Source: Escherichia coli
GTDB taxonomy: Bacteria > Pseudomonadota > Gammaproteobacteria > Enterobacterales > Enterobacteriaceae
DNA: 64,000 nucleotides
Strand: one strand, 5' to 3'
Assembly (NCBI RefSeq): GCF_024502345.1
Contig: NZ_JALDNN010000001.1
Made by a program: the position numbers and the translations under genes. This document shows positions 1 through 64,000 of the stretch, piece after piece; positions within the stretch are counted from its first letter, which is position 1, and the number at the start of each line of letters is the position of its first letter. The notes under the pieces were generated by a model, which was given only the letters and a program-made list of their open reading frames with translations, was not told where the DNA came from and did not search any database.

Positions 1-75
1 CACTATTGCTGCAGCCTGCGTAATGCTGCTAGCTTCGGCAACCGCGTTGAACATCTCCAGTTGGGTCAGATCCAT
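1..75 (-). CDS. yneJ: LysR-family transcriptional regulator, 5' end only (runs off window start)
   Basis: Reverse-complement translation begins MDLTQLEMFNAVAEAASITQAAAIV, a LysR-type HTH N-terminus, divergent from sad as in the K-12 arrangement I recall. Confidence 0.55.
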   Translation of the reverse strand, partial: MDLTQLEMFNAVAEASSITQAAAIV

Positions 76-175
76 AATATTCTCGATTCGTGAATAAGTG
101 GCTTAATATTATTCATTTTAAAGCAAGAGTAAATCTGCGTATCTTCATACCATGACTCATAAAGGAGATACCCCG

Positions 176-1564
176 ATGACCATTACTCCGGCAACTCATG
201 CAATTTCGATAAATCCTGCCACGGGTGAACAACTTTCTGTGCTGCCGTGGGCTGGCGCTGATGATATCGAAAACGCACTTCAGCTGGCGGCAGCAGGCTT
301 TCGTGACTGGCGCGAGACAAATATAGATTATCGTGCTGAAAAACTGCGTGATATCGGTAAGGCTCTGCGCGCCCGTAGCGAAGAAATGGCGCAAATGATC
401 ACCCGCGAAATGGGCAAACCAATCAACCAGGCGCGCGCTGAAGTGGCGAAATCGGCGAATTTGTGTGACTGGTATGCAGAACATGGTCCGGCAATGCTGA
501 AGGCGGAACCTACGCTGGTGGAAAATCAGCAGGCAGTTATTGAGTATCGACCGTTGGGGACGATTCTGGCGATTATGCCGTGGAATTTTCCGTTATGGCA
601 GGTGATGCGTGGCGCTGTTCCCATCATTCTTGCAGGTAACGGCTACTTACTTAAACATGCGCCGAATGTGATGGGCTGTGCACAGCTCATTGCCCAGGTA
701 TTTAAAGATGCGGGAATCCCACAAGGCGTATATGGCTGGCTGAATGCCCACAACGACGGTGTCAGTCAGATGATTAAAGACTCGCGCATTGCTGCTGTCA
801 CGGTGACCGGAAGTGTTCGTGCGGGAGCGGCTATTGGTGCACAGGCTGGAGCGGCACTGAAAAAATGCGTACTGGAACTGGGCGGTTCGGATCCATTTAT
901 TGTGCTTAACGATGCCGATCTGGAACTGGCGGTTAAAGCGGCGGTAGCCGGACGTTATCAGAATACCGGACAGGTTTGTGCAGCGGCAAAACGCTTTATT
1001 ATCGAAGAGGGAATTGCTTCGGCATTTACCGAACGTTTTGTGGCAGCTGCGGCAGCCTTGAAAATGGGCGATCCCCGTGACGAAGAGAACGCTCTCGGAC
1101 CAATGGCTCGTTTCGATTTACGTGATGAGCTGCATCATCAGGTGGAGAAAACCCTGGCGCAGGGTGCGCGTTTGTTACTGGGCGGGGAAAAGATGGCTGG
1201 GGCAGGTAACTACTATCCGCCAACGGTTCTGGCGAATGTTACCCCAGAAATGACCGCGTTTCGGGAAGAAATGTTTGGCCCCGTTGCGGCAATCACCGTT
1301 GCGAAATATGCAGAACATGCGCTGGAACTGGCTAATGATAGTGAGTTCGGCCTTTCAGCGACCATTTTTACCACCGACGAAACACAGGCCAGACAGATGG
1401 CGGCACGTCTGGAATGCGGTGGGGTGTTTATCAATGGTTATTGTGCCAGCGATGCGCGAGTGGCCTTTGGTGGCGTGAAAAAGAGTGGCTTTGGTCGTGA
1501 GCTTTCCCATTTCGGATTACACGAATTCTGTAATATCCAGACGGTGTGGAAAGACCGGATCTGA
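176..1564 (+). CDS. sad: NAD-dependent succinate-semialdehyde dehydrogenase
   Basis: ORF 152..1564; aldehyde dehydrogenase family; N-terminus [19 protein letters not shown] matches recalled Sad/YneI; start placed at the Met of MTITP. Confidence 0.9.
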
Positions 1565-1627
1565 CGCGACATATTCAGCTCTGATATACTCGCAGGTCTT
1601 TTCAGACCTGCGGTCCAGGAGTAGAAA

Positions 1628-2554
1628 GTGGCAGTCGCCATGGATAATGCAATTTTAGAAAACATCTTGCGGCAAGTGCGGCCGCTCATTGGTCAGGGTA
1701 AAGTCGCGGATTATATTCCGGCGCTGGCTACAGTAGACGGTTCCCGATTGGGCATTGCTATCTGTACCGTTGACGGACAGCTTTTTCAGGCCGGAGACGC
1801 GCAAGAACGTTTTTCCATTCAGTCTATTTCTAAAGTGCTGAGTCTCGTTGTCGCCATGCGTCATTACTCCGAAGAGGAAATCTGGCAACGCGTCGGCAAA
1901 GATCCGTCTGGATCACCGTTCAATTCTTTAGTGCAACTGGAAATGGAGCAGGGTATTCCGCGTAATCCGTTTATTAATGCTGGTGCGCTGGTGGTCTGCG
2001 ATATGTTGCAAGGGCGATTAAGCGCACCACGGCAACGTATGCTGGAAGTCGTGCGCGGCTTAAGCGGTGTGTCTGATATTTCCTACGATACGGTGGTAGC
2101 GCGTTCCGAATTTGAACATTCCGCGCGAAATGCGGCTATCGCCTGGCTGATGAAGTCGTTTGGCAATTTCCATCATGACGTGACAACCGTTCTGCAAAAC
2201 TATTTTCATTACTGCGCTCTGAAAATGAGCTGTGTAGAGCTGGCCCGGACGTTTGTCTTTCTGGCTAATCAGGGGAAAGCTATTCATATTGATGAACCTG
2301 TGGTGACGCCAATGCAGGCACGGCAAATTAACGCGCTGATGGCGACCAGTGGTATGTACCAGAACGCGGGGGAGTTTGCCTGGCGGGTGGGACTACCGGC
2401 GAAATCTGGCGTTGGTGGCGGTATTGTGGCGATTGTTCCGCATGAAATGGCCATCGCAGTCTGGAGTCCGGAACTGGATGATGCAGGTAACTCGCTTGCG
2501 GGTATCGCCGTCCTTGAACAATTGACGAAACAGTTAGGGCGTTCGGTTTATTAA
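1628..2554 (+). CDS. glsB: glutaminase 2
   Basis: 308-aa ORF, serine-dependent glutaminase family, matches recalled YneH/GlsB. Confidence 0.9.
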
Positions 2555-2913
2555 TGCAGTCTCTCGATCCACTCTTCGCGCGTTTATCCCGTTCAAAATT
2601 TCGATCTCGCTTTCGTTTGGGCATGAAAGAGCGTCAGTATTGTCTGGATAAAGGTGCGCCAGTCATCGAACAACATGCAGCAGATTTTGTCGCTAAACGT
2701 CTTGCTCCGGCATTACCGGCTAATGACGGTAAGCAAACCCCCATGCGCGGGCATCCGGTGTTTATCGCTCAGCACGCCACTGCAACCTGTTGTCGCGGTT
2801 GTCTGGCTAAGTGGCATAACATTCCGCAGGGTGTTTCGTTAAGCGAGCAACAACAACATTATATCGTGGCGGTAATCTATTACTGGCTGGTTATACAGAT
2901 GAATCAGCCATGA
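2554..2913 (+). CDS. yneG: DUF-type small protein YneG
   Basis: 119-aa ORF directly after glsB, conserved position in the K-12 gene order. Confidence 0.7.
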   Translation: MQSLDPLFARLSRSKFRSRFRLGMKERQYCLDKGAPVIEQHAADFVAKRLAPALPANDGKQTPMRGHPVFIAQHATATCCRGCLAKWHNIPQGVSLSEQQQHYIVAVIYYWLVIQMNQP

Positions 2914-3051
2914 TAATTGCGGAAAACGATAAAATAGCATTCCCAGGGTACCTTTATTTGCCGCCGCTGTCAGCGAACATGCTATCCTTTATGAGAATTT
3001 ACTTATTACGTTGAGATAATTGCCACCCGCAATTGTATGGACAGATAATTA

Positions 3052-4470
3052 ATGCATGTACACCCCATTTCAACTTTCCGTTTGTTCCAGGAAGGTCATC
3101 TGCTACGTAATAGCATCGCTATTTTTGCGCTAACCACGCTGTTCTATTTTATTGGTGCAGAGTTACGGCTGGTTCACGAACTTTCTCTTTTCTGGCCGCT
3201 GAATGGCGTAATGGCGGGGGTGTTTGCCCGCTATGTCTGGCTTAATCGACTGCATTACTATGCGATCAGTTATGTGGCGATGCTGGTTTATGATGCCATA
3301 ACCACCGAATGGGGACTGGTTTCACTGGCTATCAATTTCTCCAATATGATGTTTATTGTTACCGTCGCCTTACTGGTCGTGCGGGATAAGCGTCTGGGGA
3401 AAAATAAGTATGAGCCAGTAAGTGCCTTACGGCTATTTAATTACTGTCTGATTGCCGCATTATTATGCGCTATTGTCGGGGCGATTGGTTCGGTCAGTAT
3501 TGATAGTCTGGATTTCTGGCCCTTGCTTGCCGACTGGTTCAGTGAGCAATTCTCAACGGGCGTGTTGATCGTGCCTTGTATGCTGACGTTGGCAATTCCT
3601 GGAGTGCTGCCGCGCTTTAAAGCAGAACAGATGATGCCCGCCATCGCGCTTATTGTGTCGGTTATTGCCTCGGTAGTCATTGGCGGAGCGGGGAGTCTGG
3701 CGTTCCCGCTGCCTGCATTAATCTGGTGTGCAGTGCGCTATACGCCGCAGGTAACATGTATGTTGACCTTTGTTACCGGTGCGGTGGAAATCGTACCGGT
3801 GGCTAATTCGGTGATTGATATCTCGGTCGGTTCGCCGTTCTCCATTCCGGAAATGTTCTCCGCACGTCTCGGTATTGCCACGATGGCGATATGCCCAATT
3901 ATGGTTTCTTTTAGCGTGGCAGCGATCAATTCGCTAATGAAGCAAGTTGCGCTGCGAGCCGACTTTGATTTTCTGACTCAGGTTTACTCACGGTCCGGTC
4001 TTTATGAGGCGCTGAAAAGTCCATCGCTGAAACAGACACAACATCTGACTGTCATGCTGCTTGATATCGACTATTTCAAAAGTATTAACGATAACTATGG
4101 ACATGAATGTGGCGATAAAGTGTTAAGCGTGTTTGCCCGGCATATTCAGAAGATTGTCGGTGATAAGGGGCTGGTGGCGCGCATGGGCGGCGAAGAATTT
4201 GCTGTTGCAGTGCCGTCAGTGAATCCTGTCGATGGTCTGCTAATGGCGGAAAAAATCCGTAAAGGCGTTGAACTGCAACCATTCACCTGGCAACAAAAAA
4301 CGCTTTATCTCACGGTAAGTATTGGCGTCGGTAGTGGTCGCGCATCGTACCGAACGCTTACCGATGACTTTAATAAATTGATGGTCGAAGCCGATACCTG
4401 TCTGTATCGCTCGAAGAAAGATGGGCGCAACCGTACCAGCACTATGCGTTACGGGGAGGAAGTTGTCTGA
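3052..4470 (+). CDS. dgcF: membrane-anchored diguanylate cyclase (GGDEF domain)
   Basis: 472-aa ORF, hydrophobic N-terminal half, C-terminal GGDEF domain with RMGGEEF active-site motif. Confidence 0.8.
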   Translation: MHVHPISTFRLFQEGHLLRNSIAIFALTTLFYFIGAELRLVHELSLFWPLNGVMAGVFARYVWLNRLHYYAISYVAMLVYDAITTEWGLVSLAINFSNMMFIVTVALLVVRDKRLGKNKYEPVSALRLFNYCLIAALLCAIVGAIGSVSIDSLDFWPLLADWFSEQFSTGVLIVPCMLTLAIPGVLPRFKAEQMMPAIALIVSVIASVVIGGAGSLAFPLPALIWCAVRYTPQVTCMLTFVTGAVEIVPVANSVIDISVGSPFSIPEMFSARLGIATMAICPIMVSFSVAAINSLMKQVALRADFDFLTQVYSRSGLYEALKSPSLKQTQHLTVMLLDIDYFKSINDNYGHECGDKVLSVFARHIQKIVGDKGLVARMGGEEFAVAVPSVNPVDGLLMAEKIRKGVELQPFTWQQKTLYLTVSIGVGSGRASYRTLTDDFNKLMVEADTCLYRSKKDGRNRTSTMRYGEEVV

Positions 4471-4696
4471 CATCTTTATTCATTCAGAGCGTTTTAAATG
4501 CAATGTGTTCTACCACTTTATGTTCGAAGAAAAGGCGTATTTCCTCAATTAAACCATGATCCGCGCCACACTTTTCTCATAAAACTGCTCATTAATCATC
4601 AGGAGTTGATCAAAACAGGGGTTCGGCGTATTAAAGTTTGCTAACCTGTCGTACCAATTTAAACAGGTTGTATGACTAATCAGAAGGGAACCCATT

Positions 4697-6148
4697 GTGA
4701 AAACACTAAATCGTCGTGATTTTCCCGGTGCACAGTATCCAGAACGTATCATTCAGTTTGGTGAAGGTAACTTCCTGCGCGCCTTTGTTGACTGGCAAAT
4801 TGATCTCCTGAATGAGCACACCGATCTGAATTCTGGTGTGGTCGTTGTTCGTCCGATTGAAACTTCATTCCCGCCGTCACTGAGCACGCAGGATGGTCTG
4901 TACACCACCATTATCCGTGGCCTGAATGAGAAGGGGGAAGCGGTCAGCGACGCGCGTCTGATTCGCTCTGTTAATCGTGAAATCAGCGTCTACAGTGAAT
5001 ACGATGAATTCCTGAAACTGGCGCACAATCCGGAAATGCGCTTTGTTTTCTCTAACACCACCGAAGCGGGTATCAGCTACCATGCGGGCGATAAATTCGA
5101 TGACGCGCCAGCGGTAAGCTATCCCGCAAAACTGACCCGTCTGCTGTTCGAACGTTTTAGCCATTTCAACGGTGCGCTGGATAAAGGTTGGATCATCATC
5201 CCGTGTGAGTTGATTGACTACAATGGCGACGCGTTGCGTGAACTGGTGCTGCGCTATGCGCAAGAGTGGGCACTGCCAGAAGCATTTATTCAATGGCTGG
5301 ATCAGGCTAACAGCTTCTGTTCTACGCTGGTGGACCGTATCGTTACCGGCTATCCGCGTGATGAAGTGGCTAAACTGGAAGAAGAACTGGGTTATCACGA
5401 TGGTTTCCTCGACACCGCTGAACACTTTTACCTGTTTGTGATTCAGGGGCCGAAATCCTTAGCGACTGAACTGCGTCTGGACAAATATCCGCTCAACGTG
5501 CTGATTGTTGACGATATTAAACCGTATAAAGAACGCAAAGTGGCAATTCTCAACGGTGCACACACCGCGTTGGTGCCGGTGGCGTTCCAGGCAGGGCTGG
5601 ATACCGTAGGTGAAGCGATGAACGATGCTGAAATTTGCGCATTCGTTGAAAAAGCCATCTACGAAGAAATTATTCCGGTACTGGATTTGCCACGCGATGA
5701 ACTGGAATCTTTCGCCAGTGCAGTCACCGGGCGTTTCCGTAACCCGTACATTAAGCATCAGCTGCTGTCTATCGCGCTCAACGGTATGACCAAGTTCCGT
5801 ACCCGCATCCTGCCGCAGCTGCTGGCAGGGCAGAAGGCAAACGGCACACTTCCGGCGCGCCTTACTTTCGCATTAGCGGCATTGATTGCGTTCTATCGTG
5901 GTGAGCGTAACGGAGAAACATATCCGGTACAGGACGATGCTCACTGGCTGGAACATTATCAGCAACTCTGGAGTCAGCATCGTGACCGTGTTATCGGTAC
6001 CCAGGAACTGGTAGCGATTGTGTTGGCAGAAAAAGACCACTGGGAGCAGGACCTGACGCAAGTGCCTGGTCTGGTCGAGCAGGTTGCTAATGACCTGGAT
6101 GCGATTCTTGAAAAAGGGATGCGCGAAGCTGTACGTCCGTTGTGCTAA
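4697..6148 (+). CDS. uxaB: altronate oxidoreductase (tagaturonate reductase)
   Basis: 483-aa ORF, mannitol dehydrogenase family, GTG start. Confidence 0.9.
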
Positions 6149-6152
6149 TACT

Positions 6153-6185
6153 CTGAACCCGGTTTCGACCGGGTTTCTCATTTCA
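6153..6185 (+). terminator. rho-independent terminator after uxaB
   Basis: Hairpin gaacccggtttcgaccgggtttc followed by a T-rich run. Confidence 0.6.
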
Positions 6186-6344
6186 CTATATTAGTTACAA
6201 CATCCTATATGCCTTTATCATTAACAGGTGCCACATGCAGCACCTGTTAATGTTGTAAGCTTGTAGATAATTTGTAAGTCGTGTCTTGAGAATGTGATCG
6301 TAATCACGTTTAATAGGGCTACTTTTCCACGCCTGAAGATAACC

Positions 6345-7259
6345 ATGATCGTTCGTCCACAACAACACTGGCTGCGCCGTATTTTTGTCTGGCATGGCTC
6401 AGTATTATCCAAGATATCCTCGCGCTTACTACTCAATTTTCTCTTTTCTATCGCTGTTATTTTCATGCTGCCCTGGTACACGCATTTGGGCATCAAATTC
6501 ACCCTCGCACCGTTCAGCATTCTCGGTGTCGCCATCGCCATTTTTCTTGGTTTTCGTAATAATGCCGGGTACGCCCGTTACGTTGAAGCGCGCAAACTTT
6601 GGGGGCAGTTGATGATTGCCTCGCGGTCGTTACTGCGCGAAGTAAAAACGACATTGCCGGATTCGGCAAGTGTAAGGGAGTTTGCCCGTCTGCAAATCGC
6701 CTTCGCCCACTGTTTACGCATGACATTACGCAAACAGCCACAGGCGGAAGTGCTGGCTCATTATCTCAAGACTGAAGATCTTCAGCGTGTACTGGCTTCG
6801 AACTCTCCAGCTAACCGTATCTTGTTAATAATGGGGGAGTGGTTGGCGGTTCAGCGACGCAATGGACAACTTTCAGATATCCTGTTTATTAGCCTCAACG
6901 ATCGGCTTAACGATATTTCAGCGGTTCTGGCAGGCTGCGAGCGCATTGCCTACACGCCAATTCCCTTTGCCTATACCCTGATTTTGCATCGTACCGTTTA
7001 TCTGTTTTGTATCATGCTGCCGTTCGCGCTGGTCGTGGACCTGCATTACATGACGCCTTTTATCTCTGTGCTGATTTCCTACACTTTTATTTCGCTGGAT
7101 TGTCTGGCGGAAGAACTGGAAGATCCATTCGGTACTGAAAACAATGATTTACCACTGGATGCCATCTGCAACGCTATTGAAATTGACCTCTTACAGATGA
7201 ACGATGAAGCCGAAATTCCAGCAAAAATTCTTCCCGATCGTCATTACCAGCTGACGTGA
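6345..7259 (+). CDS. yneE: bestrophin-family membrane protein
   Basis: ORF 6294..7259; start placed at MIVRPQQHW as in recalled YneE (304 aa); hydrophobic. Confidence 0.8.
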   Translation: MIVRPQQHWLRRIFVWHGSVLSKISSRLLLNFLFSIAVIFMLPWYTHLGIKFTLAPFSILGVAIAIFLGFRNNAGYARYVEARKLWGQLMIASRSLLREVKTTLPDSASVREFARLQIAFAHCLRMTLRKQPQAEVLAHYLKTEDLQRVLASNSPANRILLIMGEWLAVQRRNGQLSDILFISLNDRLNDISAVLAGCERIAYTPIPFAYTLILHRTVYLFCIMLPFALVVDLHYMTPFISVLISYTFISLDCLAEELEDPFGTENNDLPLDAICNAIEIDLLQMNDEAEIPAKILPDRHYQLT

Positions 7260-7262
7260 TAC

Positions 7263-8021
7263 TTACTCCGTACGCCGGGCAACAATAAACAGACGCGGAA
7301 ATGCCAGCAGTATCTGTCCGTTCTCTTGCAGTGGATACTGCTCTTCCAACATCTGATGGTAGCGCGTAAGAAAATGCTGCTGTTTGCTCTCGGTCAGATC
7401 CTGTAACCACGGACGTAATCCAGTGGCAGTCACCCAATCGATAATCGCCTGGTGCGACGGCATCTGATGATAGTAAGTGGTTCGCCAGATATCGACCTTA
7501 CATCCGGCTTCGCTCAAAATATCGTAGTAAGCATGAACGCCTGCCAGCGGCTCACGCCCGCGATCCGGGTAGTTTTGTTCCCAGGCAACTTCGCGCATGA
7601 GCACATGGGTCGGCTCCAGCCAGTTATCTGGCATCTGTACTGCCAGCACGCCCTGCGGATTAAGTAACGAAACCAGATGAGGAAACAATTCGTAGTGGTC
7701 GGGCAGCCATTGCAGTGAGGCATTAGCAAAAATCAGATCGAGTGTCTGTTCCGGTTGCCAATTGCGGATATCTGCTTCCACAAACTGGCAGTCTGGCAAA
7801 GCACTGCGCGCTTCAGCAATCATCGCCGGAGACAAGTCGATGCCCGTTATCCTGGCAGCAGGCCAACGTTGTTGTAGAAGGGCGGTGCTGTTACCTGGGC
7901 CACAGCCAAGATCGGCAACATATTCGACATTCTCCAGCGGCACTCTGGCAAGCAGCTCCACCGCCGGACGCGATCGTTCAGCGGCAAAGTGCAGATATAA
8001 AGAGGGGTTCCAGTCAGACAT
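7263..8021 (-). CDS. tam: trans-aconitate 2-methyltransferase
   Basis: 252-aa ORF, SAM-methyltransferase motif DLGCGPG. Confidence 0.85.
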
Positions 8022-8077
8022 TTTTTTACTCCCGTCAGCGCGTTACCCCAATTGTAGATAAAACTGATAAATTCGCC

Positions 8078-8368
8078 TCACGGCATCAACCCATTGAACC
8101 GACGTTTTTTACGCGGCCCGGTCATTAAAGATTCCAGTTTCGCGACACAGGTTTTGTAGTGGGGCGTGGTTTTATGGAATGCCACTGCGTCTTCATCTTT
8201 ATAGGCTTCGTAGATATAAAAGCGCGAATTCACTTCCGGGTCCTGTAAGACATCGAAGCGCAAATTGCCTTCTTCCTGTACAGAGCCCAGGTGGTTCTGG
8301 CGAAAAACTTCGATAAACTCGTCAACCTTGTCTTCATGAACGTTAATTTCAACCAGTGTGACGTGCAT
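8078..8368 (-). CDS. lsrG: autoinducer-2 degradation protein LsrG
   Basis: ORF 8078..8404; start placed at [10 protein letters not shown]; last gene of the lsr operon. Confidence 0.85.
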
Positions 8369-8390
8369 GTTTCTTCTCCTTAATCCGCAG

Positions 8391-9266
8391 TTACTGTTTT
8401 TCACTCAGATAGAGTTCATATGCCCGATCAGCCGTTTCGTTATGGTGTACCACCGCCTGTACGGCTTTCATCATTGCCACCGGATGGTCAGACTGGAAAA
8501 TATTACGCCCCATATCCACACCAGAAGCGCCCTGATCGATAGCCTGCCAGCACATTTCCAGCGCCTCGCGCTCCGGTAATTTTTTACCGCCAGCAATAAC
8601 AATGGGTACCGGACATCCGGCAACAATCCGTTCAAAACCTTTTTCGACATAGTAGGTTTTGATAATTTGCGCCCCCATTTCAGCGGCGATTCGAGTCGCG
8701 AGCGAGAAATAACGCTGATCGCGCACCATATCTTTGCCCACGCCAGTCACGGCCATGGTCGGCATTCCCACTTTCATTCCGGCATCAACCAGCTGAATAA
8801 TATTTTTGATCGACTGATGTTCATATTCGCTGCCGATATAAACCTGCGCCGCCACCGCGCAACTGTTCAGGCGCACGGCGTCATCCATCGATAACGCCAC
8901 GGCTTCATTACTTAATTCCGCCAGAATAGAGTTCGCACCTGACGCCCGCAGTACCACCGGCCTATTGGCCGCAGGGGGAACTACGCTGCGCAAAATCCCG
9001 CGCGTACACATTAATACATCGGCATGTTCAAACAGCGGGGCGATATTTATATCAATGCGTTCAAGTCCGGTAGTCGGTCCCTGAAAATAACCATGGTCAA
9101 AAGCCAGCATCACGGTTTTACCCGTTTTCGGATTAAATATCCGCGATAAGCGTGACTGCATTCCCCAATCCAGCGCACCGCAACCTTTCAGGGTAAAAGG
9201 GATATTTTTTTGCGGTTGATCGGTACGAAAATCTTTACCATCTTTAATATCGTCTAAATCTGCCAT
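8391..9266 (-). CDS. lsrF: 3-hydroxy-5-phosphonooxypentane-2,4-dione thiolase (aldolase family)
   Basis: 291-aa ORF, class I aldolase family, lsr operon position. Confidence 0.9.
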
Positions 9267-9292
9267 AACTTACTCCGGTTAAGTAATGCACA

Positions 9293-10315
9293 TCAGAAAT
9301 CGTATTTGCCGATATTCTCTTTGTTGAATATCACGCGCTCCGGTAACAGTACGATGCCATTACCATCCGCTTCGTAGTCATAGCCCTGGACGCTGTTTGG
9401 CGAGACTTCCACCTGACCTACGCCCTGAATATCCAGCTTGTCGCCCGTTTTCATTGATCCTTTTTTCAATAATGCATCCGCGACATAAACTGAAATTTTG
9501 CCTTGCTGAACCACATCCCACAGGCCAAATTCTTTCACCGTGCCGCGTTCCACATATGGATGCATCACGTTTGGCGTACTGAATCCGACAATCGCAACTT
9601 TGTCATTTTTCAGGTTTTCTGCGGCTTGTGCGGCAGCGGGCAGGGCATTGGCATCGGGGGCGATAATGGCGTCGAGATCGCTATACGCTTTTAATATTCC
9701 TTCTGCGGTTTGTAATGATTTAGTGGCATCGTTATAGCCAAACTGCGTAGTGACAATTTCCCAGCCAGGATGCTCTTTGGCGATTTTCGCTTTCGCTTCT
9801 TTCACCCACTGGTTTTGGTCCGTAACGGTGGGGCTTGAGTAGAAAAACGCGACTTTGGCTTTGTCTTTATTCACCTGACGCGCCGCCATATCCACCAACA
9901 TACCTCCCAACTGGGCGGGCGTTCCCTGATTAATGTAGTAAGAGCGGCACTCCGGTTTAGTATCAGAGTCCCAGGTCAGCACTCTCACACCACGTTGCAT
10001 GGCGCGTTTCAGTGCCGGACACAAGCCATCAGGCGAAACCGCAGAAACGATAATGGCGTTATAACCTTGATTGACGAAGTTATTAATCAACTGTACCTGA
10101 CCAGAAACACTGGGTTCTGTCGGCCCGTCGTAGGTCACATCAACGCCCAGCTCTTTACCCGCTTGTTGTGCGCCGTTGCCACCGCTGGTAAAAAATCCCA
10201 CGCCAACCAGTTTGGGAATAAATGCAATACGCTCTGCGGCCTGCACATTCATAGAGATTGCGGCAATGCCAAGAGCGCTAAGTAAGGCGATTTTCTTAAA
10301 GCGATGAAGTGTCAT
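9293..10315 (-). CDS. lsrB: AI-2 periplasmic binding protein
   Basis: 340-aa ORF with signal peptide, sugar-binding protein fold. Confidence 0.9.
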
Positions 10316-10326
10316 GAAGATATCCT

Positions 10327-11319
10327 TTATGGCAATGGGTTATTGGCCCGACGCGCCAGCCACTCTTTAATTTGCTGGCGATGCAGGCTAACGGAACGAC
10401 CTACGACAACGACGATAAGTAGCGCACCGGAAAGGGCGCTGGACACCTGATTTGGCACTCCTGCCATTTGCAAACCTTGTTGCAAATATCCCACTAATAA
10501 AACCGCAATGGCGGTGCCGATAATGGAACCGGAACCACCATAAATATTGGCCCCGCCAAGCACCACGGCGGTGATGCCGGGCATCAGAAACGACGCACCG
10601 AGATCGGAACGTGCTGAACCAAAATACGATACCAGCAGCACAGCGGCGACCGCAGATGCCAGCCCCGTCATGGCATAGAGTGCACATAAGGTGCGGTTAA
10701 CTGGAATCGCGCTATAAAGCGCCACGCGCGGGCTTTGCCCAATCAAAAACACATTACGTCCGGCATGGGTTTTATGCAGCCAGAGCCAGAAAACGAGGAG
10801 ACATATCAGGAAGATAATCAGCGGAACGGGGAGTCCCAGCACATCCAGGTTAGCGAAATCTGTAAACGCCATCGGGAATCCACCAATACCTTCGTACCCC
10901 GTCGCTCCGGCCATACCGGAAAGCAGCAGAGCGCTTCCGGCAAACAGATACAGCGTGCCAAGCGTAATCACCAGCGGGTTAACTTTGGTATAGATAATTA
11001 ATCCGGCGTTGATCAGCCCGCACAATGCGCCGAGCAGTAAGGTCAGGAGTATCGCCAGCGGCATCGGCACACCACTTTGAAACAGTACGCCCAATGCAAT
11101 GGCGCAGAGGCCGATGGTCGAACCAAACGAAATATCGATCCCGCCACTGACAATCACCATCGTCAGCGGTAGGGCGACAATGCCAATGCAGATAAAGTCA
11201 CTGGTGCTGAACAGCAACATATTGAGGTCTAACATCCGCGGGTTATTTGCACCAAATGCGACAATCTCAATTACGAGCAGTGCGGCAAGAGCCAGTTCCC
11301 AACCGTAGCGAATACGCAT
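10327..11319 (-). CDS. lsrD: AI-2 ABC transporter permease
   Basis: 330-aa polytopic membrane ORF. Confidence 0.9.
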
Positions 11320-12347
11320 TATGCAGCCTCCCGTTTTTTACCTGACGAAGCGGGTTTAACGGATGGCGGTGGCGTCATAAAGCGGGCATATTTTTGCCGC
11401 CGCAGATTACGTTCCAGCGCGCAACGCAGGCGTCCATCAAACACCAGCACCGCCAGCAGCACGAGGCCCGCGATAAAATCATTCCACCATGCCGGAATGC
11501 GCAACAGCACCAGTACACTATCGATCTGCGTCAGGAACCATGCGCCGAGTACCGCACCGATGATCGCACCGGAACCGCCGAGCAAACTAATGCCGCCCAG
11601 CACGCAGGCTGCAATTGCTTTCATCTCCAGCCCGGTACCGGTCTGGTTGGGGATAAAACCAATCTGCGAAGCAAACACAATCCCCGCCAGTGCCGCCATG
11701 CAGCCGTTCAACGAAAATGCCACAATGCGAATGGCTTCCGTACGAACGCCCAGTTGACGAGCGCCCTGTAAATTATCGCCCGTGGCATAAAAACTGCGTC
11801 CAAACGCCGTCTTCGCCAGCAGCCAGGCCATAAATGCCACCAGAATTATCGTCAACCAACCAATTGCTGAAACGCCAAGCAGCAGCGGGGCGGAGAGCTG
11901 TTTCAGTTCGGCGGGTAACCCTTCAATCCATTTGCCGCCAGTCCACAGCAACATAATGCCTCTGTACAACCCTAACGTGCCAAGGGTGGCAACAATGGCA
12001 GGGATCTTTAGCCACGCGACCAGGACACCGTTGAAAAATCCCGCGAGCAAACCAAGCAGTAAAGTCGCGACACAGGCAACAGGTAGTGAATATCCTGCGT
12101 TCAGTAACATCCCCAACAGCACCGCGCACATTCCGGTAATCGAACCCACTGAAACATCAATATTGCGCGTAAGCATTACCAGCGTCGCGCCCATTGCCAG
12201 CAGGATCAGGATTTGCGCGCTGCTATAAACCATGGTCAGCGTTTGCACACTTAAATACTGGCGGTCGAGAAAACCGGGTAATACAAACAGCAGCACCACC
12301 GCCAGCAGTGCCGTGATTTCACGGTTGTTCTGAATAAACTTCAGCAT
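11319..12347 (-). CDS. lsrC: AI-2 ABC transporter permease
   Basis: 342-aa polytopic membrane ORF. Confidence 0.9.
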
Positions 12348-24902: not shown

Positions 24903-25169
24903 ATGATGAGCTTTCAGAAGATCTATAGCCCAACGCAATTAGCGAATGCAATGAAACTGGTTCGCCAGCAAAATGGCTGGACGCAGAGCGAGCTGGCGAA
25001 AAAAATTGGCATTAAGCAGGCGACAATTTCCAATTTCGAAAACAACCCTGACAATACCACGCTCACGACATTTTTTAAGATTTTACAGTCGCTTGAACTC
25101 TCAATGACACTATGCGACACGAAAAATGCCTCGCCAGAATCAACAGAACAGCAAGATCTGGAGTGGTAA
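24903..25169 (+). CDS. hipB: HipB antitoxin (XRE-family HTH)
   Basis: 88 aa from MMSFQKIYSPTQLANAMKLVRQ; stop overlaps the hipA start. Confidence 0.9.
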   Translation: MMSFQKIYSPTQLANAMKLVRQQNGWTQSELAKKIGIKQATISNFENNPDNTTLTTFFKILQSLELSMTLCDTKNASPESTEQQDLEW

Positions 25170-26491
25170 TGCCTAAACTTGTCACTTGGATGAACAACCA
25201 GCGGGTAGGCGAGTTAACGAAGTTAGCCAACGGCGCGCACACCTTTAAGTATGCACCGGAGTGGTTAGCCAGCCGTTATGCCAGACCGTTGTCACTTTCG
25301 CTGCCATTGCAGAGGGGGAATATCACCTCAGATGCCGTATTTAACTTCTTCGATAACCTGTTACCCGATAGCCCGATTGTACGTGACCGGATCGTTAAAC
25401 GTTATCATGCTAAATCCAGACAACCGTTTGATTTATTGTCAGAAATAGGGCGAGACAGCGTTGGTGCCGTAACGTTATTACCCGAAAATGAAACCATAAC
25501 GCGCCCGATAATGGCATGGGAAAAGCTTACTGAAGCCAGGCTTGAAGAAGTATTAACGGCTTATAAAGCAGATATCCCTCTGGGCATGATTAGAGAAGAA
25601 AATGACTTTCGCATCTCGGTTGCTGGCGCGCAGGAGAAGACAGCGCTGCTTAGAATAGGCAATGACTGGTGCATTCCGAAAGGAATAACGCCGACGACGC
25701 ACATCATTAAATTACCGATTGGCGAAATCAGGCAGCCCAATGCGACGCTCGATCTCAGCCAAAGCGTTGATAATGAGTATTACTGTCTGCTGCTGGCGAA
25801 AGAACTTGGGTTGAATGTTCCGGACGCAGAAATCATTAAAGCGGGAAGGGTGCGCGCGTTAGCGGTCGAACGTTTTGACAGGCGTTGGAATACTGAGCGA
25901 ACGGTTTTACTTCGCTTGCCACAGGAGGATATGTGTCAGACATTCGGTTTACCTTCATCTGTGAAATATGAATCAGATGGAGGCCCAGGCATCGCGCGGA
26001 TCATGGCGTTTTTGATGGGGTCCAGCGAGGCGCTTCGCGATCGTTATGATTTTATTAAATTCCAGGTCTTCCAGTGGTTGATTGGCGCAACGGATGGCCA
26101 TGCAAAAAACTTCTCCGTATTTATTCAGGCTGGCGGCAGTTATCGACTCACGCCATTTTACGACATCATTTCAGCATTTCCGGTCCTTGGCGGTACGGGA
26201 ATACACATCAGCGATCTCAAACTGGCAATGGGGCTTAACGCATCCAAAGGCAAAAAAACGGCAATCGATAAAATTTATCCGCGACATTTTTTGGCGACAG
26301 CAAAGGTGCTGAGATTCCCGGAAGTGCAGATGCATGAAATCCTAAGTGACTTTGCCAGAATGATTCCGGCAGCACTGGATAACGTGAAGACTTCATTACC
26401 GACAGATTTTCCGGAGAACGTGGTGACGGCAGTTGAAACCAATGTGTTGAGGTTGCATGGACGGTTAAGCCGAGAATACGGTAGTAAGTGA
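25169..26491 (+). CDS. hipA: HipA serine/threonine kinase toxin
   Basis: 440 aa from MPKLVTWMNNQRVGEL, matches recalled HipA. Confidence 0.9.
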   Translation: MPKLVTWMNNQRVGELTKLANGAHTFKYAPEWLASRYARPLSLSLPLQRGNITSDAVFNFFDNLLPDSPIVRDRIVKRYHAKSRQPFDLLSEIGRDSVGAVTLLPENETITRPIMAWEKLTEARLEEVLTAYKADIPLGMIREENDFRISVAGAQEKTALLRIGNDWCIPKGITPTTHIIKLPIGEIRQPNATLDLSQSVDNEYYCLLLAKELGLNVPDAEIIKAGRVRALAVERFDRRWNTERTVLLRLPQEDMCQTFGLPSSVKYESDGGPGIARIMAFLMGSSEALRDRYDFIKFQVFQWLIGATDGHAKNFSVFIQAGGSYRLTPFYDIISAFPVLGGTGIHISDLKLAMGLNASKGKKTAIDKIYPRHFLATAKVLRFPEVQMHEILSDFARMIPAALDNVKTSLPTDFPENVVTAVETNVLRLHGRLSREYGSK

Positions 26492-26738
26492 GATATGGGG
26501 TTTGGTCGTTGTTAATGAGCACGACAATCATGACCGCCAACGACTGGATTCTTCCTTGGTTTATACTGGTGCGCATAATGTATATTATGTTAAATCACCT
26601 ACAGTGACAAATAAGTTCATAAGCCTCTCCCACTAACTGATAAATCAATACGTTAGAATTTCGGATCGCCATCTCGTTTCTTGCATTAGGTACAGAGTAC
26701 ATTCTCTTCATGTCCATGGTAATTGTGAGGTAAATGTC

Positions 26739-28133
26739 GTGTATTCAGTAAACCAGTTGGTTATCTCGGGCTGCAAACGGCAATGGATCCTGATGGACAC
26801 GGAAACCTCTATGCCGTTGCTGTATCCCCTTAGGTACCATATTGACCATTTAGCTTTCCGCTCATTGTCCACGCAGTCAGCTTCACTGCAATCTGTGAAG
26901 TTTTTTTACGAATTCTGGAATCAAAAGTATGGTGTCTCGTTTTGCTACAGCTTCTATTCATCTGGCCACAATCCAGACATCGCCGTCAGCGAAATGCCCG
27001 CATTTTGGCTGTATCTGGAAAATGGCCACAACGTCCAGTCAAATGTGTTGTCTTTAACAAGAGCCACCAAAGCCAGTAGCTTAACTCACGCAGCCAGAGT
27101 TCGTGCCGTGATTCATTTTCTTTCTTTTTTGATTAACACTTACATATCACCCGCATACCGGGACGACACGCCCAAAGCATTAACCCTTTTGGCCTCGCGT
27201 CTACACACCCGTTTGCAGCTTTGTCGGGATAATTATCGAACGCTTACACCAAACAAATTTTCGCTACGTAGTCACAACAGCCAGGGGTTTCAGAGTCTGT
27301 CTGGTGCAATGGTGCTCAGCCTGTATGGGATAATAGCCCCCTCTTCTGCCCAAAAGCATAATCCACTAAACCCTTTCCCTTCCGGACATCTTCAGTTCCG
27401 CAATTTTTTAATTATTCGCCTGTTATTAAATTATGGTTTACGAATAGGTGAGCTATTGTTGTTAGAGTGCAGTTCAATCAAACCAAATTTAAGAGGTGAT
27501 AAATTCAGTTTGATTGTGACAACTGTCGATGGGGGGTACGAACCAAGAAAAAATGCGCCGTCTCTCAAAAATGCATGGGCTAACCGTGTATTAGAACTCG
27601 ACAAGCAAGATTATATTTATTTAAGTATTTATATAGAAAAAATCCGGCCCAAAACACATAAGCACGATTTCATCTTTATATCGAGTCAACAGTCAAGAAA
27701 ACCATTGTCCTATACATCAGTTCATTCTATTTTTTCGAAAGTCGATAAGGTCTTTACTGATCAACACCCAGAGTACAAATCGCCCTTGTACTCTGATTCG
27801 TTGCAACGATTGACACCACATACAACCCGACATACTTGGGCCTTTTTGACATTGCAAAGAATATGGCATTCAAAATATTTGAGAAATCAGCTAAACAAAA
27901 CACACTTTGTTGCTGGAGTCCCTTCCCTCACAGGAGTAATGGAAGAAGCAAAAGATGAGCTACGGCTGATTGGAGGATGGAGCCCGACTAGTCAAATGCC
28001 TGATCTATATGCAAAACGCTTCCTTTCTGAGCAGGCTAATACTGCCAATATCCAACGTATTATTCAAGATAATGCTGCGCTGCAGAATACGTTAAATACA
28101 ATAATGGATAAATATAACGATGAGTTCATTTGA
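26739..28133 (+). CDS. tyrosine-type site-specific recombinase with a long N-terminal extension
   Basis: 464-aa ORF; C-terminal catalytic motifs GLRIGELLLLE, HTTRHTWAF and GGWS...LYAKRF; AT-rich; true start uncertain. Confidence 0.65.
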   Translation: MYSVNQLVISGCKRQWILMDTETSMPLLYPLRYHIDHLAFRSLSTQSASLQSVKFFYEFWNQKYGVSFCYSFYSSGHNPDIAVSEMPAFWLYLENGHNVQSNVLSLTRATKASSLTHAARVRAVIHFLSFLINTYISPAYRDDTPKALTLLASRLHTRLQLCRDNYRTLTPNKFSLRSHNSQGFQSLSGAMVLSLYGIIAPSSAQKHNPLNPFPSGHLQFRNFLIIRLLLNYGLRIGELLLLECSSIKPNLRGDKFSLIVTTVDGGYEPRKNAPSLKNAWANRVLELDKQDYIYLSIYIEKIRPKTHKHDFIFISSQQSRKPLSYTSVHSIFSKVDKVFTDQHPEYKSPLYSDSLQRLTPHTTRHTWAFLTLQRIWHSKYLRNQLNKTHFVAGVPSLTGVMEEAKDELRLIGGWSPTSQMPDLYAKRFLSEQANTANIQRIIQDNAALQNTLNTIMDKYNDEFI

Positions 28134-28308
28134 ACATACACTAAAATTTGATGAAGAGAGTTCAATTTACCCTGCTGATTTAGCTCAGGCAATCATTGAA
28201 CTTAAGGTTCCTGAGCGGATTTATCTAAAGACGGCTGTGGGGTTTGATGATAAATACATAATTAATAAAGGGAGCAAATGGACTTTTGATTACTCTGGTA
28301 GTCGGTGA
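28120..28308 (+). CDS. hypothetical small protein (62 aa) overlapping the recombinase stop
   Basis: ORF overlaps the recombinase 3' end by 14 bp; no recognisable domain. Confidence 0.3.
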   Translation: MSSFEHTLKFDEESSIYPADLAQAIIELKVPERIYLKTAVGFDDKYIINKGSKWTFDYSGSR

Positions 28309-28404
28309 TACCTTGTTTTTAATCAAGATAACATCTCAAATAAGCTAAACAAATATATTTGTTTCAAATATGCATCGACAAGATTCCCAACCAGGCTTCC
28401 AGCG

Positions 28405-28693
28405 TTGCATCTTGACTGGAGAAAAGCCATCACATATTGCCGGGAATATGGCGGATTTTCGTTTAGTACGCTCCGACTATTTATAGAAAGAGATAACATT
28501 GACAATGCTGTTTTTTATTCTGTGTTGTTCGGGTTAAAAATACTTTGTTCTGAAGCATTCCCGGGTTTCAGTCTTGAAGATTATGATGATCTGGAGTTCG
28601 TCCCTCGACCGCATCTCGATCGTTGGGGAGTTTATCAGGAAATCGATAATGTTCTTGATCCTCTCGAAAAAAATATGATTTGTAATGGGCTGT
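28405..28693 (+). pseudogene. hypothetical protein whose frame runs into IS903 copy 3 (3' end truncated)
   Basis: 99-aa ORF 28405..28704 whose last residues are encoded by the IS903 end. Confidence 0.3.
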
Positions 28694-29751
28694 GGCTTTG
28701 TTGAATAAATCGAACTTTTGCTGAGTTGAAGGATCAGATCACGTATCTTCCCGACAACGCAGACCGTTCCGTGGCAAAGCAAAAGTTCAAAATCACCAAC
28801 TGGCCCACCTACAATAAAGCCCTCATCAACCGTGGCTCCATAACTTTCTGGCTGGATGATGAAGCTATTCAGGCCTGGTATGAGTCAGCAACACCTTCTT
28901 CACGAGGCAGACCTCAGCGCTATTCTGACCTTGCCATCACGACTGTGCTTGGTCATTAAACGCGTATTCAGGCTGACCCTGCGCGCTGCGCAGGGCTTTA
29001 TTGATTCCATTTTTTCTCTGATGAACGTTCCGCTACGCTGCCCGGATTACAGCTGTGTCAGCAGGCGGGCAAAGTCGGTTAATGTCAGTTTCAAAACGCC
29101 CACCCGGGGTGAAATCGCACACCTGGTAATTGATTCCACCGGGCTGAAGGTCTTCGGTGAAGGCGAGTGGAAAGTCAAAAAGCATGGCCAGGAACGCCGC
29201 CGTATCTGGCGTAAGCTGCATCTCGCCGTTGACAGTAAAACACATGAAATCATCTGCGCTGACCTGTCGCTGAACAACGTTACGGACTCAGAGGCCTTCC
29301 CCGGGTTAATCCGGCAAACCCACCGGAAAATCAGGTCAGCCGCCGCCGATGGCGCTTACGATACCCGGCTATGTCACGATGAACTGCGGCGTAAGAAAAT
29401 CAGCGCGCTTATCCCTCCCCGAAAAGGTGCGGGTTACTGGCCCGGTGAATATGCAGACCGTAACCGTGCAGTGGCTAATCAGCGAATGACCGGGAGTAAT
29501 GCGCGGTGGAAATGGACAACAGATTACAACCGTCGCTCGATAGCGGAAACGGCGATGTACCGGGTAAAACAGCTGTTCGGGGGTTCACTGACACTGCGTG
29601 ACTACGATGGTCAGGTTGCAGAGGCTATGGCCCTGGTACGAGCGCTGAACAAAATGACGAAAGCAGGTATGCCTGAAAGCGTGCGTATTGCCTGAAAACA
29701 CAACCCGCTACGGGGGAGACTTACCCGAAATCTGATTTATTCAACAAAGCC
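28694..29751 (+). mobile_element. IS903-type insertion sequence, copy 3, 1058 bp, frameshifted transposase, no target duplication
   Basis: Extra T (gtgcttggtcatt versus gtgctggtcatt) splits the transposase into ORFs 28726..28959 and 28856..29695; flanks atgggctgt and cctgctgga differ. Confidence 0.9.
28726..29695 (+). pseudogene. IS903-type transposase, frameshifted
   Basis: Two overlapping ORFs together cover the transposase. Confidence 0.85.
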
Positions 29752-30490
29752 CCTGCTGGAACACATTGATCGTATTGAAGATAATATTACTGAATATGAC
29801 CGGATTTTGTCCCGCATGGCAAAAACAGATCACCGCAGCCAGCGATTGATGGAACTGAAAGGGATTGGTCCCACAACGGCCTGTGCGCTGGTCGCCAGTA
29901 TCGGTAATGCACACGATTTTAAAAATGGGCGACAACTGGCAGCCTGGCTGGGACTAACGCCATCGCAGTACAGCAGTGGTGGGAAATCAAAGCTTGGCAG
30001 GATAACTAAAGCTGGCGATTCGTATCTGCGAACGCTACTGGTTCAGAGGGCTCGTTCGGTTCTGATTGGTGCCGAGAAAAGGACTGATTTATTCAGTCGT
30101 TGGGTCTGTTCACTGGTCGATCGCAGAGGATACTGGCGTGCCGTTGTAGCCATCGCCGCCAAAAACGCAAGGCTGTGCTGGCATCATTGCATTACGGTGA
30201 TGATTTCAGGCTGTACTCAGCCAGCTAAAGCACGAAACAAAATAACCATCTGACCTGCAATTCGTTGATGATAAAGGGTTAGACCCCGTGAGGCCTATCT
30301 GGCTATTGTACAGGATATACGTATCCGCTTAACGAACAAGAACCTCACGCGCGTCTTTCATCAGGGTCCGAATCGATGACGATTCATCATGGCCGTTTAT
30401 AGTACCGCAGTCTCTCCCCTTTATTTTTACTGAAGAGCAGACAGAAACCATAAACACCGGCGTTGACACGCCGGGGAAGCCCTTATAGTA
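29752..30490 (+). mobile_element. IS110-family element, 3' fragment (transposase C-terminus plus non-coding end), truncated by IS903 copy 3
   Basis: ORF 29807..30253 matches the C-terminal 140 residues of the transposases at 37205..38269 and 38640..39662; 30254..30490 matches their 3' non-coding ends in reverse complement. Confidence 0.8.
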
Positions 30491-30628
30491 CAATAATTTT
30501 CGAAATCCAACCCATCCCGCCTACAGGAATGACGGATTTTTCGGCGGTTCCGGCGTAGACCCACCACAACTGCTGTATAGCTTGTGGGTAAGTGATAATG
30601 AAGTGCAAACGAGATGGCGCAAATACTC

Positions 30629-30675
30629 TTTTGGTTTATCTTTTAATTACTTACGTATTAAAAGATAAACCAAAA
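30629..30675. repeat. perfect palindrome, 17-bp arms with 13-nt spacer
   Basis: ttttggtttatctttta - attacttacgtat - taaaagataaaccaaaa. Confidence 0.9.
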
Positions 30676-30783
30676 AATAAAAGACATTACTGTTATCCCC
30701 TTTAAAAAGTGGATAACCGAACAGCATCGGCGCGAGCGCCTCAAAAGTAGCTCCCCACGCTAAAGCGCGGGGCATTCAGAACG

Positions 30784-30828
30784 GAATCCCTCGATGGCTA
30801 ACAGCTCGCCTGTTAGCCATCGAGGGAT
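30784..30828. repeat. perfect palindrome, 20-bp arms with 5-nt loop
   Basis: aatccctcgatggctaacag - ctcgc - ctgttagccatcgagggatt. Confidence 0.9.
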
Positions 30829-31127
30829 TGGACAAATCCGGCCACGCCGGATACGTCAGCAAATATCGCTGAAGAATTAGCTTACACGCTCGTAAGCGGC
30901 TCTTACGACCCGCTAACGCGGAGATACGCCCCAACTGCGGCTTCGCCTTGTTGTGACCACTCCGACCGCGCACAAAAGCCTCTGAGCCGCTTTTAGCGGA
31001 ATATGGCTTTGCAAGGTGAAGGGATGGATAGGCGATCCCTTTCGATCCCTCACTGGTATCGGCGGCTAACCCTCGGTGCTACCTGTCATTTCATCCTGCC
31101 GCCTTACATGCGCTAACGCGCATAAAT

Positions 31128-31165
31128 CCCCGTTCCTCAGTGGAACGAAAACTCACGCTAACAGG
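31128..31165 (+). repeat. relic of a Tn3-subgroup 38-bp terminal inverted repeat
   Basis: tccccgttc-CTCAGTGGAACGAAAACTCACG-ctaacag matches the core of the Tn3 repeat GGGGTCTGACGCTCAGTGGAACGAAAACTCACGTTAAG; inner end faces higBA. Confidence 0.6.
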
Positions 31166-31200
31166 GTAGTGACCGGGTAGCCACGATAACTGCCAACAAA

Positions 31201-31251
31201 ATTAGCTTATAGGTTAATTCTACCTTGTCTGAAATTAGCCTATAGGTTAAT
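31201..31251 (+). promoter_or_regulatory. two copies of an 18-bp near-palindrome upstream of higB (candidate operator)
   Basis: attagcttataggttaat (31201..31218) and attagcctataggttaat (31234..31251), followed by tattaat and a GGAGG ribosome-binding site. Confidence 0.55.
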
Positions 31252-31273
31252 ATTAATAGAAATGGGAGGTCAC

Positions 31274-31603
31274 ATGTTTAGCGTTGTTTATCACCCGGAA
31301 GCCAGGGAAGAAGCCACAGCATTACCCGTAAAAATCAGGGTGAAGTTTGACCGTCTCATCGGCAAACTGGAGTATGACGCCCGATTACTGCGGGAGCCGG
31401 ACACGAAGCCCCTGGGCGATGGACTTTTTGAGATCCGCACGATGGGGACGGACATAGCCAGGGGAATCTGGGTATACCACAAAGGCAATACCATCATCAT
31501 GCTCCGTGTTTTCATCAAGAAGTCACAGAAAACGCCAGCGAAAGAAATCGATCTCGCCAAAAAGCGGTTAGCGGAGGTACTTAATGAAACTGGTAAGCCA
31601 TAA
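31274..31603 (+). CDS. higB: RelE/ParE-superfamily toxin (HigB-like)
   Basis: About 110 aa from MFSVVYHPEAREEA; toxin precedes and overlaps an XRE-HTH partner by 20 bp, the HigBA arrangement. Confidence 0.7.
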   Translation: MFSVVYHPEAREEATALPVKIRVKFDRLIGKLEYDARLLREPDTKPLGDGLFEIRTMGTDIARGIWVYHKGNTIIMLRVFIKKSQKTPAKEIDLAKKRLAEVLNETGKP

Positions 31604-31865
31604 AGAACTGCATAACGAGTGGATGCAGGACGATGAATATCGCGCTGCATGGCAGGAAGAAGAACGTAAGGAAAAGCTCAGGGAGCTGCTTGCTGAATGG
31701 CGCAAGCATGACAACCTGACAAAAGCGCAGGTTGCTGAACGCATGGGGGTTACACCTCCGGTTATTTCTCGCCTGGAAAACAACATCACCAAAGCCAGCA
31801 TCGACACACTGACCCGCTACGCTCACGCCTGCGGCATCAAGAAACCTGTCATTGCCCTGTACTGA
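31584..31865 (+). CDS. higA: XRE-family HTH antitoxin (HigA-like)
   Basis: 93 aa; HTH segment LTKAQVAERMGVTPPVISRLEN. Confidence 0.7.
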   Translation: MKLVSHKELHNEWMQDDEYRAAWQEEERKEKLRELLAEWRKHDNLTKAQVAERMGVTPPVISRLENNITKASIDTLTRYAHACGIKKPVIALY

Positions 31866-31867
31866 AT

Positions 31868-31897
31868 AGCCAGCCCTCCGGGGCTGGCCTTTTTGTT
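31868..31897 (+). terminator. rho-independent terminator after higA
   Basis: agccagccc-tccgg-ggctggcc followed by tttttgttt. Confidence 0.7.
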
Positions 31898-32074
31898 TCG
31901 GTCAGTCCCAAAATTTTGTTAAAGCAAGTTTAAAATGTCACCTGTTTCTCCAAAGTTGAAATGTCACTTCTAAGCCAATCTATTTATACATAATCTTTAC
32001 ATCTTTCCCCGGTGACAAAGTGCTAATTGGTCTGTAATGTTCAATGTGTGGCAGGCAAGCCGCCGGTGACTTAG

Positions 32075-33270
<1,196 letters not shown>

Positions 33271-33439
33271 TTAATATAAAGACACAAGCAGAGACATTTT
33301 TGGCACGATATAAAAACGCTAAGTTAAAAAATCACTATGACGTGTTGGGTATCAAATGTTCACTGGCATAAACCTCTGTTTCTGATGTAAAACAGATTTT
33401 CTGAGGAGGCGTAAAACCTCCTCGTACTGCGAAATTGAT

Positions 33440-33940
33440 TTAGTGATAGCGATCGATCACGCCAACCAGATAGTGGTCGGTTTGCTGCATGTTGATGCCC
33501 GCTTTTTTAGCGCTGCGGACTTCATCCAGAATGATTTGCAACAGCGTCCCGTCCACGATTTCCTCTTTTCTGTATCGCTTCAGGAAGTTAATCGCTGACT
33601 TATCGTTTGCTGCCTGGGCGTCTTCCGTCAAAGAGGTCAGCGCATTAATGCGCTTCTGGTAATCGCTTACCGTCTGCTCAAACAGATCTTCCAGCGTGGA
33701 AAATTCACCGCACCGGGCGTGTTGCTCCTGTAACACCGGCGTGGCGCCGCTCTGTTTGATGTATTCGTACATGCGCATCATTTGCGTCACCGTATTTTGC
33801 GCCTGATGACGCAAAAATAGTGCGGTGCCATTAAGGCTATTCTCGCTGCACCTCTGGCTGAGCTGAAGATACAAATTTGAGGTATAAAACTCCTGATTCA
33901 TTTGCGCATTCAGTTTTTGAACTATTCCGCTAGCGATCAT
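33440..33940 (-). CDS. ferritin-like protein (FtnB/YecI-like paralog)
   Basis: 166 aa; NAQMNQEFYTSNLYLQLS and TQMMRMYEYIK resemble recalled E. coli FtnB at roughly half identity; hairpin terminator downstream. Confidence 0.7.
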   Translation of the reverse strand: MIASGIVQKLNAQMNQEFYTSNLYLQLSQRCSENSLNGTALFLRHQAQNTVTQMMRMYEYIKQSGATPVLQEQHARCGEFSTLEDLFEQTVSDYQKRINALTSLTEDAQAANDKSAINFLKRYRKEEIVDGTLLQIILDEVRSAKKAGINMQQTDHYLVGVIDRYH

Positions 33941-34358
33941 AGGACTTCCTTATTTCTTGTCATCTCAGAAAACGGTCACTCTTCGAAAAAATAACCAGAA
34001 TAAAAGCGATTCTTTCGCTTTTTTTATTGCGCCTGGTTACGCAGTCATATTCATTTTAAGTCGGGATGCTCCTTATTTAAATATCCAACCCTACTATCGC
34101 ATTTCTATCTGGCATTATTCTGTGATGGTGTTTCGATATTCACACTCCCTGTGCCAATCCTTTCTTATCGACAGTAGGAAACTTCCTCCGGCTATTCTGC
34201 TGAACACGATTAGGGGCACTGTTGCAAAGTTAGCGATGAGGCAGCGTTTTGTCTTATTCAAAGGCCTTACATTTCAAAAACTCTGCTTACCAGGCGCATT
34301 TCGGGTGATGCTGCCAACTTACTGATTTAGTGTATGATGGTGTTTTTGAGGTGCTCCA

Positions 34359-34634
34359 GTGGCTTCTGTTTCTATCAGCTGTCCCTCCTGTTCAGCTACT
34401 GACGGGGTGGTGCGTAACGGCAAAAGCACCGCCGGACATCAGCGCTATCTCTGCTCTCACTGCCGTAAAACATGGCAACTGCAGTTCACTTACACCGCTT
34501 CTCAACCCGGTACGCACCAGAAAATCATTGATATGGCCATGAATGGCGTTGGATGCCGGGCAACCGCCCGCATTATGGGCGTTGGCCTCAACACGATTTT
34601 CCGCCATTTAAAAAACTCAGGCCGCAGTCGGTAA
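34359..34634 (+). CDS. insA: IS1 InsA
   Basis: 91 aa [30 protein letters not shown]... Confidence 0.9.
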
Positions 34635-35056
34635 CCTCGCGCATACAGCCGGGCAGTGACGTCATCGTCTGCGCGGAAATGGACGAACAGTGGGGATACG
34701 TCGGGGCTAAATCGCGCCAGCGCTGGCTGTTTTACGCGTATGACAGGCTCCGGAAGACGGTTGTTGCGCACGTATTCGGTGAACGCACTATGGCGACGCT
34801 GGGGCGTCTTATGAGCCTGCTGTCACCCTTTGACGTGGTGATATGGATGACGGATGGCTGGCCGCTGTATGAATCCCGCCTGAAGGGAAAGCTGCACGTA
34901 ATCAGCAAGCGATATACGCAGCGAATTGAGCGGCATAACCTGAATCTGAGGCAGCACCTGGCACGGCTGGGACGGAAGTCGCTGTCGTTCTCAAAATCGG
35001 TGGAGCTGCATGACAAAGTCATCGGGCATTATCTGAACATAAAACACTATCAATAA
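34553..35056 (+). CDS. insB: IS1 InsB reading frame (expressed as InsAB' by frameshifting)
   Basis: 167-aa [24 protein letters not shown]... overlapping insA. Confidence 0.9.
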
Positions 35057-35066
35057 GTTGGAGTCA

Positions 35067-35747
35067 TTACCGCATTTCGCCCAGGGGATCACCATAATAA
35101 AATGCTGAGGCCTGGCCTTTGCGTAGTGCACACATCACCTCAATACCTTTGATGGTAGCGTAAGCCGTCTTCATGGATTTAAATCCCAGCGTGGCGCCGA
35201 TTATCCGTTTCAGTTTGCCATAATCGCATTCAATCACGTTGTTCCGGTACTTAATCTGTCGGTGTTCAACGTCAGACGGGCACCGGCCTTCGCGTTTGAG
35301 CAGAGCAAGCGCGCGACCATAGGCGGGCGCTTTATCCGTGTTGATGAATCGCGGGATCTGCCACTTCTTCACGTTGTTGAGGATTTTACCCAGAAACCGG
35401 TATGCAGCTTTGCTGTTACGACGGGAGGAGAGATAAAAATCGACAGTGCGGCCCCGGCTGTCGACGGCCCGGTACAGATACGCCCAGCGGCCATTGACCT
35501 TCACGTAGGTTTCATCCATGTGCCACGGGCAAAGATCGGAAGGGTTACGCCAGTACCAGCGCAGCCGTTTTTCCATTTCAGGCGCATAACGCTGAACCCA
35601 GCGGTAAATCGTGGAGTGATCGACATTCACTCCGCGTTCAGCCAGCATCTCCTGCAGCTCACGGTAACTGATGCCGTATTTGCAGTACCAGCGTACGGCC
35701 CACAGAATGATGTCACGCTGAAAATGCCGGCCTTTGAATGGGTTCAT
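35067..35747 (-). CDS. tnpA: IS26 transposase, C-terminally truncated by the IS1 insertion
   Basis: MNPFKGRHFQRDIILWAVRWY...GDPLGEMR then stop; the recalled native protein continues LVSRVFEM. Confidence 0.85.
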   Translation of the reverse strand: MNPFKGRHFQRDIILWAVRWYCKYGISYRELQEMLAERGVNVDHSTIYRWVQRYAPEMEKRLRWYWRNPSDLCPWHMDETYVKVNGRWAYLYRAVDSRGRTVDFYLSSRRNSKAAYRFLGKILNNVKKWQIPRFINTDKAPAYGRALALLKREGRCPSDVEHRQIKYRNNVIECDYGKLKRIIGATLGFKSMKTAYATIKGIEVMCALRKGQASAFYYGDPLGEMR

Positions 35748-44770: not shown

Positions 44771-47755
44771 ATGCCACGGCGACAGATACTGAGCAGCGAA
44801 GAGCAGGAACGCTTACTGGTTATACCAGATGATGAAATTATTCTGACCCGAATGTGTTTTCTGAACGAACCGGATATTGCGCTCATTAATAAGCACCGAA
44901 GGCCAGCGAATCGCCTGGGCTTTGCTGTATTACTCTGTTATCTGCGTGGACCTGGATTTATTCCGGACAAAAGCAGTGCTCCTCACAATGGCGTTGTATC
45001 CAGGGTTGCTTCCCGACTGAAACTTCAGCCTGATTTATGGCCGGAATATGCATCCAGAGAGCAAACCCGCTGGGAACATCTGACCGAACTTTATCGCTAC
45101 CTGGAACTATCCCCGTTCAGCCGGTCAATGCAAAAAGACTGTATCCGTCATCTGCACCCCTATGCCATGCGAACTGACAAAGGATTTATGCTGGCGGAAG
45201 AAATGCTCAGCTGGCTACATAACAATAATGTTATTTTCCCTTCTGTTGAAGTGATCGAACGGACGCTTGCCGAAGTCGTCACGCTCGCTAACAGATCGGT
45301 ATTTTCGACACTTACCGCGCAACTGGAAAAGCAGCATAAATCAGCACTCGACAGCCTGCTCATATCAGAGGGTGAACAACCTTCCCGTCTGGCATGGCTG
45401 CTACAGCCTCCGGGTAAAATAAACGGTAAAAATGTGCTGCAACATATCGACCGGCTTAATTCCATCGCTGCGCTGGGGTTGCCTGATGGTATTGCACTTT
45501 CCGTTCACCAGAACAGGTTGCTTAAACTGGCGCGTGAGGGCCGGAAAATGAGCAGCAGGGACCTGGCAAAATTCACCGATGTCAGACGTTACGCTACGCT
45601 GGTTTGTATAATAACAGAGGCCAGGGCCACCCTGACTGACGAAGTGATTGATCTGCACGAGCGTATCCTGGGTAGTCTGTTCAGCAGGGCAAAACGCACG
45701 CAGGCCGAACGGCTCCAGCAAACGGGAAAGCTTATTCAGAGCAAGCTGAAGCAGTACGTTACCGTCGGGCAGGCGTTACTTAACGCCAGAGAATCCGGGG
45801 AAGATCCCTGGACTGCAATAGAAGATGTCCTTCCCTGGCAGGAATTCATCAACAGCGTGGAAGAAACGCGGTTTCTTTCCCGTAAGGGCAATTTCGACGC
45901 GCTTCATCTGATCACCGAAAAATACAGTACGTTGCGTAAATATGCCCCGCGTATGCTGTCAGCATTGCAGTTCATGGCGACACCTGCGGCGCAGGCGCTC
46001 AGCGATGCGCTGGACACCATAACGGAAATGTACCGTAAACAACTTCGTAAAGTGCCGCCATCAGCGCCAACAGGGTTTATCCCTGAAAGCTGGCGAAAAC
46101 TGGTGCTCACGCCTTCAGGCATCGACCGCAAGTACTACGAGTTTTGCGTACTGAATGAACTCAAGGGTGCATTACGTTCCGGTGATATCTGGGTAAAAGG
46201 ATCGCGCCGCTACAAAAATTTTGATGATTATCTCATCCCGACTGCTGAGTTTGAGAAATCCCGACATAATGACCAGTTACAGTTGGCCGTTCAGACCGAT
46301 AGCCAGGCATACCTTCAGGCCCGTATGACTCTTCTTGCATCTCGGCTGGAAGAAGTTAACGCGATGGCGCTTGCCGGTGATTTGCCCGATGTAGATATCT
46401 CAGATAAAGGCGTAAAAATCACTCCACTGGAGAACAGCGTTCCTTCAGGTGTTTCGCCCTTTGCAGATTTGGTCTATGGCATGCTTCCCCATCCGAAAAT
46501 TACGGAGATACTGGAAGAAGTTGATAGCTGGACGGGATTTACGCGTCACTTCGCGCACCTCAAAAATAATAACGTCAGACCAAAAGACGGAAGACTGTTG
46601 CTGACCACCATTCTGGCTGACGGCATCAACCTTGGGCTGACAAAAATGGCGGAATCCTGCCCTGGGGCCACAAGATCGTCACTCGAAGGTATTCAGACAT
46701 GGTACATCAGGGATGAAACTTATTCAGCGGCACTGGCCGAGCTGGTCAACGCACAGAAAGAGCGGCCTCTGGCCGCATTCTGGGGCGACGGGACAACATC
46801 GTCGTCAGACGGGCAGAACTTTCGGGTAGGCAGTCACGGACGTTATGCCGGTCAGGTCAATCTTAAATATGGTCAGGAGCCGGGCGTGCAGATTTATACG
46901 CATATCTCAGACCAATACAGCCCGTTCTACGCCAAAGTGATCAGCCGGGTGCGCGACTCAACCCACGTGCTTGATGGCCTGCTGTACCATGAAAGCGATC
47001 TGGAAATTACCGAGCATTACACCGATACCGCAGGCTTCACTGAACATGTTTTCGCCCTGATGCACCTGCTGGGATTCGCTTTTGCGCCAAGGATCCGTGA
47101 TCTTCATGACAAGCGGCTGTTTATTCATGGAAAGGCCGAGCGCTATCCGGGGCTTCAGTCTGTCATATCAACAACCTGCCTGAATATCAAAGACATTGAG
47201 TCGCACTGGGATGAGGTATTGCGCCTGGCAACCTCGATTAAGCAGGGGACAGTCACCGCATCACTGATGATGAAAAAGTTAGCCAGTTACCCAAAACAGA
47301 ATGGACTTGCCAAAGCGCTGAGAGAGATTGGCCGCATCGAACGGACACTATTTATGCTGGACTGGTTCCGTGATCCCGGTCTGCGCCGACGCGTGCAGGC
47401 GGGGCTGAATAAGGGTGAGGCCCGTAATGCCCTTGCGCGAGCGGTCTTTTTGCACCGTCTGGGTGAAATAAGGGATCGTGGGCTGGAGAATCAGAGTTAT
47501 CGCGCCAGCGGGCTGACATTACTGACAGCAGCGATCACGTTGTGGAACACGGTATATATAGAAAGAGCTATTGAGTCACTAAAACGAAAGGGTATCCCGA
47601 TAAATGAGCAACTGGTCTCTCATCTTTCTCCCCTGGGCTGGGAACATATCAATCTGAGTGGAGATTACGTCTGGCGTAATAATCTTAAGCTGGGATCCGG
47701 AAAATACCGCTCATTACGTACAGTCGATACCGCTTTGTACAAAAAACAGTCTTAG
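44771..47755 (+). CDS. tnpA: Tn3-family DDE transposase
   Basis: 994-aa ORF; stop codon lies inside the terminal repeat. Confidence 0.85.
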   Translation: MPRRQILSSEEQERLLVIPDDEIILTRMCFLNEPDIALINKHRRPANRLGFAVLLCYLRGPGFIPDKSSAPHNGVVSRVASRLKLQPDLWPEYASREQTRWEHLTELYRYLELSPFSRSMQKDCIRHLHPYAMRTDKGFMLAEEMLSWLHNNNVIFPSVEVIERTLAEVVTLANRSVFSTLTAQLEKQHKSALDSLLISEGEQPSRLAWLLQPPGKINGKNVLQHIDRLNSIAALGLPDGIALSVHQNRLLKLAREGRKMSSRDLAKFTDVRRYATLVCIITEARATLTDEVIDLHERILGSLFSRAKRTQAERLQQTGKLIQSKLKQYVTVGQALLNARESGEDPWTAIEDVLPWQEFINSVEETRFLSRKGNFDALHLITEKYSTLRKYAPRMLSALQFMATPAAQALSDALDTITEMYRKQLRKVPPSAPTGFIPESWRKLVLTPSGIDRKYYEFCVLNELKGALRSGDIWVKGSRRYKNFDDYLIPTAEFEKSRHNDQLQLAVQTDSQAYLQARMTLLASRLEEVNAMALAGDLPDVDISDKGVKITPLENSVPSGVSPFADLVYGMLPHPKITEILEEVDSWTGFTRHFAHLKNNNVRPKDGRLLLTTILADGINLGLTKMAESCPGATRSSLEGIQTWYIRDETYSAALAELVNAQKERPLAAFWGDGTTSSSDGQNFRVGSHGRYAGQVNLKYGQEPGVQIYTHISDQYSPFYAKVISRVRDSTHVLDGLLYHESDLEITEHYTDTAGFTEHVFALMHLLGFAFAPRIRDLHDKRLFIHGKAERYPGLQSVISTTCLNIKDIESHWDEVLRLATSIKQGTVTASLMMKKLASYPKQNGLAKALREIGRIERTLFMLDWFRDPGLRRRVQAGLNKGEARNALARAVFLHRLGEIRDRGLENQSYRASGLTLLTAAITLWNTVYIERAIESLKRKGIPINEQLVSHLSPLGWEHINLSGDYVWRNNLKLGSGKYRSLRTVDTALYKKQS

Positions 47756-47788
47756 CGTGGGATAATTTCCGTTTTCCAAGCGGACCCC
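47751..47788 (-). repeat. 38-bp terminal inverted repeat of the Tn3-family element
   Basis: Reverse complement reads GGGGTCCGCTTGGAAAACGGAAATTATCCCACGCTAAG. Confidence 0.85.
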
Positions 47789-47858
47789 AGGGAGAGCTGA
47801 GAACATTAAATTTTAATATAAACAAAGAATTACCTTCTTAGCGTACGTTACCGTCCCA

Positions 47859-48092
47859 TTGGCCCTCAAACCCCTCAACACCCTGATGGAACGTTTTTTT
47901 AGAAGTCTGAAAACAGAATGGGTGCCGGATAATGGATACGCTAATTTTAGCGAAGCCAGCACAGCGATAACGAATTACATAACGGGATATTACAGCCAGC
48001 TCAGACCTCATCAATATAACGGTAGTTTGACGCGGAATGAATCAGAACGATTGCTCTGGAAAAACTCTAAAGCCGTGGCCAACTATTGTTGA
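47859..48092 (+). pseudogene. IS3-family integrase (orfB) C-terminal remnant
   Basis: 77-aa ORF with the YYSQLRPHQYNG motif typical of IS3-family integrase C-termini. Confidence 0.5.
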
Positions 48093-48103
48093 CCACTACA
48101 CAT

Positions 48104-48571
48104 CTATTTTATAGGTAACCCCTTAAAAGATTTAATCTCCTTGATACTGAAACTGGTATTCATCTCCTTTATATTCCCAATTTTTCGTATCCTTATCATT
48201 GATACGTTGTGAAAATCATCCATATCTTTTACTACAAGATGCAGAAGATAGTCGTATCTTCCGGAGATATTATGACAGGCAATTACATTATCAATCTTCA
48301 TTATTTCTGCCTCAAAATATTGCATGCACTCCTCGGAATGAAGATCTAATGTAATATTCATGAATGCATAAAAATTGTATCCAAGGCTTTTCGGTTCGAT
48401 AAAAGCCCGATAGTTTTTTATCACTTCCTGCTCTAAAAACTTTAGCCGTTTCCAGCAGGCTGGAGGGGAAAGAAAAACACGCTTGGCAATCTCAGCGTTG
48501 TTCAGCCTGCCATCTTCCTGCAAGAAATTTAAAATCTGCATATCAACTTTGTCAAGCTTTACCATGTTCAA
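48104..48571 (-). CDS. Lrp/AsnC-family transcriptional regulator
   Basis: 155 aa; N-terminal HTH (LDKVDMQILNFLQEDGRLNNAEIAKRV) and C-terminal ligand-binding fold. Confidence 0.75.
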   Translation of the reverse strand: MNMVKLDKVDMQILNFLQEDGRLNNAEIAKRVFLSPPACWKRLKFLEQEVIKNYRAFIEPKSLGYNFYAFMNITLDLHSEECMQYFEAEIMKIDNVIACHNISGRYDYLLHLVVKDMDDFHNVSMIRIRKIGNIKEMNTSFSIKEIKSFKGLPIK

Positions 48572-48773
48572 CCTCCTGTGATAGCAATCATATTCGTAAT
48601 TTTATGAAATAAAATTAACCAAATCAATAAAAACAAGAAATAAGATAAGCCATAAATTGTAAAAATAGTTAATTTTAAAAAGATAATTAATATACTTACC
48701 GGGTAGAATCATTTATGAAGTGCAAACCTCTGTAAATAATTACCATAAAATATCCTCACACAGGAATATACCT

Positions 48774-50081
48774 ATGACCATATTGGAACAGAACATCGAC
48801 AGGGCCTCATTATCGCCAGAAGAGTGGAAAAAACTAACCCGATTTGACAGTACAGATGTAGGATGGATTATCATAAGCATAGGTATGGCTATCGGCGCCG
48901 GGATTGTGTTTTTACCGGTCCAGGTGGGGCTTATTGGATTGTGGGTATTCCTGCTTTCTTCCATCATTGGTTATCCGGCCATGTACCTGTTTCAAAGATT
49001 GTTTATCAATACGCTGGCAGATTCACGAGAGTGTAAAGACTATCCCGGTGTCATCGAGGGCTATCTGGGAAAAAACTGGGGAATGCTCCTCGGTCTGCTC
49101 TACTTTCTCATGCTGGTCATCTGGATATTCGCCTACCCTACGGCGTTGACTAACGATACAGCGTCGTATTTACACACGTTTGGCTTAACTGAGGGTCTTT
49201 TATCAGAGAACCCTTTCTATGGCCTAATTCTTATTACATTTCTTGTGCTTATTGCTTCACGTAGTGAAGAGCTCTTGTTCAGGATTTCCTCTTTCATGGT
49301 GTTATCAAAACTGGTGGTAGTGCTTATCCTGGGGTTGATGATGGTCAGCATGTGGGACCTCTCCAAAAACATCGGTTCATTCCCTTCTTTTAGTATTTTA
49401 ATCAAAAACGCCATTATCACCTTGCCATTTACGTTGACATCAATCCTGTTTATTCAGTCTTTGAGTCCGATGGTAATTTCATATCGTGCAAAAAACAAAT
49501 CTATAGAAGTGGCAAGATATAAAGCGCTAAGAGCAATGAATATCGCTTTTGGTACACTATTCATCGTTGTTTTCTTTTATGCATTATCATTCACTTTCGC
49601 CCTCGGTCACGATGAAGCTGTCAAAGCCTACGAGCAAAATATTTCAGCACTGGCTATTGCCGCACAGTTTATTGAAGGAGATGCAGCAAAGTATGTGACG
49701 CCAGTTGGTGTTGCATTGAATATCTTTGCCCTGATGACTGCCTTCTTCGGCGTTTACCTCGGGTTCAAAGAGGCTGTACAGGGACTGGCGATGAACGCAT
49801 TGACCCGTTTTATACCTTCAGAGAAAATCAATAAAAAAACGCTTAATGTTGGTATTGTCATTTTCACTATTGCCATCGCCTGGGGGGCAATCGTTCTGAA
49901 CCTGCCGGTTCTGCTATTCACCTCAATCTGCAGCCCCATTTTCGGCATTGTTGGTTGCTTAATCCCTGCTTATCTGGTTTACAAGGTACCCTCCCTTCAC
50001 CGATATAAAGGGTTTTCTCTGTATCTGATCATCTTTACTGGCATCCTGCTCTGTATTTCTCCGTTCCTGAAATTCATTTAA
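48774..50081 (+). CDS. HAAAP-family amino-acid transporter (serine/threonine/aromatic type)
   Basis: ORF 48720..50081; motifs AIGAGIVFLP and AYLVYKVPSLHRYKG resemble recalled TdcC/SdaC; polytopic. Confidence 0.7.
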   Translation: MTILEQNIDRASLSPEEWKKLTRFDSTDVGWIIISIGMAIGAGIVFLPVQVGLIGLWVFLLSSIIGYPAMYLFQRLFINTLADSRECKDYPGVIEGYLGKNWGMLLGLLYFLMLVIWIFAYPTALTNDTASYLHTFGLTEGLLSENPFYGLILITFLVLIASRSEELLFRISSFMVLSKLVVVLILGLMMVSMWDLSKNIGSFPSFSILIKNAIITLPFTLTSILFIQSLSPMVISYRAKNKSIEVARYKALRAMNIAFGTLFIVVFFYALSFTFALGHDEAVKAYEQNISALAIAAQFIEGDAAKYVTPVGVALNIFALMTAFFGVYLGFKEAVQGLAMNALTRFIPSEKINKKTLNVGIVIFTIAIAWGAIVLNLPVLLFTSICSPIFGIVGCLIPAYLVYKVPSLHRYKGFSLYLIIFTGILLCISPFLKFI

Positions 50082-50112
50082 ACAAACATATATGTCCAAA
50101 GAAGGTTAAATT

Positions 50113-51318
50113 ATGAAGTACAATTTTGATGAAATTATCAACAGAAAAAATACTGATGCCCTGAACTACGATGGGTGGAGACAATATATATTCAAGGCCG
50201 ACAAGAGTGCCCGCTTTGACTTTAAGGACGATGAATTTGTCAGAATGTGGGTCGCTGATATGGATTTTGCGACACCTCCGGAAATCCTTGCAGCGATTCA
50301 GGAGAGGCTTGATAAAAAAATACTCGGTTACACAAAAGTTTACGATGATGAGTACTATCATATTTTCCACAACTGGTGCCAGAGACGCTATGACTGGAAT
50401 ATAGATACCACAGAGATCGTGCTTTCACCGGGCATTATTCCTGCACTTAACCGTCTGGTACCGTTACTGACACAACAGGATGAAAGTGTGTTGATCAATA
50501 CACCATCCTATACGCCGTTTAAGCAGGCTGGAGACTATAGCTATCGTCGAGTGATCTGTTCTGATTTGCTGAAACAGGACAATGAATACATTATTGACTT
50601 CAACGATATGGAGAAAAAACTAACCGATCCTTCTCTAAATATTAAGCTGTTCATTTTATCCAATCCGCAAAATCCAACCGGGATGGTCTGGTCAGAACAA
50701 GAATTAATGAGAATGGGGCAGTTGTGCCTTAAAAACAATGTCTGGATCATTTCAGACGAAATACATTGTGATTTACTGAGAAATGGGATCAATCATATCC
50801 CGATGGCAAAACTGTTCCCAGACACTGATAAGATCATCACCTGTATGGCACCAAGCAAAACCTTTAATCTTGCCGGAAATCTGATGTCCCATATTTTTAT
50901 TAAAAATGAAAAGGTCAGAAAAGAATGGTTACGTCTTTATGATGAGTTTCTTTCACCACTGAGTCTGGCTGCGACCAAAGCGGCCTGGTCCCGGTGCGAC
51001 GAGTGGCTGGAACAATTAAAACACTATCTTGATGATAACTTCAGACTGGTAGAAAAATTTACCCAGGAACACTTTCCTGACGCAAACTTTAAAATTCCCG
51101 ATGCAACTTATCTGGCATGGATAAATATTGAGAAATACCTGCCACCGCAGGTAGACAGACAACAGCTTTCTCTCTATTTCGCCAACCAGACGGGAATACT
51201 GCTTGAAGGCGGGAACATGTTTGTAAGCAATGGAGAGGGTTACATACGGATTAATCTTGCCTGTCCACGCGCCGTGATACAAGAAGGATTAGAGAGAATA
51301 AGAAAAGCACTGAAATAG
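50113..51318 (+). CDS. PLP-dependent C-S lyase, MalY/PatB type
   Basis: 401 aa, aminotransferase class I/II fold with MalY/PatB-like N-terminus MKYNFDEIINRKNTDALNYDGW. Confidence 0.7.
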   Translation: MKYNFDEIINRKNTDALNYDGWRQYIFKADKSARFDFKDDEFVRMWVADMDFATPPEILAAIQERLDKKILGYTKVYDDEYYHIFHNWCQRRYDWNIDTTEIVLSPGIIPALNRLVPLLTQQDESVLINTPSYTPFKQAGDYSYRRVICSDLLKQDNEYIIDFNDMEKKLTDPSLNIKLFILSNPQNPTGMVWSEQELMRMGQLCLKNNVWIISDEIHCDLLRNGINHIPMAKLFPDTDKIITCMAPSKTFNLAGNLMSHIFIKNEKVRKEWLRLYDEFLSPLSLAATKAAWSRCDEWLEQLKHYLDDNFRLVEKFTQEHFPDANFKIPDATYLAWINIEKYLPPQVDRQQLSLYFANQTGILLEGGNMFVSNGEGYIRINLACPRAVIQEGLERIRKALK

Positions 51319-51507
51319 TAAATCCCTGAAAATTTCAGCCTGATCGTCCAAAAGGTCGCAGTTTAAACAATGCGACCTTTATACCGGATAATTTAGCATG
51401 TTGAACCGATTTTCGGAGACTCTCTATCGCGCTGGACGGCTCTGCATGTACATTGTCGCCTGAAAAATAATATCAGGGATATAAATAGCCTGTTAATACC
51501 TCGTTTC

Positions 51508-52565
51508 GGCTTTGTTGAATAAATCAGATTTCGGGTAAGTCTCCCCCGTAGCGGGTTGTGTTTTCAGGCAATACGCACGCTTTCAGGCATACCTGCTTTC
51601 GTCATTTTGTTCAGCGCTCGTACCAGGGCCATAGCCTCTGCAACCTGACCATCGTAGTCACGCAGTGTCAGTGAACCCCCGAACAGCTGTTTTACCCGGT
51701 ACATCGCCGTTTCCGCTATCGAGCGACGGTTGTAATCTGTTGTCCATTTCCACCGCGCATTACTCCCGGTCATTCGCTGATTAGCCACTGCACGGTTACG
51801 GTCTGCATATTCACCGGGCCAGTAACCCGCACCTTTTCGGGGAGGGATAAGCGCGCTGATTTTCTTACGCCGCAGTTCATCGTGACATAGCCGGGTATCG
51901 TAAGCGCCATCGGCGGCGGCTGACCTGATTTTCCGGTGGGTTTGCCGGATTAACCCGGGGAAGGCCTCTGAGTCCGTAACGTTGTTCAGCGACAGGTCAG
52001 CGCAGATGATTTCATGTGTTTTACTGTCAACGGCGAGATGCAGCTTACGCCAGATACGGCGGCGTTCCTGGCCATGCTTTTTGACTTTCCACTCGCCTTC
52101 ACCGAAGACCTTCAGCCCGGTGGAATCAATTACCAGGTGTGCGATTTCACCCCGGGTGGGCGTTTTGAAACTGACATTAACCGACTTTGCCCGCCTGCTG
52201 ACACAGCTGTAATCCGGGCAGCGTAGCGGAACGTTCATCAGAGAAAAAATGGAATCAATAAAGCCCTGCGCAGCGCGCAGGGTCAGCCTGAATACGCGTT
52301 TAATGACCAAGCACAGTCGTGATGGCAAGGTCAGAATAGCGCTGAGGTCTGCCTCGTGAAGAAGGTGTTGCTGACTCATACCAGGCCTGAATAGCTTCAT
52401 CATCCAGCCAGAAAGTTATGGAGCCACGGTTGATGAGGGCTTTATTGTAGGTGGGCCAGTTGGTGATTTTGAACTTTTGCTTTGCCACGGAACGGTCTGC
52501 GTTGTCGGGAAGATACGTGATCTGATCCTTCAACTCAGCAAAAGTTCGATTTATTCAACAAAGCC
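51508..52565 (-). mobile_element. IS903-type insertion sequence, copy 4, 1058 bp, same frameshift as copy 3, intact 9-bp target duplication
   Basis: Flanks cctcgtttc (51499..51507) and cctcgtttc (52566..52574); same extra base as copy 3. Confidence 0.9.
51564..52533 (-). pseudogene. IS903-type transposase, frameshifted
   Basis: ORFs 51564..52403 and 52300..52533. Confidence 0.85.
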
Positions 52566-52598
52566 CCTCGTTTCCTCTCTTCATGACACCCTGACTCA

Positions 52599-53135
52599 TT
52601 AATATAGTGTCACAGCATTGTGAGGGCACTGGACAACGCATTCGCCACAACCATCACAGCGTTCGTTGTCAGCCGACATCCGTCCAGACTCATTAATAAA
52701 GCAAGCCTGTCGTGGGCATACATCCACGCACTGTTTACACTGTCTGACAGGATTCACACAGGCAGAGTTACAGAACACCGGGCGCAGTCCGGTATCAAAA
52801 CGAGACTGCACGCGTAGCGCGTCACTCGAACATGCTGCGATACACAAACCACAGCCATCACAACTGGCATATTCAATCATCAGTTGCGGGTAACCGTCTT
52901 CATGTCTGGACAGGACTCCCATTGGGCAGACATCAATGCACTGACTACATTGGGTACACTGGGTTATGAACTCCGCATCAGGAACCGCCCCTGGCGGCAA
53001 CGAATGTCCCAGCCGGGTAGACAGTACTTCTGGCGTTGTGTGCTTTGCCGCGCTGACAAACGCACGAAACAGTCCGCGCCGACTGACGTGCCGGTGAGCC
53101 ATCAATTCATGATAATATTTCTCTGATTTGTTCAT
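52599..53135 (-). CDS. ferredoxin-type protein with four 4Fe-4S-binding cysteine motifs
   Basis: 178 aa with four cysteine clusters (CTQCSQCIDVCP, CDGCGLCIAACS, CKQCVDVCP, CDGCGECVVQCP). Confidence 0.7.
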   Translation of the reverse strand: MNKSEKYYHELMAHRHVSRRGLFRAFVSAAKHTTPEVLSTRLGHSLPPGAVPDAEFITQCTQCSQCIDVCPMGVLSRHEDGYPQLMIEYASCDGCGLCIAACSSDALRVQSRFDTGLRPVFCNSACVNPVRQCKQCVDVCPRQACFINESGRMSADNERCDGCGECVVQCPHNAVTLY

Positions 53136-53728
53136 CCGAAATACAGCCGCTTCACCGCAGGTTGCAACGCCCGTTGCTGTTGCAAATCCTGCAAATAGCG
53201 CGTGGTCACGGCGGCAAGGCGAGCATAGAACGGACTCACCCTGTTGCCCTGCAGACGTTCAAGATAGCGATATCCCCACGGTAACAAATAAACCTCTAAC
53301 AGCTGATTAACTGCCGCATCTTTTCCAGCATCAAGTATCGCACTGCAGGCTAACAACATCAGCCCAAACTGATCTTCCGGCTCATTTTGACCCGAATTAA
53401 AAGTCATTCCCTGAGACTGCAGAAACGCCCGGTACTTAGCGGTGGTATTGCCCATTAGCAGGTTATCGCGTTCCAGCCAGACAGATCCCCAGGGTGGCAC
53501 GGGCATCTCGCCCTGCCCTTCAAACAGCACGGAGAATTGCCATGCCAGTTCGTCATTATCGGGAAACGGCCAGTCTGCGCACAGTGAAGCTGTTCCCGCA
53601 GGGTCGCTCCATGGGTACAGCTCCGACAGAGTGGGCAGACAATCGAAAAGTGCTTTCACCTCTGGTCGTTCCGGAGAGTAGTAAAACAGTGCACCGAGGA
53701 TCCTCGGTAATACAATATTGGGGGACAT
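53132..53728 (-). CDS. TorD/DmsD-family redox-enzyme maturation chaperone
   Basis: 198 aa; LGALFYY and PPWGSVW...NEPEDQFG motifs resemble recalled DmsD at about 40 percent. Confidence 0.75.
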   Translation of the reverse strand: MSPNIVLPRILGALFYYSPERPEVKALFDCLPTLSELYPWSDPAGTASLCADWPFPDNDELAWQFSVLFEGQGEMPVPPWGSVWLERDNLLMGNTTAKYRAFLQSQGMTFNSGQNEPEDQFGLMLLACSAILDAGKDAAVNQLLEVYLLPWGYRYLERLQGNRVSPFYARLAAVTTRYLQDLQQQRALQPAVKRLYFG

Positions 53729-53771
53729 CCTGAGTTCTCCTGAAAACAGAGCGGCTACAGCCGCTCACAGA

Positions 53772-54545
53772 TTACATCGGCAACGTCCACAGGTTGTAGA
53801 ATGCGATCCTACCCACCAGTTCCGCAGCGATAACCACCAGTGACGTGGTCGCCAGAACGGCCACATTAGTTTTGAGTCGTACCCAGGCCACCACACCGAC
53901 AATGCCGACAGCTAGCAGTACAACCTGAGCAGTGAACCAACTGGATTGAGCCGCAGTTAGCACCCCATCAGCATCCATAAGCGTCAAAATATAGCCTGGA
54001 CGCAGGCAGAAGCTGACCAGAATCGCCAGCACACTCACCAGCAACCCCAGGCGCAGACCAAACAGTCCGGCCAGAATGCCACCTCCGATCATCGGAGTCA
54101 GTACCATCATCACCGTAGTGTAAGATGTCCGCCAGGTGACCACCGTCGGCAACTGATAGATTTGCGGGATGGCGAAGATAAAAACCACCCCCACCGCGGC
54201 CGCCAGCCACACCAGTCCTTTACATAACGAAGCCGCTCCACGATTGAGAAGCAACCCCAGTGCGCCCAGCCCGCCAAGTGTCGCAAACACTGCCGATAAC
54301 ACGATTTCGTTGCTCATCGGTGAATGGCCCACTCGCAGCAACATATTCAATGCTCGTAAAGGCTGGCCTACATGGAAAATGCCCAGCAACACCCCAACGC
54401 CAAACAGACACATCGCGGAGAAAAGACCAACGGCCATACGCTGCCTGTCAATCTGCCCCAGGGTGCCGCCAATCAGCAACAGAATAAACGCGCCAACTGC
54501 GCTCTGAGTAAAGACGGTAAAAAAGACCAGAGGTAACTCATGCAT
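53772..54545 (-). CDS. DmsC-type membrane anchor subunit
   Basis: About 257 aa polytopic membrane protein directly downstream of the Fe-S subunit. Confidence 0.7.
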   Translation of the reverse strand: MHELPLVFFTVFTQSAVGAFILLLIGGTLGQIDRQRMAVGLFSAMCLFGVGVLLGIFHVGQPLRALNMLLRVGHSPMSNEIVLSAVFATLGGLGALGLLLNRGAASLCKGLVWLAAAVGVVFIFAIPQIYQLPTVVTWRTSYTTVMMVLTPMIGGGILAGLFGLRLGLLVSVLAILVSFCLRPGYILTLMDADGVLTAAQSSWFTAQVVLLAVGIVGVVAWVRLKTNVAVLATTSLVVIAAELVGRIAFYNLWTLPM

Positions 54546-55164
54546 TGCGCACCTCACTCATGTTCATGATGGCCCCTTCCTTGTCTCCCGTCGGGCGGGC
54601 CTTCGGATGGGGTTTAATAATAAGGTTAGGATGAGTAAACGACGCGGCGGGCAGCGGCGCGATTTCATTCTCAGTGCCATACTTCTTCCGTAACTCATCG
54701 ATCGGCCCGAAATCCAGCGCGCGCTGTGGACAAGAGTCCACGCAAATTGGTCGCAGATTTTTCTCCAGTCGATCAAGGCAACCATCGCACTTACGCATCA
54801 CTTTGGCCTGAGCATCAAATTGTGGCGCGCCATACGGGCAGCGCATTTCGCAATAACGGCATCCGACACAAATATTGTCATCGACCAGCACCAGTCCGTC
54901 CTCTTCACGTTTGTGCATCGCTCCGGTAGGACATCCGGAGACACAAACCGGTTCATCACAGTGGTTACAGGCAATAGAGAGGTAGTAGGTAAAAGTGTCG
55001 TTGTGCCAGCTTTCTCCTTCTTTCGCCCAACTTCCGCCACCATATTCATATACCCGACGGAATTTCGGGCCCACGTCCAGATCTTTATTATCCTTGCAAC
55101 TGACCTGGCAGGTTTTGCAGCCTGAGCAACGCGAGGAGTCAACATAAAAGCCATACTGTTTCAT
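54538..55164 (-). CDS. DmsB-type iron-sulfur subunit
   Basis: 208 aa; MKQYGFYVDSSRCSGCKTC and three further cysteine clusters; resembles recalled DmsB/YnfG but not identical. Confidence 0.8.
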   Translation of the reverse strand: MKQYGFYVDSSRCSGCKTCQVSCKDNKDLDVGPKFRRVYEYGGGSWAKEGESWHNDTFTYYLSIACNHCDEPVCVSGCPTGAMHKREEDGLVLVDDNICVGCRYCEMRCPYGAPQFDAQAKVMRKCDGCLDRLEKNLRPICVDSCPQRALDFGPIDELRKKYGTENEIAPLPAASFTHPNLIIKPHPKARPTGDKEGAIMNMSEVRNA

Positions 55165-55177
55165 TGCGGATCACTCC

Positions 55178-64000: not shown

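What the first reader, a model, noticed from the sequence alone, without database searches (positions are those of the whole stretch)
26739..28693. Tyrosine recombinase with an unusual N-terminal extension and two small downstream ORFs, next to hipA
The 464-aa ORF has a recognisable tyrosine-recombinase catalytic core but about 230 residues of N-terminal sequence I cannot assign. It is followed by a 62-aa ORF that overlaps its stop and by a third ORF truncated by IS903 copy 3. The block is AT-rich and lies at the exact edge of the accessory region, so it may be the integrase of an integrated element whose far end was lost to IS-mediated rearrangement, with a possible attachment site in 26492..26738.
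Basis: partly seen in the sequence, partly recalled or inferred. Interest (0 to 1): 0.55.

Follow-up and report, generated by a model that had tools for sequence, protein, structure and literature searches.

The report
Decayed mobile island inserted beside dif
The recombinase gene is the surviving left end of a four-gene "GInt"-type mobile island that an insertion sequence cut off, and its relatives always sit beside dif, the site where bacteria untangle their chromosome copies, a target not reported for this kind of element in the papers I could search.

Summary
The 464-aa ORF (26739..28133) is real and is a tyrosine recombinase with every catalytic residue conserved. Its "unassignable" N-terminus is the family's enlarged core-binding domain.

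The two small downstream ORFs are one gene. It is a second recombinase, inactivated by a CGA>TGA nonsense codon (28306) and cut by IS903B at 28694.

Intact relatives carry four overlapping genes: recombinase, recombinase, a ~788-aa recombinase-fold protein and a ~144-aa protein. Cargo follows, including Gabija, Avs2 and CBASS. This is the ginABCD layout of GInt islands, and the window protein matches Pseudomonas stutzeri GinA (E 4e-14).

The landmark is not hipA. Window 26568..26595 is the E. coli dif site (28/28), and the element starts 2 nt after its XerD arm. In 14 of 14 related loci (seven genera, six plasmids) ginA lies 140-210 nt from a dif or plasmid Xer-type site, always on the XerD side.

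attL/attR/attB comparison puts the crossover in GTTAAAT, outside the central region where XerCD cut. Integration is therefore probably done by the element's own recombinases, and dif stays intact.

The window copy lacks ginC, ginD and attR, so it is an immobile remnant. I found no paper in the searchable library linking GInt-type elements to dif.

The parts
26568..26595 (+). Chromosomal dif site. XerC arm GGTGCGCATAA at 26568-78, central TGTATA at 26579-84, XerD arm TTATGTTAAAT at 26585-95. It is intact and is the target beside which the element integrated.
   Evidence: It matches the published E. coli dif at 28/28 positions (PMC3025954). It is the only match of 18/28 or better in the window. 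It is single-copy in 5223 of 5426 E. coli genomes. Its 20-mer marks one site per genome in more than 120 proteobacterial species.
26589..26597 (+). attL core GTTAAATCA, the stretch shared by attL, attR and the empty site. The inferred crossover lies within GTTAAAT. The last chromosomal base is 26597.
   Evidence: Alignment with the K-12 empty site and with E. coli CH423. attR of two complete elements ends ...CAACATAAGTTAAATCA|TGTCTG.
26598..26738 (+). Non-coding left end of the element. It holds a GTTCAT motif at 26615-20, which ends 25 nt after dif. It holds a core-like repeat TGATAAATCA at 26638-47 and a Shine-Dalgarno GAGG at 26727-30. The first two are probable recombinase-binding sites; a promoter is inferred.
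   Evidence: The (A/C/G)TTCAT-type motif keeps the same spacing from the Xer site in all 14 related loci, exact or with one change or a 1-nt offset. Identity to CH423 is 88% here but 100% in the hipA flank.
26739..28133 (+). ginA-like tyrosine recombinase, 464 aa from the GTG start (446 aa from the ATG at 26793). The gene is intact.
   Evidence: BLASTP to the P. stutzeri DSM 4166 GinA fragment gives 25% identity over 269 aa, E 3.8e-14. dN/dS is 0.15. The GTG start is supported by the SD sequence, by 462-465-aa homologues and by a confident beta-hairpin over residues 2-20.
28120..28693 (+). ginB-like second tyrosine recombinase, now a pseudogene. Codons 1-191 of ~521 remain.
   Evidence: tblastn with the CH423 521-aa integrase covers aa 1-192 at 80% identity in one frame. 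The full-length relative has Pfam Phage_integrase at E 2.2e-10. dN/dS is 0.13 across the stop codon.
28306..28308 (+). Premature TGA at codon 63 of ginB. The same codon is CGA (Arg) in relatives.
28694..29751 (+). IS903B copy that truncates ginB. It is 1058 bp and carries a 1-nt insertion relative to the other copies in the window.
   Evidence: Inverted repeat GGCTTTGTTGAATAAATCG at 28694. It is 99.7-99.9% identical to annotated IS903B.
34298..44730 (.). Scattered pieces that match the distal part of the CH423 island at 99.1-99.8% identity: IS1, IS3, a Tn3 remnant, and the MBL-fold hydrolase / GlxA / ester cyclase / recombinase module. They are probably rearranged remains of the same island's cargo. 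Membership is uncertain.
   Evidence: blastn of the CH423 element against the window.

Best explanation
Window 26598..28693 is the decayed left end of a GInt-type mobile genomic island. Such islands carry a ginABCD-like module: two catalytic tyrosine recombinases, a large recombinase-fold protein and a small helical protein. This one integrated immediately beside the chromosomal dif site, on the XerD-arm side.

Proposed mechanism in intact elements:
1. The island excises as a circle.
2. The attachment site on the circle (...CAACATAAGTTAAAT(CA)|CCTAC...) mimics the outer part of the XerD arm.
3. The element's own recombinases exchange strands within GTTAAAT. These are the outermost 7 nt of the XerD arm of dif, or of a plasmid Xer-type site.
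4. A perfect dif is therefore left at attL, and a degenerate half-arm at attR.
5. Probable binding sites sit at fixed spacing inside both ends (GTTCAT-type motifs).

Because the XerD arm is nearly invariant in Proteobacteria and is also present on large plasmids, the element has a safe landing site in almost any replicon. It carries defence cargo between chromosomes and conjugative plasmids.

In this window ginA is intact. ginB has a nonsense codon and is cut by IS903B. ginC, ginD, the proximal cargo and attR are gone. The copy should therefore be immobile unless helped in trans, and it lacks a right end in any case.

Shown here: gene identities, junctions, the dif identity, the 14/14 association with Xer sites, and the decay of this copy. 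Inferred: who catalyses the reaction, the exact cleavage positions, and the role of the motifs.
For: Recombinase identity and fold.

One pseudogene rather than two ORFs.

The four-gene operon with conserved sizes and overlapping gene ends is seen in these loci:
- E. coli CH423 and E. coli PSJ-12/L007.
- Salmonella, Acinetobacter, Proteus, and Pleionea, where an IS interrupts it.
- Plasmids.

Links to GInts:
- Homology to experimentally studied P. stutzeri GinA is E 3.8e-14 for the window protein and 3.3e-16 for the CH423 protein. GinA is the best reciprocal partner. The GinC fragment matches the equivalent position of the 788-aa protein at E 0.008.
- The third protein has no Pfam domain, but its model's best PDB matches are all tyrosine recombinases: Cre, XerH, Flp and XerD, probability 0.97-0.99 for the top dozen.
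- The flanking imperfect direct repeats are TATGTTAAATCA and TAAGTTAAATCA. The last 150 nt are 69% AT against 52-55% for the whole element.

Links to dif:
- dif identity.
- A Xer-type site lies upstream of ginA in the same orientation in 9 of 9 loci first examined and in 5 of 5 further plasmids. The XerD arm is 11/11 in every case, and the central regions differ between plasmids.
- A 55%-divergent GinA family uses the same E. coli site.
- 87 and 117 complete E. coli genomes carry the two alleles.
- GinA follows dif in 4-5 of 120 species-level dif loci.

Decay of this copy.
Against: No experiment was done. Excision, circles and the catalytic roles are inferred from sequence only.

Homology of the second and third proteins to Pseudomonas GinB and GinC is weak: E 0.064 and 0.008, in a tiny search space and with partial published fragments.

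The third protein of this clade keeps an apparently complete R...HxxRH...Y signature (R250, H506, R509, H510, Y541 invariant). Published GinC lacks the first arginine or the whole RHRY motif.

The crossover position rests on two complete elements, both at the same E. coli site.

A role for XerD or FtsK as cofactors cannot be excluded.

The dif-flanking position could in principle arise from selection after less specific insertion, although junctions that fall within 2 nt of the XerD-arm end across genera argue against that.
Confidence: 0.8

Rival explanations
1. [quoted passage not shown] Host XerC/XerD would integrate it at dif, and the element's recombinase genes would be cargo or accessory.
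For: It abuts dif exactly, and its right end carries a partial XerD-arm-like sequence, ATAAGTTAAAT. IMEX elements are known to leave a functional dif (background section of PMC3025954).
Against: The identity shared by attL, attR and attB is GTTAAAT(CA), at the outer edge of the XerD arm. XerCD exchange strands at the borders of the 6-nt central region, not there (for where Xer strand transfer occurs). attR has no XerC arm or central region, matching dif at only 11-13 of 28 positions, all at the outer end. Plasmid target sites have five different central regions. The four-gene recombinase module is conserved and under purifying selection from Acinetobacter to E. coli. In GInts all four genes are needed for movement.
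Confidence: 0.08
2. [quoted passage not shown]
For: SEs also have four core genes, including a non-catalytic recombinase-fold protein and a small auxiliary protein. They occur in Gammaproteobacteria, Enterobacterales included.
Against: The gene order differs. Here the second protein is a Pfam-positive integrase (E 2.2e-10) and the large Pfam-negative protein is third. That is the GInt order, not intA-tfp-intB. The first protein matches P. stutzeri GinA. No 19-bp terminal inverted repeats (the C and C' motifs of SEs) were seen between the ends.
Confidence: 0.04
3. It is the lone integrase of a conventional prophage, ICE or IME remnant (an Int plus Xis type element), as a plain reading of the annotation 'site-specific integrase' suggests.
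For: It has a tyrosine recombinase fold, lies at the edge of an accessory region and is AT-rich.
Against: It is always followed by a second recombinase, a 780-790-aa protein and a 142-148-aa protein with overlapping gene ends. No phage or conjugation genes are present in compact complete elements such as the 11.5-kb PSJ-12 island.
Confidence: 0.03
4. The intact ginA has been retained because it now serves the host, for example by acting at or near dif, rather than being a remnant awaiting decay.
For: ginA is intact while its neighbour is broken. It sits 144 nt from dif.
Against: The damage is recent. A copy 99.8% identical has an intact ginB codon 63 and no IS, so there has been little time for ginA to decay. 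The measured dN/dS reflects divergence between functional lineages. Nothing indicates a function without GinB, GinC and GinD.
Confidence: 0.03

Closest known systems
GInts (Genomic Islands with three Integrases; ginABCD; also called the Tn6571 family). Sources: Bardaji et al. 2017, PMC5385486; Idola et al. 2023, PMC10214605; reported as defence carriers in E. coli by Hochhauser et al. 2023, PMC10121019.
   Same: A four-gene operon sits at the 5' end in the same order: catalytic recombinase, catalytic recombinase, large recombinase-fold protein annotated as hypothetical, small helical protein. Protein sizes are comparable: P. stutzeri GinC is 736 aa and GinD 132 aa, against 788 and 144 aa here. 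Cargo starts right after the fourth gene. The 3' end is short and AT-rich. The element is flanked by 10-12-nt imperfect direct repeats and inserts site-specifically. GinA homology is E 4e-14.
   Different: The target is dif or a Xer-type site, not the ABC-transporter, ssb, nrdA or HU-2 sites listed for GInts. GinA is only ~25% identical to the Pseudomonas reference. The third protein keeps an R/HxxRH/Y signature that published GinC lacks. The window copy is a truncated remnant.
IMEX elements (CTXphi, VGJphi, TLCphi, gonococcal genetic island)
   Same: They integrate at dif and leave a functional dif. They carry a sequence resembling part of dif.
   Different: IMEX elements encode no recombinase and rely on XerCD crossover at the central region. 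This element brings its own recombinase module and recombines at the outer edge of the XerD arm.
IS1202-family 'dif site hunters' (Harmer et al. 2023, PMC10132070; Siguier et al., bioRxiv 10.1101/2022.12.17.520857)
   Same: They target Xer sites on chromosomes and plasmids regardless of the central region, in a fixed orientation and at a fixed distance, without destroying the site. They are found on the opposite side of the very same sites in several loci examined here.
   Different: They are DDE-transposase insertion sequences placed 5 bp from the XerC arm. The present element is a tyrosine-recombinase island placed 0-2 nt from the XerD arm.
[quoted passage not shown]
   Same: They are multi-recombinase integrative elements with a small auxiliary protein and selected target sites.
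   Different: SE gene order is intA-tfp-intB-srap. Tn554 has no large third protein. Neither is reported at dif.

Membership tests
Tyrosine recombinase superfamily (for the 464-aa protein) | Catalytic R-K-H-R-(H/W)-Y residues in a C-terminal catalytic domain that follows a helical core-binding domain | tested here: met
   R235, K277, H361, R364 (plus H365), W414 and Y424 are invariant or nearly invariant in 43 homologues. Pfam PF00589 matches at E 1.4e-7. R235 and H361/R364 align with the catalytic residues of XerA and XerD. The AF2 model (pLDDT 83.5) matches full-length Cre, XerH and Tn1549 Int. The assignment of K277 is by position and by comparison with Pst GinA, so it is inferred.
GInt | ginABCD operon at the 5' end: two catalytic recombinases, a third large recombinase-like protein and a small fourth protein | tested here: met
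   Met in intact relatives: 446/521/788/144 aa in E. coli CH423, 448/528/781/145 in Acinetobacter, 463/516/788/144 in E. coli PSJ-12, 446/521/788/142 in Salmonella, and in plasmids. The test applies to the element family, not to the window copy.
GInt | A complete operon present in this copy. All four genes are needed for mobility. | tested here: not met
   Only ginA and codons 1-191 of ginB (with a nonsense codon) remain. tblastn finds no ginC or ginD in the window. It is therefore a remnant of a member, not a functional member.
GInt | Protein homology to reference GinA, GinB and GinC. Bardaji's criterion is BlastP E<0.1 for three consecutive genes. Hochhauser's is at least one integrase at E<1e-5 plus the gene organisation. 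| tested here: inconclusive
   Only partial P. stutzeri DSM 4166 sequences, printed in the paper's supplement, were available. GinA gives E 3.8e-14 and 3.3e-16, which is met and satisfies Hochhauser's criterion. GinB gives E 0.064 and GinC E 0.008, but in a five-sequence search space. Full-length reference proteins could not be fetched.
GInt | Third protein has a recombinase fold but lacks catalytic residues (first Arg, or the RHRY motif) | tested here: inconclusive
   On fold: the best PDB matches are all tyrosine recombinases, but weakly (E 7e-3, TM 0.1-0.25; the model has low confidence over residues 508-573). On residues: R250, H506, R509, H510 and Y541 are invariant in 22 homologues, and the C-terminal four of them fall in the stretch that aligns with XerD residues 236-287, which include its catalytic H244, R247 and Y279 (residue numbers from my own knowledge of XerD). 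The loss of catalytic residues is therefore not seen in this clade.
GInt | Flanked by 10-11-nt imperfect direct repeats, with a short AT-rich 3' end | tested here: met
   attL is TATGTTAAATCA and attR is TAAGTTAAATCA (11 of 12 identical) in CH423. The same attR occurs in PSJ-12. The last 150 nt are 69% AT against 52-55% overall. The window keeps only attL.
GInt | Excises as a circle and integrates site-specifically | not testable with these tools
   Site specificity is shown by comparative data. Circles and excision need experiments.
IMEX | No recombinase of its own; an attP with XerC and XerD arms; crossover at the dif central region by XerCD | tested here: not met
   The element encodes two to three recombinases. 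attR matches dif only in the outer XerD arm. The shared core is GTTAAAT(CA). Plasmid targets have unrelated central regions.
SE (strand-biased circularizing integrative element) | Core gene order intA-tfp-intB-srap | tested here: not met
   The second gene is a Pfam-positive integrase and the third is the large protein with no Pfam hit.
Tn554 family | tnpA-tnpB-tnpC only (two recombinases and a small protein) | tested here: not met
   A conserved ~780-790-aa third gene lies between the second recombinase and the small protein.

The most novel reading that the evidence does not exclude
This clade of GInt-type islands is a third, mechanistically distinct class of "dif hunters", alongside Xer-dependent IMEX elements and IS1202-family insertion sequences. 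It uses its own multi-recombinase machine to recombine at the outer XerD arm. It may read XerD, or the XerCD-FtsK complex bound at the site, as part of its target. That would explain why every target has a perfect XerD arm while the central region and the XerC arm vary. If so, essentially every proteobacterial chromosome and many conjugative plasmids carry a ready-made landing pad for defence and resistance islands. Orphan Gin proteins next to dif might also interfere with chromosome dimer resolution.
Probability: 0.2. Interest if true: 0.85.

Novelty: new variant of a known kind. Interest (0 to 1): 0.6.

Why it matters
Taken alone, the window feature is a dead mobile-element end and is ordinary. 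Its value is what it shows about the family.

- **A new target for this kind of element.** GInt-type islands are poorly understood multi-recombinase elements that carry anti-phage systems (Gabija, Avs2, CBASS). Their relatives occur on mcr-1 IncHI plasmids. In this clade they are tied to dif and to plasmid Xer sites.
- **An explanation for a published hotspot.** The "hipA-ydeT" defence hotspot of E. coli (hotspot 20 of Hochhauser et al. 2023) is in fact the dif site.
- **A route between replicons.** The element could move between chromosomes and plasmids of many genera without harming the host.
- **A testable system.** A short, defined target, the 7-nt outer part of the XerD arm, can be mutated to ask how a four-protein tyrosine recombinase machine selects its site, and whether it cooperates or competes with XerCD and FtsK.

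Tried and rejected
- I looked in the supplementary tables of Idola et al. 2023 for the relatives' protein accessions and for E. coli replicon accessions, to see whether their GInt survey had caught this family. Nothing was found, but the GInt table is truncated in the library, so this is uninformative.
- I tried to learn how Hochhauser et al. classified the occupants of hotspot 20. Only the hotspot definition (hipA/ydeT, occupied in 62 of 783 genomes) was retrievable.
- NCBIfam gave no family-level model for any of the four proteins. There were only sub-threshold Xer and "integrase_1" hits and a weak GmtY hit (E 0.0019), so the gamma-mobile-trio is not a match.
- Pfam and PADLOC found nothing for the third and fourth proteins.
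- Sequence search of the PDB gave only marginal XerA/XerD hits. The fold comparison was needed.
- I first read the 31-35 nt shared by the E. coli, Salmonella and metagenome left flanks as carried-over flank or as part of the element. I rejected this once the sequence was recognised as dif.
- I searched the window for the K-12 sequence beyond the site and for an attR copy. Both are absent.
- I looked for terminal inverted repeats between the left and right ends. None of 8 nt or more was meaningful.
- One literature search on "integrated at dif" phrases was swamped by matches to the word "different" and gave nothing usable.
- The Pseudomonas serbica dif locus has only a truncated GinA and no recognisable ginC.
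Full report
**What is at the coordinates.** The 464-aa ORF at 26739..28133 (+) exists. Pfam recognises only a Phage_integrase domain over aa 218-373 (E 1.4e-7). In an alignment of 43 full-length homologues with 35-89% identity, R235 (GLRIGEL), K277, H361-x-x-R364-H365, W414 and Y424 are invariant or nearly so. Profile alignment puts R235 and H361/R364 on the catalytic residues of XerA and XerD. The block is AT-rich: 58-62% AT against 52% for hipA. IS903B starts at 28694.

**The N-terminus is not an odd extension.** The whole family is 445-465 aa long. The first 205 codons evolve under purifying selection, with dN/dS 0.21 against 0.12 for the catalytic half, measured against an allele that is 88% identical. 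An AlphaFold model built on the 43-sequence alignment has mean pLDDT 83.5. It shows a beta-hairpin (residues 2-20), helices to about residue 200 and then the catalytic domain. Foldseek aligns ~400-425 columns of the model with full-length, two-domain Cre, XerA, XerH and Tn1549 Int at probability 1.0. The "unassigned" part is therefore an enlarged core-binding domain.

A GAGG lies 8 nt upstream. Homologues of 462-465 aa are common, and RefSeq itself uses the long start for a sister allele. RefSeq's 446-aa start at 26793 cannot be excluded.

**The two small ORFs are one broken gene.** 28120..28308 and 28405..28704 are in the same frame. They align without gaps to codons 1-192 of a single 521-aa "site-specific integrase" in E. 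coli CH423 at 80% amino-acid identity. The break is a CGA>TGA change at 28306-28308. A metagenome scaffold that is 99.8% identical over 2131 nt has CGA there and reads on past the IS insertion point, so both lesions are recent. dN/dS across the stop codon is 0.13. The full-length protein has a Pfam integrase domain at E 2.2e-10.

**Intact relatives.** 87 of 5426 complete E. coli genomes carry the region at ~88.5% identity. In strain CH423, hipA is followed by four genes with overlapping ends encoding proteins of 446, 521, 788 and 144 aa. After these come two HTH genes and cargo that PADLOC identifies as Gabija (GajA and GajB), Avs2 and candidate system PDC-S50.

The same four-gene block, with the same sizes, recurs in several places:
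- Acinetobacter guillouiae, where GinA is 40% identical.
- A second E. coli family with only 55% identical GinA, carrying CBASS, present in 117 complete genomes.
- Salmonella enterica, 95.8% DNA identity to the window, again with Gabija.
- Proteus and Pleionea.
- IncHI-type conjugative plasmids, two of which also carry mcr-1.

**Which kind of element.** The order is catalytic recombinase, catalytic recombinase, large protein with no recognisable domain, then small protein. That is the ginABCD order of GInts (Bardaji et al. 2017). It is not the intA-tfp-intB-srap order of SEs, nor the three genes of Tn554. P. stutzeri GinC and GinD are 736 and 132 aa.

The supplement of the GInt paper prints parts of the P. 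stutzeri DSM 4166 proteins. BLASTP with those fragments gave these results:
- The GinA fragment matches the window protein at 25% identity over 269 aa (E 3.8e-14) and the CH423 protein at E 3.3e-16. It does not match the second or third proteins.
- The GinC fragment (aa 481-540) matches the equivalent position (486-543) of the 788-aa protein at E 0.008.
- The GinB fragment matches weakly, at E 0.064.

The 788-aa protein has no Pfam domain, but the best PDB neighbours of its model are all tyrosine recombinases. The complete elements have imperfect direct repeats and an AT-rich 3' end. This meets the operational GInt definition used for E. coli by Hochhauser et al. 2023, which requires one integrase at E<1e-5 plus the gene organisation.

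One departure was seen. In this clade the third protein keeps R250, H506-x-x-R509-H510 and Y541 invariant, in a stretch that aligns with the part of XerD holding its catalytic histidine, arginine and tyrosine. Published GinC lacks the first arginine or the RHRY motif.

**Boundaries, and the real landmark.** Compared with the K-12 empty site, chromosomal sequence ends at 26597 (...TTATGTTAAATCA|CCTACAG). The flank is 100% identical to CH423, while the element is only 88% identical.

The 28 nt at 26568..26595, GGTGCGCATAATGTATATTATGTTAAAT, are the experimentally defined E. coli dif site. I reached this after noticing that Salmonella and a metagenome copy share 31-35 nt of "flank". The sequence is single-copy in E. 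coli. Its 20-mer also occurs once per genome in more than 120 proteobacterial species, and near the mid-point of two of the three complete chromosomes among them. The published defence-island hotspot 20, "hipA-ydeT", occupied in 62 of 783 genomes, is thus the dif site.

**The association with Xer sites is general.** In all nine loci first examined, a dif or dif-like site (21-28 of 28 matches) lies 140-200 nt upstream of ginA. It has the same orientation each time, with the XerD arm towards the element. These loci were three E. coli alleles, the near-identical metagenome copy, Salmonella, Yersinia, Proteus, Acinetobacter, Pleionea and an IncHI1A plasmid.

Five further plasmid copies, with GinA only 32-69% identical, were then tested. 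All five have a XerC-like arm, a six-nucleotide centre that differs from plasmid to plasmid (TGTACG, CAAAGA, CGAGGA, CGTGCA, GATGGA) and a perfect XerD arm TTATGTTAAAT. A GTTCAT-like motif, with CTTCAT and GTTTAT variants, ends about 25 nt after the site in every locus.

That these are genuine Xer sites is supported independently. IS1202-family ends sit exactly 5 nt from the XerC arm at several of the same sites, and that is the published behaviour of those "dif hunters". Among 120 species-level dif loci, four or five have a GinA homologue right after dif: a Citrobacter, Acinetobacter lwoffii, and two or three Pseudomonas species.

**Who does the recombination.** Two complete elements at the E. 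coli site give the right junction. CH423 (28.9 kb) ends ...CACTCAACATAAGTTAAATCA|TGTCTG. PSJ-12 (11.5 kb) ends ...GTTCAACATAAGTTAAATCA|TGTCTG.

The sequence common to attL, attR and attB is GTTAAATCA in CH423 and GTTAAAT in PSJ-12. This is the outermost part of the XerD arm. attR has no XerC arm or central region, matching dif at 11-13 of 28 positions, all at the outer end. XerCD exchange strands at the central region, so they cannot have made these junctions. The differing central regions of the plasmid targets argue the same way.

The most likely mechanism is therefore GInt-type recombination by the element's own proteins. The partners would be an attachment site that mimics the outer XerD arm and the XerD arm of any Xer site, and the reaction leaves dif intact at attL. 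This is an inference from sequence. A helper role for XerD or FtsK is not excluded.

**State of the window copy.** ginA is intact. ginB is a pseudogene. ginC, ginD, the Gabija/Avs2-type proximal cargo and attR are absent.

Five IS903B copies lie in the window. One pair has inverted the 5' part of the autotransporter gene. Another inverted pair brackets 21304..28693, a segment that includes hipBA, dif and the remnant. Core sequence resumes only at 58419, inside yddB, so about 16.9 kb from yneL to yddA is missing. Pieces matching the distal CH423 island at 99.1-99.8% identity are scattered over 34298..44730 among IS1, IS3, IS110, IS5 and Tn3 genes. All four gin genes are required for GInt movement and the right end is gone, so this copy should be immobile.

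**Novelty.** GInts in E. coli, and this hotspot, are already in the literature. The targets listed for GInts are an ABC-transporter gene, ssb, nrdA, HU-2 and others, with unrelated att cores. No paper in the searchable library contains both GInt/SE/Tn554 terms and dif as a target. The two papers on IS1202 dif hunters do not mention recombinase islands. The library omits most subscription journals, so priority cannot be excluded. I rate the family as a new variant of a known kind (a dif-targeting GInt clade), and the window feature itself as a decayed member of it.

Noticed in passing
L005 ~400-506; L138 ~5200-5324; L137 ~5680-5789; L038 ~9760-9842; L010 and L136 just left of the Xer-like site: An ISNCY/IS1202-type insertion sequence ends exactly 5 nt from the XerC arm of the same Xer sites that carry the GInt-type element on their XerD side. 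The IS ends read ...AAATGG(G)TTCTAACA or ...TGCTGTTACA. This matches the published "dif hunter" behaviour of the IS1202 family. One Xer site can therefore be flanked by two unrelated site-seeking elements.
   Followed up: partly
L001 15178-17544 (788-aa third protein) and 21 homologues (alignment A4): The GinC-like protein of this clade keeps R250 (in a TGFRSIE box), H506-x-x-R509-H510 and Y541 invariant. The C-terminal residues lie in a stretch that aligns with the part of XerD holding its catalytic residues. The literature describes GinC as lacking the first arginine or the RHRY motif. It may be catalytically competent here. The model is poorly confident over residues 508-573.
   Followed up: partly
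window 16836-17892, 20247-21303, 28694-29751, 51508-52565, 57362-58418: There are five IS903B copies in 64 kb. The segment 17893-20246 (5' part of the ECSE_1600-type autotransporter gene) is inverted between the first two copies. The inverted pair at 20247-21303 and 28694-29751 brackets hipBA, dif and the remnant. Recombination between that pair would flip dif relative to the chromosome arms.
   Followed up: partly
window 28694-58418: About 16.9 kb of core next to dif is missing: yneL, the ydeQRST fimbrial genes, ydeP, safA-ydeO, ydeN, ydeM and yddA, which include acid-resistance regulators. Core sequence resumes inside yddB at 58419. The gap is filled with IS5, IS110 (two copies), IS2/IS3, IS1 and Tn3 transposase genes, a serine recombinase and a 5'-truncated ynfE-like reductase gene (55178-57250).
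   Followed up: partly
L003 6554-8148; L011 15882-17473; L010 14936-16527; L134 11894-13061; L004 14740-15529: A conserved small module follows the fourth gene in E. coli, Salmonella and the IncHI1A plasmid L010: an HTH gene on the opposite strand, a ~185-aa protein with no PADLOC hit, and a second HTH gene. The Klebsiella plasmid shows the first two within the stretch examined, and Acinetobacter has a reduced version (a 69-aa HTH gene and a 164-aa protein). It may be the element's regulatory switch rather than cargo.
   Followed up: no
window 26638-26647 and the right ends of L003 (about 29230-29330) and L133 (about 12330-12440): A core-like repeat TGATAAATCA lies 50 nt inside the left end. 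TGGTTCATGAAGT(A/G)AAT motifs lie about 100 nt inside both sequenced right ends. These look like arm-type or accessory binding sites of the recombination machinery.
   Followed up: no
window 31262-31603: A 113-aa ORF resembling a RelE/HigB-type (Gp49-like) toxin lies in the IS-rich accessory region downstream of the IS903B copy. I judged this by eye from the translation only.
   Followed up: no

Follow-up and report, generated by a model that had tools for sequence, protein, structure and literature searches.

IS903 transposase supplied in trans complements at about 0.1–1% of its activity in cis, and the mobilisation of a dead copy is thus a low-rate event. The protein is the textbook example of a cis-acting, Lon-unstable transposase (Derbyshire et al. 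1990, as cited in PMC11903035), a property that argues against mobilisation in trans. Cis-preferring transposases can nevertheless work in trans when their supply is high, the experimental case being IS1, for which defective IS1 and mini-IS1 elements are served by InsAB' in trans (PMC12903888). The window analysed here, a 64-kb stretch of Escherichia coli chromosome, contains two copies of IS903B (C3 and C4) that carry the same extra T (+T) in the transposase gene. They resemble the trans-mobilised, non-autonomous IS1 derivatives and MITE-like elements in several respects: their ends are intact, the transposase gene is broken, intact partners are present in the genome and one copy has a clean target duplication. 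They differ in that C3 and C4 are full length and not internally deleted, in the strong cis preference of the IS903 transposase, and in that the mutation can be placed before the insertion of C4 only tentatively. Gene conversion among dead IS copies also has precedent (Cordaux 2009, Mol Biol Evol, as cited in PMC3205602). That case shares with ours an inactivating change common to non-allelic copies of one genome, but it concerns an endosymbiont with numerous copies that are old and degraded, whereas here there are two copies, a recent burst and no visible tract boundaries.

Five copies of IS903B (C1–C5) are present in the window. Three of them are intact and 1057 bp long: C1 (16836–17892, + strand; 307-aa transposase at 16913–17836), C2 (20247–21303, − strand) and C5 (57362–58418, + strand). 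The frameshifted copies C3 (28694–29751, + strand) and C4 (51508–52565, − strand) measure 1058 bp. Pairwise comparison showed 100% identity among C1, C2 and C5 and likewise between C3 and C4, the extra T included, which leaves this one base as the sole difference between the two groups. The 18-bp terminal inverted repeats (GGCTTTGTTGAATAAATC) were without mismatch at all ten ends, and the transposase of the intact copies is encoded by a single ORF of 307 aa, of the DDE type, with PF13737 and PF01609. C3 matched plasmid copies in PLSDB annotated as 'IS5-like element IS903B family transposase' at 99.9% (1057/1058 positions, 1 gap). Since this lone gap is the extra T itself, the intact copies of the window are identical to annotated IS903B. 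The elements are ordinary IS903B (IS5 family, IS903 group) in their length, ends, 9-bp target duplication, ORF and near-identity to annotated copies. IS903 is also the element that flanks Tn903. An earlier note had reported that two copies of 1058 bp share a T in the transposase gene and that intact copies lie in the same window; the base-level alignment of all five copies agrees on both points (the intact ones being C1, C2 and C5), with the T truncating the gene, and refines the description by naming the element as IS903B, by giving 1057 bp as the length of the intact copies and by showing that C1 and C2 have swapped flanks (see below).

The extra base converts GTGCT|GGTC of the intact copies into GTGCTTGGTC, that is, T into TT outside any homopolymer run. 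In C3 the TT occupies 28949–28950 (+ strand; element nt 256–257, with the extra base after nt 256, codon L60) in place of a single T, and in C4 the same insertion lies at 52309–52310, where it reads AA on the + strand. The transposase ORF begins at a GTG at element nt 78, and the 307-aa protein is shifted at codon 60–61, within the N-terminal PF13737 and ahead of the DDE domain. Past the insertion the frame reads CTT GGT CAT TAA (L60-G-H-stop), so that the truncated frame of C3 (28771–28959, + strand) comprises 60 native residues plus Gly-His, or 62 aa counted from the GTG. A downstream ORF of 279 aa in C3 (28856–29695, + strand) is back in the frame of the transposase from about residue 61 on; it keeps the DDE domain and misses the first 39 positions of PF13737. 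Judged from the sequence, C3 and C4 would have lost transposase function and would yield a 62-aa stub. Both combine perfect ends with a broken transposase gene and have three intact partners in the same window; given that 10 of 10 ends are perfect over 18 bp, the defective copies should still be substrates for transposase.

The 9-bp target duplication of C4, CCTCGTTTC, is exact on the left (51499–51507, + strand) and on the right (52566–52574, + strand); a 9/9 match of the flanks by chance has p ~4e-6. The uninterrupted site was found in the chromosome of E. coli VREC0864 with 463/463 identity, where the 9-mer occurs once, at L002 20208–20216. This empty site at 100% identity identifies C4 as a simple insertion, in line with the exact duplication and the simple transposition that had been claimed for this copy, and the island on either side of C4 is collinear with VREC0864. 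The duplication thus establishes that C4 arrived by transposition, and it leaves the +T status of the element on arrival undated. A search for relatives in which the C4 site is filled, or filled differently, returned none. An inversion between C3 and C4 is ruled out by the intact duplication together with the collinearity of the island with VREC0864 on both sides. Nor do C3 and C4 form a Tn903-like composite transposon: the copies are inverted, but the outer flanks are unlike (ATGGGCTGT at 28685–28693 and CCTCGTTTC at 52566–52574) and C4 has a duplication of its own.

The +T allele was sought in public sequences. A 61-nt probe gave no perfect match among at least 8,979 IS903B places in PLSDB, nor at 3,204 IS903B places in 5,426 complete E. 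coli genomes, which together amount to ~12,000 places compared. The 31-nt exact pattern was absent from the JGI metagenomes and from the GTDB representative genomes, the latter search having little power as the wild-type control pattern occurs there at only 7 loci. Exact-protein records were not found for the possible gene products of the +T copies (279, 278, 271, 77 and 62 aa). Among the copies searched, the 1-bp insertion at codon 60 is therefore private to C3 and C4, and its absence from ~12,000 other IS903B places points to a single origin followed by copying within the lineage; independent recurrence of +T appears negligible.

In contrast to C4, copies C3 and C5 have no target duplication. 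The flanks of C3 (ATGGGCTGT on the left, CCTGCTGGA on the right) do not match, and neither do those of C5 (ATCTTCCGG on the left, CCGGTTGAA on the right). To the left of C3 is a tyrosine-recombinase gene, to its right internal sequence of an IS110-family element; C5 lies between a truncated DMSO-reductase A gene of the island (left) and truncated chromosomal yddB (right). For the 690-aa DMSO-reductase fragment an exact protein is on record, but it does not single out the C5 junction; for the truncated YddB no exact protein was found. C3 and C5 are at rearrangement junctions, each joining unrelated sequences, as their unmatched flanks had led the earlier note to propose. Of two synthetic junctions, C5-left + IS + C3-right had no identical counterpart in PLSDB and C3-left + IS + C5-right none in E. 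coli; solo IS903B ends that could give partner flanks were not found within the window. The idea that C3 and C5 are halves of one ancestral junction, produced by integration of a circular element, was discarded, because the left flank of C3 differs from the right flank of C5 and the 9-mers thus misfit a simple cointegrate.

Simple duplications are also lacking at C1 and C2, because their flanks are swapped: C1 has GCTGGCTTG on the left and ACACCTAAG on the right, and C2, read in its own orientation, has ACACCTAAG on the left and GCTGGCTTG on the right. The 9-mer CTTAGGTGT (L001 35156–35164) is duplicated in inverted orientation at C1/C2. The swap indicates a 2.35-kb inversion, the inverted segment (17893–20246, − strand, 2354 bp) containing the 5' portion of a gene for an ECSE_1600-family autotransporter. 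Swapped flanks, as at C1/C2, and hybrid flanks, as at C3/C5, are classical signatures of IS-mediated inversions and adjacent deletions, and there is nothing unusual about them here. Intramolecular replicative transposition and recombination between IS copies lead to the same final structure and are not distinguishable in this case. The 64 kb contain five copies identical but for the one T, two of them at junctions, and an inversion between two others, which shows that the burst of IS903B in this chromosome is very recent and the element highly active. IS903B has strongly remodelled the lsr-hipBA-yddB region: besides the inversion and the two junction copies, ~17 kb of native DNA has been replaced.

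The explanation that we tentatively favour, with a confidence that stays somewhat short of even, is that a +T copy was mobilised in trans by the transposase of intact IS903B and so gave rise to the second +T copy. A single T would have been duplicated at transposase codon 60 in one IS903B copy, with both 18-bp ends unharmed, and the defective element would then have been mobilised once by transposase from intact copies. Three of these lie at a distance of 5–30 kb in the same chromosome; others probably exist elsewhere. C4 would most simply be the daughter copy, in view of its intact 9-bp duplication and known empty site, and C3 would be the parent, its flanks having later been altered by IS-mediated deletion or recombination. 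The mutation would then have preceded the insertion of C4, and the transposase would have acted in trans. The five copies carry no second polymorphism by which the sequence of the window could tell the copying routes apart. The duplication of a dead mobile-element copy is known biology, and the present pair offers a clean natural example, a null allele at two sites for an IS with a cis-acting transposase, of little import beyond this genome.

In principle, C3 and C4 could both have inserted intact; one of them would then have acquired +T and passed it to its partner through RecA-dependent recombination without crossover, the two being 1-kb inverted repeats separated by 21.7 kb. We regard such gene conversion as possible but doubtful. 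Sequences identical at 100% over 1 kb are ideal recombination substrates, no trans action is asked of a cis-preferring transposase, and the C1/C2 inversion as well as the hybrid junctions of C3 and C5 can be read as IS903B–IS903B recombination. The duplication at C4 is compatible with conversion because a non-crossover event spares the flanks; a crossover would have parted the two copies of the 9-mer and is excluded. However, no tract boundaries are visible, because the copies have no differences besides the extra T. Moreover, at least three intact copies stand against one mutant, and unbiased conversion would erase +T more often than spread it. Mobilisation in trans and gene conversion, between which the earlier note had hesitated, are still the two leading explanations; reads or sister genomes could tell whether the dead IS903B spread by borrowed transposase or by conversion.

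An assembly artefact is unlikely. On this view no more than one copy, and perhaps none, truly has +T, and repeat resolution or polishing would have placed it in two. In hybrid assemblies and those polished with short reads, variants are classically mis-assigned in identical repeats of 1 kb, and the +T allele was met in no other public sequence searched. Against this, the two affected copies are on opposite strands and the extra base is absent from three others that share their context, which excludes a systematic context error. There were also no 1-bp indels in 21.6 kb aligned at 99.85–99.97% to independent assemblies of close relatives, and all backbone genes compared kept their RefSeq lengths. 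With these observations and a T to TT context that is not a homopolymer, a random sequencing error appears an improbable source of +T, and the artefact in a homopolymer-like context that the earlier note had considered is unlikely in this form; mis-assignment of a real variant among the repeat copies at assembly, on which only reads could decide, keeps a small probability.

Very improbable, finally, is a +T element that is not dead, rare +1 ribosomal slippage between the extra T and the stop (CUU GGU CAU UAA) restoring full-length transposase in cis in amounts sufficient for self-transposition, or its variant in which the same mutation occurred twice independently. Bypass of three codons would suffice and a stop codon at the end can stimulate +1 shifts, but on reading the sequence there is no slippery motif, CUU and CAU in the P site would re-pair poorly in the +1 frame, and IS903B has a single ORF in thousands of copies, none with the extra base; this absence also makes an independent double origin very improbable (below ~1e-4 per copy). 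A programmed frameshift transposase in the style of IS1/IS3 was rejected on the single frame at every other IS903B place examined and on the same missing motif.

Like the IS50 inhibitor protein, the +T products (the 62-residue stub, or the DDE-retaining protein from an internal ATG at 28856) might act as dominant-negative inhibitors of IS903B transposition, a suggestion to which we attach hardly any weight. If it were true, the spread of +T, by trans-mobilisation or conversion, would dampen the current IS903B burst. Of the five genes for 'IS903B transposase' in the window, two are pseudogenes; the visible +T copies are only two, both within the window.

The window contains five copies of one element, recognised by repeat finding and direct alignment and numbered C1–C5 from left to right; in every membership test the element is IS903B (IS5 family, IS903 group). 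C1 (16836–17892, + strand), C2 (20247–21303, − strand) and C5 (57362–58418, + strand) are intact, 1057 bp long and identical to one another, and C3 (28694–29751, + strand) and C4 (51508–52565, − strand) are 1058 bp long and identical to each other. In direct alignment, C1 with one T added after element nucleotide 256 is exactly C3. The base-by-base comparison of all five copies thus confirmed what the earlier note had claimed, namely that C3 and C4 share the same frameshifting extra T (+T). The change, GTGCT/GGTC to GTGCTTGGTC, is T to TT and does not lie in a homopolymer run. A perfect 18-bp repeat, GGCTTTGTTGAATAAATC, is present at 10 of the 10 ends. C3 differs from IS903B-annotated copies on many enterobacterial plasmids only by the +T gap (1057 of 1058 aligned positions match), so the intact copies have in effect the same sequence as the plasmid ones.

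The intact transposase has 307 residues, starts with GTG at element nucleotide 78 (16913 in C1) and comprises PF13737 (residues 19–130) and the DDE domain PF01609 (residues 115–293). With the extra T in codon L60, the frame continues as Leu-Gly-His-stop and yields a 62-residue stub. An ORF of 279 residues downstream of +T rejoins the transposase frame near residue 61, lacking profile positions 1–39 of the N-terminal domain. The inverted repeats are reportedly bound by the N-terminal part of IS903 transposase (Tavakoli et al. 1997); judging from their sequence, the +T copies would therefore be transposase-null yet still substrates for transposase.

A single 61-nt probe with the TT at its centre was used to look for the +T allele at ≥8,979 IS903B places from ≥5,000 PLSDB records and at 3,204 places from complete E. 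coli genomes (n = 1,280). Neither set gave a perfect match, the best everywhere being 60/61. An exact 31-mer with +T was absent from the JGI metagenomes and from the GTDB representatives, the latter having little power (only 7 matches to the wild type). The frequency of +T is below ~1e-4 per copy, and it is not credible that five neighbouring copies should have gained it twice independently; the allele therefore arose once and was then copied. The earlier note had raised the possibility of an artefact in a homopolymer-like context. As a random sequencing error this is made unlikely by the T-to-TT nature of the change, its presence in copies on opposite strands, the three copies (C1, C2 and C5) with the same sequence context but no +T, and the RefSeq-annotated lengths of the backbone genes compared. 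Moreover, 21.6 kb of the window compared with independent assemblies (99.85–99.97%) contained no 1-bp indel, only one 3-bp and one 5-bp difference.

C4 is flanked on both sides by CCTCGTTTC. Removal of C4 and one 9-mer yields a 463/463 match to the uninterrupted site in E. coli VREC0864 (NZ_LR536431.1; L002), and both sides of C4 align to that chromosome at ≥99.9%, overlapping by exactly 9 bp (L002 20208–20216). C4 is thus a simple insertion, and the exact duplication and simple transposition proposed earlier are borne out. A C3–C4 crossover is ruled out by the intact C4 duplication, and a composite transposon made of C3 and C4 by the unmatched outer flanks.

Two routes to the second +T copy fit all observations, and they are the alternatives offered beforehand: mobilisation of a defective element in trans, and non-crossover gene conversion. 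Because only one position distinguishes the copies, neither a conversion tract nor a pattern of descent can be read, and in the collections searched no relative had its C3, C4 or C5 site filled. We tentatively favour mobilisation in trans, whereby an already defective +T element would have transposed using transposase from the intact IS903B copies. In its favour are the intact ends, the clean simple insertion of C4, three intact copies within 30 kb, and an IS903B burst that is evidently intense and recent. The efficiency of IS903 in trans is roughly 0.1–1% of that in cis. A preference for cis action, of IS elements in general (PMC3205602) and of IS903 in particular (Derbyshire et al. 1990, as cited in PMC11903035), counts against this route; the cis-preferring transposase of IS1 has been found experimentally to act in trans at high supply (PMC12903888).

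Gene conversion between two copies that had both inserted intact is a serious, if somewhat doubtful, candidate. Perfect 1-kb repeats would serve as substrates, and recombination could also account for three other rearrangements in the window, but where most copies are intact, unbiased conversion should repair the mutant more often than spread +T. It is unlikely that the assembly placed a real variant in the wrong repeat copies, and leaky or recurrent explanations for the +T pair are highly improbable. Only in combination with reads, the complete genome or sister isolates would the shared +T become mildly informative. Persistence or spread of defective IS copies via trans-complementation or gene conversion is well documented, and the inversion and junction copies found here are textbook IS-mediated rearrangements; there is no departure from known biology, the sole new item being the private null allele.

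At 16827–21312, C1 and C2 with their 9-bp flanks enclose a segment that is inverted relative to other E. coli. The flanks are swapped: C1 lies between GCTGGCTTG and ACACCTAAG, and C2, read along its own strand, between ACACCTAAG and GCTGGCTTG. The 2354 bp between the copies are inverted compared with E. coli SCU-316 (L001), and the 9-mer CTTAGGTGT (L001 35156–35164) is present twice, in inverted orientation. An ECSE_1600-family autotransporter gene is thereby split into a 5' part (17862–19793, − strand) and a 3' part (from 21304, + strand). Such a signature is left when two separate insertions recombine with each other, and just as well by a single intramolecular replicative transposition; the two routes end in the same structure.

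The left flank of C3 is a 574-nt 5' fragment of the second gene in a three-recombinase element. In other E. coli this element lies next after hipA, and the gene is uninterrupted at the point where C3 cuts the window copy. The right side of C3 begins inside an IS110-family element (L002 37547). C5 is bordered on the left by a DMSO-reductase A-subunit gene, broken off at L002 25000, and on the right by chromosomal yddB, after which come pqqL and gadB. Since both copies join unrelated sequences, C3 and C5 are, as read from their flanks, junction copies from IS-mediated deletion or recombination, in agreement with the later deletion or rearrangement suggested in the earlier note. About 16.9 kb of native chromosome, from hipA to the C5 point in yddB (the ydeQ–yddA region elsewhere in E. 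coli), has been replaced.

The replacement (26597–58418) is a mosaic island of ~31.8 kb, whose blocks are >99.8% identical to an island in VREC0864 in a different order: there, the block adjoining C3 (L002 37547 onward) is downstream of the block adjoining C5 (ending at L002 25000). At 26584–28693 the sequence passes from hipA into the left end of the three-tyrosine-recombinase element, which is intact in three other E. coli contigs (L005, L008 and L010). The remnant consists of the first integrase gene (26739–28133) and the 574 nt of the second, cut by C3; this second gene also has a CGA-to-TGA nonsense change at 28306–28308. At the other end, the stretch of yddB at 58419–58718 has an IS903-type element within ~1 kb, at several distances, in 17 complete E. 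coli genomes, and yddB may be a recurrent target.

Three IS110-family copies or fragments (29752–30501, 36935–38372 and 38372–39751) are mutually 79–91% identical; C3 truncates the first of them, which has the opposite orientation to the remaining two. The Tn3-family transposase gene at 44771–47755 is intact (994 residues), whereas its counterpart in VREC0864 carries a 5-bp insertion and a frameshift annotation. An IS5075 copy occupies the VREC0864 position matching 47767, where the window has none. A 1.3-kb IS3-family element (41897–43231), with ORFs at 41961–42356 and 42314–43195 (HTH_Tnp_1 and rve domains), interrupts a gene for a GlxA-type regulator, of which VREC0864 has an intact version.

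What the first reader, a model, noticed from the sequence alone, without database searches (positions are those of the whole stretch)
29752..30490. Inverted partial IS110-family copy abutting IS903 copy 3
The fragment contains only the C-terminal 140 codons and 3' non-coding end of an IS110-family element, in the opposite orientation to the two full copies about 7 kb away. It ends exactly at the IS903 boundary, and IS903 copy 3 has no target duplication. This suggests an IS903-associated deletion removed the 5' part and whatever lay beyond it.
Basis: seen in the sequence. Interest (0 to 1): 0.35.

Follow-up and report, generated by a model that had tools for sequence, protein, structure and literature searches.

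The report
Dead insertion-sequence stub beside IS903B
This is the right-hand half of a known kind of RNA-guided insertion sequence (IS110/IS1111 group), cut off by a neighbouring IS903B; it is ordinary mobile-element debris at the edge of a block of plasmid-type DNA in an E. coli chromosome.

Summary
Window 29752..30487 is the 3' 736 bp (nt 630-1365) of an IS1111-group, IS110-family element. It aligns inverted to the two full copies: copy A at 91.7% and copy B at 78%. It is a third variant ("F"), not a duplicate of either. The same variant sits full length at the same site, beside the same RelE/HTH toxin-antitoxin pair, in many enterobacterial plasmids and in E. coli VREC0864 (99.9-100% identity).

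The stub lacks the left end and the catalytic DEDD domain. It keeps the C-terminal domain, which carries an inherited 1-bp frameshift. It also keeps the whole 259-nt 3' non-coding region, with guide segments that covary with the flanking target, and the right subterminal repeat.

It abuts IS903B copy 3 exactly, and that copy has no 9-bp duplication.

Left of IS903B lies chromosomal DNA (a cut integrase gene). The stub is the left edge of a 27.6-kb accessory block (29752..57361) bounded by direct IS903B copies 3 and 5. In VREC0864 the block's two cut ends are joined by 12.5 kb.

The IS903B junction was found in no other record. This is a known kind of feature and of low interest.

The parts
28694..29751 (+). 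IS903B copy 3 (1058 bp). It has 18-bp terminal repeats (GGCTTTGTTGAATAAATC), no 9-bp target duplication, and an extra T at element position 256 that frameshifts its transposase.
   Evidence: NCBI names matching copies 'IS5-like element IS903B family transposase'.
29752..30487 (+). Truncated IS1111-group (IS110-family) element, variant F: nt 630-1365 of a 1365-bp element. The left end, left subterminal repeat and DEDD domain are missing.
   Evidence: There is one SNP (30047 G>A) relative to the full-length copies in L003 and L008.
29753..30253 (+). Remnant reading frame. It holds codons 183-340 of the transposase (the Transposase_20 domain only). A 1-bp deletion at 30180-81 extends the frame to 30253.
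   Evidence: Pfam PF02371 only, E=1e-27, with no PF01548. NCBIfam NF033542 matches profile positions 189-336. The deletion is shared with L003 and L008.
30229..30487 (+). Complete 3' non-coding region of the element, the region that encodes the seekRNA/bridge-type guide RNA in IS1111-family elements.
   Evidence: PMC11187229.
30304..30311 (+). Guide segment TATTGTAC, complementary to the right flank GTACAATA (30488..30495).
   Evidence: It covaries with the flank in four variants: TATCCTAC/GTAGGATA, AAAACGTAC/GTACGTTTT, AAAAATCGT/ACGATTTTT.
30328..30336 (+). Segment CTTAACGAA, identical to the left junction of intact copies (target CTTAA + element CGAA).
   Evidence: The Burkholderia relative has CCGCCGAA with left flank ...CCCGC.
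30397..30405 (+). Segment TTATAGTAC, identical to the right junction (element TTATA + flank GTAC).
   Evidence: Copy B has TTATAGTAG with flank GTAG. The Pseudomonas relative has TTGTAG with element end TTGTA|G.
30473..30487 (+). Right subterminal inverted repeat GGGGAAGCCCTT plus the 3-bp terminal extension ATA.
   Evidence: The 7/3-bp rule is from PMC11187229.
30488..30521 (+). Outer part of the degenerate Tn3-family terminal-repeat-like target in which the element sits (GTACAATAATTTTCGAAATCCAACCCATCCCGCC).
   Evidence: Right flanks of about 9 independent insertions are the outer 32 bp of 38-bp repeats, most of them ending in CCCC. An intact repeat of this type is at 47751..47788.
31262..31865 (+). 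RelE/Gp49-like toxin (31262..31603) and HTH antitoxin (31584..31865). This is the constant right-hand neighbour of variant F in plasmids.
36948..38311 (-). Full copy A (1364 bp, 340-aa transposase), 91.3% DNA and 96.8% aa identical to F.
38383..39746 (-). Full copy B (1364 bp), named IS5708 family by NCBI, 79.9% DNA identical to F. It is inserted in the terminal repeat next to a Tn3-family tnpA 3' fragment (39747..40088).
55178..57361 (-). Truncated dmsA-like gene, the other cut end of the accessory block, abutting IS903B copy 5.
57362..58418 (+). IS903B copy 5. It is in the same orientation as copy 3 and has no target duplication (ATCTTCCGG / CCGGTTGAA). Its right flank is chromosomal yddB.

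Best explanation
Window 29752..30487 is an inactive 3' remnant of an IS1618-like member of the IS1111 group of the IS110 family (variant F). Intact copies are 1365-1366 bp. They carry subterminal inverted repeats, a 340-aa DEDD transposase and a 259-nt downstream non-coding region. That region carries guide segments matching the junctions of the element with its target, the inner part of a Tn3-family 38-bp terminal repeat.

The stub keeps only the C-terminal transposase domain (already frameshifted in its lineage), the full guide-RNA region and the right end. Lacking the left end and the catalytic domain, it cannot move. (Shown.)

It was cut by an IS903B-associated rearrangement. It forms the left edge of a 27.6-kb plasmid-type accessory block, bounded by direct IS903B copies 3 and 5, that replaces E. 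coli chromosomal DNA between the hipBA-adjacent integrase island and yddB. (Shown.)

Inferred history. In a circular or plasmid-borne ancestor, the 12.5 kb between the dmsA-like gene and F was replaced or bracketed by IS903B. This happened either by one IS903B adjacent deletion or by two IS903B insertions followed by IS903B-IS903B recombination. The resulting IS903B-joined segment then entered the chromosome through IS903B, by cointegrate formation or by homologous recombination with a resident copy, with loss of the chromosomal interval.
For: - Identity and truncation. There is a 751-nt inverted alignment to copy A (91.7%) and a 740-nt alignment to copy B (78%). Full-length F lies at the same site in L001, L002, L003 and L008, 99.9-100% identical over the retained part.
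- Domains. The stub has Transposase_20 only. Intact copies have DEDD_Tnp_IS110 plus Transposase_20 and match NF033542, 'IS110 family RNA-guided transposase'.
- Ends and target. Subterminal repeats AAGGG(A)CTTCCCC are present. About 9 independent insertions lie at the same position of terminal-repeat-like sequences.
- Guide region. Four covarying guide/target pairs were found. A conserved stem (CGUGAGG/CCUCACG) encloses the guides, and 6 pairs show compensatory changes. This agrees with the published seekRNA architecture of IS1111 elements (PMC11187229).
- IS903B. Copy 3 has exact ends and no duplication.
- Context. The left flank matches the chromosomal island up to 28693. To the right of copy 5 lies yddB-pqqL-gadB.
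- Comparison with VREC0864. L008 6893-24793 corresponds to window 38372-57361, and L008 37340-40865 to window 29752-33277, at 99.9% identity. The 12,546 bp between the two breakpoints are absent from the window.
- Private event. The IS903B|F junction is absent from 72,556 plasmids, 5,426 E. coli genomes and the genome-contig collection. The breakpoint region is uninterrupted in 371 of 377 plasmid records and 119 of 120 E. coli records with a match.
Against: - No intermediate was found. There is no record with IS903B inserted in F with a CCTGCTGGA duplication, and the reciprocal junction (F 5' half abutting IS903B) is not in the window.
- The outer flanks of copies 3 and 5 are not a 9-bp duplication. 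A cointegrate or composite-transposon route therefore needs an additional deletion, or a pre-existing chromosomal IS903B that had already made one.
- VREC0864 is itself rearranged: IS1 cuts the first 11 bp of F, and ISKpn26 abuts gadC. It is not a direct ancestor.
- Expression of the guide RNA from the stub is untested. The published work found no promoter in such elements other than the one formed on the circular intermediate, and a consensus scan found nothing above chance.
Confidence: 0.8

Rival explanations
1. Plain in-situ adjacent deletion. A resident IS903B, by intramolecular transposition, deleted the 5' half of F and all DNA up to the integrase gene in one step within the chromosome. 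A second, independent deletion occurred at copy 5.
For: IS903B copy 3 has no target duplication, and both of its flanks are truncated genes. IS903 is known, from general knowledge of the element, to give adjacent deletions and cointegrates. The chromosome here is rich in IS903B, with five copies in 64 kb.
Against: This reading needs an ancestor in which the accessory block lay in the chromosome with F leftmost and dmsA rightmost, plus two separate outward deletions. The only close relative found (VREC0864) has these two ends linked to each other by 12.5 kb, which is a circular permutation of the window order. No genome with the required contiguous arrangement was found.
Confidence: 0.15
2. Assembly artefact. 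The contig was mis-joined across one of several near-identical IS903B copies, so the integrase'-IS903B-F' adjacency does not exist in the cell.
For: There are five IS903B copies at 99.7-100% identity within 64 kb, and copies 3 and 4 are identical. Copies 3 and 5 both lack duplications. The junction is unique among all the collections searched.
Against: The structure is internally coherent. The two odd copies bracket one accessory block in direct orientation, and the chromosome resumes collinearly at yddB. Copies 1 and 2 show a clean reciprocal flank exchange, as expected of a real inversion. Even with a mis-join, F would still end at an IS903B end, so the truncation itself would stand.
Confidence: 0.04
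3. The 736-bp piece is a complete, small non-autonomous element (a miniature derivative) rather than a truncated copy.
For: It keeps a full right end and the guide-RNA region, which are the parts a trans-mobilised derivative would need on that side.
Against: There is no left end or left subterminal repeat at 29752. The boundary falls in the middle of codon 182 of the transposase and coincides exactly with the IS903B repeat. The breakpoint region is continuous in 371 plasmid and 119 E. coli records, and the 736-bp unit with this left boundary occurs nowhere else.
Confidence: 0.01

Closest known systems
IS1618 / IS5708 (IS1111 group of the IS110 family; names as used in NCBI annotation and ISfinder-based papers)
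   Same: Intact F has the same architecture as these elements: about 1365 bp, a 340-aa DEDD + Transposase_20 transposase, subterminal repeats, and a 257-259-nt downstream non-coding region. Copy B is 100% identical to elements NCBI labels IS5708 family. F is 90.2% DNA and 94.4% aa identical to a Yersinia pestis element labelled IS1618 family. IS1618 has been reported next to a Tn3-family tnpA (PMC6339943).
   Different: The window piece is only the 3' 54% of such an element. F sits at the border of the usual isoform thresholds relative to the IS1618-labelled copy, and the ISfinder reference sequence could not be consulted.
IS4321 / IS5075 (IS1111-family elements that target the terminal repeats of Tn21-family transposons)
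   Same: They share the family, subterminal repeats, insertion without duplication, and a target that is the 38-bp terminal repeat of Tn3-family transposons (PMC8269217; PMC11187229).
   Different: The insertion position within the repeat differs. The F/A/B group sits 5-6 bp from the inner end (CTTAA(C)|GTAC...). IS5075 in VREC0864 sits mid-repeat, at window position ~47767 of the intact repeat 47751..47788. Different guides are therefore expected.
seekRNA / bridge RNA of IS1111- and IS110-type elements (Siddiquee et al. 2024, PMC11187229)
   Same: The non-coding region lies downstream of tnp. A top-strand-pairing segment lies 5' of a segment identical to the top strand. The guides lie in an internal loop closed by a conserved stem, and they covary with the target.
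   Different: No RNA data are available here. The stub is an orphan copy with no cognate transposase gene in cis and no circle-junction promoter.
IS903B-bounded composite segments / IS-mediated integration of plasmid DNA
   Same: Two direct IS903B copies bracket 27.6 kb of plasmid-type genes in a chromosome.
   Different: There is no 9-bp duplication at the outer flanks, and about 20 kb of chromosome is missing (by K-12 map positions recalled from memory, not measured here). It is therefore not a simple composite-transposon insertion.

Membership tests
IS110 family, IS1111 group | Transposase with an N-terminal DEDD (RuvC-like) domain and a C-terminal Transposase_20 domain | tested here: met
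   Intact F, copy A and copy B have PF01548 + PF02371 and match NF033542 at 357-360 bits (cut-off 140). The stub has only PF02371 and profile positions 189-336, so it is a partial member.
IS110 family, IS1111 group | Subterminal inverted repeats of 11-13 bp, with about 7-bp left and 3-bp right terminal extensions | tested here: met
   The left repeat is AAGGGACTTCCCC, preceded by (C)GAATGG. The right repeat is GGGGAAGCCCTT, followed by ATA. Boundaries are confirmed by divergence among independent insertions; the left boundary is ambiguous by 1 nt. The stub retains only the right repeat, at 30473..30487 (rule from PMC11187229).
IS110 family, IS1111 group | Long non-coding region downstream of tnp | tested here: met
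   It is 257-259 nt in F, A and B, and is complete in the stub at 30229..30487.
IS110 family, IS1111 group | The non-coding region encodes a guide RNA with segments matching both strands of the target | tested here: met
   Shown by sequence only. There are four covarying guide/right-flank pairs, a covarying left-junction motif, and a conserved enclosing stem with compensatory changes. The RNA itself was not observed.
IS110 family, IS1111 group | Site-specific insertion without target duplication | tested here: met
   About 9 independent insertions lie at the same position of Tn3-family terminal-repeat-like sequences, with no duplication.
IS110 family, IS1111 group | Circular intermediate whose joined ends form the tnp promoter | not testable with these tools
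   This needs PCR or sequencing of circles. The stub cannot form one because it has no left end.
IS1618 (as an isoform) | More than 95% aa or more than 90% DNA identity to the reference element | tested here: inconclusive
   F is 90.2% DNA and 94.4% aa identical to a Y. pestis element that NCBI labels IS1618 family. The ISfinder reference was not available.
IS903 (IS5 family) | About 1057 bp with 18-bp terminal inverted repeats and a DDE_Tnp_1-type transposase | tested here: met
   Five copies of 1057-1058 bp have perfect GGCTTTGTTGAATAAATC ends. They are 99-99.9% identical to copies annotated IS903B.
IS903 (IS5 family) | 9-bp target duplication at a simple insertion | tested here: not met
   This is not met for copy 3 (ATGGGCTGT / CCTGCTGGA) or copy 5. 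It is met for copy 4 (CCTCGTTTC). For copies 1 and 2 it is met after allowing for an inversion. The result marks copy 3 as a rearrangement junction and does not argue against it being IS903B.

The most novel reading that the evidence does not exclude
The orphan stub still makes a working guide RNA. Transcription could come by read-through from the co-oriented IS903B transposase gene ending at 29695. The RNA could then load onto the 96.8%-identical transposase of copy A, so the dead fragment would act as an extra, trans-acting guide-RNA gene that boosts or tunes transposition of its intact relatives into Tn3-family terminal repeats.
Probability: 0.04. Interest if true: 0.3.

Novelty: already known. 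Interest (0 to 1): 0.1.

Why it matters
It matters little beyond correct annotation. The piece should be labelled as a truncated IS1111-group (IS1618-like) element with an orphan guide-RNA region, not as a gene.

Its exact abutment to an IS903B copy without a duplication is a useful marker. It shows that a 27.6-kb plasmid-type block was built and placed in this E. coli chromosome by IS903B activity, displacing native genes between the hipBA-adjacent island and yddB.

The side result is that the IS1618/IS5708 group carries guides that covary with a fixed position near the inner end of Tn3-family terminal repeats. This fits published seekRNA biology rather than extending it.

Tried and rejected
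- Rfam scan of 28000..41000 at E<=1. No family covers the non-coding region. The only hits were a sub-threshold HgcC-like match at 30734..30860 and spurious miRNA matches.
- Exact 39-mer across the IS903B|F junction in genome contigs: zero hits.
- 160-bp and 2.4-kb junction queries against plasmids and E. coli genomes. No record covers the junction.
- Hit H66 (L005) looked like a second IS903-IS110 junction. It is actually a full IS110-family copy followed by a 5'-truncated IS903-like element at its right end, so the order is different. Rejected.
- Search of the window for the missing 5' half of F next to another IS903B copy. Only copies A (91%) and B (80%) match.
- Pairing of the flanks of the five IS903B copies to find a reciprocal partner for copy 3. 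None was found; only copies 1 and 2 pair up.
- Consensus promoter scan of 29500..30700: 2 sites against 1.4 expected, which is uninformative.
- Partridge & Hall 2003 (PMC219399) is not held, so the published IS4321/IS5075 insertion position could not be read. It was inferred instead from the IS5075 copy in L008.
- An empty-site search for the F target was not run, because boundaries could be set from independent insertions.

Full report
**1. What is at the coordinates**

IS903 ends at 29751 with its right inverted repeat (...GATTTATTCAACAAAGCC). From 29752/29753 the sequence aligns, inverted, to the two full IS110-family copies downstream:
- 29753..30502 vs 37681..36933: 91.7% over 751 nt, E=0.
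- 29773..30510 vs 39096..38360: 78.4%.

This is far beyond chance. The frame 29753..30253 carries only the C-terminal Transposase_20 domain (PF02371, E=1e-27). The intact relatives carry DEDD_Tnp_IS110 plus Transposase_20 and match NCBIfam NF033542, 'IS110 family RNA-guided transposase'.

**2. It is a truncation of a third variant, not a copy of the neighbours**

- Klebsiella plasmids L001 and L002 have a full 340-aa gene at the same place, directly upstream of the same RelE/HTH pair. L001 3001..6524 equals window 29752..33274 at 99.8%.
- L003 and many other plasmids match from exactly window 29752 rightwards at 99.9-100%, and continue leftwards into the 5' half of the element.
- I call this variant F. 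Element ends follow the IS1111-family rule: 11-13-bp subterminal repeats with about 7-bp left and 3-bp right extensions (PMC11187229). The same ends follow from where independent insertions diverge. On that basis F is 1366 bp in L001 and 1365 bp in L003.
- The stub is nt 630-1365. Its true right end is 30487 (+/-1). The further similarity to 30502/30510 is similarity between target sites.
- The stub shares a 1-bp deletion in a G-run (30180-81) with L003 and L008. This deletion alters the last ~15 codons. The stub differs from those copies by a single SNP at 30047.
- F is 91.3% DNA and 96.8% aa identical to copy A (36948..38311, minus strand).
- F is 79.9% DNA and 87.1% aa identical to copy B (38383..39746, minus strand).
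- Copy B is 100% identical to elements NCBI names IS5708 family.
- F is 90.2% DNA and 94.4% aa identical to a Yersinia pestis element named IS1618 family.

**3. What the retained 3' non-coding end is**

In IS1111-type elements the region downstream of tnp encodes the seekRNA. This RNA binds the transposase and carries short matches to both strands of the target (PMC11187229). The stub keeps this whole 259-nt region.

- TATTGTAC (30304..30311) is complementary to the right flank GTACAATA.
- This pairing covaries in relatives:
  - copy B: TATCCTAC with flank GTAGGATA;
  - L014: AAAACGTAC with GTACGTTTT;
  - a Pseudomonas plasmid element: AAAAATCGT with ACGATTTTT.
- CTTAACGAA (30328..30336) equals the left junction. 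A Burkholderia relative with left flank ...CCCGC has CCGCCGAA instead.
- TTATAGTAC (30397..30405) equals the right junction and changes to TTATAGTAG in copy B.
- RNAalifold on eight variants places the first two guides in an internal loop closed by a conserved stem (CGUGAGG/CCUCACG) around a small hairpin. Six pairs show compensatory changes.
- Rfam has no model for this region.
- The non-coding region is widespread: 2,219 plasmid records match it, 1,451 over at least 80% of its length.

**4. The target**

Right flanks of about 9 independent insertions are the outer 32 bp of Tn3-family 38-bp terminal repeats, most of them ending ...CCCC. The left flank CTTAA(C) is the inner end of the repeat. 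An intact repeat of the same type is at 47751..47788, right after a Tn3-family tnpA.

This parallels IS4321/IS5075, which target Tn21-family terminal repeats (PMC8269217). The position within the repeat is different, however: IS5075 in L008 sits mid-repeat, at window ~47767.

**5. The IS903B side**

The window has five IS903B copies.
- Copy 4 has a perfect 9-bp duplication.
- Copies 1 and 2 have reciprocally exchanged flanks, which indicates an inversion of 17893..20246. Comparison with L004 confirms this.
- Copies 3 and 5 have no duplication.

**6. Context**

- Left of copy 3 the window is E. coli chromosome: lsrK, an autotransporter gene, hipBA, and two integrase genes of an island present in 66 complete genomes. 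The second integrase is cut at 28693, and the rest of the island is absent from the window.
- Right of copy 5 the chromosome resumes inside yddB, followed by pqqL and gadB.
- Between them, 29752..57361 is plasmid-type mosaic DNA. In order it holds F', RelE/HTH, ISKpn26, ferritin, IS1, IS26, an IS3 fragment, copies A and B, Tn3-family modules, an amino-acid permease, MalY, IS903B copy 4, and a DMSO-reductase-like operon whose A subunit is truncated at 57361.
- That operon occurs in only 75 of 5,426 E. coli genomes, mostly on plasmids.

**7. The informative relative**

E. coli VREC0864 (L008) carries the same block at 99.9% identity, in a different order.
- L008 6893..24793 corresponds to window 38372..57361. 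The window additionally carries an IS3-type insertion and IS903B copy 4, and lacks two IS5075 copies.
- L008 37340..40865 corresponds to window 29752..33277.
- The two breakpoints that abut IS903B in the window are joined in L008 by 12,546 bp. This stretch holds the dmsA 5' part, TetR, gorA, DsbA, IS200C, OsmC, an effector/nucleotidyltransferase pair, IS1B and the F 5' half.

The window order is thus a circular permutation, opened at IS903B. This favours a history in which IS903B replaced or bracketed that interval in a circular or plasmid-borne form. The IS903B-joined segment then integrated through IS903B, with loss of chromosomal DNA. These steps are inferred. No intermediate was found.

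**8. How common the break is**

- The IS903B|F junction was found in none of 72,556 plasmids, 5,426 complete E. coli genomes, or the species-representative genome collection.
- The same 240 bp of F spanning the breakpoint are uninterrupted in 371 of 377 plasmid records and 119 of 120 E. coli records with a match.
- The truncation is therefore private to this lineage.

**9. Verdict**

The loss is IS903B-associated, but as part of forming and integrating an IS903B-bounded module rather than a simple local deletion.

The stub is non-functional as a mobile element. Its only conceivable residual activity is as an orphan guide-RNA gene, which is untested and unlikely. It is a known kind of object and of low interest.

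Noticed in passing
window 16836..21303: IS903B copies 1 (+) and 2 (-) sit in the ECSE_1600-type autotransporter gene with reciprocally exchanged 9-bp flanks (GCTGGCTTG / ACACCTAAG). The 2.35-kb segment between them (17893..20246) is inverted relative to L004. This is the pattern of two simple insertions followed by inversion through IS903B-IS903B recombination.
   Followed up: yes
window 28694..29751 and 51508..52565: IS903B copies 3 and 4 are 100% identical. Both carry an extra T at element position 256 that frameshifts the transposase. Copy 4 nevertheless has a clean 9-bp duplication (CCTCGTTTC) and is absent from VREC0864. This suggests either mobilisation in trans by the intact copies or a later gene conversion.
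   Followed up: partly
window 47751..47788; L008 14943..16268: An uninterrupted 38-bp Tn3-family terminal repeat (CTTAGCGTGGGATAATTTCCGTTTTCCAAGCGGACCCC) follows tnpA. VREC0864 has an IS5075 inserted mid-repeat there. The IS1618/IS5708-type elements instead insert 5-6 bp from the inner end, so two IS1111-group lineages use different positions of the same kind of repeat.
   Followed up: partly
window 36948..39746: Copies A and B lie head to tail, 71 bp apart. Each is in its own terminal-repeat-like target, and the two repeats are in direct orientation. In VREC0864 a related A-like copy, an IS5075 and IS5708 pile up at the same place.
   Followed up: partly
window 30629..30675 and 30734..30860: A 47-bp near-perfect palindrome lies just right of the stub's target. 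Next to it is a sub-threshold Rfam HgcC-like match on the minus strand (32 bits against a gathering score of 50, E=2.7e-4). Their meaning is unknown and the match is probably chance.
   Followed up: no
window 31128..31162 and 31195..31255: A Tn3-like terminal-repeat relic (…CTCAGTGGAACGAAAACTCACGCTAAC) lies upstream of the RelE/HTH pair, recognised by eye against the Tn3 terminal repeat recalled from memory and not checked with a tool. It is followed by two direct repeats (AAATTAGCYTATAGGTTAAT) just before the toxin start. This would be consistent with a toxin-antitoxin passenger of a Tn3-family transposon and its operator.
   Followed up: no
window 41897..43231: A 1,335-bp insertion carrying an rve-domain (IS3-family) transposase ORF interrupts the block relative to VREC0864.
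   Followed up: no
L015 1637..1878: In a K. aerogenes IncHI2 plasmid, the right end of an IS5708 copy is followed directly by a second copy of the IS5708 non-coding region and right end. This looks like a nested or tandem partial insertion.
   Followed up: no
L016 and L017 (Pseudomonas amygdali and Burkholderia glumae plasmids): The central ~90 nt of the non-coding region (…CGAAC…CCTCACG…CGTCTTTCATCAGGGTCCG…GACCGTTT…GTAGTAC/TTCGCAGTC…) is 77-79% conserved in elements from other orders. This marks the protein-binding scaffold of the guide RNA.
   Followed up: partly
window 28120..28704: The second integrase gene of the hipBA-adjacent island is cut by IS903B. It also appears to be broken into short ORFs (62 aa and 99 aa) before the cut, so it may already have been a pseudogene.
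   Followed up: no

What the first reader, a model, noticed from the sequence alone, without database searches (positions are those of the whole stretch)
30600..31128. Non-coding block with two long perfect palindromes and repeated CGCTAACGCG-like motifs
About 530 bp between the IS110 fragment and the Tn3-type repeat relic has no convincing ORF but contains a 17-bp-arm palindrome (30629..30675) and a 20-bp-arm palindrome with a 5-nt loop (30784..30828), plus several copies of motifs such as cgctaacgcg and acgctaaagcg. Perfect palindromes of this length are unlikely by chance. They suggest a structured RNA or a site-specific recombination or binding site left behind by a mobile element.
Basis: seen in the sequence. 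Interest (0 to 1): 0.5.

Follow-up and report, generated by a model that had tools for sequence, protein, structure and literature searches.

The report
Orphaned IncFII-type plasmid replication origin
The non-coding block is the replication-origin region of an IncFII-like plasmid that lost its initiator gene when an insertion sequence landed between them, so the palindromes are origin DNA elements rather than an RNA gene or a transposon site.

Summary
The window has two perfect palindromes: 19-nt arms at 30629-30675 and 20-nt arms at 30785-30829. They are the two longest in the 64 kb and far beyond chance. CGC-TAAN-GCG mini-hairpins are enriched in the block.

The interpretation needs replacing. 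In intact relatives the same DNA starts about 78 bp after the stop codon of an IncFII-family repA gene. It is collinear with the R100/R1 oriR-"repA4" region. A 101-bp core (30883-30983) is 85% identical to R100 and nearly invariant in 57 distinct sequences from plasmids across Enterobacterales. It always lies 500-770 bp downstream of a RepA gene wherever one is detectable.

Palindrome 1 is the AT-rich heart of the minimal origin. It is the best conserved segment, has 20% GC, carries R100-like TATCTTTTAA motifs, and shows one compensatory change. Palindrome 2 is lineage-specific. It sits where other IncFII replicons carry a GC hairpin plus a Tus-binding Ter site, and it is usually imperfect (15/20). 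The perfect form here looks like a corrected quasi-palindrome.

An IS110-family element ending at 30488 severed repA, and no repA remains in the window. The block is therefore an inert origin relic, spread together with the adjacent toxin-antitoxin pair. It is ordinary and of a known kind.

The parts
30254..30488 (+). Boundary only: the 3' non-coding end of the IS110-family insertion sequence. Its transposase CDS fragment is 29807-30253 and its right terminus reads ...CCCTTATAG.
   Evidence: Related IS copies in unrelated contexts (L081, L082, L083) share this right end; beyond it the flanks share only the short IR-like target sequence and then diverge. Annotated as an IS110 family transposase in L001 and L003.
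30489..30519 (-). The outer 31 bp of a 38-bp Tn3-family-type inverted-repeat-like sequence (GGGG...TTGTA|CGTTAAG). This is the target into which the IS inserted. In intact relatives it lies about 45-85 bp after the repA stop codon.
   Evidence: The left and right flanks of the IS in L001, L081, L082 and L083 reconstitute the same 38-mer. The uninterrupted version is seen in L004 and L020.
30566..30775 (.). Candidate minimal origin of the K-type (pCTU2-like) IncFII-superfamily replicon.
   Evidence: It stays 79-98% identical in the diverged replicons L085 and L086, while the 77 bp upstream drop to 36-41%. It is collinear with R100 oriR.
30583..30591 (-). DnaA-box-like 9-mer TTACCCACA (8/9 to TTATCCACA).
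   Evidence: Pattern scan. Invariant in all five K-type origins.
30629..30675 (.). Palindrome 1: a perfect 19-nt-arm, AT-rich inverted repeat with a 9-nt spacer. Proposed unwinding element carrying inverted RepA-contact-like motifs (TATCTTTTAA).
   Evidence: Lowest GC of the region, 20%. Most conserved segment, 94-100%. Compensatory G>T/C>A at 30634/30670 in L018. 10/10 matches of both arms to R100 oriR TATCTTTTAA, and a collinear match to the R100 AT-rich stretch.
30692..30717 (.). Inverted pair of DnaA-box-like 9-mers (GTTATCCCC ... GTGGATAAC). The minus-strand box TTATCCACT is at 30708-30716.
   Evidence: Inverted repeat I6. Pattern scan. Conserved in K-type origins.
30753..30772 (.). It is terminator-like on the minus strand.
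   Evidence: Terminator-like scan hit. Fold. Conserved in all K-type origins; homology to L085 ends just after it.
30785..30829 (.). Palindrome 2: a perfect 20-nt-arm inverted repeat with a 5-nt spacer. It is a lineage-specific quasi-palindrome occupying the position of the GC hairpin plus Ter site of other IncFII replicons.
   Evidence: Three arm-sequence states plus one spacer inversion among relatives. Aligned opposite CGGCCC-GAA-GGGCCG + GTTGTAAC in other replicons.
30883..30983 (.). Ultra-conserved core, homologous to the 3' part of the R100/R1 'repA4' region just beyond terRR. This is the region of the leading-strand start (primase G site). It contains the CGCTAACGCG motif.
   Evidence: 85% identity to R100 over 103 aligned positions, E 3e-28. 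Near-invariant in 57 distinct sequences. It lies 500-770 bp downstream of RepA genes. The R1 layout is from PMC10331603.
31108..31123 (.). Terminal stem-loop ATGCGC-TAAC-GCGCAT, the second CGCTAACGCG. It marks the right end of the shared replicon module.
   Evidence: The stem is kept as a 6-bp or a 7-bp version (symmetric C/G insertion), with 5 different loops across replicon types. Sequences diverge right after it. Fold z -3.2.
31128..31165 (+). Neighbour: a partial Tn3-type terminal repeat (inner ~27 bp) with its inner end pointing right.
   Evidence: Read from the sequence. Also present, diverged, in F-like plasmid L006 and in K-type plasmids. The similarity to the Tn3 IR rests on my own knowledge.
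31262..31865 (+). Neighbour that travels with the block: a RelE/ParE-family toxin (31262-31603) and an HTH antitoxin (31584-31865). It occupies the position that pemIK holds in R100.
   Evidence: ORFs. RefSeq annotation of identical DNA. R100 layout.

Best explanation
The block, really about 30489-31123, is the cis-acting origin region of an IncFII-superfamily plasmid replicon, a 'K-type' lineage related to pCTU2. In the intact plasmid the order is: repA, a short spacer, the minimal origin (DnaA-box-like 9-mers, AT-rich palindrome 1, a second DnaA-box pair, a GC stem-loop), a spacer with palindrome 2, a roughly 100-bp hairpin-rich core, a terminal stem-loop, and a toxin-antitoxin pair.

By analogy with R1/R100 (inferred, not tested here), RepA made in cis binds the origin together with DnaA and opens the AT-rich palindrome, and DnaB is loaded. 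The conserved core, once single-stranded, is where primase lays down the leading-strand primer. Replication then runs unidirectionally away from repA.

Palindrome 2 sits where R1/R100 have the terRR site of a Tus-Ter fork trap. Its function is unknown. Its perfect form is most simply explained as hairpin-templated correction of an imperfect ancestral quasi-palindrome.

In this window an IS110-family element inserted 78 bp after the repA stop codon, into a Tn3-type repeat-like target. Later IS events removed repA. The origin is therefore an orphan and most likely inert, and it persists because it is linked to the toxin-antitoxin module and to IS-mediated spread.
For: 1. Position. In L004 and L005 the homologous DNA begins right after an annotated RepA gene of IncFII-typed plasmids. 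That RepA matches Pfam IncFII_repA (E 2e-8) and NCBIfam RepA_IncFII_LM (E 3e-15, below the cutoff).

2. Generality. The 23-nt core motif was found in 61 loci across Enterobacterales. In about 40 of the 55 or so with enough upstream flank, a RepA or candidate initiator gene ends about 500-770 bp upstream on the same strand. The types are classic IncFII, RepA_IncFII_LM, K-type, and two unclassified candidate initiator families.

3. Homology to the reference replicon. Window 30883-30983 is 85% identical to R100 (E 3e-28). There are further collinear matches at the AT-rich segment and at the terminal hairpin. R100 has the layout repA, DnaA box, AT-rich region, two inverted Ter cores, core, tir, pemIK.

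4. Literature. In IncFII replicons ori lies between repA1 and repA4. The repA4 region holds the ter sites, and together with oriV it was required for maintenance in a transposon screen (PMC4398462). A DnaA box and oriR lie downstream of repA1 (PMC2762410). In R1 the two ter sites lie between oriR and the leading-strand start (PMC10331603).

5. Palindrome 1. It is the GC minimum of the region and the most conserved segment. It carries a compensatory pair change and R100-like TATCTTTTAA motifs in both arms.

6. Orphan status. No Rep homologue was found in the 64 kb. The IS boundary is at 30488. Only 61 plasmid records hold intact repA+ori, whereas hundreds start at the IS junction. 212 records carry at least 80% of the block, and 315 match at 99% identity or more.
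Against: No experiment on this K-type origin was found, so every functional role is by analogy.

The arrangement differs from R1/R100. The best DnaA box lies distal to the AT-rich region rather than proximal to it. No Ter site is present in the block.

The priming site cannot be pinned down. The minus-strand CTG that R100 has at the end of the core reads TTG in the window. The plus-strand CTG of the window (30935) reads CTT in R100. There is no significant similarity to phage G4 oric.

The core is so invariant that base-pair covariation cannot be assessed.

The K-type RepA scores below the NCBIfam cutoff (56.8 against 70).
Confidence: 0.85

Rival explanations
1. The orphan origin is still functional in trans. 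A co-resident plasmid with a matching RepA could fire it, or it could titrate RepA and so act as an incompatibility or exclusion determinant against incoming K-type plasmids.
For: All recognisable origin elements are intact and 100% identical in more than 200 records. Intact K-type plasmids circulate in the same hosts. The block is never seen degraded in the loci examined.
Against: By my own knowledge, IncFII RepA proteins act strongly in cis. The IS sits in the very spacer that couples repA to ori, and there is no repA in the window. The identity among copies can be explained by recent IS-mediated spread rather than by selection.
Confidence: 0.12
2. The block encodes a structured non-coding RNA. 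This was one of the first reader's alternative proposals.
For: There are many stable stem-loops. One stem-loop, on the minus strand at 30772-30753, looks like an intrinsic terminator.
Against: There is no Rfam match at gathering score. No promoter-like site was found on either strand, where shuffles give 1.0. The long palindromes are symmetric and fold equally well on both strands. The homologous R100 region is known as a DNA-level origin/terminus region.
Confidence: 0.04
3. The palindromes are part of a neighbouring mobile element. They could be the non-coding end or guide (bridge) RNA region of the IS110-family element, or a res or terminal site of a Tn3-family transposon.
For: IS110-family elements carry functional non-coding ends. 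Tn3-type repeat-like sequences flank the block on both sides.
Against: Related IS copies in three other contexts all end at the position equivalent to 30488. The block occurs without the IS directly after repA. Both Tn3-like repeats have their outer ends facing the block, so the block lies outside them. No resolvase or transposase is associated with it.
Confidence: 0.02

Closest known systems
oriR-'repA4' region of IncFII plasmids R1 / R100 (NR1)
   Same: The position is the same, directly downstream of an IncFII-family repA. The order is the same: DnaA box or boxes, AT-rich segment with TATCTTTTAA motifs, spacer, conserved core, terminal GC stem-loop, then a toxin-antitoxin module. The core is 85% identical.
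   Different: The initiator is a distant 233-aa RepA subfamily. The best DnaA box is distal to the AT-rich region. The AT-rich segment is a perfect 19-bp palindrome. Both Tus-binding ter sites are absent and a 20-bp palindrome takes their place. The toxin-antitoxin pair is RelE/HTH rather than PemIK. Here the origin is severed from repA.
K-type replicons with intact repA: pRHBSTW-00832_5 (L004), pCTU2 of Cronobacter turicensis (L086), and the 87-kb Klebsiella plasmid pKP20194a2-p3 (L085)
   Same: The minimal origin is the same, 79-100% identical over 30566-30775, and so is the core.
   Different: These plasmids retain repA. L085 has a Ter-containing spacer instead of palindrome 2. L086 and most others have an imperfect palindrome 2.
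Primase-dependent priming signals (G sites), for example the phage G4 origin of complementary-strand synthesis
   Same: Both are clusters of short GC stem-loops in DNA that becomes single-stranded, with a candidate CTG start next to a C-rich run. G4 reads CCGTCCCTACTGC and the window reads ACGCCCCAACTGC.
   Different: Overall alignment to G4 oric is no better than shuffles. The active strand and the start nucleotide are unresolved. Priming was not tested.
Tus-Ter replication fork trap of R1 (terRL/terRR)
   Same: Palindrome 2 occupies the same slot, between the minimal origin and the leading-strand start region.
   Different: There is no Ter consensus in the block, and no evidence that the palindrome arrests forks.

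Membership tests
IncFII-type replication origin region (R1/R100 oriR + repA4 region) | Lies immediately downstream of, and on the same strand as, an IncFII-family repA gene | tested here: met
   Met in intact relatives. L004, L005, L018, L020, L021 and L059 have repA ending about 500 bp upstream of the core motif. The RepA matches Pfam IncFII_repA, E 2e-8. In the window itself repA is missing, so this copy is an orphan.
IncFII-type replication origin region (R1/R100 oriR + repA4 region) | DnaA box plus adjacent AT-rich segment | tested here: met
   TTATCCACT is at 30708-30716(-) and TTACCCACA at 30583-30591(-), each 8/9 to TTATCCACA. There is a 20%-GC trough at 30620-30679. The order of box and AT-rich segment differs from R100.
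IncFII-type replication origin region (R1/R100 oriR + repA4 region) | Sequence homology to the reference origin region | tested here: met
   85% identity over 103 aligned positions to R100, E 3e-28, plus collinear short matches at the AT-rich segment and the terminal hairpin.
IncFII-type replication origin region (R1/R100 oriR + repA4 region) | Two oppositely oriented Tus-binding ter sites between the minimal origin and the leading-strand start | tested here: not met
   R100 has GTTGTAAC cores at L068 10079(-) and 10217(+). The window block has none, and its only near matches have 2 mismatches and occur at chance frequency. Palindrome 2 is in that slot.
IncFII-type replication origin region (R1/R100 oriR + repA4 region) | RepA-dependent initiation of replication from this DNA | not testable with these tools
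   Needs a replication assay.
Primase-dependent priming signal (G site / G4-type ssi) | Stem-loops in the template strand next to a 5'-CTG-3' primer start | tested here: inconclusive
   Stem-loops are present. The minus strand of 30880-31005 folds with z -2.7 and the plus strand with z -1.3. CTG is at 30935 on the plus strand. The minus-strand CTG seen in R100 and in most relatives is TTG here.
Primase-dependent priming signal (G site / G4-type ssi) | Primase-only conversion of single-stranded DNA carrying the site | not testable with these tools
   Needs an M13-based ssi assay or in-vitro priming.
IS110/IS1111-family element end (including a guide/bridge RNA region) | Contiguous with the IS and moving with it | tested here: not met
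   The IS ends at 30488 in four independent contexts. The block is found without the IS.
Rfam RNA families | Covariance-model score at or above the gathering threshold | tested here: not met
   The best hit is HgcC, 32.2 bits against 50. All others are below 25 bits.

The most novel reading that the evidence does not exclude
In this replicon lineage the Tus-Ter fork trap of classical IncFII plasmids has been replaced by a long hairpin-forming quasi-palindrome. On this reading the palindrome really extrudes in vivo next to the origin. The evidence for extrusion is that it has been repeatedly 'perfected' by hairpin-templated repair and that its spacer has flipped. It may then act as a protein-independent, or differently recognised, barrier or pause site that enforces unidirectional replication.
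Probability: 0.15. Interest if true: 0.45.

Novelty: new member of a known kind. Interest (0 to 1): 0.22.

Why it matters
The main value is for annotation. This 0.6-kb block is unannotated in the records examined, although 770 plasmid records and 12 places on E. coli chromosomes match it. It can mislead replicon typing, or be mistaken for an RNA gene or a recombination site. Recognising it as an orphan IncFII-type origin linked to a toxin-antitoxin pair shows how pieces of plasmid backbone survive inside IS mosaics, here in what looks like a chromosomal island. There is a smaller scientific point. The comparison defines a candidate minimal origin for a poorly studied RepA subfamily. It also shows that the Ter-site slot of IncFII replicons is an exchangeable cassette.

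Tried and rejected
- **Rfam.** A permissive Rfam search of 29500-32500 gave only sub-threshold hits (HgcC and miRNA-like hits on the hairpins), so a known RNA family was rejected.
- **Promoters.** The promoter scan found none.
- **IS110 non-coding end.** I tested whether the block is the non-coding end of the IS110 element. It is not; the IS boundary is at 30488.
- **IS target preference.** I tested whether the IS relatives always sit next to repA. They do not. They target a Tn3-type repeat wherever it occurs.
- **Covariation in the small hairpins.** The core is too invariant for this test. One candidate stem (T30890-A30895) is in fact broken in most relatives. Only the terminal hairpin and the two long palindromes gave usable symmetric changes.
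- **Phage G4 oric.** The alignment is no better than shuffles.
- **Primary literature.** The primary papers on oriR, the G site and repA4 (PMC206589, PMC390076, PMC98921, PMC4441207) are not held. Four literature searches for the G site or for oriR and leading-strand priming gave nothing usable. The G-site assignment therefore rests on position, on the review read, and on my own knowledge.
- **Cluster look-up of the K-type RepA.** This gave only a generic name.

Full report
**1. Checking the observation**

The repeat finder gives a 19-nt-arm perfect inverted repeat at 30629-30647 / 30657-30675 with a 9-nt spacer. It gives a 20-nt-arm perfect inverted repeat at 30785-30804 / 30810-30829 with a 5-nt spacer.

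These are the two longest perfect hairpin-type repeats in the 64 kb; the next has 13-nt arms. None of 3000 Markov shuffles of the block exceeded 11 nt. As single-stranded DNA both strands fold with z-scores of -7.5 to -10.2.

The short motifs are also real and enriched. CGCTAA-N(1-2)-GCG occurs four times in 529 bp and three times in the remaining 63.5 kb. Each copy is a small GC stem with a TAAN loop. No ORF of 40 aa or more lies on the + strand, and the longest on the minus strand is 65 aa.

**2. Where the block comes from**

The 611 bp at 30560-31170 match 770 plasmid records, mainly Klebsiella, Citrobacter and Escherichia. Of these, 315 match at 99% identity or more. The same DNA occurs at 12 chromosomal places in E. 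coli. All but one of the 60 listed matches have no annotated feature under them.

I mapped boundaries with a 3-kb query and found two independent units. One is an IS110-family insertion sequence. The other is the block, which continues into a RelE/ParE-HTH toxin-antitoxin pair.

In plasmids that lack the IS (L004, L005) the block begins directly after an annotated RepA gene of IncFII-typed plasmids. In an F-like plasmid (L006) its distal half follows the classical IncFII repA.

The IS junction is exact. The IS ends ...CCCTTATAG at 30488, and the plasmid sequence resumes with TACAATAATTTTCG. This point is 78 bp after the repA stop codon in L004.

**3. It is an IncFII-type origin region**

The 233-aa RepA of the intact relatives matches Pfam IncFII_repA (E 2e-8). 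It also weakly matches NCBIfam RepA_IncFII_LM.

A scan of one genome per species for the 23-nt motif CCGCTAACGCGGAGATACGCCCC (window 30910-30932) returned 61 loci. They came from Klebsiella, Citrobacter, Enterobacter, Pantoea, Erwinia, Yersinia, Serratia, Pectobacterium, Edwardsiella and others. In about 40 of the 55 or so loci with enough upstream sequence, a RepA or candidate initiator gene ends about 500-770 bp upstream on the same strand. The types seen were classical IncFII RepA, RepA_IncFII_LM, the K-type RepA, and two further unclassified candidate initiator families. The remaining loci had other ORFs or none in that position.

Against the reference plasmid R100 (L068), window 30883-30983 is 85% identical (E 3e-28). 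Weaker matches are collinear. The loop and right arm of palindrome 1 (30643-30671) align with the AT-rich end of R100 oriR, and 31097-31124 aligns with a GC stem-loop 224 bp beyond the core.

R100 itself reads, in order:
- repA
- DnaA box TTATCCACA, 176 bp downstream
- AT-rich segment
- two oppositely oriented Ter cores
- the core motif
- tir
- pemIK

Published descriptions agree:
- ori lies between repA1 and repA4. The repA4 region carries the ter sites and, with oriV, was needed for plasmid maintenance in a transposon screen (PMC4398462).
- A DnaA box and oriR lie downstream of repA1 (PMC2762410).
- In R1 the two ter sites lie between the minimal origin and the start site of leading-strand synthesis. 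terRL stops the counter-clockwise fork at once, and terRR stops the clockwise fork after it has copied the plasmid (PMC10331603).

The conserved core of the window therefore corresponds, by position and by sequence, to the region just beyond terRR where the leading strand starts. From my own knowledge (Masai and Arai 1989; Tanaka et al. 1994; these papers are not held here), that start is a primase-dependent 'G site'.

**4. Anatomy of the window's copy**

Two diverged K-type replicons let me see what is constrained: an 87-kb Klebsiella plasmid (L085) and pCTU2 of Cronobacter (L086). Identity to the window by segment was as follows.

| Segment | Content | Identity in L085 / L086 |
|---|---|---|
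| 30489-30565 | IR-like target and spacer | 41% / 36% |
| 30566-30775 | candidate minimal origin | 79-98% |
| 30629-30675 | palindrome 1 (within the origin) | 94% / 98% |
| 30776-30882 | spacer with palindrome 2 | 38% / 76% |
| 30883-30983 | core | 94% / 87% |

I therefore take 30566-30775 as the candidate minimal origin. It contains:
- a DnaA-box-like TTACCCACA at 30583-30591 on the minus strand;
- palindrome 1;
- an inverted pair of DnaA-box-like 9-mers at 30692-30717, with TTATCCACT on the minus strand;
- the stem-loop CCCCACGC-TAAA-GCGCGGGG at 30753-30772.

**5. Palindrome 1**

Palindrome 1 coincides with the GC minimum of the region, at 20%. Both of its arms contain TATCTTTTAA, which matches R100 oriR 10/10. 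A third similar motif, TATCCCCTTTAAA, follows at 30694 and matches R100 12/13. From my own knowledge, TCNTTTAAA is the motif shared by the RepA contact sites of R1 oriR.

In Pectobacterium (L018) a G>T change at 30634 is matched by C>A at its partner 30670, which keeps the symmetry.

My reading, which is inference, is that palindrome 1 is the unwinding element and that it carries an inverted pair of initiator contacts.

**6. Palindrome 2**

Palindrome 2 is not a conserved perfect palindrome. I compared 23 loci that keep the flanks.

| Form of palindrome 2 | Loci |
|---|---|
| Imperfect, 15 of 20 pairs (left arm AATCGTGAGAGGGCTAACAG) | 12, from several genera and metagenomes |
| Perfect, T-A at arm position 11 (the window's form) | 8 |
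| Perfect, G-C at arm position 11 (L004, L079) | 2 |
| The window's arms with the 5-nt spacer inverted, GCGAG instead of CTCGC (L043) | 1 |

In classical IncFII, RepA_IncFII_LM and even one K-type replicon (L085), the same slot holds a GC hairpin (CGGCCC-GAA-GGGCCG) followed by a Ter site. The window block has no Ter site.

This pattern has three features: a block of four adjacent changes on one arm, symmetric pair changes, and a flipped spacer. It is what hairpin-templated correction and arm-to-arm exchange of a quasi-palindrome produce (inference). It argues that the sequence does form a hairpin or cruciform at least occasionally. It does not show a function. I found no basis for assigning one beyond its position.

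**7. The small motifs**

The copy at 30911 is inside the invariant core. The copy at 31111 is the loop and stem of a terminal hairpin. Across replicon types that hairpin's stem is kept as ATGCGC/GCGCAT or ATGCCGC/GCGGCAT, a symmetric insertion. Its loop varies (TAAC, TGAC, TGGC, TGAT, TGTC), and homology between replicons ends just after it. The copy at 30758 is the loop of the GC stem-loop that closes the minimal origin.

These motifs are therefore independent small stem-loops of the origin region, not copies of one repeat family. Which strand is used for priming could not be settled. R100 and most relatives have a minus-strand CTG at the right end of the core, and this suits rightward leading-strand synthesis. 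The window and L004 read TTG there. The window has a plus-strand CTG at 30935 in a context resembling the G4 start (ACGCCCCAACTGC against CCGTCCCTACTGC), but R100 reads CTT there. Overall similarity to G4 oric is no better than shuffles.

**8. Why it is here, and its state**

The IS110-family element is inserted in a 38-bp sequence of the form GGGG...TTGTACGTTAAG, a Tn3-family-type terminal repeat. The flanks of related IS copies in three other contexts reconstitute the same kind of 38-mer. This behaviour is like that known for IS4321/IS5075 (my own knowledge). In this sub-lineage of K-type plasmids, such a repeat-like sequence happens to lie between repA and the origin.

In the window the IS is itself truncated, and nothing resembling any of the seven Rep proteins tested is encoded anywhere in the 64 kb. 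Only 61 plasmid records hold an intact repA+ori of this type, whereas several hundred start at the IS junction. The orphan version is thus the common one.

The left end of the window looks chromosomal. ORFs resembling uxaB, yneE, tam and lsrG/F are present (my recognition from the translations), with a perfect Ter consensus at 6192-6205. The middle of the window matches E. coli chromosomes and plasmids only piecewise. The block therefore sits in an IS-rich mosaic island. Without repA in cis the origin is most likely silent. A trans effect, either firing or initiator titration, remains possible but is untested.

**9. Verdict**

This is an orphaned IncFII-type plasmid origin region of an uncharacterised RepA subfamily.

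The only mildly unusual point is the exchange of the Ter-site cassette for a hairpin-prone quasi-palindrome.

Noticed in passing
window 29807-30519; loci L081, L082, L083: The IS110-family element is inserted site-specifically in a 38-bp Tn3-family-type terminal-repeat-like sequence (GGGG...TTGTA|CGTTAAG). Flanks of 88-90%-identical IS copies in three unrelated plasmids rebuild the same kind of 38-mer. This resembles the repeat-targeting of IS4321/IS5075.
   Followed up: partly
window 6192-6205 (-) and 6219-6252: There is a perfect match to the Tus-binding Ter consensus (GGATGTTGTAACTA) between ORFs that look like uxaB and yneE. A 13-nt-arm palindrome lies beside it. This looks like a chromosomal terminus site (TerC-like), which implies the window is chromosomal and that the plasmid-derived mosaic lies about 25 kb away.
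   Followed up: partly
window 31199-31251: Two 20-nt direct repeats, AAATTAGCYTATAGGTTAAT, lie 33 bp apart. The downstream copy has a palindromic centre in the repeat search (I7). They sit just upstream of the RelE/ParE-family toxin gene and are probably the operator of the toxin-antitoxin promoter.
   Followed up: no
window 31128-31165; L006: The partial Tn3-type repeat right of the block is also present, diverged, at the same place in an E. coli F-like plasmid and in other K-type plasmids. It is therefore an old backbone feature rather than a recent transposon scar.
   Followed up: partly
loci L015, L016, L022, L028, L031-L033, L050, L063: The enterobacterial origin core motif, sometimes with IncFII repA, appears in assemblies labelled Clostridiales, Lachnospiraceae, Collinsella, Streptomyces, Sporosarcina and Capnocytophaga. 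This is probably contamination or mis-binned plasmid contigs.
   Followed up: no
locus L085 (pKP20194a2-p3) 2150-3075: A K-type RepA and minimal origin are joined to a Ter-containing spacer of the classical IncFII kind, whereas the window's lineage has palindrome 2 there. The slot between the minimal origin and the core behaves as an exchangeable cassette.
   Followed up: partly
locus L043 (Klebsiella michiganensis plasmid contig): It has the same perfect 20-nt arms as the window, but the 5-nt spacer is inverted (GCGAG instead of CTCGC). This points to a flip of the palindrome centre by arm-to-arm exchange.
   Followed up: no

What the first reader, a model, noticed from the sequence alone, without database searches (positions are those of the whole stretch)
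31128..31897. HigB/HigA-like toxin-antitoxin pair beside a Tn3-type repeat relic, with a duplicated operator-like palindrome
A RelE/ParE-superfamily toxin gene precedes and overlaps an XRE-HTH antitoxin gene, followed by a clean terminator. Two copies of an 18-bp near-palindrome sit in the promoter, as expected for antitoxin autoregulation. About 100 bp upstream is a degenerate copy of the Tn3-subgroup terminal repeat with its inner face toward the module. Toxin-antitoxin pairs are known to be common cargo of Tn3-family transposons, so this pair looks like the surviving end of a decayed transposon.
Basis: partly seen in the sequence, partly recalled or inferred. Interest (0 to 1): 0.55.

Follow-up and report, generated by a model that had tools for sequence, protein, structure and literature searches.

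The report
Plasmid toxin-antitoxin pair beside transposon-end scar
This is an ordinary, very widespread plasmid "addiction" gene pair (a HigB/Gp49-type toxin and its DNA-binding antitoxin) with a decaying remnant of a Tn3-type transposon end beside it; everything described is real, but nothing about it is surprising.

Summary
Window 31274-31603 encodes a 109-aa Gp49/HigB-type RelE-fold toxin. Window 31584-31865 encodes a 93-aa XRE-HTH antitoxin that overlaps it by 20 nt. A strong terminator follows. Two 20-nt repeats, each an 18-bp near-palindrome, bracket and fill the promoter. At 31125-31162 lies a Tn3-type terminal repeat that keeps the inner 27 nt (26/27) and lacks the outer GGGG end.

The pair is RefSeq WP_000493286/WP_000780222 and occurs in more than 1000 sequenced Enterobacterales plasmids. 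Both genes are under strong purifying selection (dN/dS 0.01-0.06). The operator half-sites are invariant across diverged relatives. A 64%-identical Klebsiella homologue has been shown to be toxic and to be neutralised by its downstream antitoxin.

The native setting is the maintenance region of small IncFII-like plasmids: repA, ori, relic, toxin, antitoxin, resolvase, parA. The window holds a 1.6-kb fragment of that region, trapped between an IS110-family element and ISKpn26.

The relic is genuine. Three other plasmids carry an almost intact repeat (32-34/38; GGGGTCTGACGCTCAG… in two of them) at the same position. It decays at about the neutral rate.

No partner repeat, transposase or res site was found in about 60 loci, and the cassette also occurs without the relic. 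"Surviving cargo of a Tn3 transposon" is therefore possible (about 0.35) but unproven. Interest is low.

The parts
31125..31162 (+). Solo relic of a Tn3-subgroup 38-bp terminal inverted repeat. The inner 27 nt (31136-31162, the transposase-binding part) are kept. The outer 11 nt, including the GGGG cleavage end, are replaced. The inner end faces the TA operon.
   Evidence: Searches give 27/38 to the Tn3 IR overall and 26/27 for the inner part. Searches give 25/26 to a real Tn2 IRR. A near-intact homologous IR sits at the same position in L018, L062 and L063.
31199..31218 (.). Operator-like repeat O1 (AAATTAGCTTATAGGTTAAT), upstream of the -35 element.
   Evidence: The half-sites TTAGC / G.TAA are invariant in 15 diverged promoters.
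31225..31253 (+). Inferred sigma-70 promoter: -35 TTGTCT (31225-31230), 17-nt spacer, -10 TAATAT (31248-31253).
   Evidence: Read from the sequence. At 8/12 it falls below the scan threshold of 9/12. The TTG of the -35 and the TAAT of the -10 are invariant or nearly so in 15 relatives. Inferred, not shown.
31232..31251 (.). Operator-like repeat O2 (AAATTAGCCTATAGGTTAAT). It fills the promoter spacer and overlaps the -10.
31274..31603 (+). Toxin gene, 109 aa, Gp49/HigB-type member of the RelE/ParE superfamily (RefSeq WP_000493286.1). The Shine-Dalgarno sequence GGGAGG lies at 31264-31269.
   Evidence: dN/dS is 0.02-0.05.
31584..31865 (+). Antitoxin gene, 93 aa, with an N-terminal extension and a C-terminal XRE helix-turn-helix (RefSeq WP_000780222.1). 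The Shine-Dalgarno sequence GGAGG lies at 31573-31577.
   Evidence: dN/dS is 0.01-0.06.
31869..31897 (+). Intrinsic terminator of the operon.
30481..32074 (+). Context: a 1.6-kb fragment of the maintenance region of a small IncFII-like plasmid. It comprises a structured region downstream of repA/ori, the relic, the TA operon and 155 bp beyond. An IS110-family element end bounds it on the left and ISKpn26 on the right.
   Evidence: The fragment is collinear with L008, L009, L011, L013, L014 and L064. The left edge is defined, the right edge.

Best explanation
This is a functional toxin-first type II toxin-antitoxin operon of the Gp49/HigB-HigA (tad-ata) kind.

Mechanism, inferred from the family: the 109-aa toxin is a RelE-fold, ribosome-dependent mRNA endonuclease. 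The 93-aa antitoxin neutralises it through its N-terminal part. Its C-terminal XRE helix-turn-helix, as a dimer, binds two palindromic operators (TTAGCC-N6-GGTTAA). One lies upstream of the -35 and the other fills the -35/-10 spacer, so the operon represses itself. When the plasmid is lost, the labile antitoxin decays and the toxin arrests the cell, which stabilises the plasmid.

Context, shown: the module belongs to the replication and maintenance backbone of small IncFII-like Enterobacterales plasmids (repA, ori, relic, toxin, antitoxin, serine resolvase, parA). The window carries a 1.6-kb piece of that backbone captured between insertion sequences in a large mosaic plasmid.

The upstream Tn3-like sequence is a solo, non-functional, neutrally decaying remnant of a once complete Tn3-subgroup terminal repeat. 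It has lost its outer 11 nt, including the cleavage end. Whether the TA pair was ever inside that transposon cannot be decided from the data.
For: Family and fold:
- Pfam Gp49 matches at 7.7e-23; HTH_3 and HTH_37 match the antitoxin.
- Both proteins hit the two chains of the same solved complex, S. pneumoniae HigBA 6af3.
- The AlphaFold model has pLDDT 89.7. Its best fold matches are HigB 6af4 (TM 0.8), M. tuberculosis HigB1 including the ribosome-bound structure 7nbu, and RelE.

Functionality:
- dN/dS is 0.01-0.06 for both genes against six relatives, and zero nonsynonymous changes against two closer ones.
- The pair is present in more than 1000 plasmid records.
- A 64%-identical Klebsiella homologue (group 14H) was toxic in E. 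coli and was neutralised by its downstream DNA-binding antitoxin (PMC7192599; the same sequence as the L031 toxin).

Operators:
- Two repeats occur against 0.02 expected by chance.
- The half-sites and the -35/-10 cores are invariant while the centres and spacers vary across 15 promoters.
- More distant relatives have different palindromes in the same layout.
- GP49-type HigA autorepression is shown for A. baumannii (PMC5906591).

Backbone context.

Relic:
- Genuine by the matches.
- A near-intact version sits at the same place in L018, L062 and L063.
- In L003, 9/38 positions have changed against dS 0.25-0.5. In L073 the repeat matches only 27/38 while the TA is 87% identical. That is neutral decay.
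Against: - No experiment exists for this exact pair; none was found in the searches.
- Toxicity, antitoxin lability, the RNA target and operator binding are inferred from homologues at 24-64% identity.
- The promoter hexamers match only 8/12 and were missed by the consensus scan.
- In L008, L005 and L002 restriction-modification or nuclease genes lie just downstream. A role in phage defence, instead of or besides plasmid stabilisation, is therefore not excluded. PADLOC gave only weak domain-level hits.
Confidence: 0.8

Rival explanations
1. First reader's reading. The TA pair was cargo of a Tn3-subgroup transposon. Its left IR, 6 bp of interior and the cargo survive; transposase, res and the right IR have been lost. 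The small IncFII-like plasmids then kept this arm as a stability module.
For: - A near-intact IR (34/38 in L018 and L062, 32/38 in L063) lies with its inner end 6 bp from the left boundary of the TA cassette.
- The flanks of L018 and L063 diverge right up to the outer end of the IR.
- The upstream 'hyp' gene family normally ends 1-5 codons after ...ETWSIF, and the IR adds a 12-aa tail, as expected for an insertion junction.
- IR-less homologues of that gene are not followed by the TA.
- The hyp-IR-TA association is old (L073).
- Gp49/HTH pairs are known Tn3-family cargo, including the order T> A> tnpR> tnpA> in TnPosp1 (PMC7157771).
- In the native plasmids a serine resolvase, 47% identical to Tn3 TnpR, lies downstream in the same orientation.
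Against: - No partner IR of the same type, no tnpA and no adjacent res were found in about 60 loci.
- The cassette occurs without the IR, with the same left boundary (L005, L006) or a shorter one (L004, L007).
- Diverged family members have no IR.
- Published Gp49 cargo is not in the Tn3 subgroup and abuts res. Here about 570 bp and a further small ORF separate the TA from the resolvase site.
- The inward-facing second IR in L002 and L008 belongs to a different element of Tn5403/Tn1000 type.
Confidence: 0.35
2. The TA pair was never cargo. A Tn3-type element once inserted at the 3' end of the upstream gene, next to a pre-existing backbone TA module. Its interior was later deleted, leaving one IR as a scar. 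A further deletion removed the upstream gene and the outer 11 nt, giving the form seen in the window.
For: - L005 has the upstream gene with its own terminator joined directly to the cassette, with no IR.
- These plasmids are littered with other solo or miniature Tn3-type ends: L002/L008 IR_R, the 207-bp elements in L007 and L063, and the nested IRs at window 47751-47874.
- The window form differs from L018 by a 522-bp deletion replaced by 12 nt.
- The cassette has its own discrete boundaries, about 31168 to about 31920, in unrelated settings.
Against: - It requires the internal deletion to end exactly at the cassette's own left boundary.
- IR-less homologues of the upstream gene are not next to the TA.
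- The 189-aa upstream gene of L005 is unrelated to the 149-aa one apart from its promoter and N-terminus. L005 may therefore be derived rather than ancestral.
Confidence: 0.45
3. The module acts mainly as an abortive-infection or anti-phage device, or as a stabiliser of an adjacent defence island, rather than for plasmid maintenance.
For: - The position just after the terminator is a variable slot. It holds a methyltransferase-helicase-GIY-YIG island in L008, type I R-M genes in L005 and a GIY-YIG nuclease in L002.
- There are weak PADLOC hits: an NsnC C-terminal domain at 4e-6 and HTH_VI at 5e-11.
Against: - The PADLOC hits are at domain level only.
- The conserved neighbours are repA/ori, a resolvase and parA, which is a maintenance cluster.
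- The window itself has no defence genes beside the pair.
Confidence: 0.12
4. The relic is retained because it still binds Tn3-type transposase and gives the plasmid target immunity against Tn1/Tn2/Tn3.
For: - What survives is exactly the inner, transposase-binding part of the repeat (positions 12-38, 26/27). The cleavage end (box A) is gone. The box A/B layout is described in PMC9579193.
- From my own recollection, not checked here: the transposase-binding domain alone was reported to confer Tn3 immunity (Amemura et al. 1990, Gene 88:21).
Against: - The relic accumulates changes at about the synonymous rate: 9/38 in L003 and 11/38 mismatches to the Tn3 IR in L073, including inner positions.
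- About half of the plasmids with this TA lack the relic.
- Other lineages keep only the outer half (L076-78).
Confidence: 0.04

Closest known systems
Gp49 (PF05973)-type HigB / XRE-HigA 'reverse' type II TA systems: tad-ata of Paracoccus pAMI2, gp49-gp48 of phage N15, HigBA2 of A. baumannii pAB120, S. pneumoniae HigBA (PDB 6AF3/6AF4), M. tuberculosis HigB1
   Same: The toxin is encoded first. The toxin has the Gp49 domain and the RelE/HigB fold. The antitoxin has a C-terminal XRE HTH. Palindromic operators overlap the promoter. The system is plasmid-borne.
   Different: Only 24-25% identical to the solved S. pneumoniae HigB. Two operators are set 33 bp apart. No experimental data exist for this pair.
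Klebsiella toxin group 14H (Gp49) with antitoxin 27P (Horesh et al. 2020, NAR 48:4357)
   Same: Same family and gene order. The toxin is 64% identical to this one (sequence equal to the L031 toxin). It was shown to be toxic in E. coli and to be neutralised by its downstream DNA-binding antitoxin.
   Different: It is a paralogue with a different operator sequence (AGCTAACTTAGCTCTTGAGCTAAGTTAGCT in L031) and different plasmid contexts.
Gp49/HTH_37 TA pairs embedded in Tn3-family transposons: Tn4662a, Tn5501.12, TnDsu1, TnPosp1, TnSku1 (Lima-Mendez et al. 2020, mBio 11:e00452-20)
   Same: Same toxin and antitoxin families and toxin-first order. TnPosp1 has the order T> A> tnpR> tnpA> behind an IR, which resembles IR, T>, A>, then resolvase> in the native plasmids.
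   Different: Those elements are in the Tn3000, Tn4651 and Tn163 subgroups, are intact, and have the TA abutting res. Here there is only one decayed Tn3-subgroup IR, no tnpA, and no res within about 570 bp. None of those elements appeared among the rows shown from a spread sample of 60 of 3780 plasmid hits at E<=1e-3.
Solo or miniature Tn3-family ends (TIMEs; Szuplewska et al. 2014, PLoS One 9:e105010)
   Same: An isolated Tn3-type IR without a transposase. Related loci hold 207-bp IR-flanked miniature elements (L007, L063) and an inward-facing IR pair around the TA (L002, L008).
   Different: In the window there is a single truncated IR. The pair in L002 and L008 is made of two different IR types, so it is not a coherent miniature element.

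Membership tests
Type II TA, Gp49/HigB-HigA (tad-ata) kind | The toxin carries the Gp49 (PF05973) domain of the RelE/ParE superfamily. | tested here: met
   Pfam E 7.7e-23 over residues 15-99. PHROG 2523 E 6e-34.
Type II TA, Gp49/HigB-HigA (tad-ata) kind | The toxin adopts the RelE/HigB microbial RNase fold. | tested here: met
   The AF2 model has pLDDT 89.7 and pTM 0.82. Foldseek finds HigB 6af4 at TM 0.79-0.80, HigB1 7awk/7nbu, and RelE structures.
Type II TA, Gp49/HigB-HigA (tad-ata) kind | Toxin gene first, with the antitoxin gene immediately downstream or overlapping in one operon. | tested here: met
   A 20-nt overlap, one promoter region and one terminator.
Type II TA, Gp49/HigB-HigA (tad-ata) kind | The antitoxin has an XRE-type HTH DNA-binding domain. 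| tested here: met
   HTH_3 2.3e-13 and HTH_37 1e-7. The best PDB hit is HigA 6af3_B.
Type II TA, Gp49/HigB-HigA (tad-ata) kind | Palindromic operator(s) overlapping the operon's own promoter (autoregulation). | tested here: met
   This holds at sequence level only. There are two near-palindromes, one in the -35/-10 spacer, and the half-sites are invariant in 15 relatives. Binding was not tested.
Type II TA, Gp49/HigB-HigA (tad-ata) kind | The toxin arrests growth and the cognate antitoxin neutralises it. | not testable with these tools
   This has been shown only for a 64%-identical homologue (PMC7192599).
Tn3-family transposon end (Tn3 subgroup) | A 38-bp terminal repeat beginning with GGGG (box A, the cleavage end). 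| tested here: not met
   Window 31125-31135 reads AATCCCCGTTC. The feature is met in L018 and L062 at the homologous position (GGGGTCTGACGCTCAG…); L063 reads CGAGTCTGAC… there.
Tn3-family transposon end (Tn3 subgroup) | Inner transposase-binding part ending ...ACGYTAAG. | tested here: met
   26/27 at 31136-31162, with 0.00 expected by chance. The last base is C instead of G.
Tn3-family transposon end (Tn3 subgroup) | A matching partner repeat in inverted orientation. | tested here: not met
   None was found in the 64-kb window or in L009-L064. L002 and L008 have an inward-facing IR of a different type.
Tn3-family transposon end (Tn3 subgroup) | A tnpA transposase (and tnpR/res) inside the element. 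| tested here: not met
   tblastn found no Tn3-family TnpA within 10 kb of the pair in 53 genome loci. The window's own Tn3-family tnpA (44771-47755) is 13 kb away and has different IRs.
Tn3-family transposon end (Tn3 subgroup) | A 5-bp target-site duplication. | not testable with these tools
   Only one end exists.
TA modules integrated in the Tn3 transposition module (Lima-Mendez 2020) | The TA abuts the res site upstream of the resolvase gene. | tested here: inconclusive
   In the window the downstream DNA is cut by ISKpn26 at 32075. In native plasmids (L014, L064) a resolvase lies 725 bp downstream and its repeat-rich putative res sits next to it, about 570 bp from the TA terminator.

The most novel reading that the evidence does not exclude
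The plasmid stability cluster of these small IncFII-like plasmids (IR, toxin, antitoxin, res/resolvase) is a domesticated arm of a Tn3-subgroup transposon. That would be the first Gp49-type TA linked to the Tn3 subgroup proper. The surviving inner half of the repeat would still bind Tn3-type transposase and give the plasmid target immunity.
Probability: 0.04. Interest if true: 0.55.

Novelty: new member of a known kind. Interest (0 to 1): 0.15.

Why it matters
It matters little beyond annotation. The pair is one of the commonest addiction modules on Klebsiella, Escherichia and Citrobacter resistance plasmids: more than 1000 PLSDB records carry it at 95% identity or more, and a 64% paralogue is in about 2000 more. 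Knowing its operators, boundaries and native backbone helps in reading mosaic plasmids. The relic is a small, datable marker of past Tn3-type activity beside a replication origin. If the cargo reading were proven, it would add a Tn3-subgroup case to the known TA-in-transposon examples.

Tried and rejected
- A partner IR in the window: only the relic and two unrelated Tn3-family IRs at 47751-47874 were found.
- L002 as an 'empty site': it proved to be a microhomology deletion of the TA genes that keeps O1 and the last 22 nt of the antitoxin gene, so it is not a pre-insertion site.
- IR_L plus IR_R in L002/L008 as a TA-carrying miniature transposon: rejected. IR_R and about 30 nt beside it match the ends of Tn5403/Tn1000-like elements and are heterologous to IR_L.
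- repA in the window next to the ori fragment: none was found. What looked like more replicon sequence at 30284-30480 is the end of an IS110-family element.
- Rfam scan of 28000-38000: no hits.
- A res site just after the terminator: the TGTCAC/GTGACA motifs at 31936-32019 are about 560 bp from the resolvase in the native plasmids, whose likely res lies next to the resolvase gene. This was not pursued.
- A pre-insertion arrangement (upstream gene followed by the TA with no IR) sought via homologues of the 149-aa protein: the IR-less homologues are in other contexts without the TA, which is suggestive but not decisive.
- This exact protein in the literature: no hit for the accession. It is not among the toxins tested in PMC7192599, as far as the stored supplement shows.
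Full report
OBSERVATION

A 109-aa ORF at 31274-31603 follows a GGGAGG ribosome-binding site. A 93-aa ORF at 31584-31865 overlaps it by 20 nt. A G+C-rich hairpin with a T run follows at 31869-31897. It folds at -20.7 kcal/mol, z = -4.4, and none of 200 shuffles folds as well.

A 20-nt unit, AAATTAGCYTATAGGTTAAT, occurs at 31199-31218 and 31232-31251, and nowhere else in the 64 kb apart from its own palindromic reverse match. Shuffles give 0.02 matches on average. Each copy holds an 18-bp imperfect palindrome.

At 31136-31162, CTCAGTGGAACGAAAACTCACGCTAAC matches the inner 27 nt of the Tn3 terminal repeat with one mismatch, against 0.00 expected by chance. It matches a real Tn2 IRR next to blaTEM-1 in locus L004 at 25/26. 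The 11 nt that should form the outer end (GGGGTCTGACG) read AATCCCCGTTC. The whole 38-mer therefore scores 27/38 and lacks the cleavage end.

WHAT THE GENES ARE

The first protein is a Gp49 (PF05973) domain protein, E 7.7e-23. The second has an XRE helix-turn-helix in its C-terminal two thirds: HTH_3 at 2.3e-13 and HTH_37 at 1e-7. By sequence, both hit the two chains of one solved complex, Streptococcus pneumoniae HigB/HigA 6AF3.

I built a 23-sequence alignment from related loci. The AlphaFold model built from it has mean pLDDT 89.7. Its best structural matches are HigB 6AF4 (TM about 0.8), M. tuberculosis HigB1 free and on the ribosome (7AWK, 7NBU), and RelE proteins.

RefSeq names the two proteins WP_000493286.1, a type II TA system RelE/ParE family toxin, and WP_000780222.1, a helix-turn-helix regulator.

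Both genes are under strong purifying selection. dN/dS is 0.01-0.06 against relatives with dS 0.25 to above 1.

No paper mentions this accession. A 64%-identical Klebsiella toxin, group 14H, has the same sequence start as the L031 toxin. It was toxic in E. coli and was neutralised by its downstream DNA-binding antitoxin (Horesh et al. 2020, PMC7192599). GP49-type HigBA modules are toxin-first and autorepressed by the antitoxin, with the toxin as co-repressor (PMC5906591).

PROMOTER AND OPERATORS

Reading the sequence gives -35 TTGTCT (31225-31230), a 17-nt spacer and -10 TAATAT (31248-31253). At 8/12 this is just below the scan's threshold, so the scan did not report it.

I aligned 15 promoters from relatives whose coding regions differ by up to about 14%. 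The invariant columns are TTA.C and TAA of each repeat, the TTG of the -35, and TAAT of the -10. The repeat centres, the spacer between the repeats and the DNA upstream of O1 all vary.

O2 fills the -35/-10 spacer and O1 lies one and a half turns upstream of the -35. More distant relatives (45-65% toxin identity) have quite different palindromes in the same layout. This is what one expects of operators that co-evolve with their repressor. Binding itself is inferred, not shown.

WHERE IT BELONGS

The 1.1 kb around the pair is 100% identical in many plasmids of Klebsiella, Raoultella, Escherichia, Citrobacter and Salmonella. In total 1317 PLSDB records match, and 373 of them carry almost the whole stretch. 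The toxin is encoded at 95% identity or more in about 1190 records, and a 64-65% paralogue in about 2000 more.

In small IncFII-like plasmids, and in species-representative genomes of Pectobacterium, Shimwellia, Erwinia and Serratia, the order is repA, about 865 bp of origin region, relic, toxin, antitoxin. In a 14.6-kb Serratia plasmid the order continues with a serine resolvase 725 bp downstream and then parA. This is a replication and maintenance backbone.

The window keeps only 30481-32074 of it. On the left is the end of an IS110-family element, itself truncated by an IS5-family copy. A full second copy of the IS110-family element lies at about 36935-38269. On the right, ISKpn26 starts at 32075 and its two flanks (TTAG and TTAA) do not form a target duplication. 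No repA lies beside the fragment.

THE RELIC

Three independent records have an almost complete Tn3-type repeat at exactly the homologous position, 149 nt before the toxin ATG. They are Erwinia oleae L018, E. coli pMS20659 L062 and Salmonella L063. The sequence is GGGGTCTGACGCTCAGATGAACGAAAACTCACGCTAAC, scoring 34/38, 34/38 and 32/38 (L063 begins CGAG rather than GGGG). The window's relic is therefore a truncated descendant of a real terminal repeat.

In those records a gene of about 149 aa lies between the origin region and the repeat, and its reading frame runs into the repeat. Homologues elsewhere end 1-5 residues after ...ETWSIF, so the repeat adds a 12-residue tail, as at an insertion junction. 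Compared with L018, the window lacks 522 bp (that gene plus the outer 11 nt of the repeat) and has 12 nt in their place.

In L005 the relic and 6 nt are replaced by 709 bp carrying a different 189-aa gene with its own terminator and no repeat.

In about 500 plasmid records the homology starts at repeat position 12, as in the window. Among the 40 rows listed, only two records kept the outer end.

The relic changes at about the neutral rate. In L003, 9 of 38 positions differ where dS of the neighbouring genes is 0.25-0.5. In L073 the repeat has decayed to 27/38 while the TA genes are 87% identical. I see no sign that it is under selection.

WAS THE PAIR TRANSPOSON CARGO?

For:
- The inner end of the repeat lies 6 bp from the left boundary that the cassette shows in unrelated settings.
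- The flanks of L018 and L063 differ right up to the outer end.
- Repeat-less homologues of the upstream gene are not followed by the TA.
- The association of gene, repeat and TA is old.
- Gp49/HTH pairs are documented Tn3-family cargo, and TnPosp1 has the order T> A> tnpR> tnpA> (PMC7157771). A resolvase 47% identical to Tn3 TnpR lies downstream in the native plasmids.

Against:
- No Tn3-family transposase lies within 10 kb in 53 genome loci.
- No matching partner repeat was found anywhere.
- The inward-facing repeat about 95 bp after the terminator in L002 and L008 is the end of a different, Tn5403/Tn1000-like element.
- The cassette exists without the repeat in the F-like leading region (L006, L015, L016), in K. 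pneumoniae FIB/FII plasmids (L004) and in Salmonella and Citrobacter (L007, L020, L021), and in diverged relatives.
- The published Gp49 cases are in other subgroups and abut res, whereas here about 570 bp and a small ORF intervene.

I put the cargo reading at about 0.35 and a simple insertion scar beside a backbone module at about 0.45. The rest is undecided.

COMPARISON AND NOVELTY

The module is a member of the Gp49/HigB-HigA (tad-ata) kind of type II TA. Every sequence-level defining feature I could test is met. Toxicity is untested for this protein. It is not a Tn3-family element: box A, the partner repeat, the transposase and res are all absent.

Nothing here departs from known biology. 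The pair is already annotated by homology in thousands of records. The only new details are its operator architecture, its native backbone and the history of the adjacent repeat.

VERDICT

The feature is ordinary and interest is low (0.15).

Noticed in passing
window 29752-30490 and 36935-38269: A 3' fragment of an IS110-family element (ORF 29807-30253, NCBIfam IS110 E 2e-40) abuts the plasmid fragment. A full copy (354-aa transposase, E 1e-107) lies inverted at 37205-38269, and its downstream 215 bp (36935-37149) are 96% identical to 30284-30501. Both copies end in ...GTACAATA, next to a similar target sequence.
   Followed up: partly
window 32075-33271: ISKpn26 (IS5 family) is flanked by TTAG on the left and TTAA on the right, so there is no target duplication. 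The DNA to its right (ferritin-like gene at 33440-33940) is unrelated to what follows the TA in the native plasmids. The IS therefore marks a rearrangement, not a simple insertion.
   Followed up: partly
window 47751-47788 and 47837-47874 (minus strand): Two complete Tn3-family terminal repeats of different types lie 49 bp apart at the end of the 994-aa transposase gene (44771-47755). One is GGGGTCCGCTTGGAAAACGG…; the other is Tn1000/Tn5403-like, GGGGTTTGAGGGCCAATGGG…. One element seems to have inserted just inside the end of another.
   Followed up: no
window 30760-31123: A highly structured non-coding stretch, including a 17-bp-stem hairpin at about 30790-30828, is conserved downstream of IncFII-type repA in many plasmids. 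In L076-L078 it also occurs detached from any repA, directly after the outer 22 nt of the Tn3-type repeat. There is no Rfam hit. It may be a single-strand initiation (G-site) region. The L076-78 arrangement is unexplained.
   Followed up: partly
L007 5762-5968 and L063 5890-6096: These are 207-bp elements bounded by inverted Tn3-type repeats (34-35/38 and 28-29/38) with no coding capacity, like TIME miniature elements. The L007 copy ends 45 bp before the start codon of a vapBC operon.
   Followed up: no
L064 4659-4763 (also L014 about 11013-11125): Between the TA terminator and the resolvase gene of the native plasmids lies a small ORF, MNIDLNIEIKVDAARVIWSITGLITCVAKCLGYL, followed by a hairpin terminator. 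It could be a small hydrophobic peptide gene. ISKpn26 has removed it from the window.
   Followed up: no
L008 8775-8814 and 15191-15231: A 40-nt direct repeat (the 3' half of the terminator plus TTTCGGTCAGTCCCAAAA) flanks a 6.3-kb block. The block holds a Tn5403-like repeat relic and methyltransferase, helicase and GIY-YIG nuclease genes. In all contexts the DNA diverges right after GGTCAGTCCCAAAAT (window about 31913-31925), as if this were a recombination hot spot for cargo exchange.
   Followed up: partly
L018 569-1018, L063 6603-7034, L073 2071-2526, L005 1526-2095: A gene between the origin region and the TA has a conserved promoter and N-terminus (M.RKKRSG.KISGNPRKR) but unrelated or strongly diverged bodies of 143-189 aa. 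It has no Pfam or NCBIfam match. Its function is unknown.
   Followed up: partly
L002 6100-6135: In a K. variicola IncFII plasmid the TA genes have been deleted between ACCTTGTC in the promoter and ACCTGTC at the end of the antitoxin gene. Operator O1, the last 22 nt of the antitoxin gene and the terminator remain.
   Followed up: yes
window 16835-17892, 20247-21307, 28694-29751, 51508-52566, 57361-58418: Five copies of a roughly 1.06-kb IS5-family element lie in both orientations within the 64-kb window. They could drive further inversions and deletions.
   Followed up: no
L064 9023-13182: The same small Serratia plasmid carries a separate Tn3-family element (ISPa38-type transposase) with a nucleotidyltransferase/DUF86 (MNT/HEPN-like) gene pair next to the transposase gene. 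This is an example of TA-type genes inside a Tn3-family element on the same backbone. The same three cargo genes appear in L001 at 19291-20325.
   Followed up: no

What the first reader, a model, noticed from the sequence alone, without database searches (positions are those of the whole stretch)
33440..33940. Divergent ferritin-like gene stranded between IS5 and IS26
The encoded protein is clearly FtnB/YecI-like but only about half identical to the chromosomal FtnB I recall, so it is an extra, horizontally acquired paralog. It has its own terminator and is bracketed by IS5 on one side and IS26 on the other.
Basis: partly seen in the sequence, partly recalled or inferred. Interest (0 to 1): 0.3.

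Follow-up and report, generated by a model that had tools for sequence, protein, structure and literature searches.

The report
Mobile ftnB copy from Atlantibacter lineage
This is a real, intact second ferritin-like (FtnB-type) gene that insertion sequences lifted from the chromosome of an Atlantibacter-like bacterium and spread almost unchanged across hundreds of enterobacterial plasmids; it is already catalogued and is an ordinary piece of mobile cargo.

Summary
ORF 33440-33940 (-) encodes a 166-aa ferritin-fold protein. It passes NCBI's curated model for FtnB-type "non-heme ferritin-like protein" and fails the FtnA model. It is 50-51% identical to E. coli core FtnB, which is present in 5418 of 5426 complete genomes. 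The mobile gene occurs in only 33 of those genomes, and at >=99% identity in 298 plasmids from nine genera.

Its closest non-mobile relatives (72-84%) are the positional ftnB orthologs of Atlantibacter, in an otsBA-araHGF-ftnB-dcu arrangement. Homology runs through both intergenic flanks. The 944-bp segment 33271-34214 is therefore a captured piece of an Atlantibacter-lineage chromosome, cut by ISKpn26 on one side and by IS26 on the other. Here that IS26 is itself split by IS1.

Three of the four di-iron ferroxidase ligands are replaced (E50T, H53Q, E94Y), as in FtnB. dN/dS against the orthologs is 0.08-0.13. The "terminator" is a conserved hairpin without a U-tract.

The protein is RefSeq WP_001752509.1, and the IS26/ISKpn26-flanked ferritin module was described in a 2019 plasmid paper. 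Novelty and interest are low; the donor-lineage assignment is the only increment.

The parts
33440..33940 (-). ftnB-type ferritin-like gene (166 aa; = RefSeq WP_001752509.1)
   Evidence: ORF. PF00210. NF011597 at 209.9 bits, above the cutoff of 154. Annotated as WP_001752509.1 in the matching RefSeq records, which are 99.9% identical in DNA. The exact protein sequence is in the public collection on >=1000 contigs.
33941..34214 (-). Retained native upstream region (274 bp) with Shine-Dalgarno AAGGAAG 5 nt before the ATG
   Evidence: Homologous to the araF-ftnB intergenic region of Atlantibacter-lineage contigs from about -200 onward. No Fur box (best 11/19, equal to shuffles), no CpxR box and no FNR box.
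33271..33439 (-). Retained native downstream region (169 bp), ending at the ISKpn26 junction
   Evidence: Aligns to the ftnB-dcu intergenic region of L006, L004 and L017 up to the ATATTAA where ISKpn26 begins.
33403..33423 (-). Conserved 8-bp GC-rich hairpin downstream of the stop codon (possible terminator or mRNA stabiliser)
   Evidence: The 63-nt stretch containing it folds at -17 kcal/mol, z -3.4. All 8 pairs are kept in 6 of 6 orthologs, one of them with a two-sided change. It was not called by the terminator scan because no U-run follows it.
32075..33270 (+). ISKpn26 (IS5 family), 1196 bp, intact 326-aa transposase
   Evidence: ORF 32143..33123. Inverted repeats GGAAGGTGCG / CGCACCTTCC; flanks TTAG versus TTAA, so no target-site duplication. 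Annotated ISKpn26 in matching records.
34215..35810 (-). IS26 (820 bp) interrupted by IS1
   Evidence: Terminal repeats GGCACTGTTGCAA / TTGCAACAGTGCC. Total length 1596 = 820 + 768 + 8. The tnp26 ORF 35067..35765 lacks its last 8 codons.
34304..35071 (+). IS1 (768 bp) inserted into IS26, with 8-bp duplication GCATTTCG
   Evidence: InsA/InsB ORFs at 34359..34634 and 34553..35056. Ends and duplication read directly from the sequence.
31262..31865 (+). HigB/RelE-like toxin plus HTH antitoxin pair that co-travels with the module on plasmids
   Evidence: ORFs. The same pair lies immediately left of ISKpn26-ftnB-IS26 in L001, L002 and L012. Described together with the ferritin gene in PMC6657655.

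Best explanation
The gene is a mobilised ftnB xenolog. A 944-bp stretch (33271-34214) of the chromosomal araF-ftnB-dcu region of an unsampled Atlantibacter-lineage enterobacterium was trapped between ISKpn26 and IS26. The stretch holds the gene, about 270 bp upstream and about 170 bp downstream. It was carried onto large conjugative plasmids and has since spread nearly unchanged among Citrobacter, Klebsiella, Enterobacter, Raoultella and E. coli. In this window it sits in an IS-rich mosaic island inserted in the E. coli chromosome, between the lsr/hipA region and the yddA/pqqL region. The product is an FtnB-class ferritin-like protein. By homology it should form a 24-subunit four-helix-bundle shell, but it lacks three of the four canonical di-iron ferroxidase ligands. 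By inference from Salmonella FtnB, it most likely holds a small, readily released iron pool that supplies Fe2+ for repair of oxidatively damaged Fe-S clusters, and is not the cell's bulk iron store. Shown here: family identity, origin lineage, IS boundaries, distribution, the residue pattern, and purifying selection relative to the orthologs. Inferred: oligomeric state, iron handling, the Fe-S repair role, expression in E. coli, and any fitness benefit. It may be no more than a passenger of IS26/ISKpn26 traffic.
For: Family: NF011597 at 209.9 bits against a cutoff of 154, while the FtnA model NF007638 scores 97.8 against a cutoff of 178. PF00210 matches, and the protein aligns without gaps to 1EUM.

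Residues, in FtnA numbering (ligand list from PMC7762939): E17, Y24 and E126 are kept. E49N, E50T, H53Q, E94Y, E129V and E130D are changed. The Q53/Y94/D130 pattern matches E. coli and Salmonella FtnB.

Origin: all four hits among 100,044 species-representative genomes are Atlantibacter-lineage, at 72-79%. A metagenomic relative is 84% identical. These orthologs sit in otsBA-araHGF-ftnB-dcu-phoH-putP-putA, the same araHGF-ftnB position as in E. coli K-12. The mobile fragment aligns to them from about 200 bp upstream to about 133 bp downstream of the gene at 77% nucleotide identity. Sequence beyond the two IS elements has no match to them.

Accessory status: 33/5426 E. coli genomes carry it (24 places on plasmids, 11 on chromosomes), against 5418/5426 for core ftnB. 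It occurs at >=99% identity in 295 of 298 matching plasmids from 9 genera.

Integrity: dN/dS is 0.08-0.13 against the orthologs. The SD sequence is conserved and so is the 3' hairpin.

Function by homology: Salmonella ftnB mutants are attenuated, and FtnB is reported as the Fe2+ donor for Fe-S cluster repair (PMC6686035; PMC8264917).
Against: No functional data exist for this protein. Only 274 bp of native upstream DNA is retained. No Fur, FNR or CpxR site is detectable in it, whereas K-12 ftnB has a perfect FNR box at -270, so regulation, and even expression, in E. coli is unproven. The mobile allele has four private substitutions at columns invariant in nine other FtnB-type proteins, including the non-conservative W30R. 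Some plasmid copies are truncated by IS junctions (query coverage starting at 168 or ending at 558; 153-157-aa variants). Both points fit weak selection on the cargo. The exact donor species (>=99% identity) was not found; the best chromosomal or metagenomic relative is only 84% identical, with dS about 1.
Confidence: 0.85

Rival explanations
1. The gene is intact, but in its present hosts it is a functionally irrelevant hitch-hiker. On this view it persists only because it lies between two very active insertion sequences next to a toxin-antitoxin pair, and it gives no selected benefit.
For: It is always found as a sub-kilobase fragment bounded by IS elements, not in an operon. Known ftnB regulatory sites are not detectable upstream. 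Truncated copies exist. There are four private substitutions at otherwise invariant positions, including W30R. Carrier E. coli nearly all keep their own ftnB.
Against: The ORF is full-length in 278 of 298 plasmid matches. dN/dS against the orthologs is low, although that mostly reflects history before capture. The SD sequence and the 3' hairpin are intact. The >=99% identity across hosts means there has been too little time to tell neutrality from selection.
Confidence: 0.35
2. It is a canonical FtnA-like iron-storage ferritin with an active ferroxidase centre.
For: It has the ferritin fold and a gap-free alignment to E. coli FtnA. E17, Y24 and E126 are retained.
Against: It is only 32% identical to FtnA. 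The FtnA model scores 97.8 bits, below its cutoff of 178. The di-iron ligands E50, H53 and E94 are replaced by T, Q and Y, and the site C ligands E49 and E129 by N and V (ligand list in PMC7762939).
Confidence: 0.04
3. It is an old E. coli paralog, arising from a duplication of ftnB that diverged in place, and not a horizontal acquisition.
For: It is in the same family as core ftnB and, in this window, it is located on the chromosome.
Against: It is present in only 33/5426 genomes, more often on plasmids. It is >=99% identical in nine genera. Its closest relatives and flanking-sequence homology are in Atlantibacter, not Escherichia. It is bounded by IS elements inside a mosaic island.
Confidence: 0.01
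4. [quoted passage not shown]
For: Wording of the annotation in PMC6657655. A true Dps gene lies a few kb away on some of the same plasmids.
Against: No Dps family appears among the Pfam or NCBIfam hits. The best hits are FtnB and then FtnA, and the length and helix pattern match 24-mer ferritins.
Confidence: 0.01

Closest known systems
FtnB (YecI) of E. coli / Salmonella enterica, NCBIfam NF011597 'non-heme ferritin-like protein'
   Same: Same curated family, scoring above cutoff. Same length (166 versus 167 aa). Same loss of the ferroxidase ligands H53 (Q), E94 (Y) and E130 (D). Its Atlantibacter orthologs occupy the same araHGF-adjacent chromosomal position.
   Different: Only 50-54% identical. 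Positions 49, 50 and 127 are N, T, E instead of S/G, N, Q. It is located on mobile DNA between ISKpn26 and IS26 instead of next to araF. It lacks the far-upstream FNR box seen at K-12 ftnB. It carries W30R.
Core ftnB of Atlantibacter spp. (Atlantibacter sp. RC6, A. subterranea, A. hermannii) and an unnamed metagenomic relative (P0004)
   Same: 72-84% protein identity. Identical pattern at all ten ferroxidase and site C positions in P0004 and P0006. Homologous 5' and 3' intergenic flanks, including the 3' hairpin.
   Different: Those copies are chromosomal, between araF and a dcuA/B-type transporter gene. dS to the mobile copy is about 1, so none of them is the actual donor.
The higBA-ISKpn26-ferritin-IS26 module of pSIM-1-BJ01 (K. 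pneumoniae, MH681289) and similar IncHI/IncF plasmids
   Same: It is the same DNA: MH681289 is among the >=99.8% identical hits. [quoted passage not shown]
   Different: Here the module is in an E. coli chromosomal island and its IS26 is disrupted by IS1. The paper calls the product a DNA-protection protein and does not address its origin.
FtnA, the main E. coli iron-storage ferritin (PDB 1EUM)
   Same: Same fold, with a gap-free alignment over residues 4-155.
   Different: 32% identity. The ferroxidase and site C ligands are mostly absent. It scores below the FtnA family cutoff.

Membership tests
FtnB-type non-heme ferritin-like protein (NCBIfam NF011597) | Full-length match to the curated equivalog model above its cutoff | tested here: met
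   209.9 bits against a cutoff of 154; residues 1-163 match profile positions 1-163 of 167.
FtnB-type non-heme ferritin-like protein (NCBIfam NF011597) | Ferritin-like four-helix-bundle domain | tested here: met
   PF00210, E 4.6e-22, residues 8-141. Gap-free alignment to 1EUM. No structure was predicted here.
FtnB-type non-heme ferritin-like protein (NCBIfam NF011597) | Degenerate ferroxidase centre shared with E. coli and Salmonella FtnB (H53Q, E94Y, E130D; E50 not Glu) | tested here: met
   T50, Q53, Y94 and D130 in the query, against N50, Q53, Y94 and D130 in E. coli and Salmonella FtnB.
FtnB-type non-heme ferritin-like protein (NCBIfam NF011597) | Orthologous chromosomal position next to araFGH | tested here: met
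   Met for the closest chromosomal relatives and for K-12. The window copy has lost this context but keeps homologous intergenic flanks.
FtnB-type non-heme ferritin-like protein (NCBIfam NF011597) | Role as an iron source for Fe-S cluster repair; 24-mer assembly | not testable with these tools
   Known only for Salmonella FtnB from the literature. It needs biochemistry and genetics.
FtnA-type canonical bacterial ferritin (NCBIfam NF007638) | Score above the curated cutoff | tested here: not met
   97.8 bits against a cutoff of 178.
FtnA-type canonical bacterial ferritin (NCBIfam NF007638) | Ferroxidase ligands E17, E50, H53, E94 and E130, and site C ligands E49, E126 and E129 (PMC7762939) | tested here: not met
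   Only E17 and E126 (plus Y24) are retained.
IS26 pseudo-compound transposon / translocatable unit | Cargo bounded by two IS26 copies in direct orientation, or one IS26 plus cargo forming a unit, with 8-bp target duplications | tested here: not met
   In this window only one IS26 adjoins the gene, and it is disrupted. The other boundary is ISKpn26, with no target-site duplication (TTAG / TTAA). Two IS26 copies flank the gene in pZ1323HEC0108-3, but in opposite orientation.

The most novel reading that the evidence does not exclude
The mobile Atlantibacter-type FtnB is selected cargo and not a passenger. On this reading it is a plasmid-borne, ferroxidase-independent iron buffer, altered by substitutions such as W30R. 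It would improve Fe-S cluster repair and survival under oxidative, copper/silver or disinfectant stress, which would explain its persistence on large metal-resistance and multidrug plasmids of hospital and wastewater Enterobacteriaceae.
Probability: 0.12. Interest if true: 0.4.

Novelty: already known. Interest (0 to 1): 0.12.

Why it matters
It matters little beyond correct annotation. [quoted passage not shown] The one increment here is the assignment of its origin to the core ftnB locus of the Atlantibacter lineage. That adds another example of IS26/ISKpn26 capturing a housekeeping gene from an environmental enterobacterium. It also gives a convenient marker for tracing this mosaic segment among plasmids and chromosomal islands. 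If the gene were shown to improve stress tolerance, it would join the non-antibiotic cargo that helps large resistance plasmids persist.

Tried and rejected
1. Regulatory sites in the retained 274-bp upstream region. The best Fur box match is 11/19, no better than 1000 shuffles. There is no CpxR box (GTAAA-N5-GTAAA with up to 2 mismatches) and no FNR box (up to 2 mismatches). No regulatory claim is made.

2. Hybrid promoter from the outward-facing -35 (TTGCAA) in the IS26 terminal repeat. Inspection found no acceptable -10 at 16-18 bp spacing. The consensus scan gave only two weak promoter-like sites, equal to the shuffle expectation.

3. Canonical intrinsic terminator. The scan did not call the 3' hairpin. 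It did call a hairpin upstream of the gene (34002-34022) that is not conserved in the orthologs.

4. Database hits at 90-95% identity (P0003, P0005, P0007, P0010) as possible closer donors. They are the same mobile gene with frameshifts at homopolymer runs, in IS-flanked metagenome contigs.

5. Extension of the native fragment past either IS element. BLAST of window 31000-32074 and 35811-37200 against the Atlantibacter-lineage loci found nothing.

6. Structure prediction and fold search were not run. The gap-free match to 1EUM and the curated family scores already settle the fold, and the tools would not return coordinates for inspecting W30R.

Full report
**What is there.** The minus strand carries an ATG-initiated ORF at exactly 33440..33940 encoding 166 aa. 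It matches the Pfam Ferritin domain (PF00210, E 4.6e-22, residues 8-141). It passes NCBI's curated equivalog model for FtnB-type proteins, NF011597 'non-heme ferritin-like protein', at 209.9 bits against a cutoff of 154. It falls below the cutoff of the FtnA model NF007638, at 97.8 against 178. Against solved structures, the best match is E. coli FtnA (1EUM, E 2e-23), aligned without gaps over residues 4-155.

**How it compares with core ftnB.** The protein is 50-51% identical to E. coli FtnB, 54% to Salmonella FtnB and 32% to FtnA. The K-12 ftnB sequence, taken from its araHGF-ftnB-yecJ locus, is found in 5418 of 5426 complete E. coli genomes. The window's gene is found in only 33 genomes, with 24 places on plasmids and 11 on chromosomes, all but one at >=99% identity. 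At most 8 genomes lack core ftnB, so at least 25 carriers have both copies. 'Extra, horizontally acquired copy' is correct.

**Distribution.** In the plasmid collection the 801-bp region matches 298 records, 295 of them at >=99% identity. By genus these are Citrobacter 125, Klebsiella 104, Enterobacter 25, Escherichia 20, Raoultella 18, and a few Salmonella, Providencia, Leclercia and Kluyvera. Most are conjugative. The matching RefSeq records annotate the gene as WP_001752509.1. The exact protein sequence is in the public collection on at least 1000 contigs. [quoted passage not shown] The module is therefore already on record.

**Boundaries.**
- Left: a complete 1196-bp IS5-family element, annotated ISKpn26 in matching records, occupies 32075-33270. 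Its terminal repeats are GGAAGGTGCG and CGCACCTTCC.
- Its 4-bp flanks are TTAG and TTAA, so there is no target-site duplication. The two sides of the IS therefore come from different contexts.
- Right: IS26 begins at 34215 (GGCACTGTTGCAA) and ends at 35810.
- In this window IS26 is split by a 768-bp IS1 at 34304-35071 with an 8-bp duplication GCATTTCG. The lengths add up: 1596 = 820 + 768 + 8.
- The IS1 insertion removes the last eight codons of tnp26.
- In other records the IS26 is intact.

**Origin.**
- Apart from frameshifted copies of the same gene (P0003, P0005, P0007, P0010), the nearest relatives are an 84% identical protein from metagenome contigs (P0004) and a series at 67-76% identity.
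- A scan of one genome per species (100,044 species) returned four loci, all in the Atlantibacter lineage. They are Atlantibacter sp. RC6 (79%), A. subterranea (73%), A. hermannii (72%), and a 75% hit. The 75% hit's record is titled Citrobacter freundii M-21, but NCBI names the protein (P0009) as Atlantibacter sp..
- In those genomes the gene lies in otsBA-araHGF-ftnB-dcu-phoH-putP-putA. This is the same araHGF-adjacent slot as E. coli ftnB, so they are the positional ftnB orthologs.
- Homology is not limited to the coding sequence. The mobile fragment aligns to these loci from about 200 bp upstream of the ATG to about 133 bp past the stop codon, at 77% nucleotide identity, and stops where ISKpn26 begins.
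- DNA outside the two IS elements has no match to these loci.
- The 944 bp at 33271-34214 is therefore a captured piece of an Atlantibacter-lineage chromosome. With dS about 1 to the closest relative, the actual donor species is not in the databases searched.

**Ferroxidase centre.** The ligands in E. coli FtnA numbering are:
- site A: E17, H53, and the bridging E50;
- site B: E50, E94, E130;
- site C: E130, E49, E126, E129;
- plus Y24 (PMC7762939).

The mobile protein keeps E17, Y24 and E126. It has N49, T50, Q53, Y94, E127, V129 and D130. E. coli and Salmonella FtnB share Q53, Y94 and D130 and also lack Glu at positions 49 and 50. The Atlantibacter clade shares the mobile protein's pattern at nearly all ten positions; only position 129 varies (V or E). 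This is an FtnB-type degenerate centre, not an active FtnA-type one.

**Is the gene in working order?**
- Nei-Gojobori dN/dS is 0.08 against the 84% relative and 0.13 against Atlantibacter P0009. The lineage has evolved under purifying selection, although most of that history predates capture.
- The Shine-Dalgarno sequence (AAGGAAG) is conserved with the orthologs. By analogy with E. coli ftnB, where CsrA binds a GGA overlapping the SD (PMC6686035), it could be a CsrA site. This is an inference only.
- An 8-bp GC-rich hairpin sits 17 nt after the stop codon (33403-33423). The 63-nt stretch containing it folds at -17 kcal/mol (z -3.4).
- The hairpin is kept in all six orthologs, with one two-sided compensatory change. 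No U-run follows it in this copy, and the terminator scan did not call it. 'Has its own terminator' is only partly supported.
- No Fur, CpxR or FNR site is detectable in the retained 274 bp upstream. K-12 ftnB has a perfect FNR box at -270. Salmonella ftnB is reported to be Fnr-activated and only indirectly Fur-dependent, with no Fur box (PMC3212961).
- The mobile allele has four private substitutions at columns invariant in nine other FtnB-type sequences: W30R, F58Y, E107D and H157Y. Most of the others have 0-2.
- A minority of plasmid copies are truncated at IS junctions.
- Taken together, the gene looks intact, but its expression and benefit in E. coli are unproven.

**Setting in the window.**
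- Bases 1 to about 16.8 kb are core E. coli chromosome (lsr operon, uxaB). Bases from about 58.4 kb onward are core again (yddA, yddB, pqqL, gadB).
- Between them lies an IS-rich mosaic. It begins with an ECSE_1600 autotransporter gene split and partly inverted by IS903-like copies. hipA, an integrase gene and IS110-family elements follow.
- Next come the higBA-like pair, ISKpn26-ftnB-IS26/IS1, IS3-family fragments and an MBL-fold hydrolase gene.
- The mosaic ends with a truncated FtrA-like regulator gene, IS2, a Tn3-family transposase and resolvase, a Ser/Thr transporter with a PatB C-S lyase, and a truncated DMSO-reductase-type operon.
- E. coli BKQ37E carries the same gene in the same chromosomal neighbourhood (hipBA-integrases-ftnB-IS26...ydeP) without ISKpn26.

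**Most likely mechanism.** By homology the product assembles into a ferritin-type shell. It lacks a competent di-iron ferroxidase site, so like FtnB it probably binds and releases iron rather than mineralising it in bulk. In Salmonella, FtnB is reported to supply Fe2+ for repair of oxidatively damaged Fe-S clusters, and ftnB mutants are attenuated (PMC6686035; PMC8264917). Whether the mobile copy does this in E. coli, adds anything to the resident ftnB, or is simply carried by IS traffic cannot be decided from sequence. I put the pure hitch-hiker reading at about 0.35.

**Verdict.** The item is already known: a catalogued protein and a published IS-flanked module. The only increment is the assignment of its origin to the Atlantibacter ftnB locus. 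Interest is low.

Noticed in passing
window 34215-35810 (IS26) with 34304-35071 (IS1): IS1 has transposed into IS26, with an 8-bp duplication GCATTTCG. This removes the last eight codons of tnp26. The remaining Tnp26 ORF also appears to differ from the usual IS26 transposase sequence, as recalled from memory, at two residues (CDYGKLKR, MCALRKG). This IS26 copy is probably inactive.
   Followed up: partly
window 16868-24694: An ECSE_1600-family autotransporter gene is broken into an inverted N-terminal piece (17862-19793, minus strand) and a C-terminal piece (21215-24694, plus strand). Two identical IS903-like (IS5-family) copies lie at 16868-17836 and 20303-21271. The arrangement looks like an IS-mediated inversion.
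   Followed up: partly
window 31262-31865: A HigB/RelE-like toxin (113 aa) and an HTH antitoxin (93 aa) with overlapping ORFs lie immediately left of ISKpn26. The same pair accompanies the ftnB module on many plasmids and may be what keeps the segment on them.
   Followed up: partly
window 33853-33855 (codon 30 of the gene): The mobile allele has Arg (AGG) where nine other FtnB-type proteins and FtnA all have Trp (TGG). With F58Y, E107D and H157Y, that makes four private changes at otherwise invariant columns. The change is fixed in all mobile copies inspected.
   Followed up: partly
L014 (E. coli K-12) 270 bp upstream of ftnB; window 33941-34214: K-12 ftnB has a perfect FNR box (TTGATTAATATCAA) at -270. 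The mobile copy retains only 274 bp of upstream DNA and has no FNR-like, Fur-like or CpxR-like site, so it may have lost the oxygen-responsive control of the native gene.
   Followed up: partly
window 34002-34022: An AT-rich bidirectional hairpin (AAAAGCG...CGCTTTT flanked by A and T runs) lies about 60-80 nt upstream of the ftnB start codon. The scan called it terminator-like on both strands. It is not conserved in the Atlantibacter orthologs, and its role is unknown.
   Followed up: no
window 37205-39662 and 29807-30253: Two different IS110-family transposase genes (354 aa and 340 aa; the second is IS4321/IS5075-like) and a fragment of a third copy lie close together. These elements typically target the inverted repeats of Tn21-family transposons, which suggests remnants of such transposons nearby.
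   Followed up: no
window 44036-51318: A Tn3-family resolvase and transposase (44036-47755) are followed by a Ser/Thr-type transporter gene and a PatB-family C-S lyase gene (48720-51318), which may be transposon cargo. One E. coli chromosome (NZ_LR536431.1) matches 44000-57362 at 99.9%.
   Followed up: no
window 52599-57250: A DMSO/selenate-reductase-type operon is present (NapF-like ferredoxin, DmsD chaperone, A subunit). Its A-subunit ORF matches only from profile position about 109 onward and abuts an IS903-like copy at 57394. It is apparently a core operon truncated by IS insertion.
   Followed up: no
L013 (E. coli IncY plasmid pZ1323HEC0108-3), locus 1-2884: On this plasmid the ftnB module lies about 11-14 kb from a family 1 encapsulin shell gene, a plasmid-borne rpoH and a DUF305 gene. 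This is another cluster of iron- and stress-related cargo and may be worth a separate look.
   Followed up: no
L011 (E. coli BKQ37E chromosome), locus 5549-7048: A 'site-specific integrase' ORF reads directly into the ftnB downstream region (junction at window coordinate about 33343), with no ISKpn26 in between. This suggests a deletion derivative of the island seen in the window.
   Followed up: no

What the first reader, a model, noticed from the sequence alone, without database searches (positions are those of the whole stretch)
48104..51318. Acquired amino-acid uptake and degradation module: Lrp-type regulator, HAAAP transporter and MalY-type C-S lyase
A divergently transcribed Lrp/AsnC regulator precedes a HAAAP-family amino-acid permease and a PLP-dependent C-S lyase. 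The block is conspicuously AT-rich and is bounded by an IS3-family remnant with a Tn3-type repeat on one side and IS903 copy 4 on the other. The logic (amino-acid-responsive regulator, importer, beta-lyase) fits uptake and cleavage of a sulfur-containing or S-conjugated amino acid, but the substrate cannot be read from the sequence.
Basis: inference. Interest (0 to 1): 0.55.

Follow-up and report, generated by a model that had tools for sequence, protein, structure and literature searches.

The report
Acquired cysteine-type importer and C-S lyase operon
This E. coli carries a rare, horizontally acquired three-gene unit (a regulator, a copy-like relative of the cysteine importer CyuP, and a PatB carbon-sulfur lyase) that in other bacteria travels with garlic/onion thiosulfinate-tolerance genes, so it probably takes up and splits cysteine or plant-derived cysteine derivatives.

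Summary
The three genes exist as described and are intact: an Lrp/AsnC regulator (48104-48565, -), a HAAAP permease (48774-50081, +) and a PatB C-S lyase (50113-51318, +). GC is 0.40, against 0.51 in the flanks.

- **Permease:** 75% identical to E. coli CyuP, the validated cysteine-specific importer. It forms a separate branch that always sits next to a PatB lyase, never next to CyuA.
- **Lyase:** belongs to the long-loop PatB subgroup, with FnaPatB1, ShPatB and the lyases of thiosulfinate-tolerance (alt/TTG) clusters.
- **Linkage:** in four diverged lineages the regulator-lyase core lies beside or near DsbA/CMD/OsmC/TetR/DMT genes. None of 80 background PatB loci shows this.
- **Boundary:** IS903 is not an edge. 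It is a simple insertion with a 9-bp duplication, and it separates the lyase from a DmsABC-type reductase operon that adjoins it in a sister E. coli.

Best reading: a substrate-induced import and beta-elimination system for cysteine-type amino acids. It is a PLP-based variant of cyuPA, tied ecologically to reactive organosulfur stress. The exact substrate is unproven. I rate it a new variant of a known kind, of moderate interest.

The parts
47751..47788 (.). 38-bp Tn3-family terminal inverted repeat at the end of the Tn3-family tnpA gene (44771-47755); left-hand mobile-element junction
   Evidence: Sequence read (reverse complement GGGGTCCGCTTGGAAAACGGAAATTATCCCACGCTAAG). The sister record has IS5075 inserted here.
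47859..48092 (+). IS3-family transposase C-terminal remnant; homology with the Klebsiella plasmids starts just after it, at about 48097
   Evidence: NF033516 residues 314-367 of 369, E=3e-13. Plasmid matches begin at query position 298, which is window 48097.
48104..48565 (-). Lrp/AsnC-family transcriptional regulator (153 aa), transcribed divergently from the operon; presumed amino-acid-responsive activator
   Evidence: Pfam HTH_AsnC-type, HTH_24 and AsnC_trans_reg. 34% identical to Lrp and 30% to CyuR/DecR. 81-82% identical in the Proteus, Providencia and L100/L103 versions.
48566..48773 (.). AT-rich divergent promoter/operator region; no CyuR box and no AltR box
48774..50081 (+). CyuP(YhaO)-like HAAAP amino-acid:H+ importer (435 aa), a paralogous branch of the cysteine importer
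   Evidence: 75% identity and 87% positives over 425 aa to K-12 CyuP; 25% to TdcC. Distinct branch at 78-100% versus a plateau at 72-75% for canonical CyuPs.
50113..51318 (+). PatB-family PLP-dependent cysteine-S-conjugate beta-lyase (401 aa), long N-terminal-loop subgroup; 31 nt after the permease, so presumably co-transcribed
   Evidence: TIGR04350 360.5 bits, above cut-off 340. PDB 7QUG FnaPatB1 505 bits and ShPatB 419 bits. K249, N187, D215 and R379 invariant, and the loop insertion is present.
51351..51380 (+). 10-bp perfect hairpin (AAAGGTCGCA...TGCGACCTTT) 33 nt after the lyase stop codon; candidate terminator in the convergent intergenic region
   Evidence: RNA fold of 51336-51395 gives -16.9 kcal/mol. 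It was not picked up by the consensus scan because the loop is 10 nt.
51508..52565 (-). IS903B copy, a simple insertion with 9-bp target duplication cctcgtttc (51499-51507 and 52566-52574); not an island boundary
   Evidence: The sister record is continuous across the site, and 9 nt overlap between the two alignment blocks.
52599..57250 (-). Neighbouring DmsABC/YnfE-type S-/N-oxide or selenate reductase operon (NapF-like ferredoxin, DmsD, anchor, B subunit, A subunit), convergent with the lyase; the A subunit has lost its N-terminus to a second IS903. This is context and is not shown to be part of the module.
   Evidence: 727 of 813 aa retained. The operon travels without the triad on other plasmids.

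Best explanation
The unit is a substrate-inducible import-and-cleave operon for cysteine-type amino acids. The proposed steps are:
1. The divergent Lrp/AsnC regulator senses the amino acid and activates the two-gene operon (inferred).
2. The CyuP-like HAAAP permease brings the substrate in (inferred from 75% identity to a validated cysteine importer).
3. The PatB PLP enzyme performs alpha,beta-elimination at the C-beta-S bond, giving 2-aminoacrylate (then pyruvate plus ammonium) and a sulfur leaving group (family chemistry established; not shown for this enzyme).

Architecturally it is a PLP-based, oxygen-tolerant counterpart of cyuR-cyuPA. I commit to the physiological substrates being S-substituted cysteines linked to Allium/Brassica organosulfur chemistry: S-alk(en)yl-cysteines, their sulfoxides, or S-alk(en)ylthio-cysteine adducts formed by thiosulfinates. 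L-cysteine itself is a probable additional substrate. The module would then be the uptake/catabolic arm of the thiosulfinate (alt/TTG-type) tolerance gene repertoire with which it repeatedly co-travels, while being regulated separately from it.
For: **Shown:**
- The permease is 75% identical to CyuP over its full length. [quoted passage not shown]
- 229 positions are invariant across both transporter groups, and only 14 positions differ in a fixed way.
- The lyase exceeds the PatB cut-off and keeps the catalytic residues and the elongated loop of FnaPatB1/ShPatB. Those enzymes act on hydrophobic Cys S-conjugates such as S-allyl-cysteine (PMC11203769).
- PatB-family enzymes have high measured alliinase activity (PMC13197776).
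- The lyase is 55-56% identical to lyases in canonical alt clusters on an Erwinia plasmid from green onion and on Klebsiella plasmids, and 47% identical to the Burkholderia (onion) TTG-cluster lyase.

**Linkage:**
- The triad lies about 6.5 kb from TetR/CMD/Trx/DMT/DsbA/GorA/OsmC in the sister E. coli.
- It directly abuts homologous DsbA/EamA/CMD/TetR/OsmC genes (60-80% identical) in L100-L103, where a RidA enamine deaminase follows the lyase.
- It lies about 5-9 kb from TetR/OsmC/CMD/SDR/OYE/DsbA in Providencia L006, and the lyase is next to DsbA/OsmC in a Bacteroidota conjugative element.
- None of 80 background PatB loci has any of these neighbours.

**Paralogy:** native cyuPA is present in 5407 of 5426 E. 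coli genomes, and Proteus has both its own YhaO and the triad permease. That points to a distinct role.
Against: - No biochemical or genetic data exist for this protein set.
- CyuP was reported to be cysteine-specific, and the TM1/TM6 segments are almost unchanged. That fits plain L-cysteine at least as well as bulkier conjugates.
- In Pantoea, the alt lyase plus exporter did not complement allicin tolerance on their own.
- The window itself lacks the alt-like genes; they are replaced after IS903 at about 57362.
- In Proteus the triad stands alone between accC and panF.
- No AltR-type operator is present at the triad promoter.
- Linkage on IS-rich mobile DNA can arise from hitch-hiking.
Confidence: 0.5

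Rival explanations
1. Plain L-cysteine system. The permease imports L-cysteine exactly like CyuP, and the PatB enzyme acts as a cysteine desulfhydrase, giving pyruvate, ammonium and H2S. This would be an oxygen- and oxidant-tolerant substitute for the Fe-S enzyme CyuA, used for catabolism, cysteine detoxification or H2S-based protection. Any link to thiosulfinate genes would be indirect (H2S quenching) or incidental.
For: 75% identity to cysteine-specific CyuP with conserved core segments. Zhou & Imlay document that enterobacteria mix regulator, importer and desulfidase, including the PLP-dependent O2-tolerant CdsH. The regulator is of the same family as CyuR.
Against: The lyase belongs to the long-loop subgroup whose characterised members prefer hydrophobic S-conjugates. 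Hosts already carry cyuPA. The regulator is no closer to CyuR than to Lrp, and no CyuR box is present. The fixed substitutions at residues 120-129 of the permease branch hint at altered specificity.
Confidence: 0.3
2. One pathway with the neighbouring DmsABC-type reductase. The reductase would reduce cysteine sulfoxides or thiosulfinates as respiratory acceptors, and the triad would import and cleave the reduced or unreduced product.
For: The lyase and the NapF-like gene are directly adjacent in the sister E. coli, and the same junction survives on the Klebsiella plasmids. E. coli isolates reduce SMCSO and glucoraphanin (PMC8137612).
Against: The reductase operon travels without the triad on many E. 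coli and Salmonella plasmids. The Proteus, Providencia, L100-L103 and Bacteroidota versions have no such reductase. The genes are convergent, so they are not co-transcribed. In the window the catalytic subunit is truncated while the triad is intact.
Confidence: 0.1
3. Sulfur or methionine salvage. The lyase would work as a cystathionine/cystine/lanthionine beta-lyase (MetC-like), supplying homocysteine or sulfide from imported thioether amino acids.
For: PatB and MalY are classically annotated as cystathionine beta-lyases, and many database names say so.
Against: A CyuP-type permease is an unlikely carrier for the diamino-dicarboxylates cystathionine or cystine. The neighbours are thiol-stress genes and not met/cys biosynthesis genes. 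ShPatB and FnaPatB1 are specialised for S-conjugates.
Confidence: 0.06
4. Hydroxy-amino-acid (serine/threonine/D-serine) uptake, with the lyase acting mainly as a MalY-like regulatory protein or as a silent passenger.
For: The best NCBIfam model is named 'serine/threonine transporter'. YhaO has been described as a D-serine transporter (cited). A racemase-family gene lies near the module on the Klebsiella plasmid.
Against: The score is below that model's cut-off, and identity to TdcC is only 25%. Permease and lyase are tightly paired in four lineages despite shuffling of gene order. RidA follows the lyase in two lineages, which implies real beta-elimination flux.
Confidence: 0.04

Closest known systems
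E. coli CyuR-CyuP-CyuA cysteine import/desulfidation system (yhaOM, decR)
   Same: An Lrp/AsnC-type regulator together with a HAAAP importer (75% identical to CyuP), immediately followed by an enzyme that converts a cysteine-type substrate to pyruvate, ammonia and a sulfur product.
   Different: The enzyme is a PLP fold-type I PatB lyase, whereas CyuA is an O2-sensitive Fe-S desulfidase. The regulator is adjacent and divergent, only 30% identical to CyuR, and no CyuR box is present. The permease is a separate paralogous branch. The unit is mobile and low-GC.
C-S lyase plus DMT/EamA 'cysteine-family exporter' pair of thiosulfinate-tolerance clusters (Pantoea alt, Burkholderia TTG, Pseudomonas allicin-resistance islands)
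   Same: The lyase is from the same long-loop PatB clade (47-56% identity) and is physically linked to DsbA, Trx, CMD/AhpD, OsmC, TetR and Gor genes.
   Different: Here the lyase is paired with an importer and an Lrp-type regulator, whereas the alt clusters pair it with an exporter under AltR control. No AltR-type box is present at its promoter. The importer arm is not mentioned in the alt/TTG papers searched.
FnaPatB1 (PDB 7QUG) and Staphylococcus hominis ShPatB (6QP1/6QP2)
   Same: These are the best structural relatives (505 and 419 bits; 54% and 47% identity), with the same elongated N-terminal loop and catalytic residues. They are cysteine-S-conjugate beta-lyases.
   Different: They are known as stand-alone enzymes or from other contexts. 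The neighbourhoods of these two reference enzymes were not examined here. Substrate preference of the window enzyme is untested.
Bacterial 'alliinase' PatBs (BcPatB, LdPatB, MePatB)
   Same: Same KO/family (patB, K14155), with measured conversion of alliin to allicin.
   Different: They are short-loop PatBs at about 35-40% identity (PDB hits 8Y54, 9K71 and 3DZZ at 215-271 bits). They were studied as biocatalysts and not in a genomic uptake context.

Membership tests
PatB family C-S lyase (TIGR04350; MalY/PatB, K14155) | Whole-protein score above the curated family cut-off and above all aminotransferase models | tested here: met
   360.5 bits against a cut-off of 340. The next non-PatB models score 118 bits or less. 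Pfam Aminotran_1_2.
PatB family C-S lyase (TIGR04350; MalY/PatB, K14155) | PLP-lysine in the S-x-K-T/A-F-N motif plus conserved Asn/Asp/Arg of fold-type I beta-lyases | tested here: met
   K249, N187, D215 and R379 are invariant in alignment A2 with FnaPatB1, ShPatB and the C. difficile PatB.
PatB family C-S lyase (TIGR04350; MalY/PatB, K14155) | Beta-elimination activity on cysteine S-conjugates | not testable with these tools
   Requires an enzyme assay. A RidA gene follows the orthologue in L100-L104 and L008, which is indirect support.
Long-loop PatB subgroup (FnaPatB1/ShPatB type) | Insertion of about 11 residues in the N-terminal active-site loop relative to short PatBs | tested here: met
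   Present in the window enzyme, its triad orthologues and the alt/TTG lyases; absent from C. difficile PatB.
HAAAP family (TC 2.A.42), CyuP/YhaO subfamily | Full-length similarity to validated CyuP clearly above that to other HAAAP members | tested here: met
   75% identity to CyuP versus 25% to TdcC. TIGR00814 scores 437 bits, below its 526-bit cut-off.
HAAAP family (TC 2.A.42), CyuP/YhaO subfamily | Orthology with host cyuP (same branch, same partner CyuA) | tested here: not met
   Separate branch: triad versus canonical identity is at most 74.7%, while canonical CyuPs share at least 79.3% with each other. There are 14 fixed differences. In every locus examined the partner is PatB and never CyuA.
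HAAAP family (TC 2.A.42), CyuP/YhaO subfamily | Cysteine-specific transport | not testable with these tools
   Needs labelled-substrate uptake and competition assays.
CyuR (DecR/YbaO) regulon | A regulator orthologous to CyuR and a CyuR operator (GAAwAAATTGTxGxxATTTsyCC) | tested here: not met
   30% identity to CyuR and 34% to Lrp. No match to the motif with up to 3 mismatches anywhere in the window.
Lrp/AsnC transcription factor family | N-terminal AsnC-type HTH plus C-terminal AsnC_trans_reg (RAM) ligand domain | tested here: met
   PF13404 at 1.9e-15 and PF01037 at 1.1e-16. It is not an Lrp equivalog (108 bits against a cut-off of 233).
Thiosulfinate tolerance (alt/TTG) gene cluster | Clustered thiol-redox genes (DsbA, Trx, CMD/AhpD, OsmC, OYE, SDR, Gor) with a TetR-type AltR | tested here: not met
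   Absent from the window. Present 6.5 kb away in the sister E. coli island and adjacent to the triad in L100-L103.
Thiosulfinate tolerance (alt/TTG) gene cluster | A C-S lyase homologous to the cluster lyase | tested here: met
   55-56% identity to the Erwinia and Klebsiella-plasmid alt-cluster lyases and 47% to the Burkholderia TTG lyase.
Thiosulfinate tolerance (alt/TTG) gene cluster | AltR-type operator (CTAC-N6-GTAG core palindrome) at the promoter | tested here: not met
   Boxes were found at the TetR, Trx-DMT and OsmC promoters of L001, L100, L103 and L099, but none in the triad intergenic regions.
Thiosulfinate tolerance (alt/TTG) gene cluster | Confers allicin/thiosulfinate tolerance | not testable with these tools
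   Needs zone-of-inhibition or growth assays.

The most novel reading that the evidence does not exclude
The triad is a dedicated bacterial uptake-and-lyase system for plant cysteine sulfoxides (SMCSO, alliin) or for the S-alk(en)ylthio-cysteine adducts that thiosulfinates form. If so, it would reveal the long-unexplained role of the C-S lyase in thiosulfinate-tolerance clusters. Carried on mobile DNA in gut Enterobacterales (E. coli, Klebsiella, Proteus, Providencia), it would let them feed on, or generate reactive sulfur species from, dietary Allium/Brassica compounds.
Probability: 0.35. Interest if true: 0.7.

Novelty: new variant of a known kind. Interest (0 to 1): 0.5.

Why it matters
Two open questions become directly testable.

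1. The C-S lyase in allicin/thiosulfinate-tolerance clusters of onion and garlic pathogens has no assigned role. In Pantoea, the lyase and its exporter partner did not complement tolerance on their own. The same lyase clade is found here hard-wired to a CyuP-type importer, an amino-acid-sensing regulator and sometimes RidA. That points to an imported cysteine derivative as its substrate.
2. Zhou and Imlay noted that enterobacteria combine cysteine regulators, importers and desulfidases in puzzling ways. This is a further, mobile combination using an oxygen-tolerant PLP enzyme.

Because the unit rides on IS- and Tn3-rich DNA alongside resistance plasmids, it may affect H2S, thiol or thiosulfinate production from diet in the gut.

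Tried and rejected
1. **Genome scan.** It did not identify the donor, but the 80 loci served as a background set.
2. **CyuR operator.** The search was negative, so I do not file the unit under the CyuR regulon.
3. **AltR operators.** AltR-box and IR2 searches found boxes at alt-like promoters but none at the triad promoter. Direct AltR control is therefore rejected. The expected chance count for the box is about 1.7 per 44 kb, so only hits located at promoters were considered.
4. **Coupling to the reductase.** Functional coupling to the adjacent Dms-type reductase was considered and downgraded, because the operon travels independently and is truncated in the window.
5. **Promoter and terminator scan.** The consensus scan was uninformative in this AT-rich DNA: 16 promoter-like sites against 10.9 expected.
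6. **Footprinting.** Phylogenetic footprinting of the intergenic region gave only short AT-rich conserved blocks.
7. **IS903 as the right boundary.** Rejected on the target-site duplication and the continuous sister sequence.
Full report
**Observation.** The window's first 16 kb is ordinary E. coli core chromosome (lsr, uxaB, sad; 98.9% identity to thousands of genomes). The finding lies in an IS-rich mosaic island downstream of it. Three intact ORFs occupy 48104-51318.

- The regulator on the minus strand has AsnC-type HTH and RAM ligand domains.
- The permease matches TIGR00814 (STP/HAAAP) at 437 bits and Pfam Trp_Tyr_perm weakly.
- The third protein scores 360.5 bits on TIGR04350 'PatB family C-S lyase', above the curated cut-off of 340 and far above any aminotransferase model.

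GC is 0.36, 0.43 and 0.42 for the three genes, against 0.51 for the core and the neighbouring operon. RefSeq starts (ATG 48565 and ATG 48774) are preferable to the longest-ORF starts. Permease and lyase are 31 nt apart, and a 10-bp perfect hairpin follows the lyase. The IS3 remnant and the Tn3-family terminal repeat to the left are real.

**Boundaries.** IS903 at 51508-52565 is flanked by a 9-bp direct duplication, cctcgtttc. A near-identical E. coli chromosome (NZ_LR536431.1) is the only one of 5426 complete genomes with this DNA. It is continuous across that site, and the two alignment blocks overlap by exactly those 9 nt. So IS903 inserted into a convergent intergenic region, and the acquired DNA continues into a NapF-like/DmsD/DmsC/DmsB/DmsA-YnfE-type reductase operon. 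In the window, a second IS903 has removed the N-terminus of that operon's catalytic subunit. In the sister record the island then carries TetR, CMD (AhpD-like), thioredoxin, a DMT transporter, DsbA, glutathione reductase and OsmC. These genes are missing from the window. Eight Klebsiella plasmids hold the triad at about 94% identity, with a truncated remnant of the NapF-like gene still attached.

**The permease.** It is 75% identical (87% positives) over 425 residues to E. coli K-12 CyuP/YhaO, and only 25% identical to TdcC. CyuP is experimentally a cysteine-specific, high-flux catabolic importer, co-transcribed with the desulfidase CyuA and activated by the Lrp-type regulator CyuR (PMC9040844).

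A database search shows a small branch of 434-435-aa proteins at 78-100% identity. Below it is a broad plateau at 72-75% made of canonical CyuP/YhaO proteins from all Enterobacterales, including Proteus' own YhaO. In an alignment of 7 triad-type, 18 canonical and 3 Orbaceae-type sequences, 229 positions are invariant across the triad-type and canonical groups. Only 14 positions are fixed differently, mostly by conservative changes, with a cluster at residues 120-129. Native cyuPA is present in 5407 of 5426 E. coli genomes. The window's gene is therefore an additional, paralogous CyuP-type importer.

**The lyase.** Its closest solved structures are FnaPatB1 (7QUG, 505 bits) and Staphylococcus hominis ShPatB (419 bits), followed by short PatBs, cystalysin and MalY. 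It shares the roughly 11-residue N-terminal loop insertion of FnaPatB1 and ShPatB, together with the PLP lysine (K249) and conserved N187, D215 and R379. That loop has been proposed to favour cysteine conjugates with hydrophobic S-substituents such as S-allyl-cysteine (PMC11203769). Separately, patB-encoded enzymes have high measured alliinase activity, converting alliin to allicin (PMC13197776).

**The regulator.** It is equally distant from Lrp (34%) and CyuR (30%). No CyuR operator is present in the window. It is the most conserved component across lineages, at 81-82% identity.

**Neighbourhoods.**

- In Proteus terrae the same three genes in the same order (regulator 81%, permease 91%, lyase 77%) sit alone between accC and panF.
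- In Providencia the order is lyase, a 50%-identical HAAAP permease, then the regulator (82%). In one locus, TetR, OsmC, CMD, SDR, OYE and DsbA lie about 5-9 kb away.
- On a Bacteroidota conjugative element an AsnC regulator, RidA and the lyase (63%) abut DsbA and two OsmC genes.
- In metagenomic contigs L100-L104 (permease 78%, lyase 63%, regulator 82%) the order is regulator | permease | lyase | RidA | DsbA | EamA | CMD | TetR | OsmC, on Tn3/mer DNA. These neighbours are 60-80% identical to the sister E. coli island's genes.
- Lyases at about 55% identity on hundreds of Klebsiella, E. coli and Enterobacter plasmids, and those of Erwinia from green onion (55%) and Burkholderia gladioli from onion (47%), lie in canonical thiosulfinate-tolerance clusters.
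- As a control, none of 80 PatB loci at 33-49% identity has a CyuP-like permease, an Lrp-like regulator or a DsbA, OsmC, DMT, CMD or TetR homologue within 8 kb; a single locus had a weak (27%) thioredoxin match about 5 kb away.

**What is known.** Allicin-resistance islands in Pseudomonas and the alt and TTG clusters of Pantoea and Burkholderia contain a C-S lyase and a DMT 'cysteine-family exporter'. Their roles are unresolved: in Pantoea they did not complement tolerance on their own (PMC7119367; bioRxiv 2020.02.12.945675; bioRxiv 2024.01.24.577064). The alt literature I could search does not mention an Lrp regulator or an importer. AltR-type palindromes (CTAC-N6-GTAG core; PMC13178969) occur at the TetR, Trx-DMT and OsmC promoters in L001, L100, L103 and Erwinia, but not in the triad's own intergenic region. 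So the triad is physically linked to an AltR-type regulon but appears to be controlled separately.

**Mechanism.** The shown elements are the family assignments, the catalytic residues, the paralogy to CyuP and the recurrent linkage. The inferred sequence is as follows. The regulator senses an amino-acid effector and activates the operon. The permease imports a cysteine-type substrate. The PatB enzyme eliminates the sulfur substituent, giving 2-aminoacrylate; RidA is on hand for this intermediate in two lineages. The products are pyruvate, ammonium and H2S, a thiol, a sulfenic acid or a persulfide, depending on the substrate.

The long-loop lyase subgroup and the linkage make S-substituted cysteines from Allium/Brassica chemistry the most likely physiological substrates (confidence about 0.5). 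Plain L-cysteine is the main rival (about 0.3). It is favoured by the strong conservation of the permease core, and by the fact that a PLP enzyme would work where the O2-sensitive CyuA cannot. A joint pathway with the adjacent Dms-type reductase is less likely, because that operon moves independently and is broken in the window while the triad is intact.

**Verdict.** The unit is an uncharacterised variant of known systems: a cyuPA-type import/cleavage operon and the alt-cluster lyase. It is rare in E. coli and mobile. Its interest is moderate, and rests mainly on giving a concrete, testable handle on the role of the C-S lyase in thiosulfinate tolerance.

Noticed in passing
window 52599-57361 (- strand): A complete accessory DmsABC/YnfE-type molybdoenzyme operon with DmsD and a NapF-like ferredoxin. 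The catalytic subunit has lost its first ~86 residues to an IS903 insertion (727 of 813 aa retained). It is intact in NZ_LR536431.1. An 85.8%-identical version is widespread on E. coli and Salmonella plasmids, many from poultry. Its substrate is unknown.
   Followed up: partly
window 40268-41885 and about 43232-43700; L005-L007 6225-8074; L097 5025-7216: An MBL-fold hydrolase plus a GlxA/FtrA-type (DJ-1/AraC) regulator, with an ester cyclase in E. coli, recurs beside the Providencia triad and beside the plasmid-borne reductase operon. This suggests another small module of the same mobile gene pool.
   Followed up: no
L001 29974, 31333, 36123; L100 13874; L103 10634; L099 7811: AltR-like palindromes (for example the perfect CTATCTACCAGTTGGTAGATAG in L100) lie at promoters of the TetR, Trx-DMT and OsmC genes of alt-like clusters in E. 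coli, in metagenomic contigs and in Erwinia. This implies a conserved AltR-type regulon in clinical Enterobacterales.
   Followed up: partly
L010-L013; About 500 Klebsiella, E. coli, Enterobacter and Citrobacter plasmids carry an alt-like cluster (Trx, AraC, OYE, DsbA, SDR, hydrolase, Trx_9, EamA, PatB lyase). Thiosulfinate-tolerance-type genes are therefore common cargo of clinical plasmids.
   Followed up: partly
L002 10800-11501 (K. variicola plasmid pM142-3): An aspartate/glutamate racemase-family gene lies about 500 bp beyond the 3' end of the regulator gene. It is absent from the E. coli island, where the IS3 remnant replaces it.
   Followed up: no
window 47767 and 41897-43231: Structural differences from the sister E. 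coli record. The sister has IS5075 inserted in the Tn3-family terminal repeat, and the window does not. The window has an IS2-like element at 41897-43231 that the sister lacks. This shows ongoing IS-driven remodelling of the island.
   Followed up: partly
L008 17848-21209 (Bacteroidota conjugative element): Downstream of the AsnC-RidA-PatB-DsbA-OsmC group lie TauE, a pyridine-nucleotide disulfide oxidoreductase and an MBL-rhodanese fusion (persulfide-dioxygenase-like). This is a further sulfur-stress gene set on the same element.
   Followed up: no
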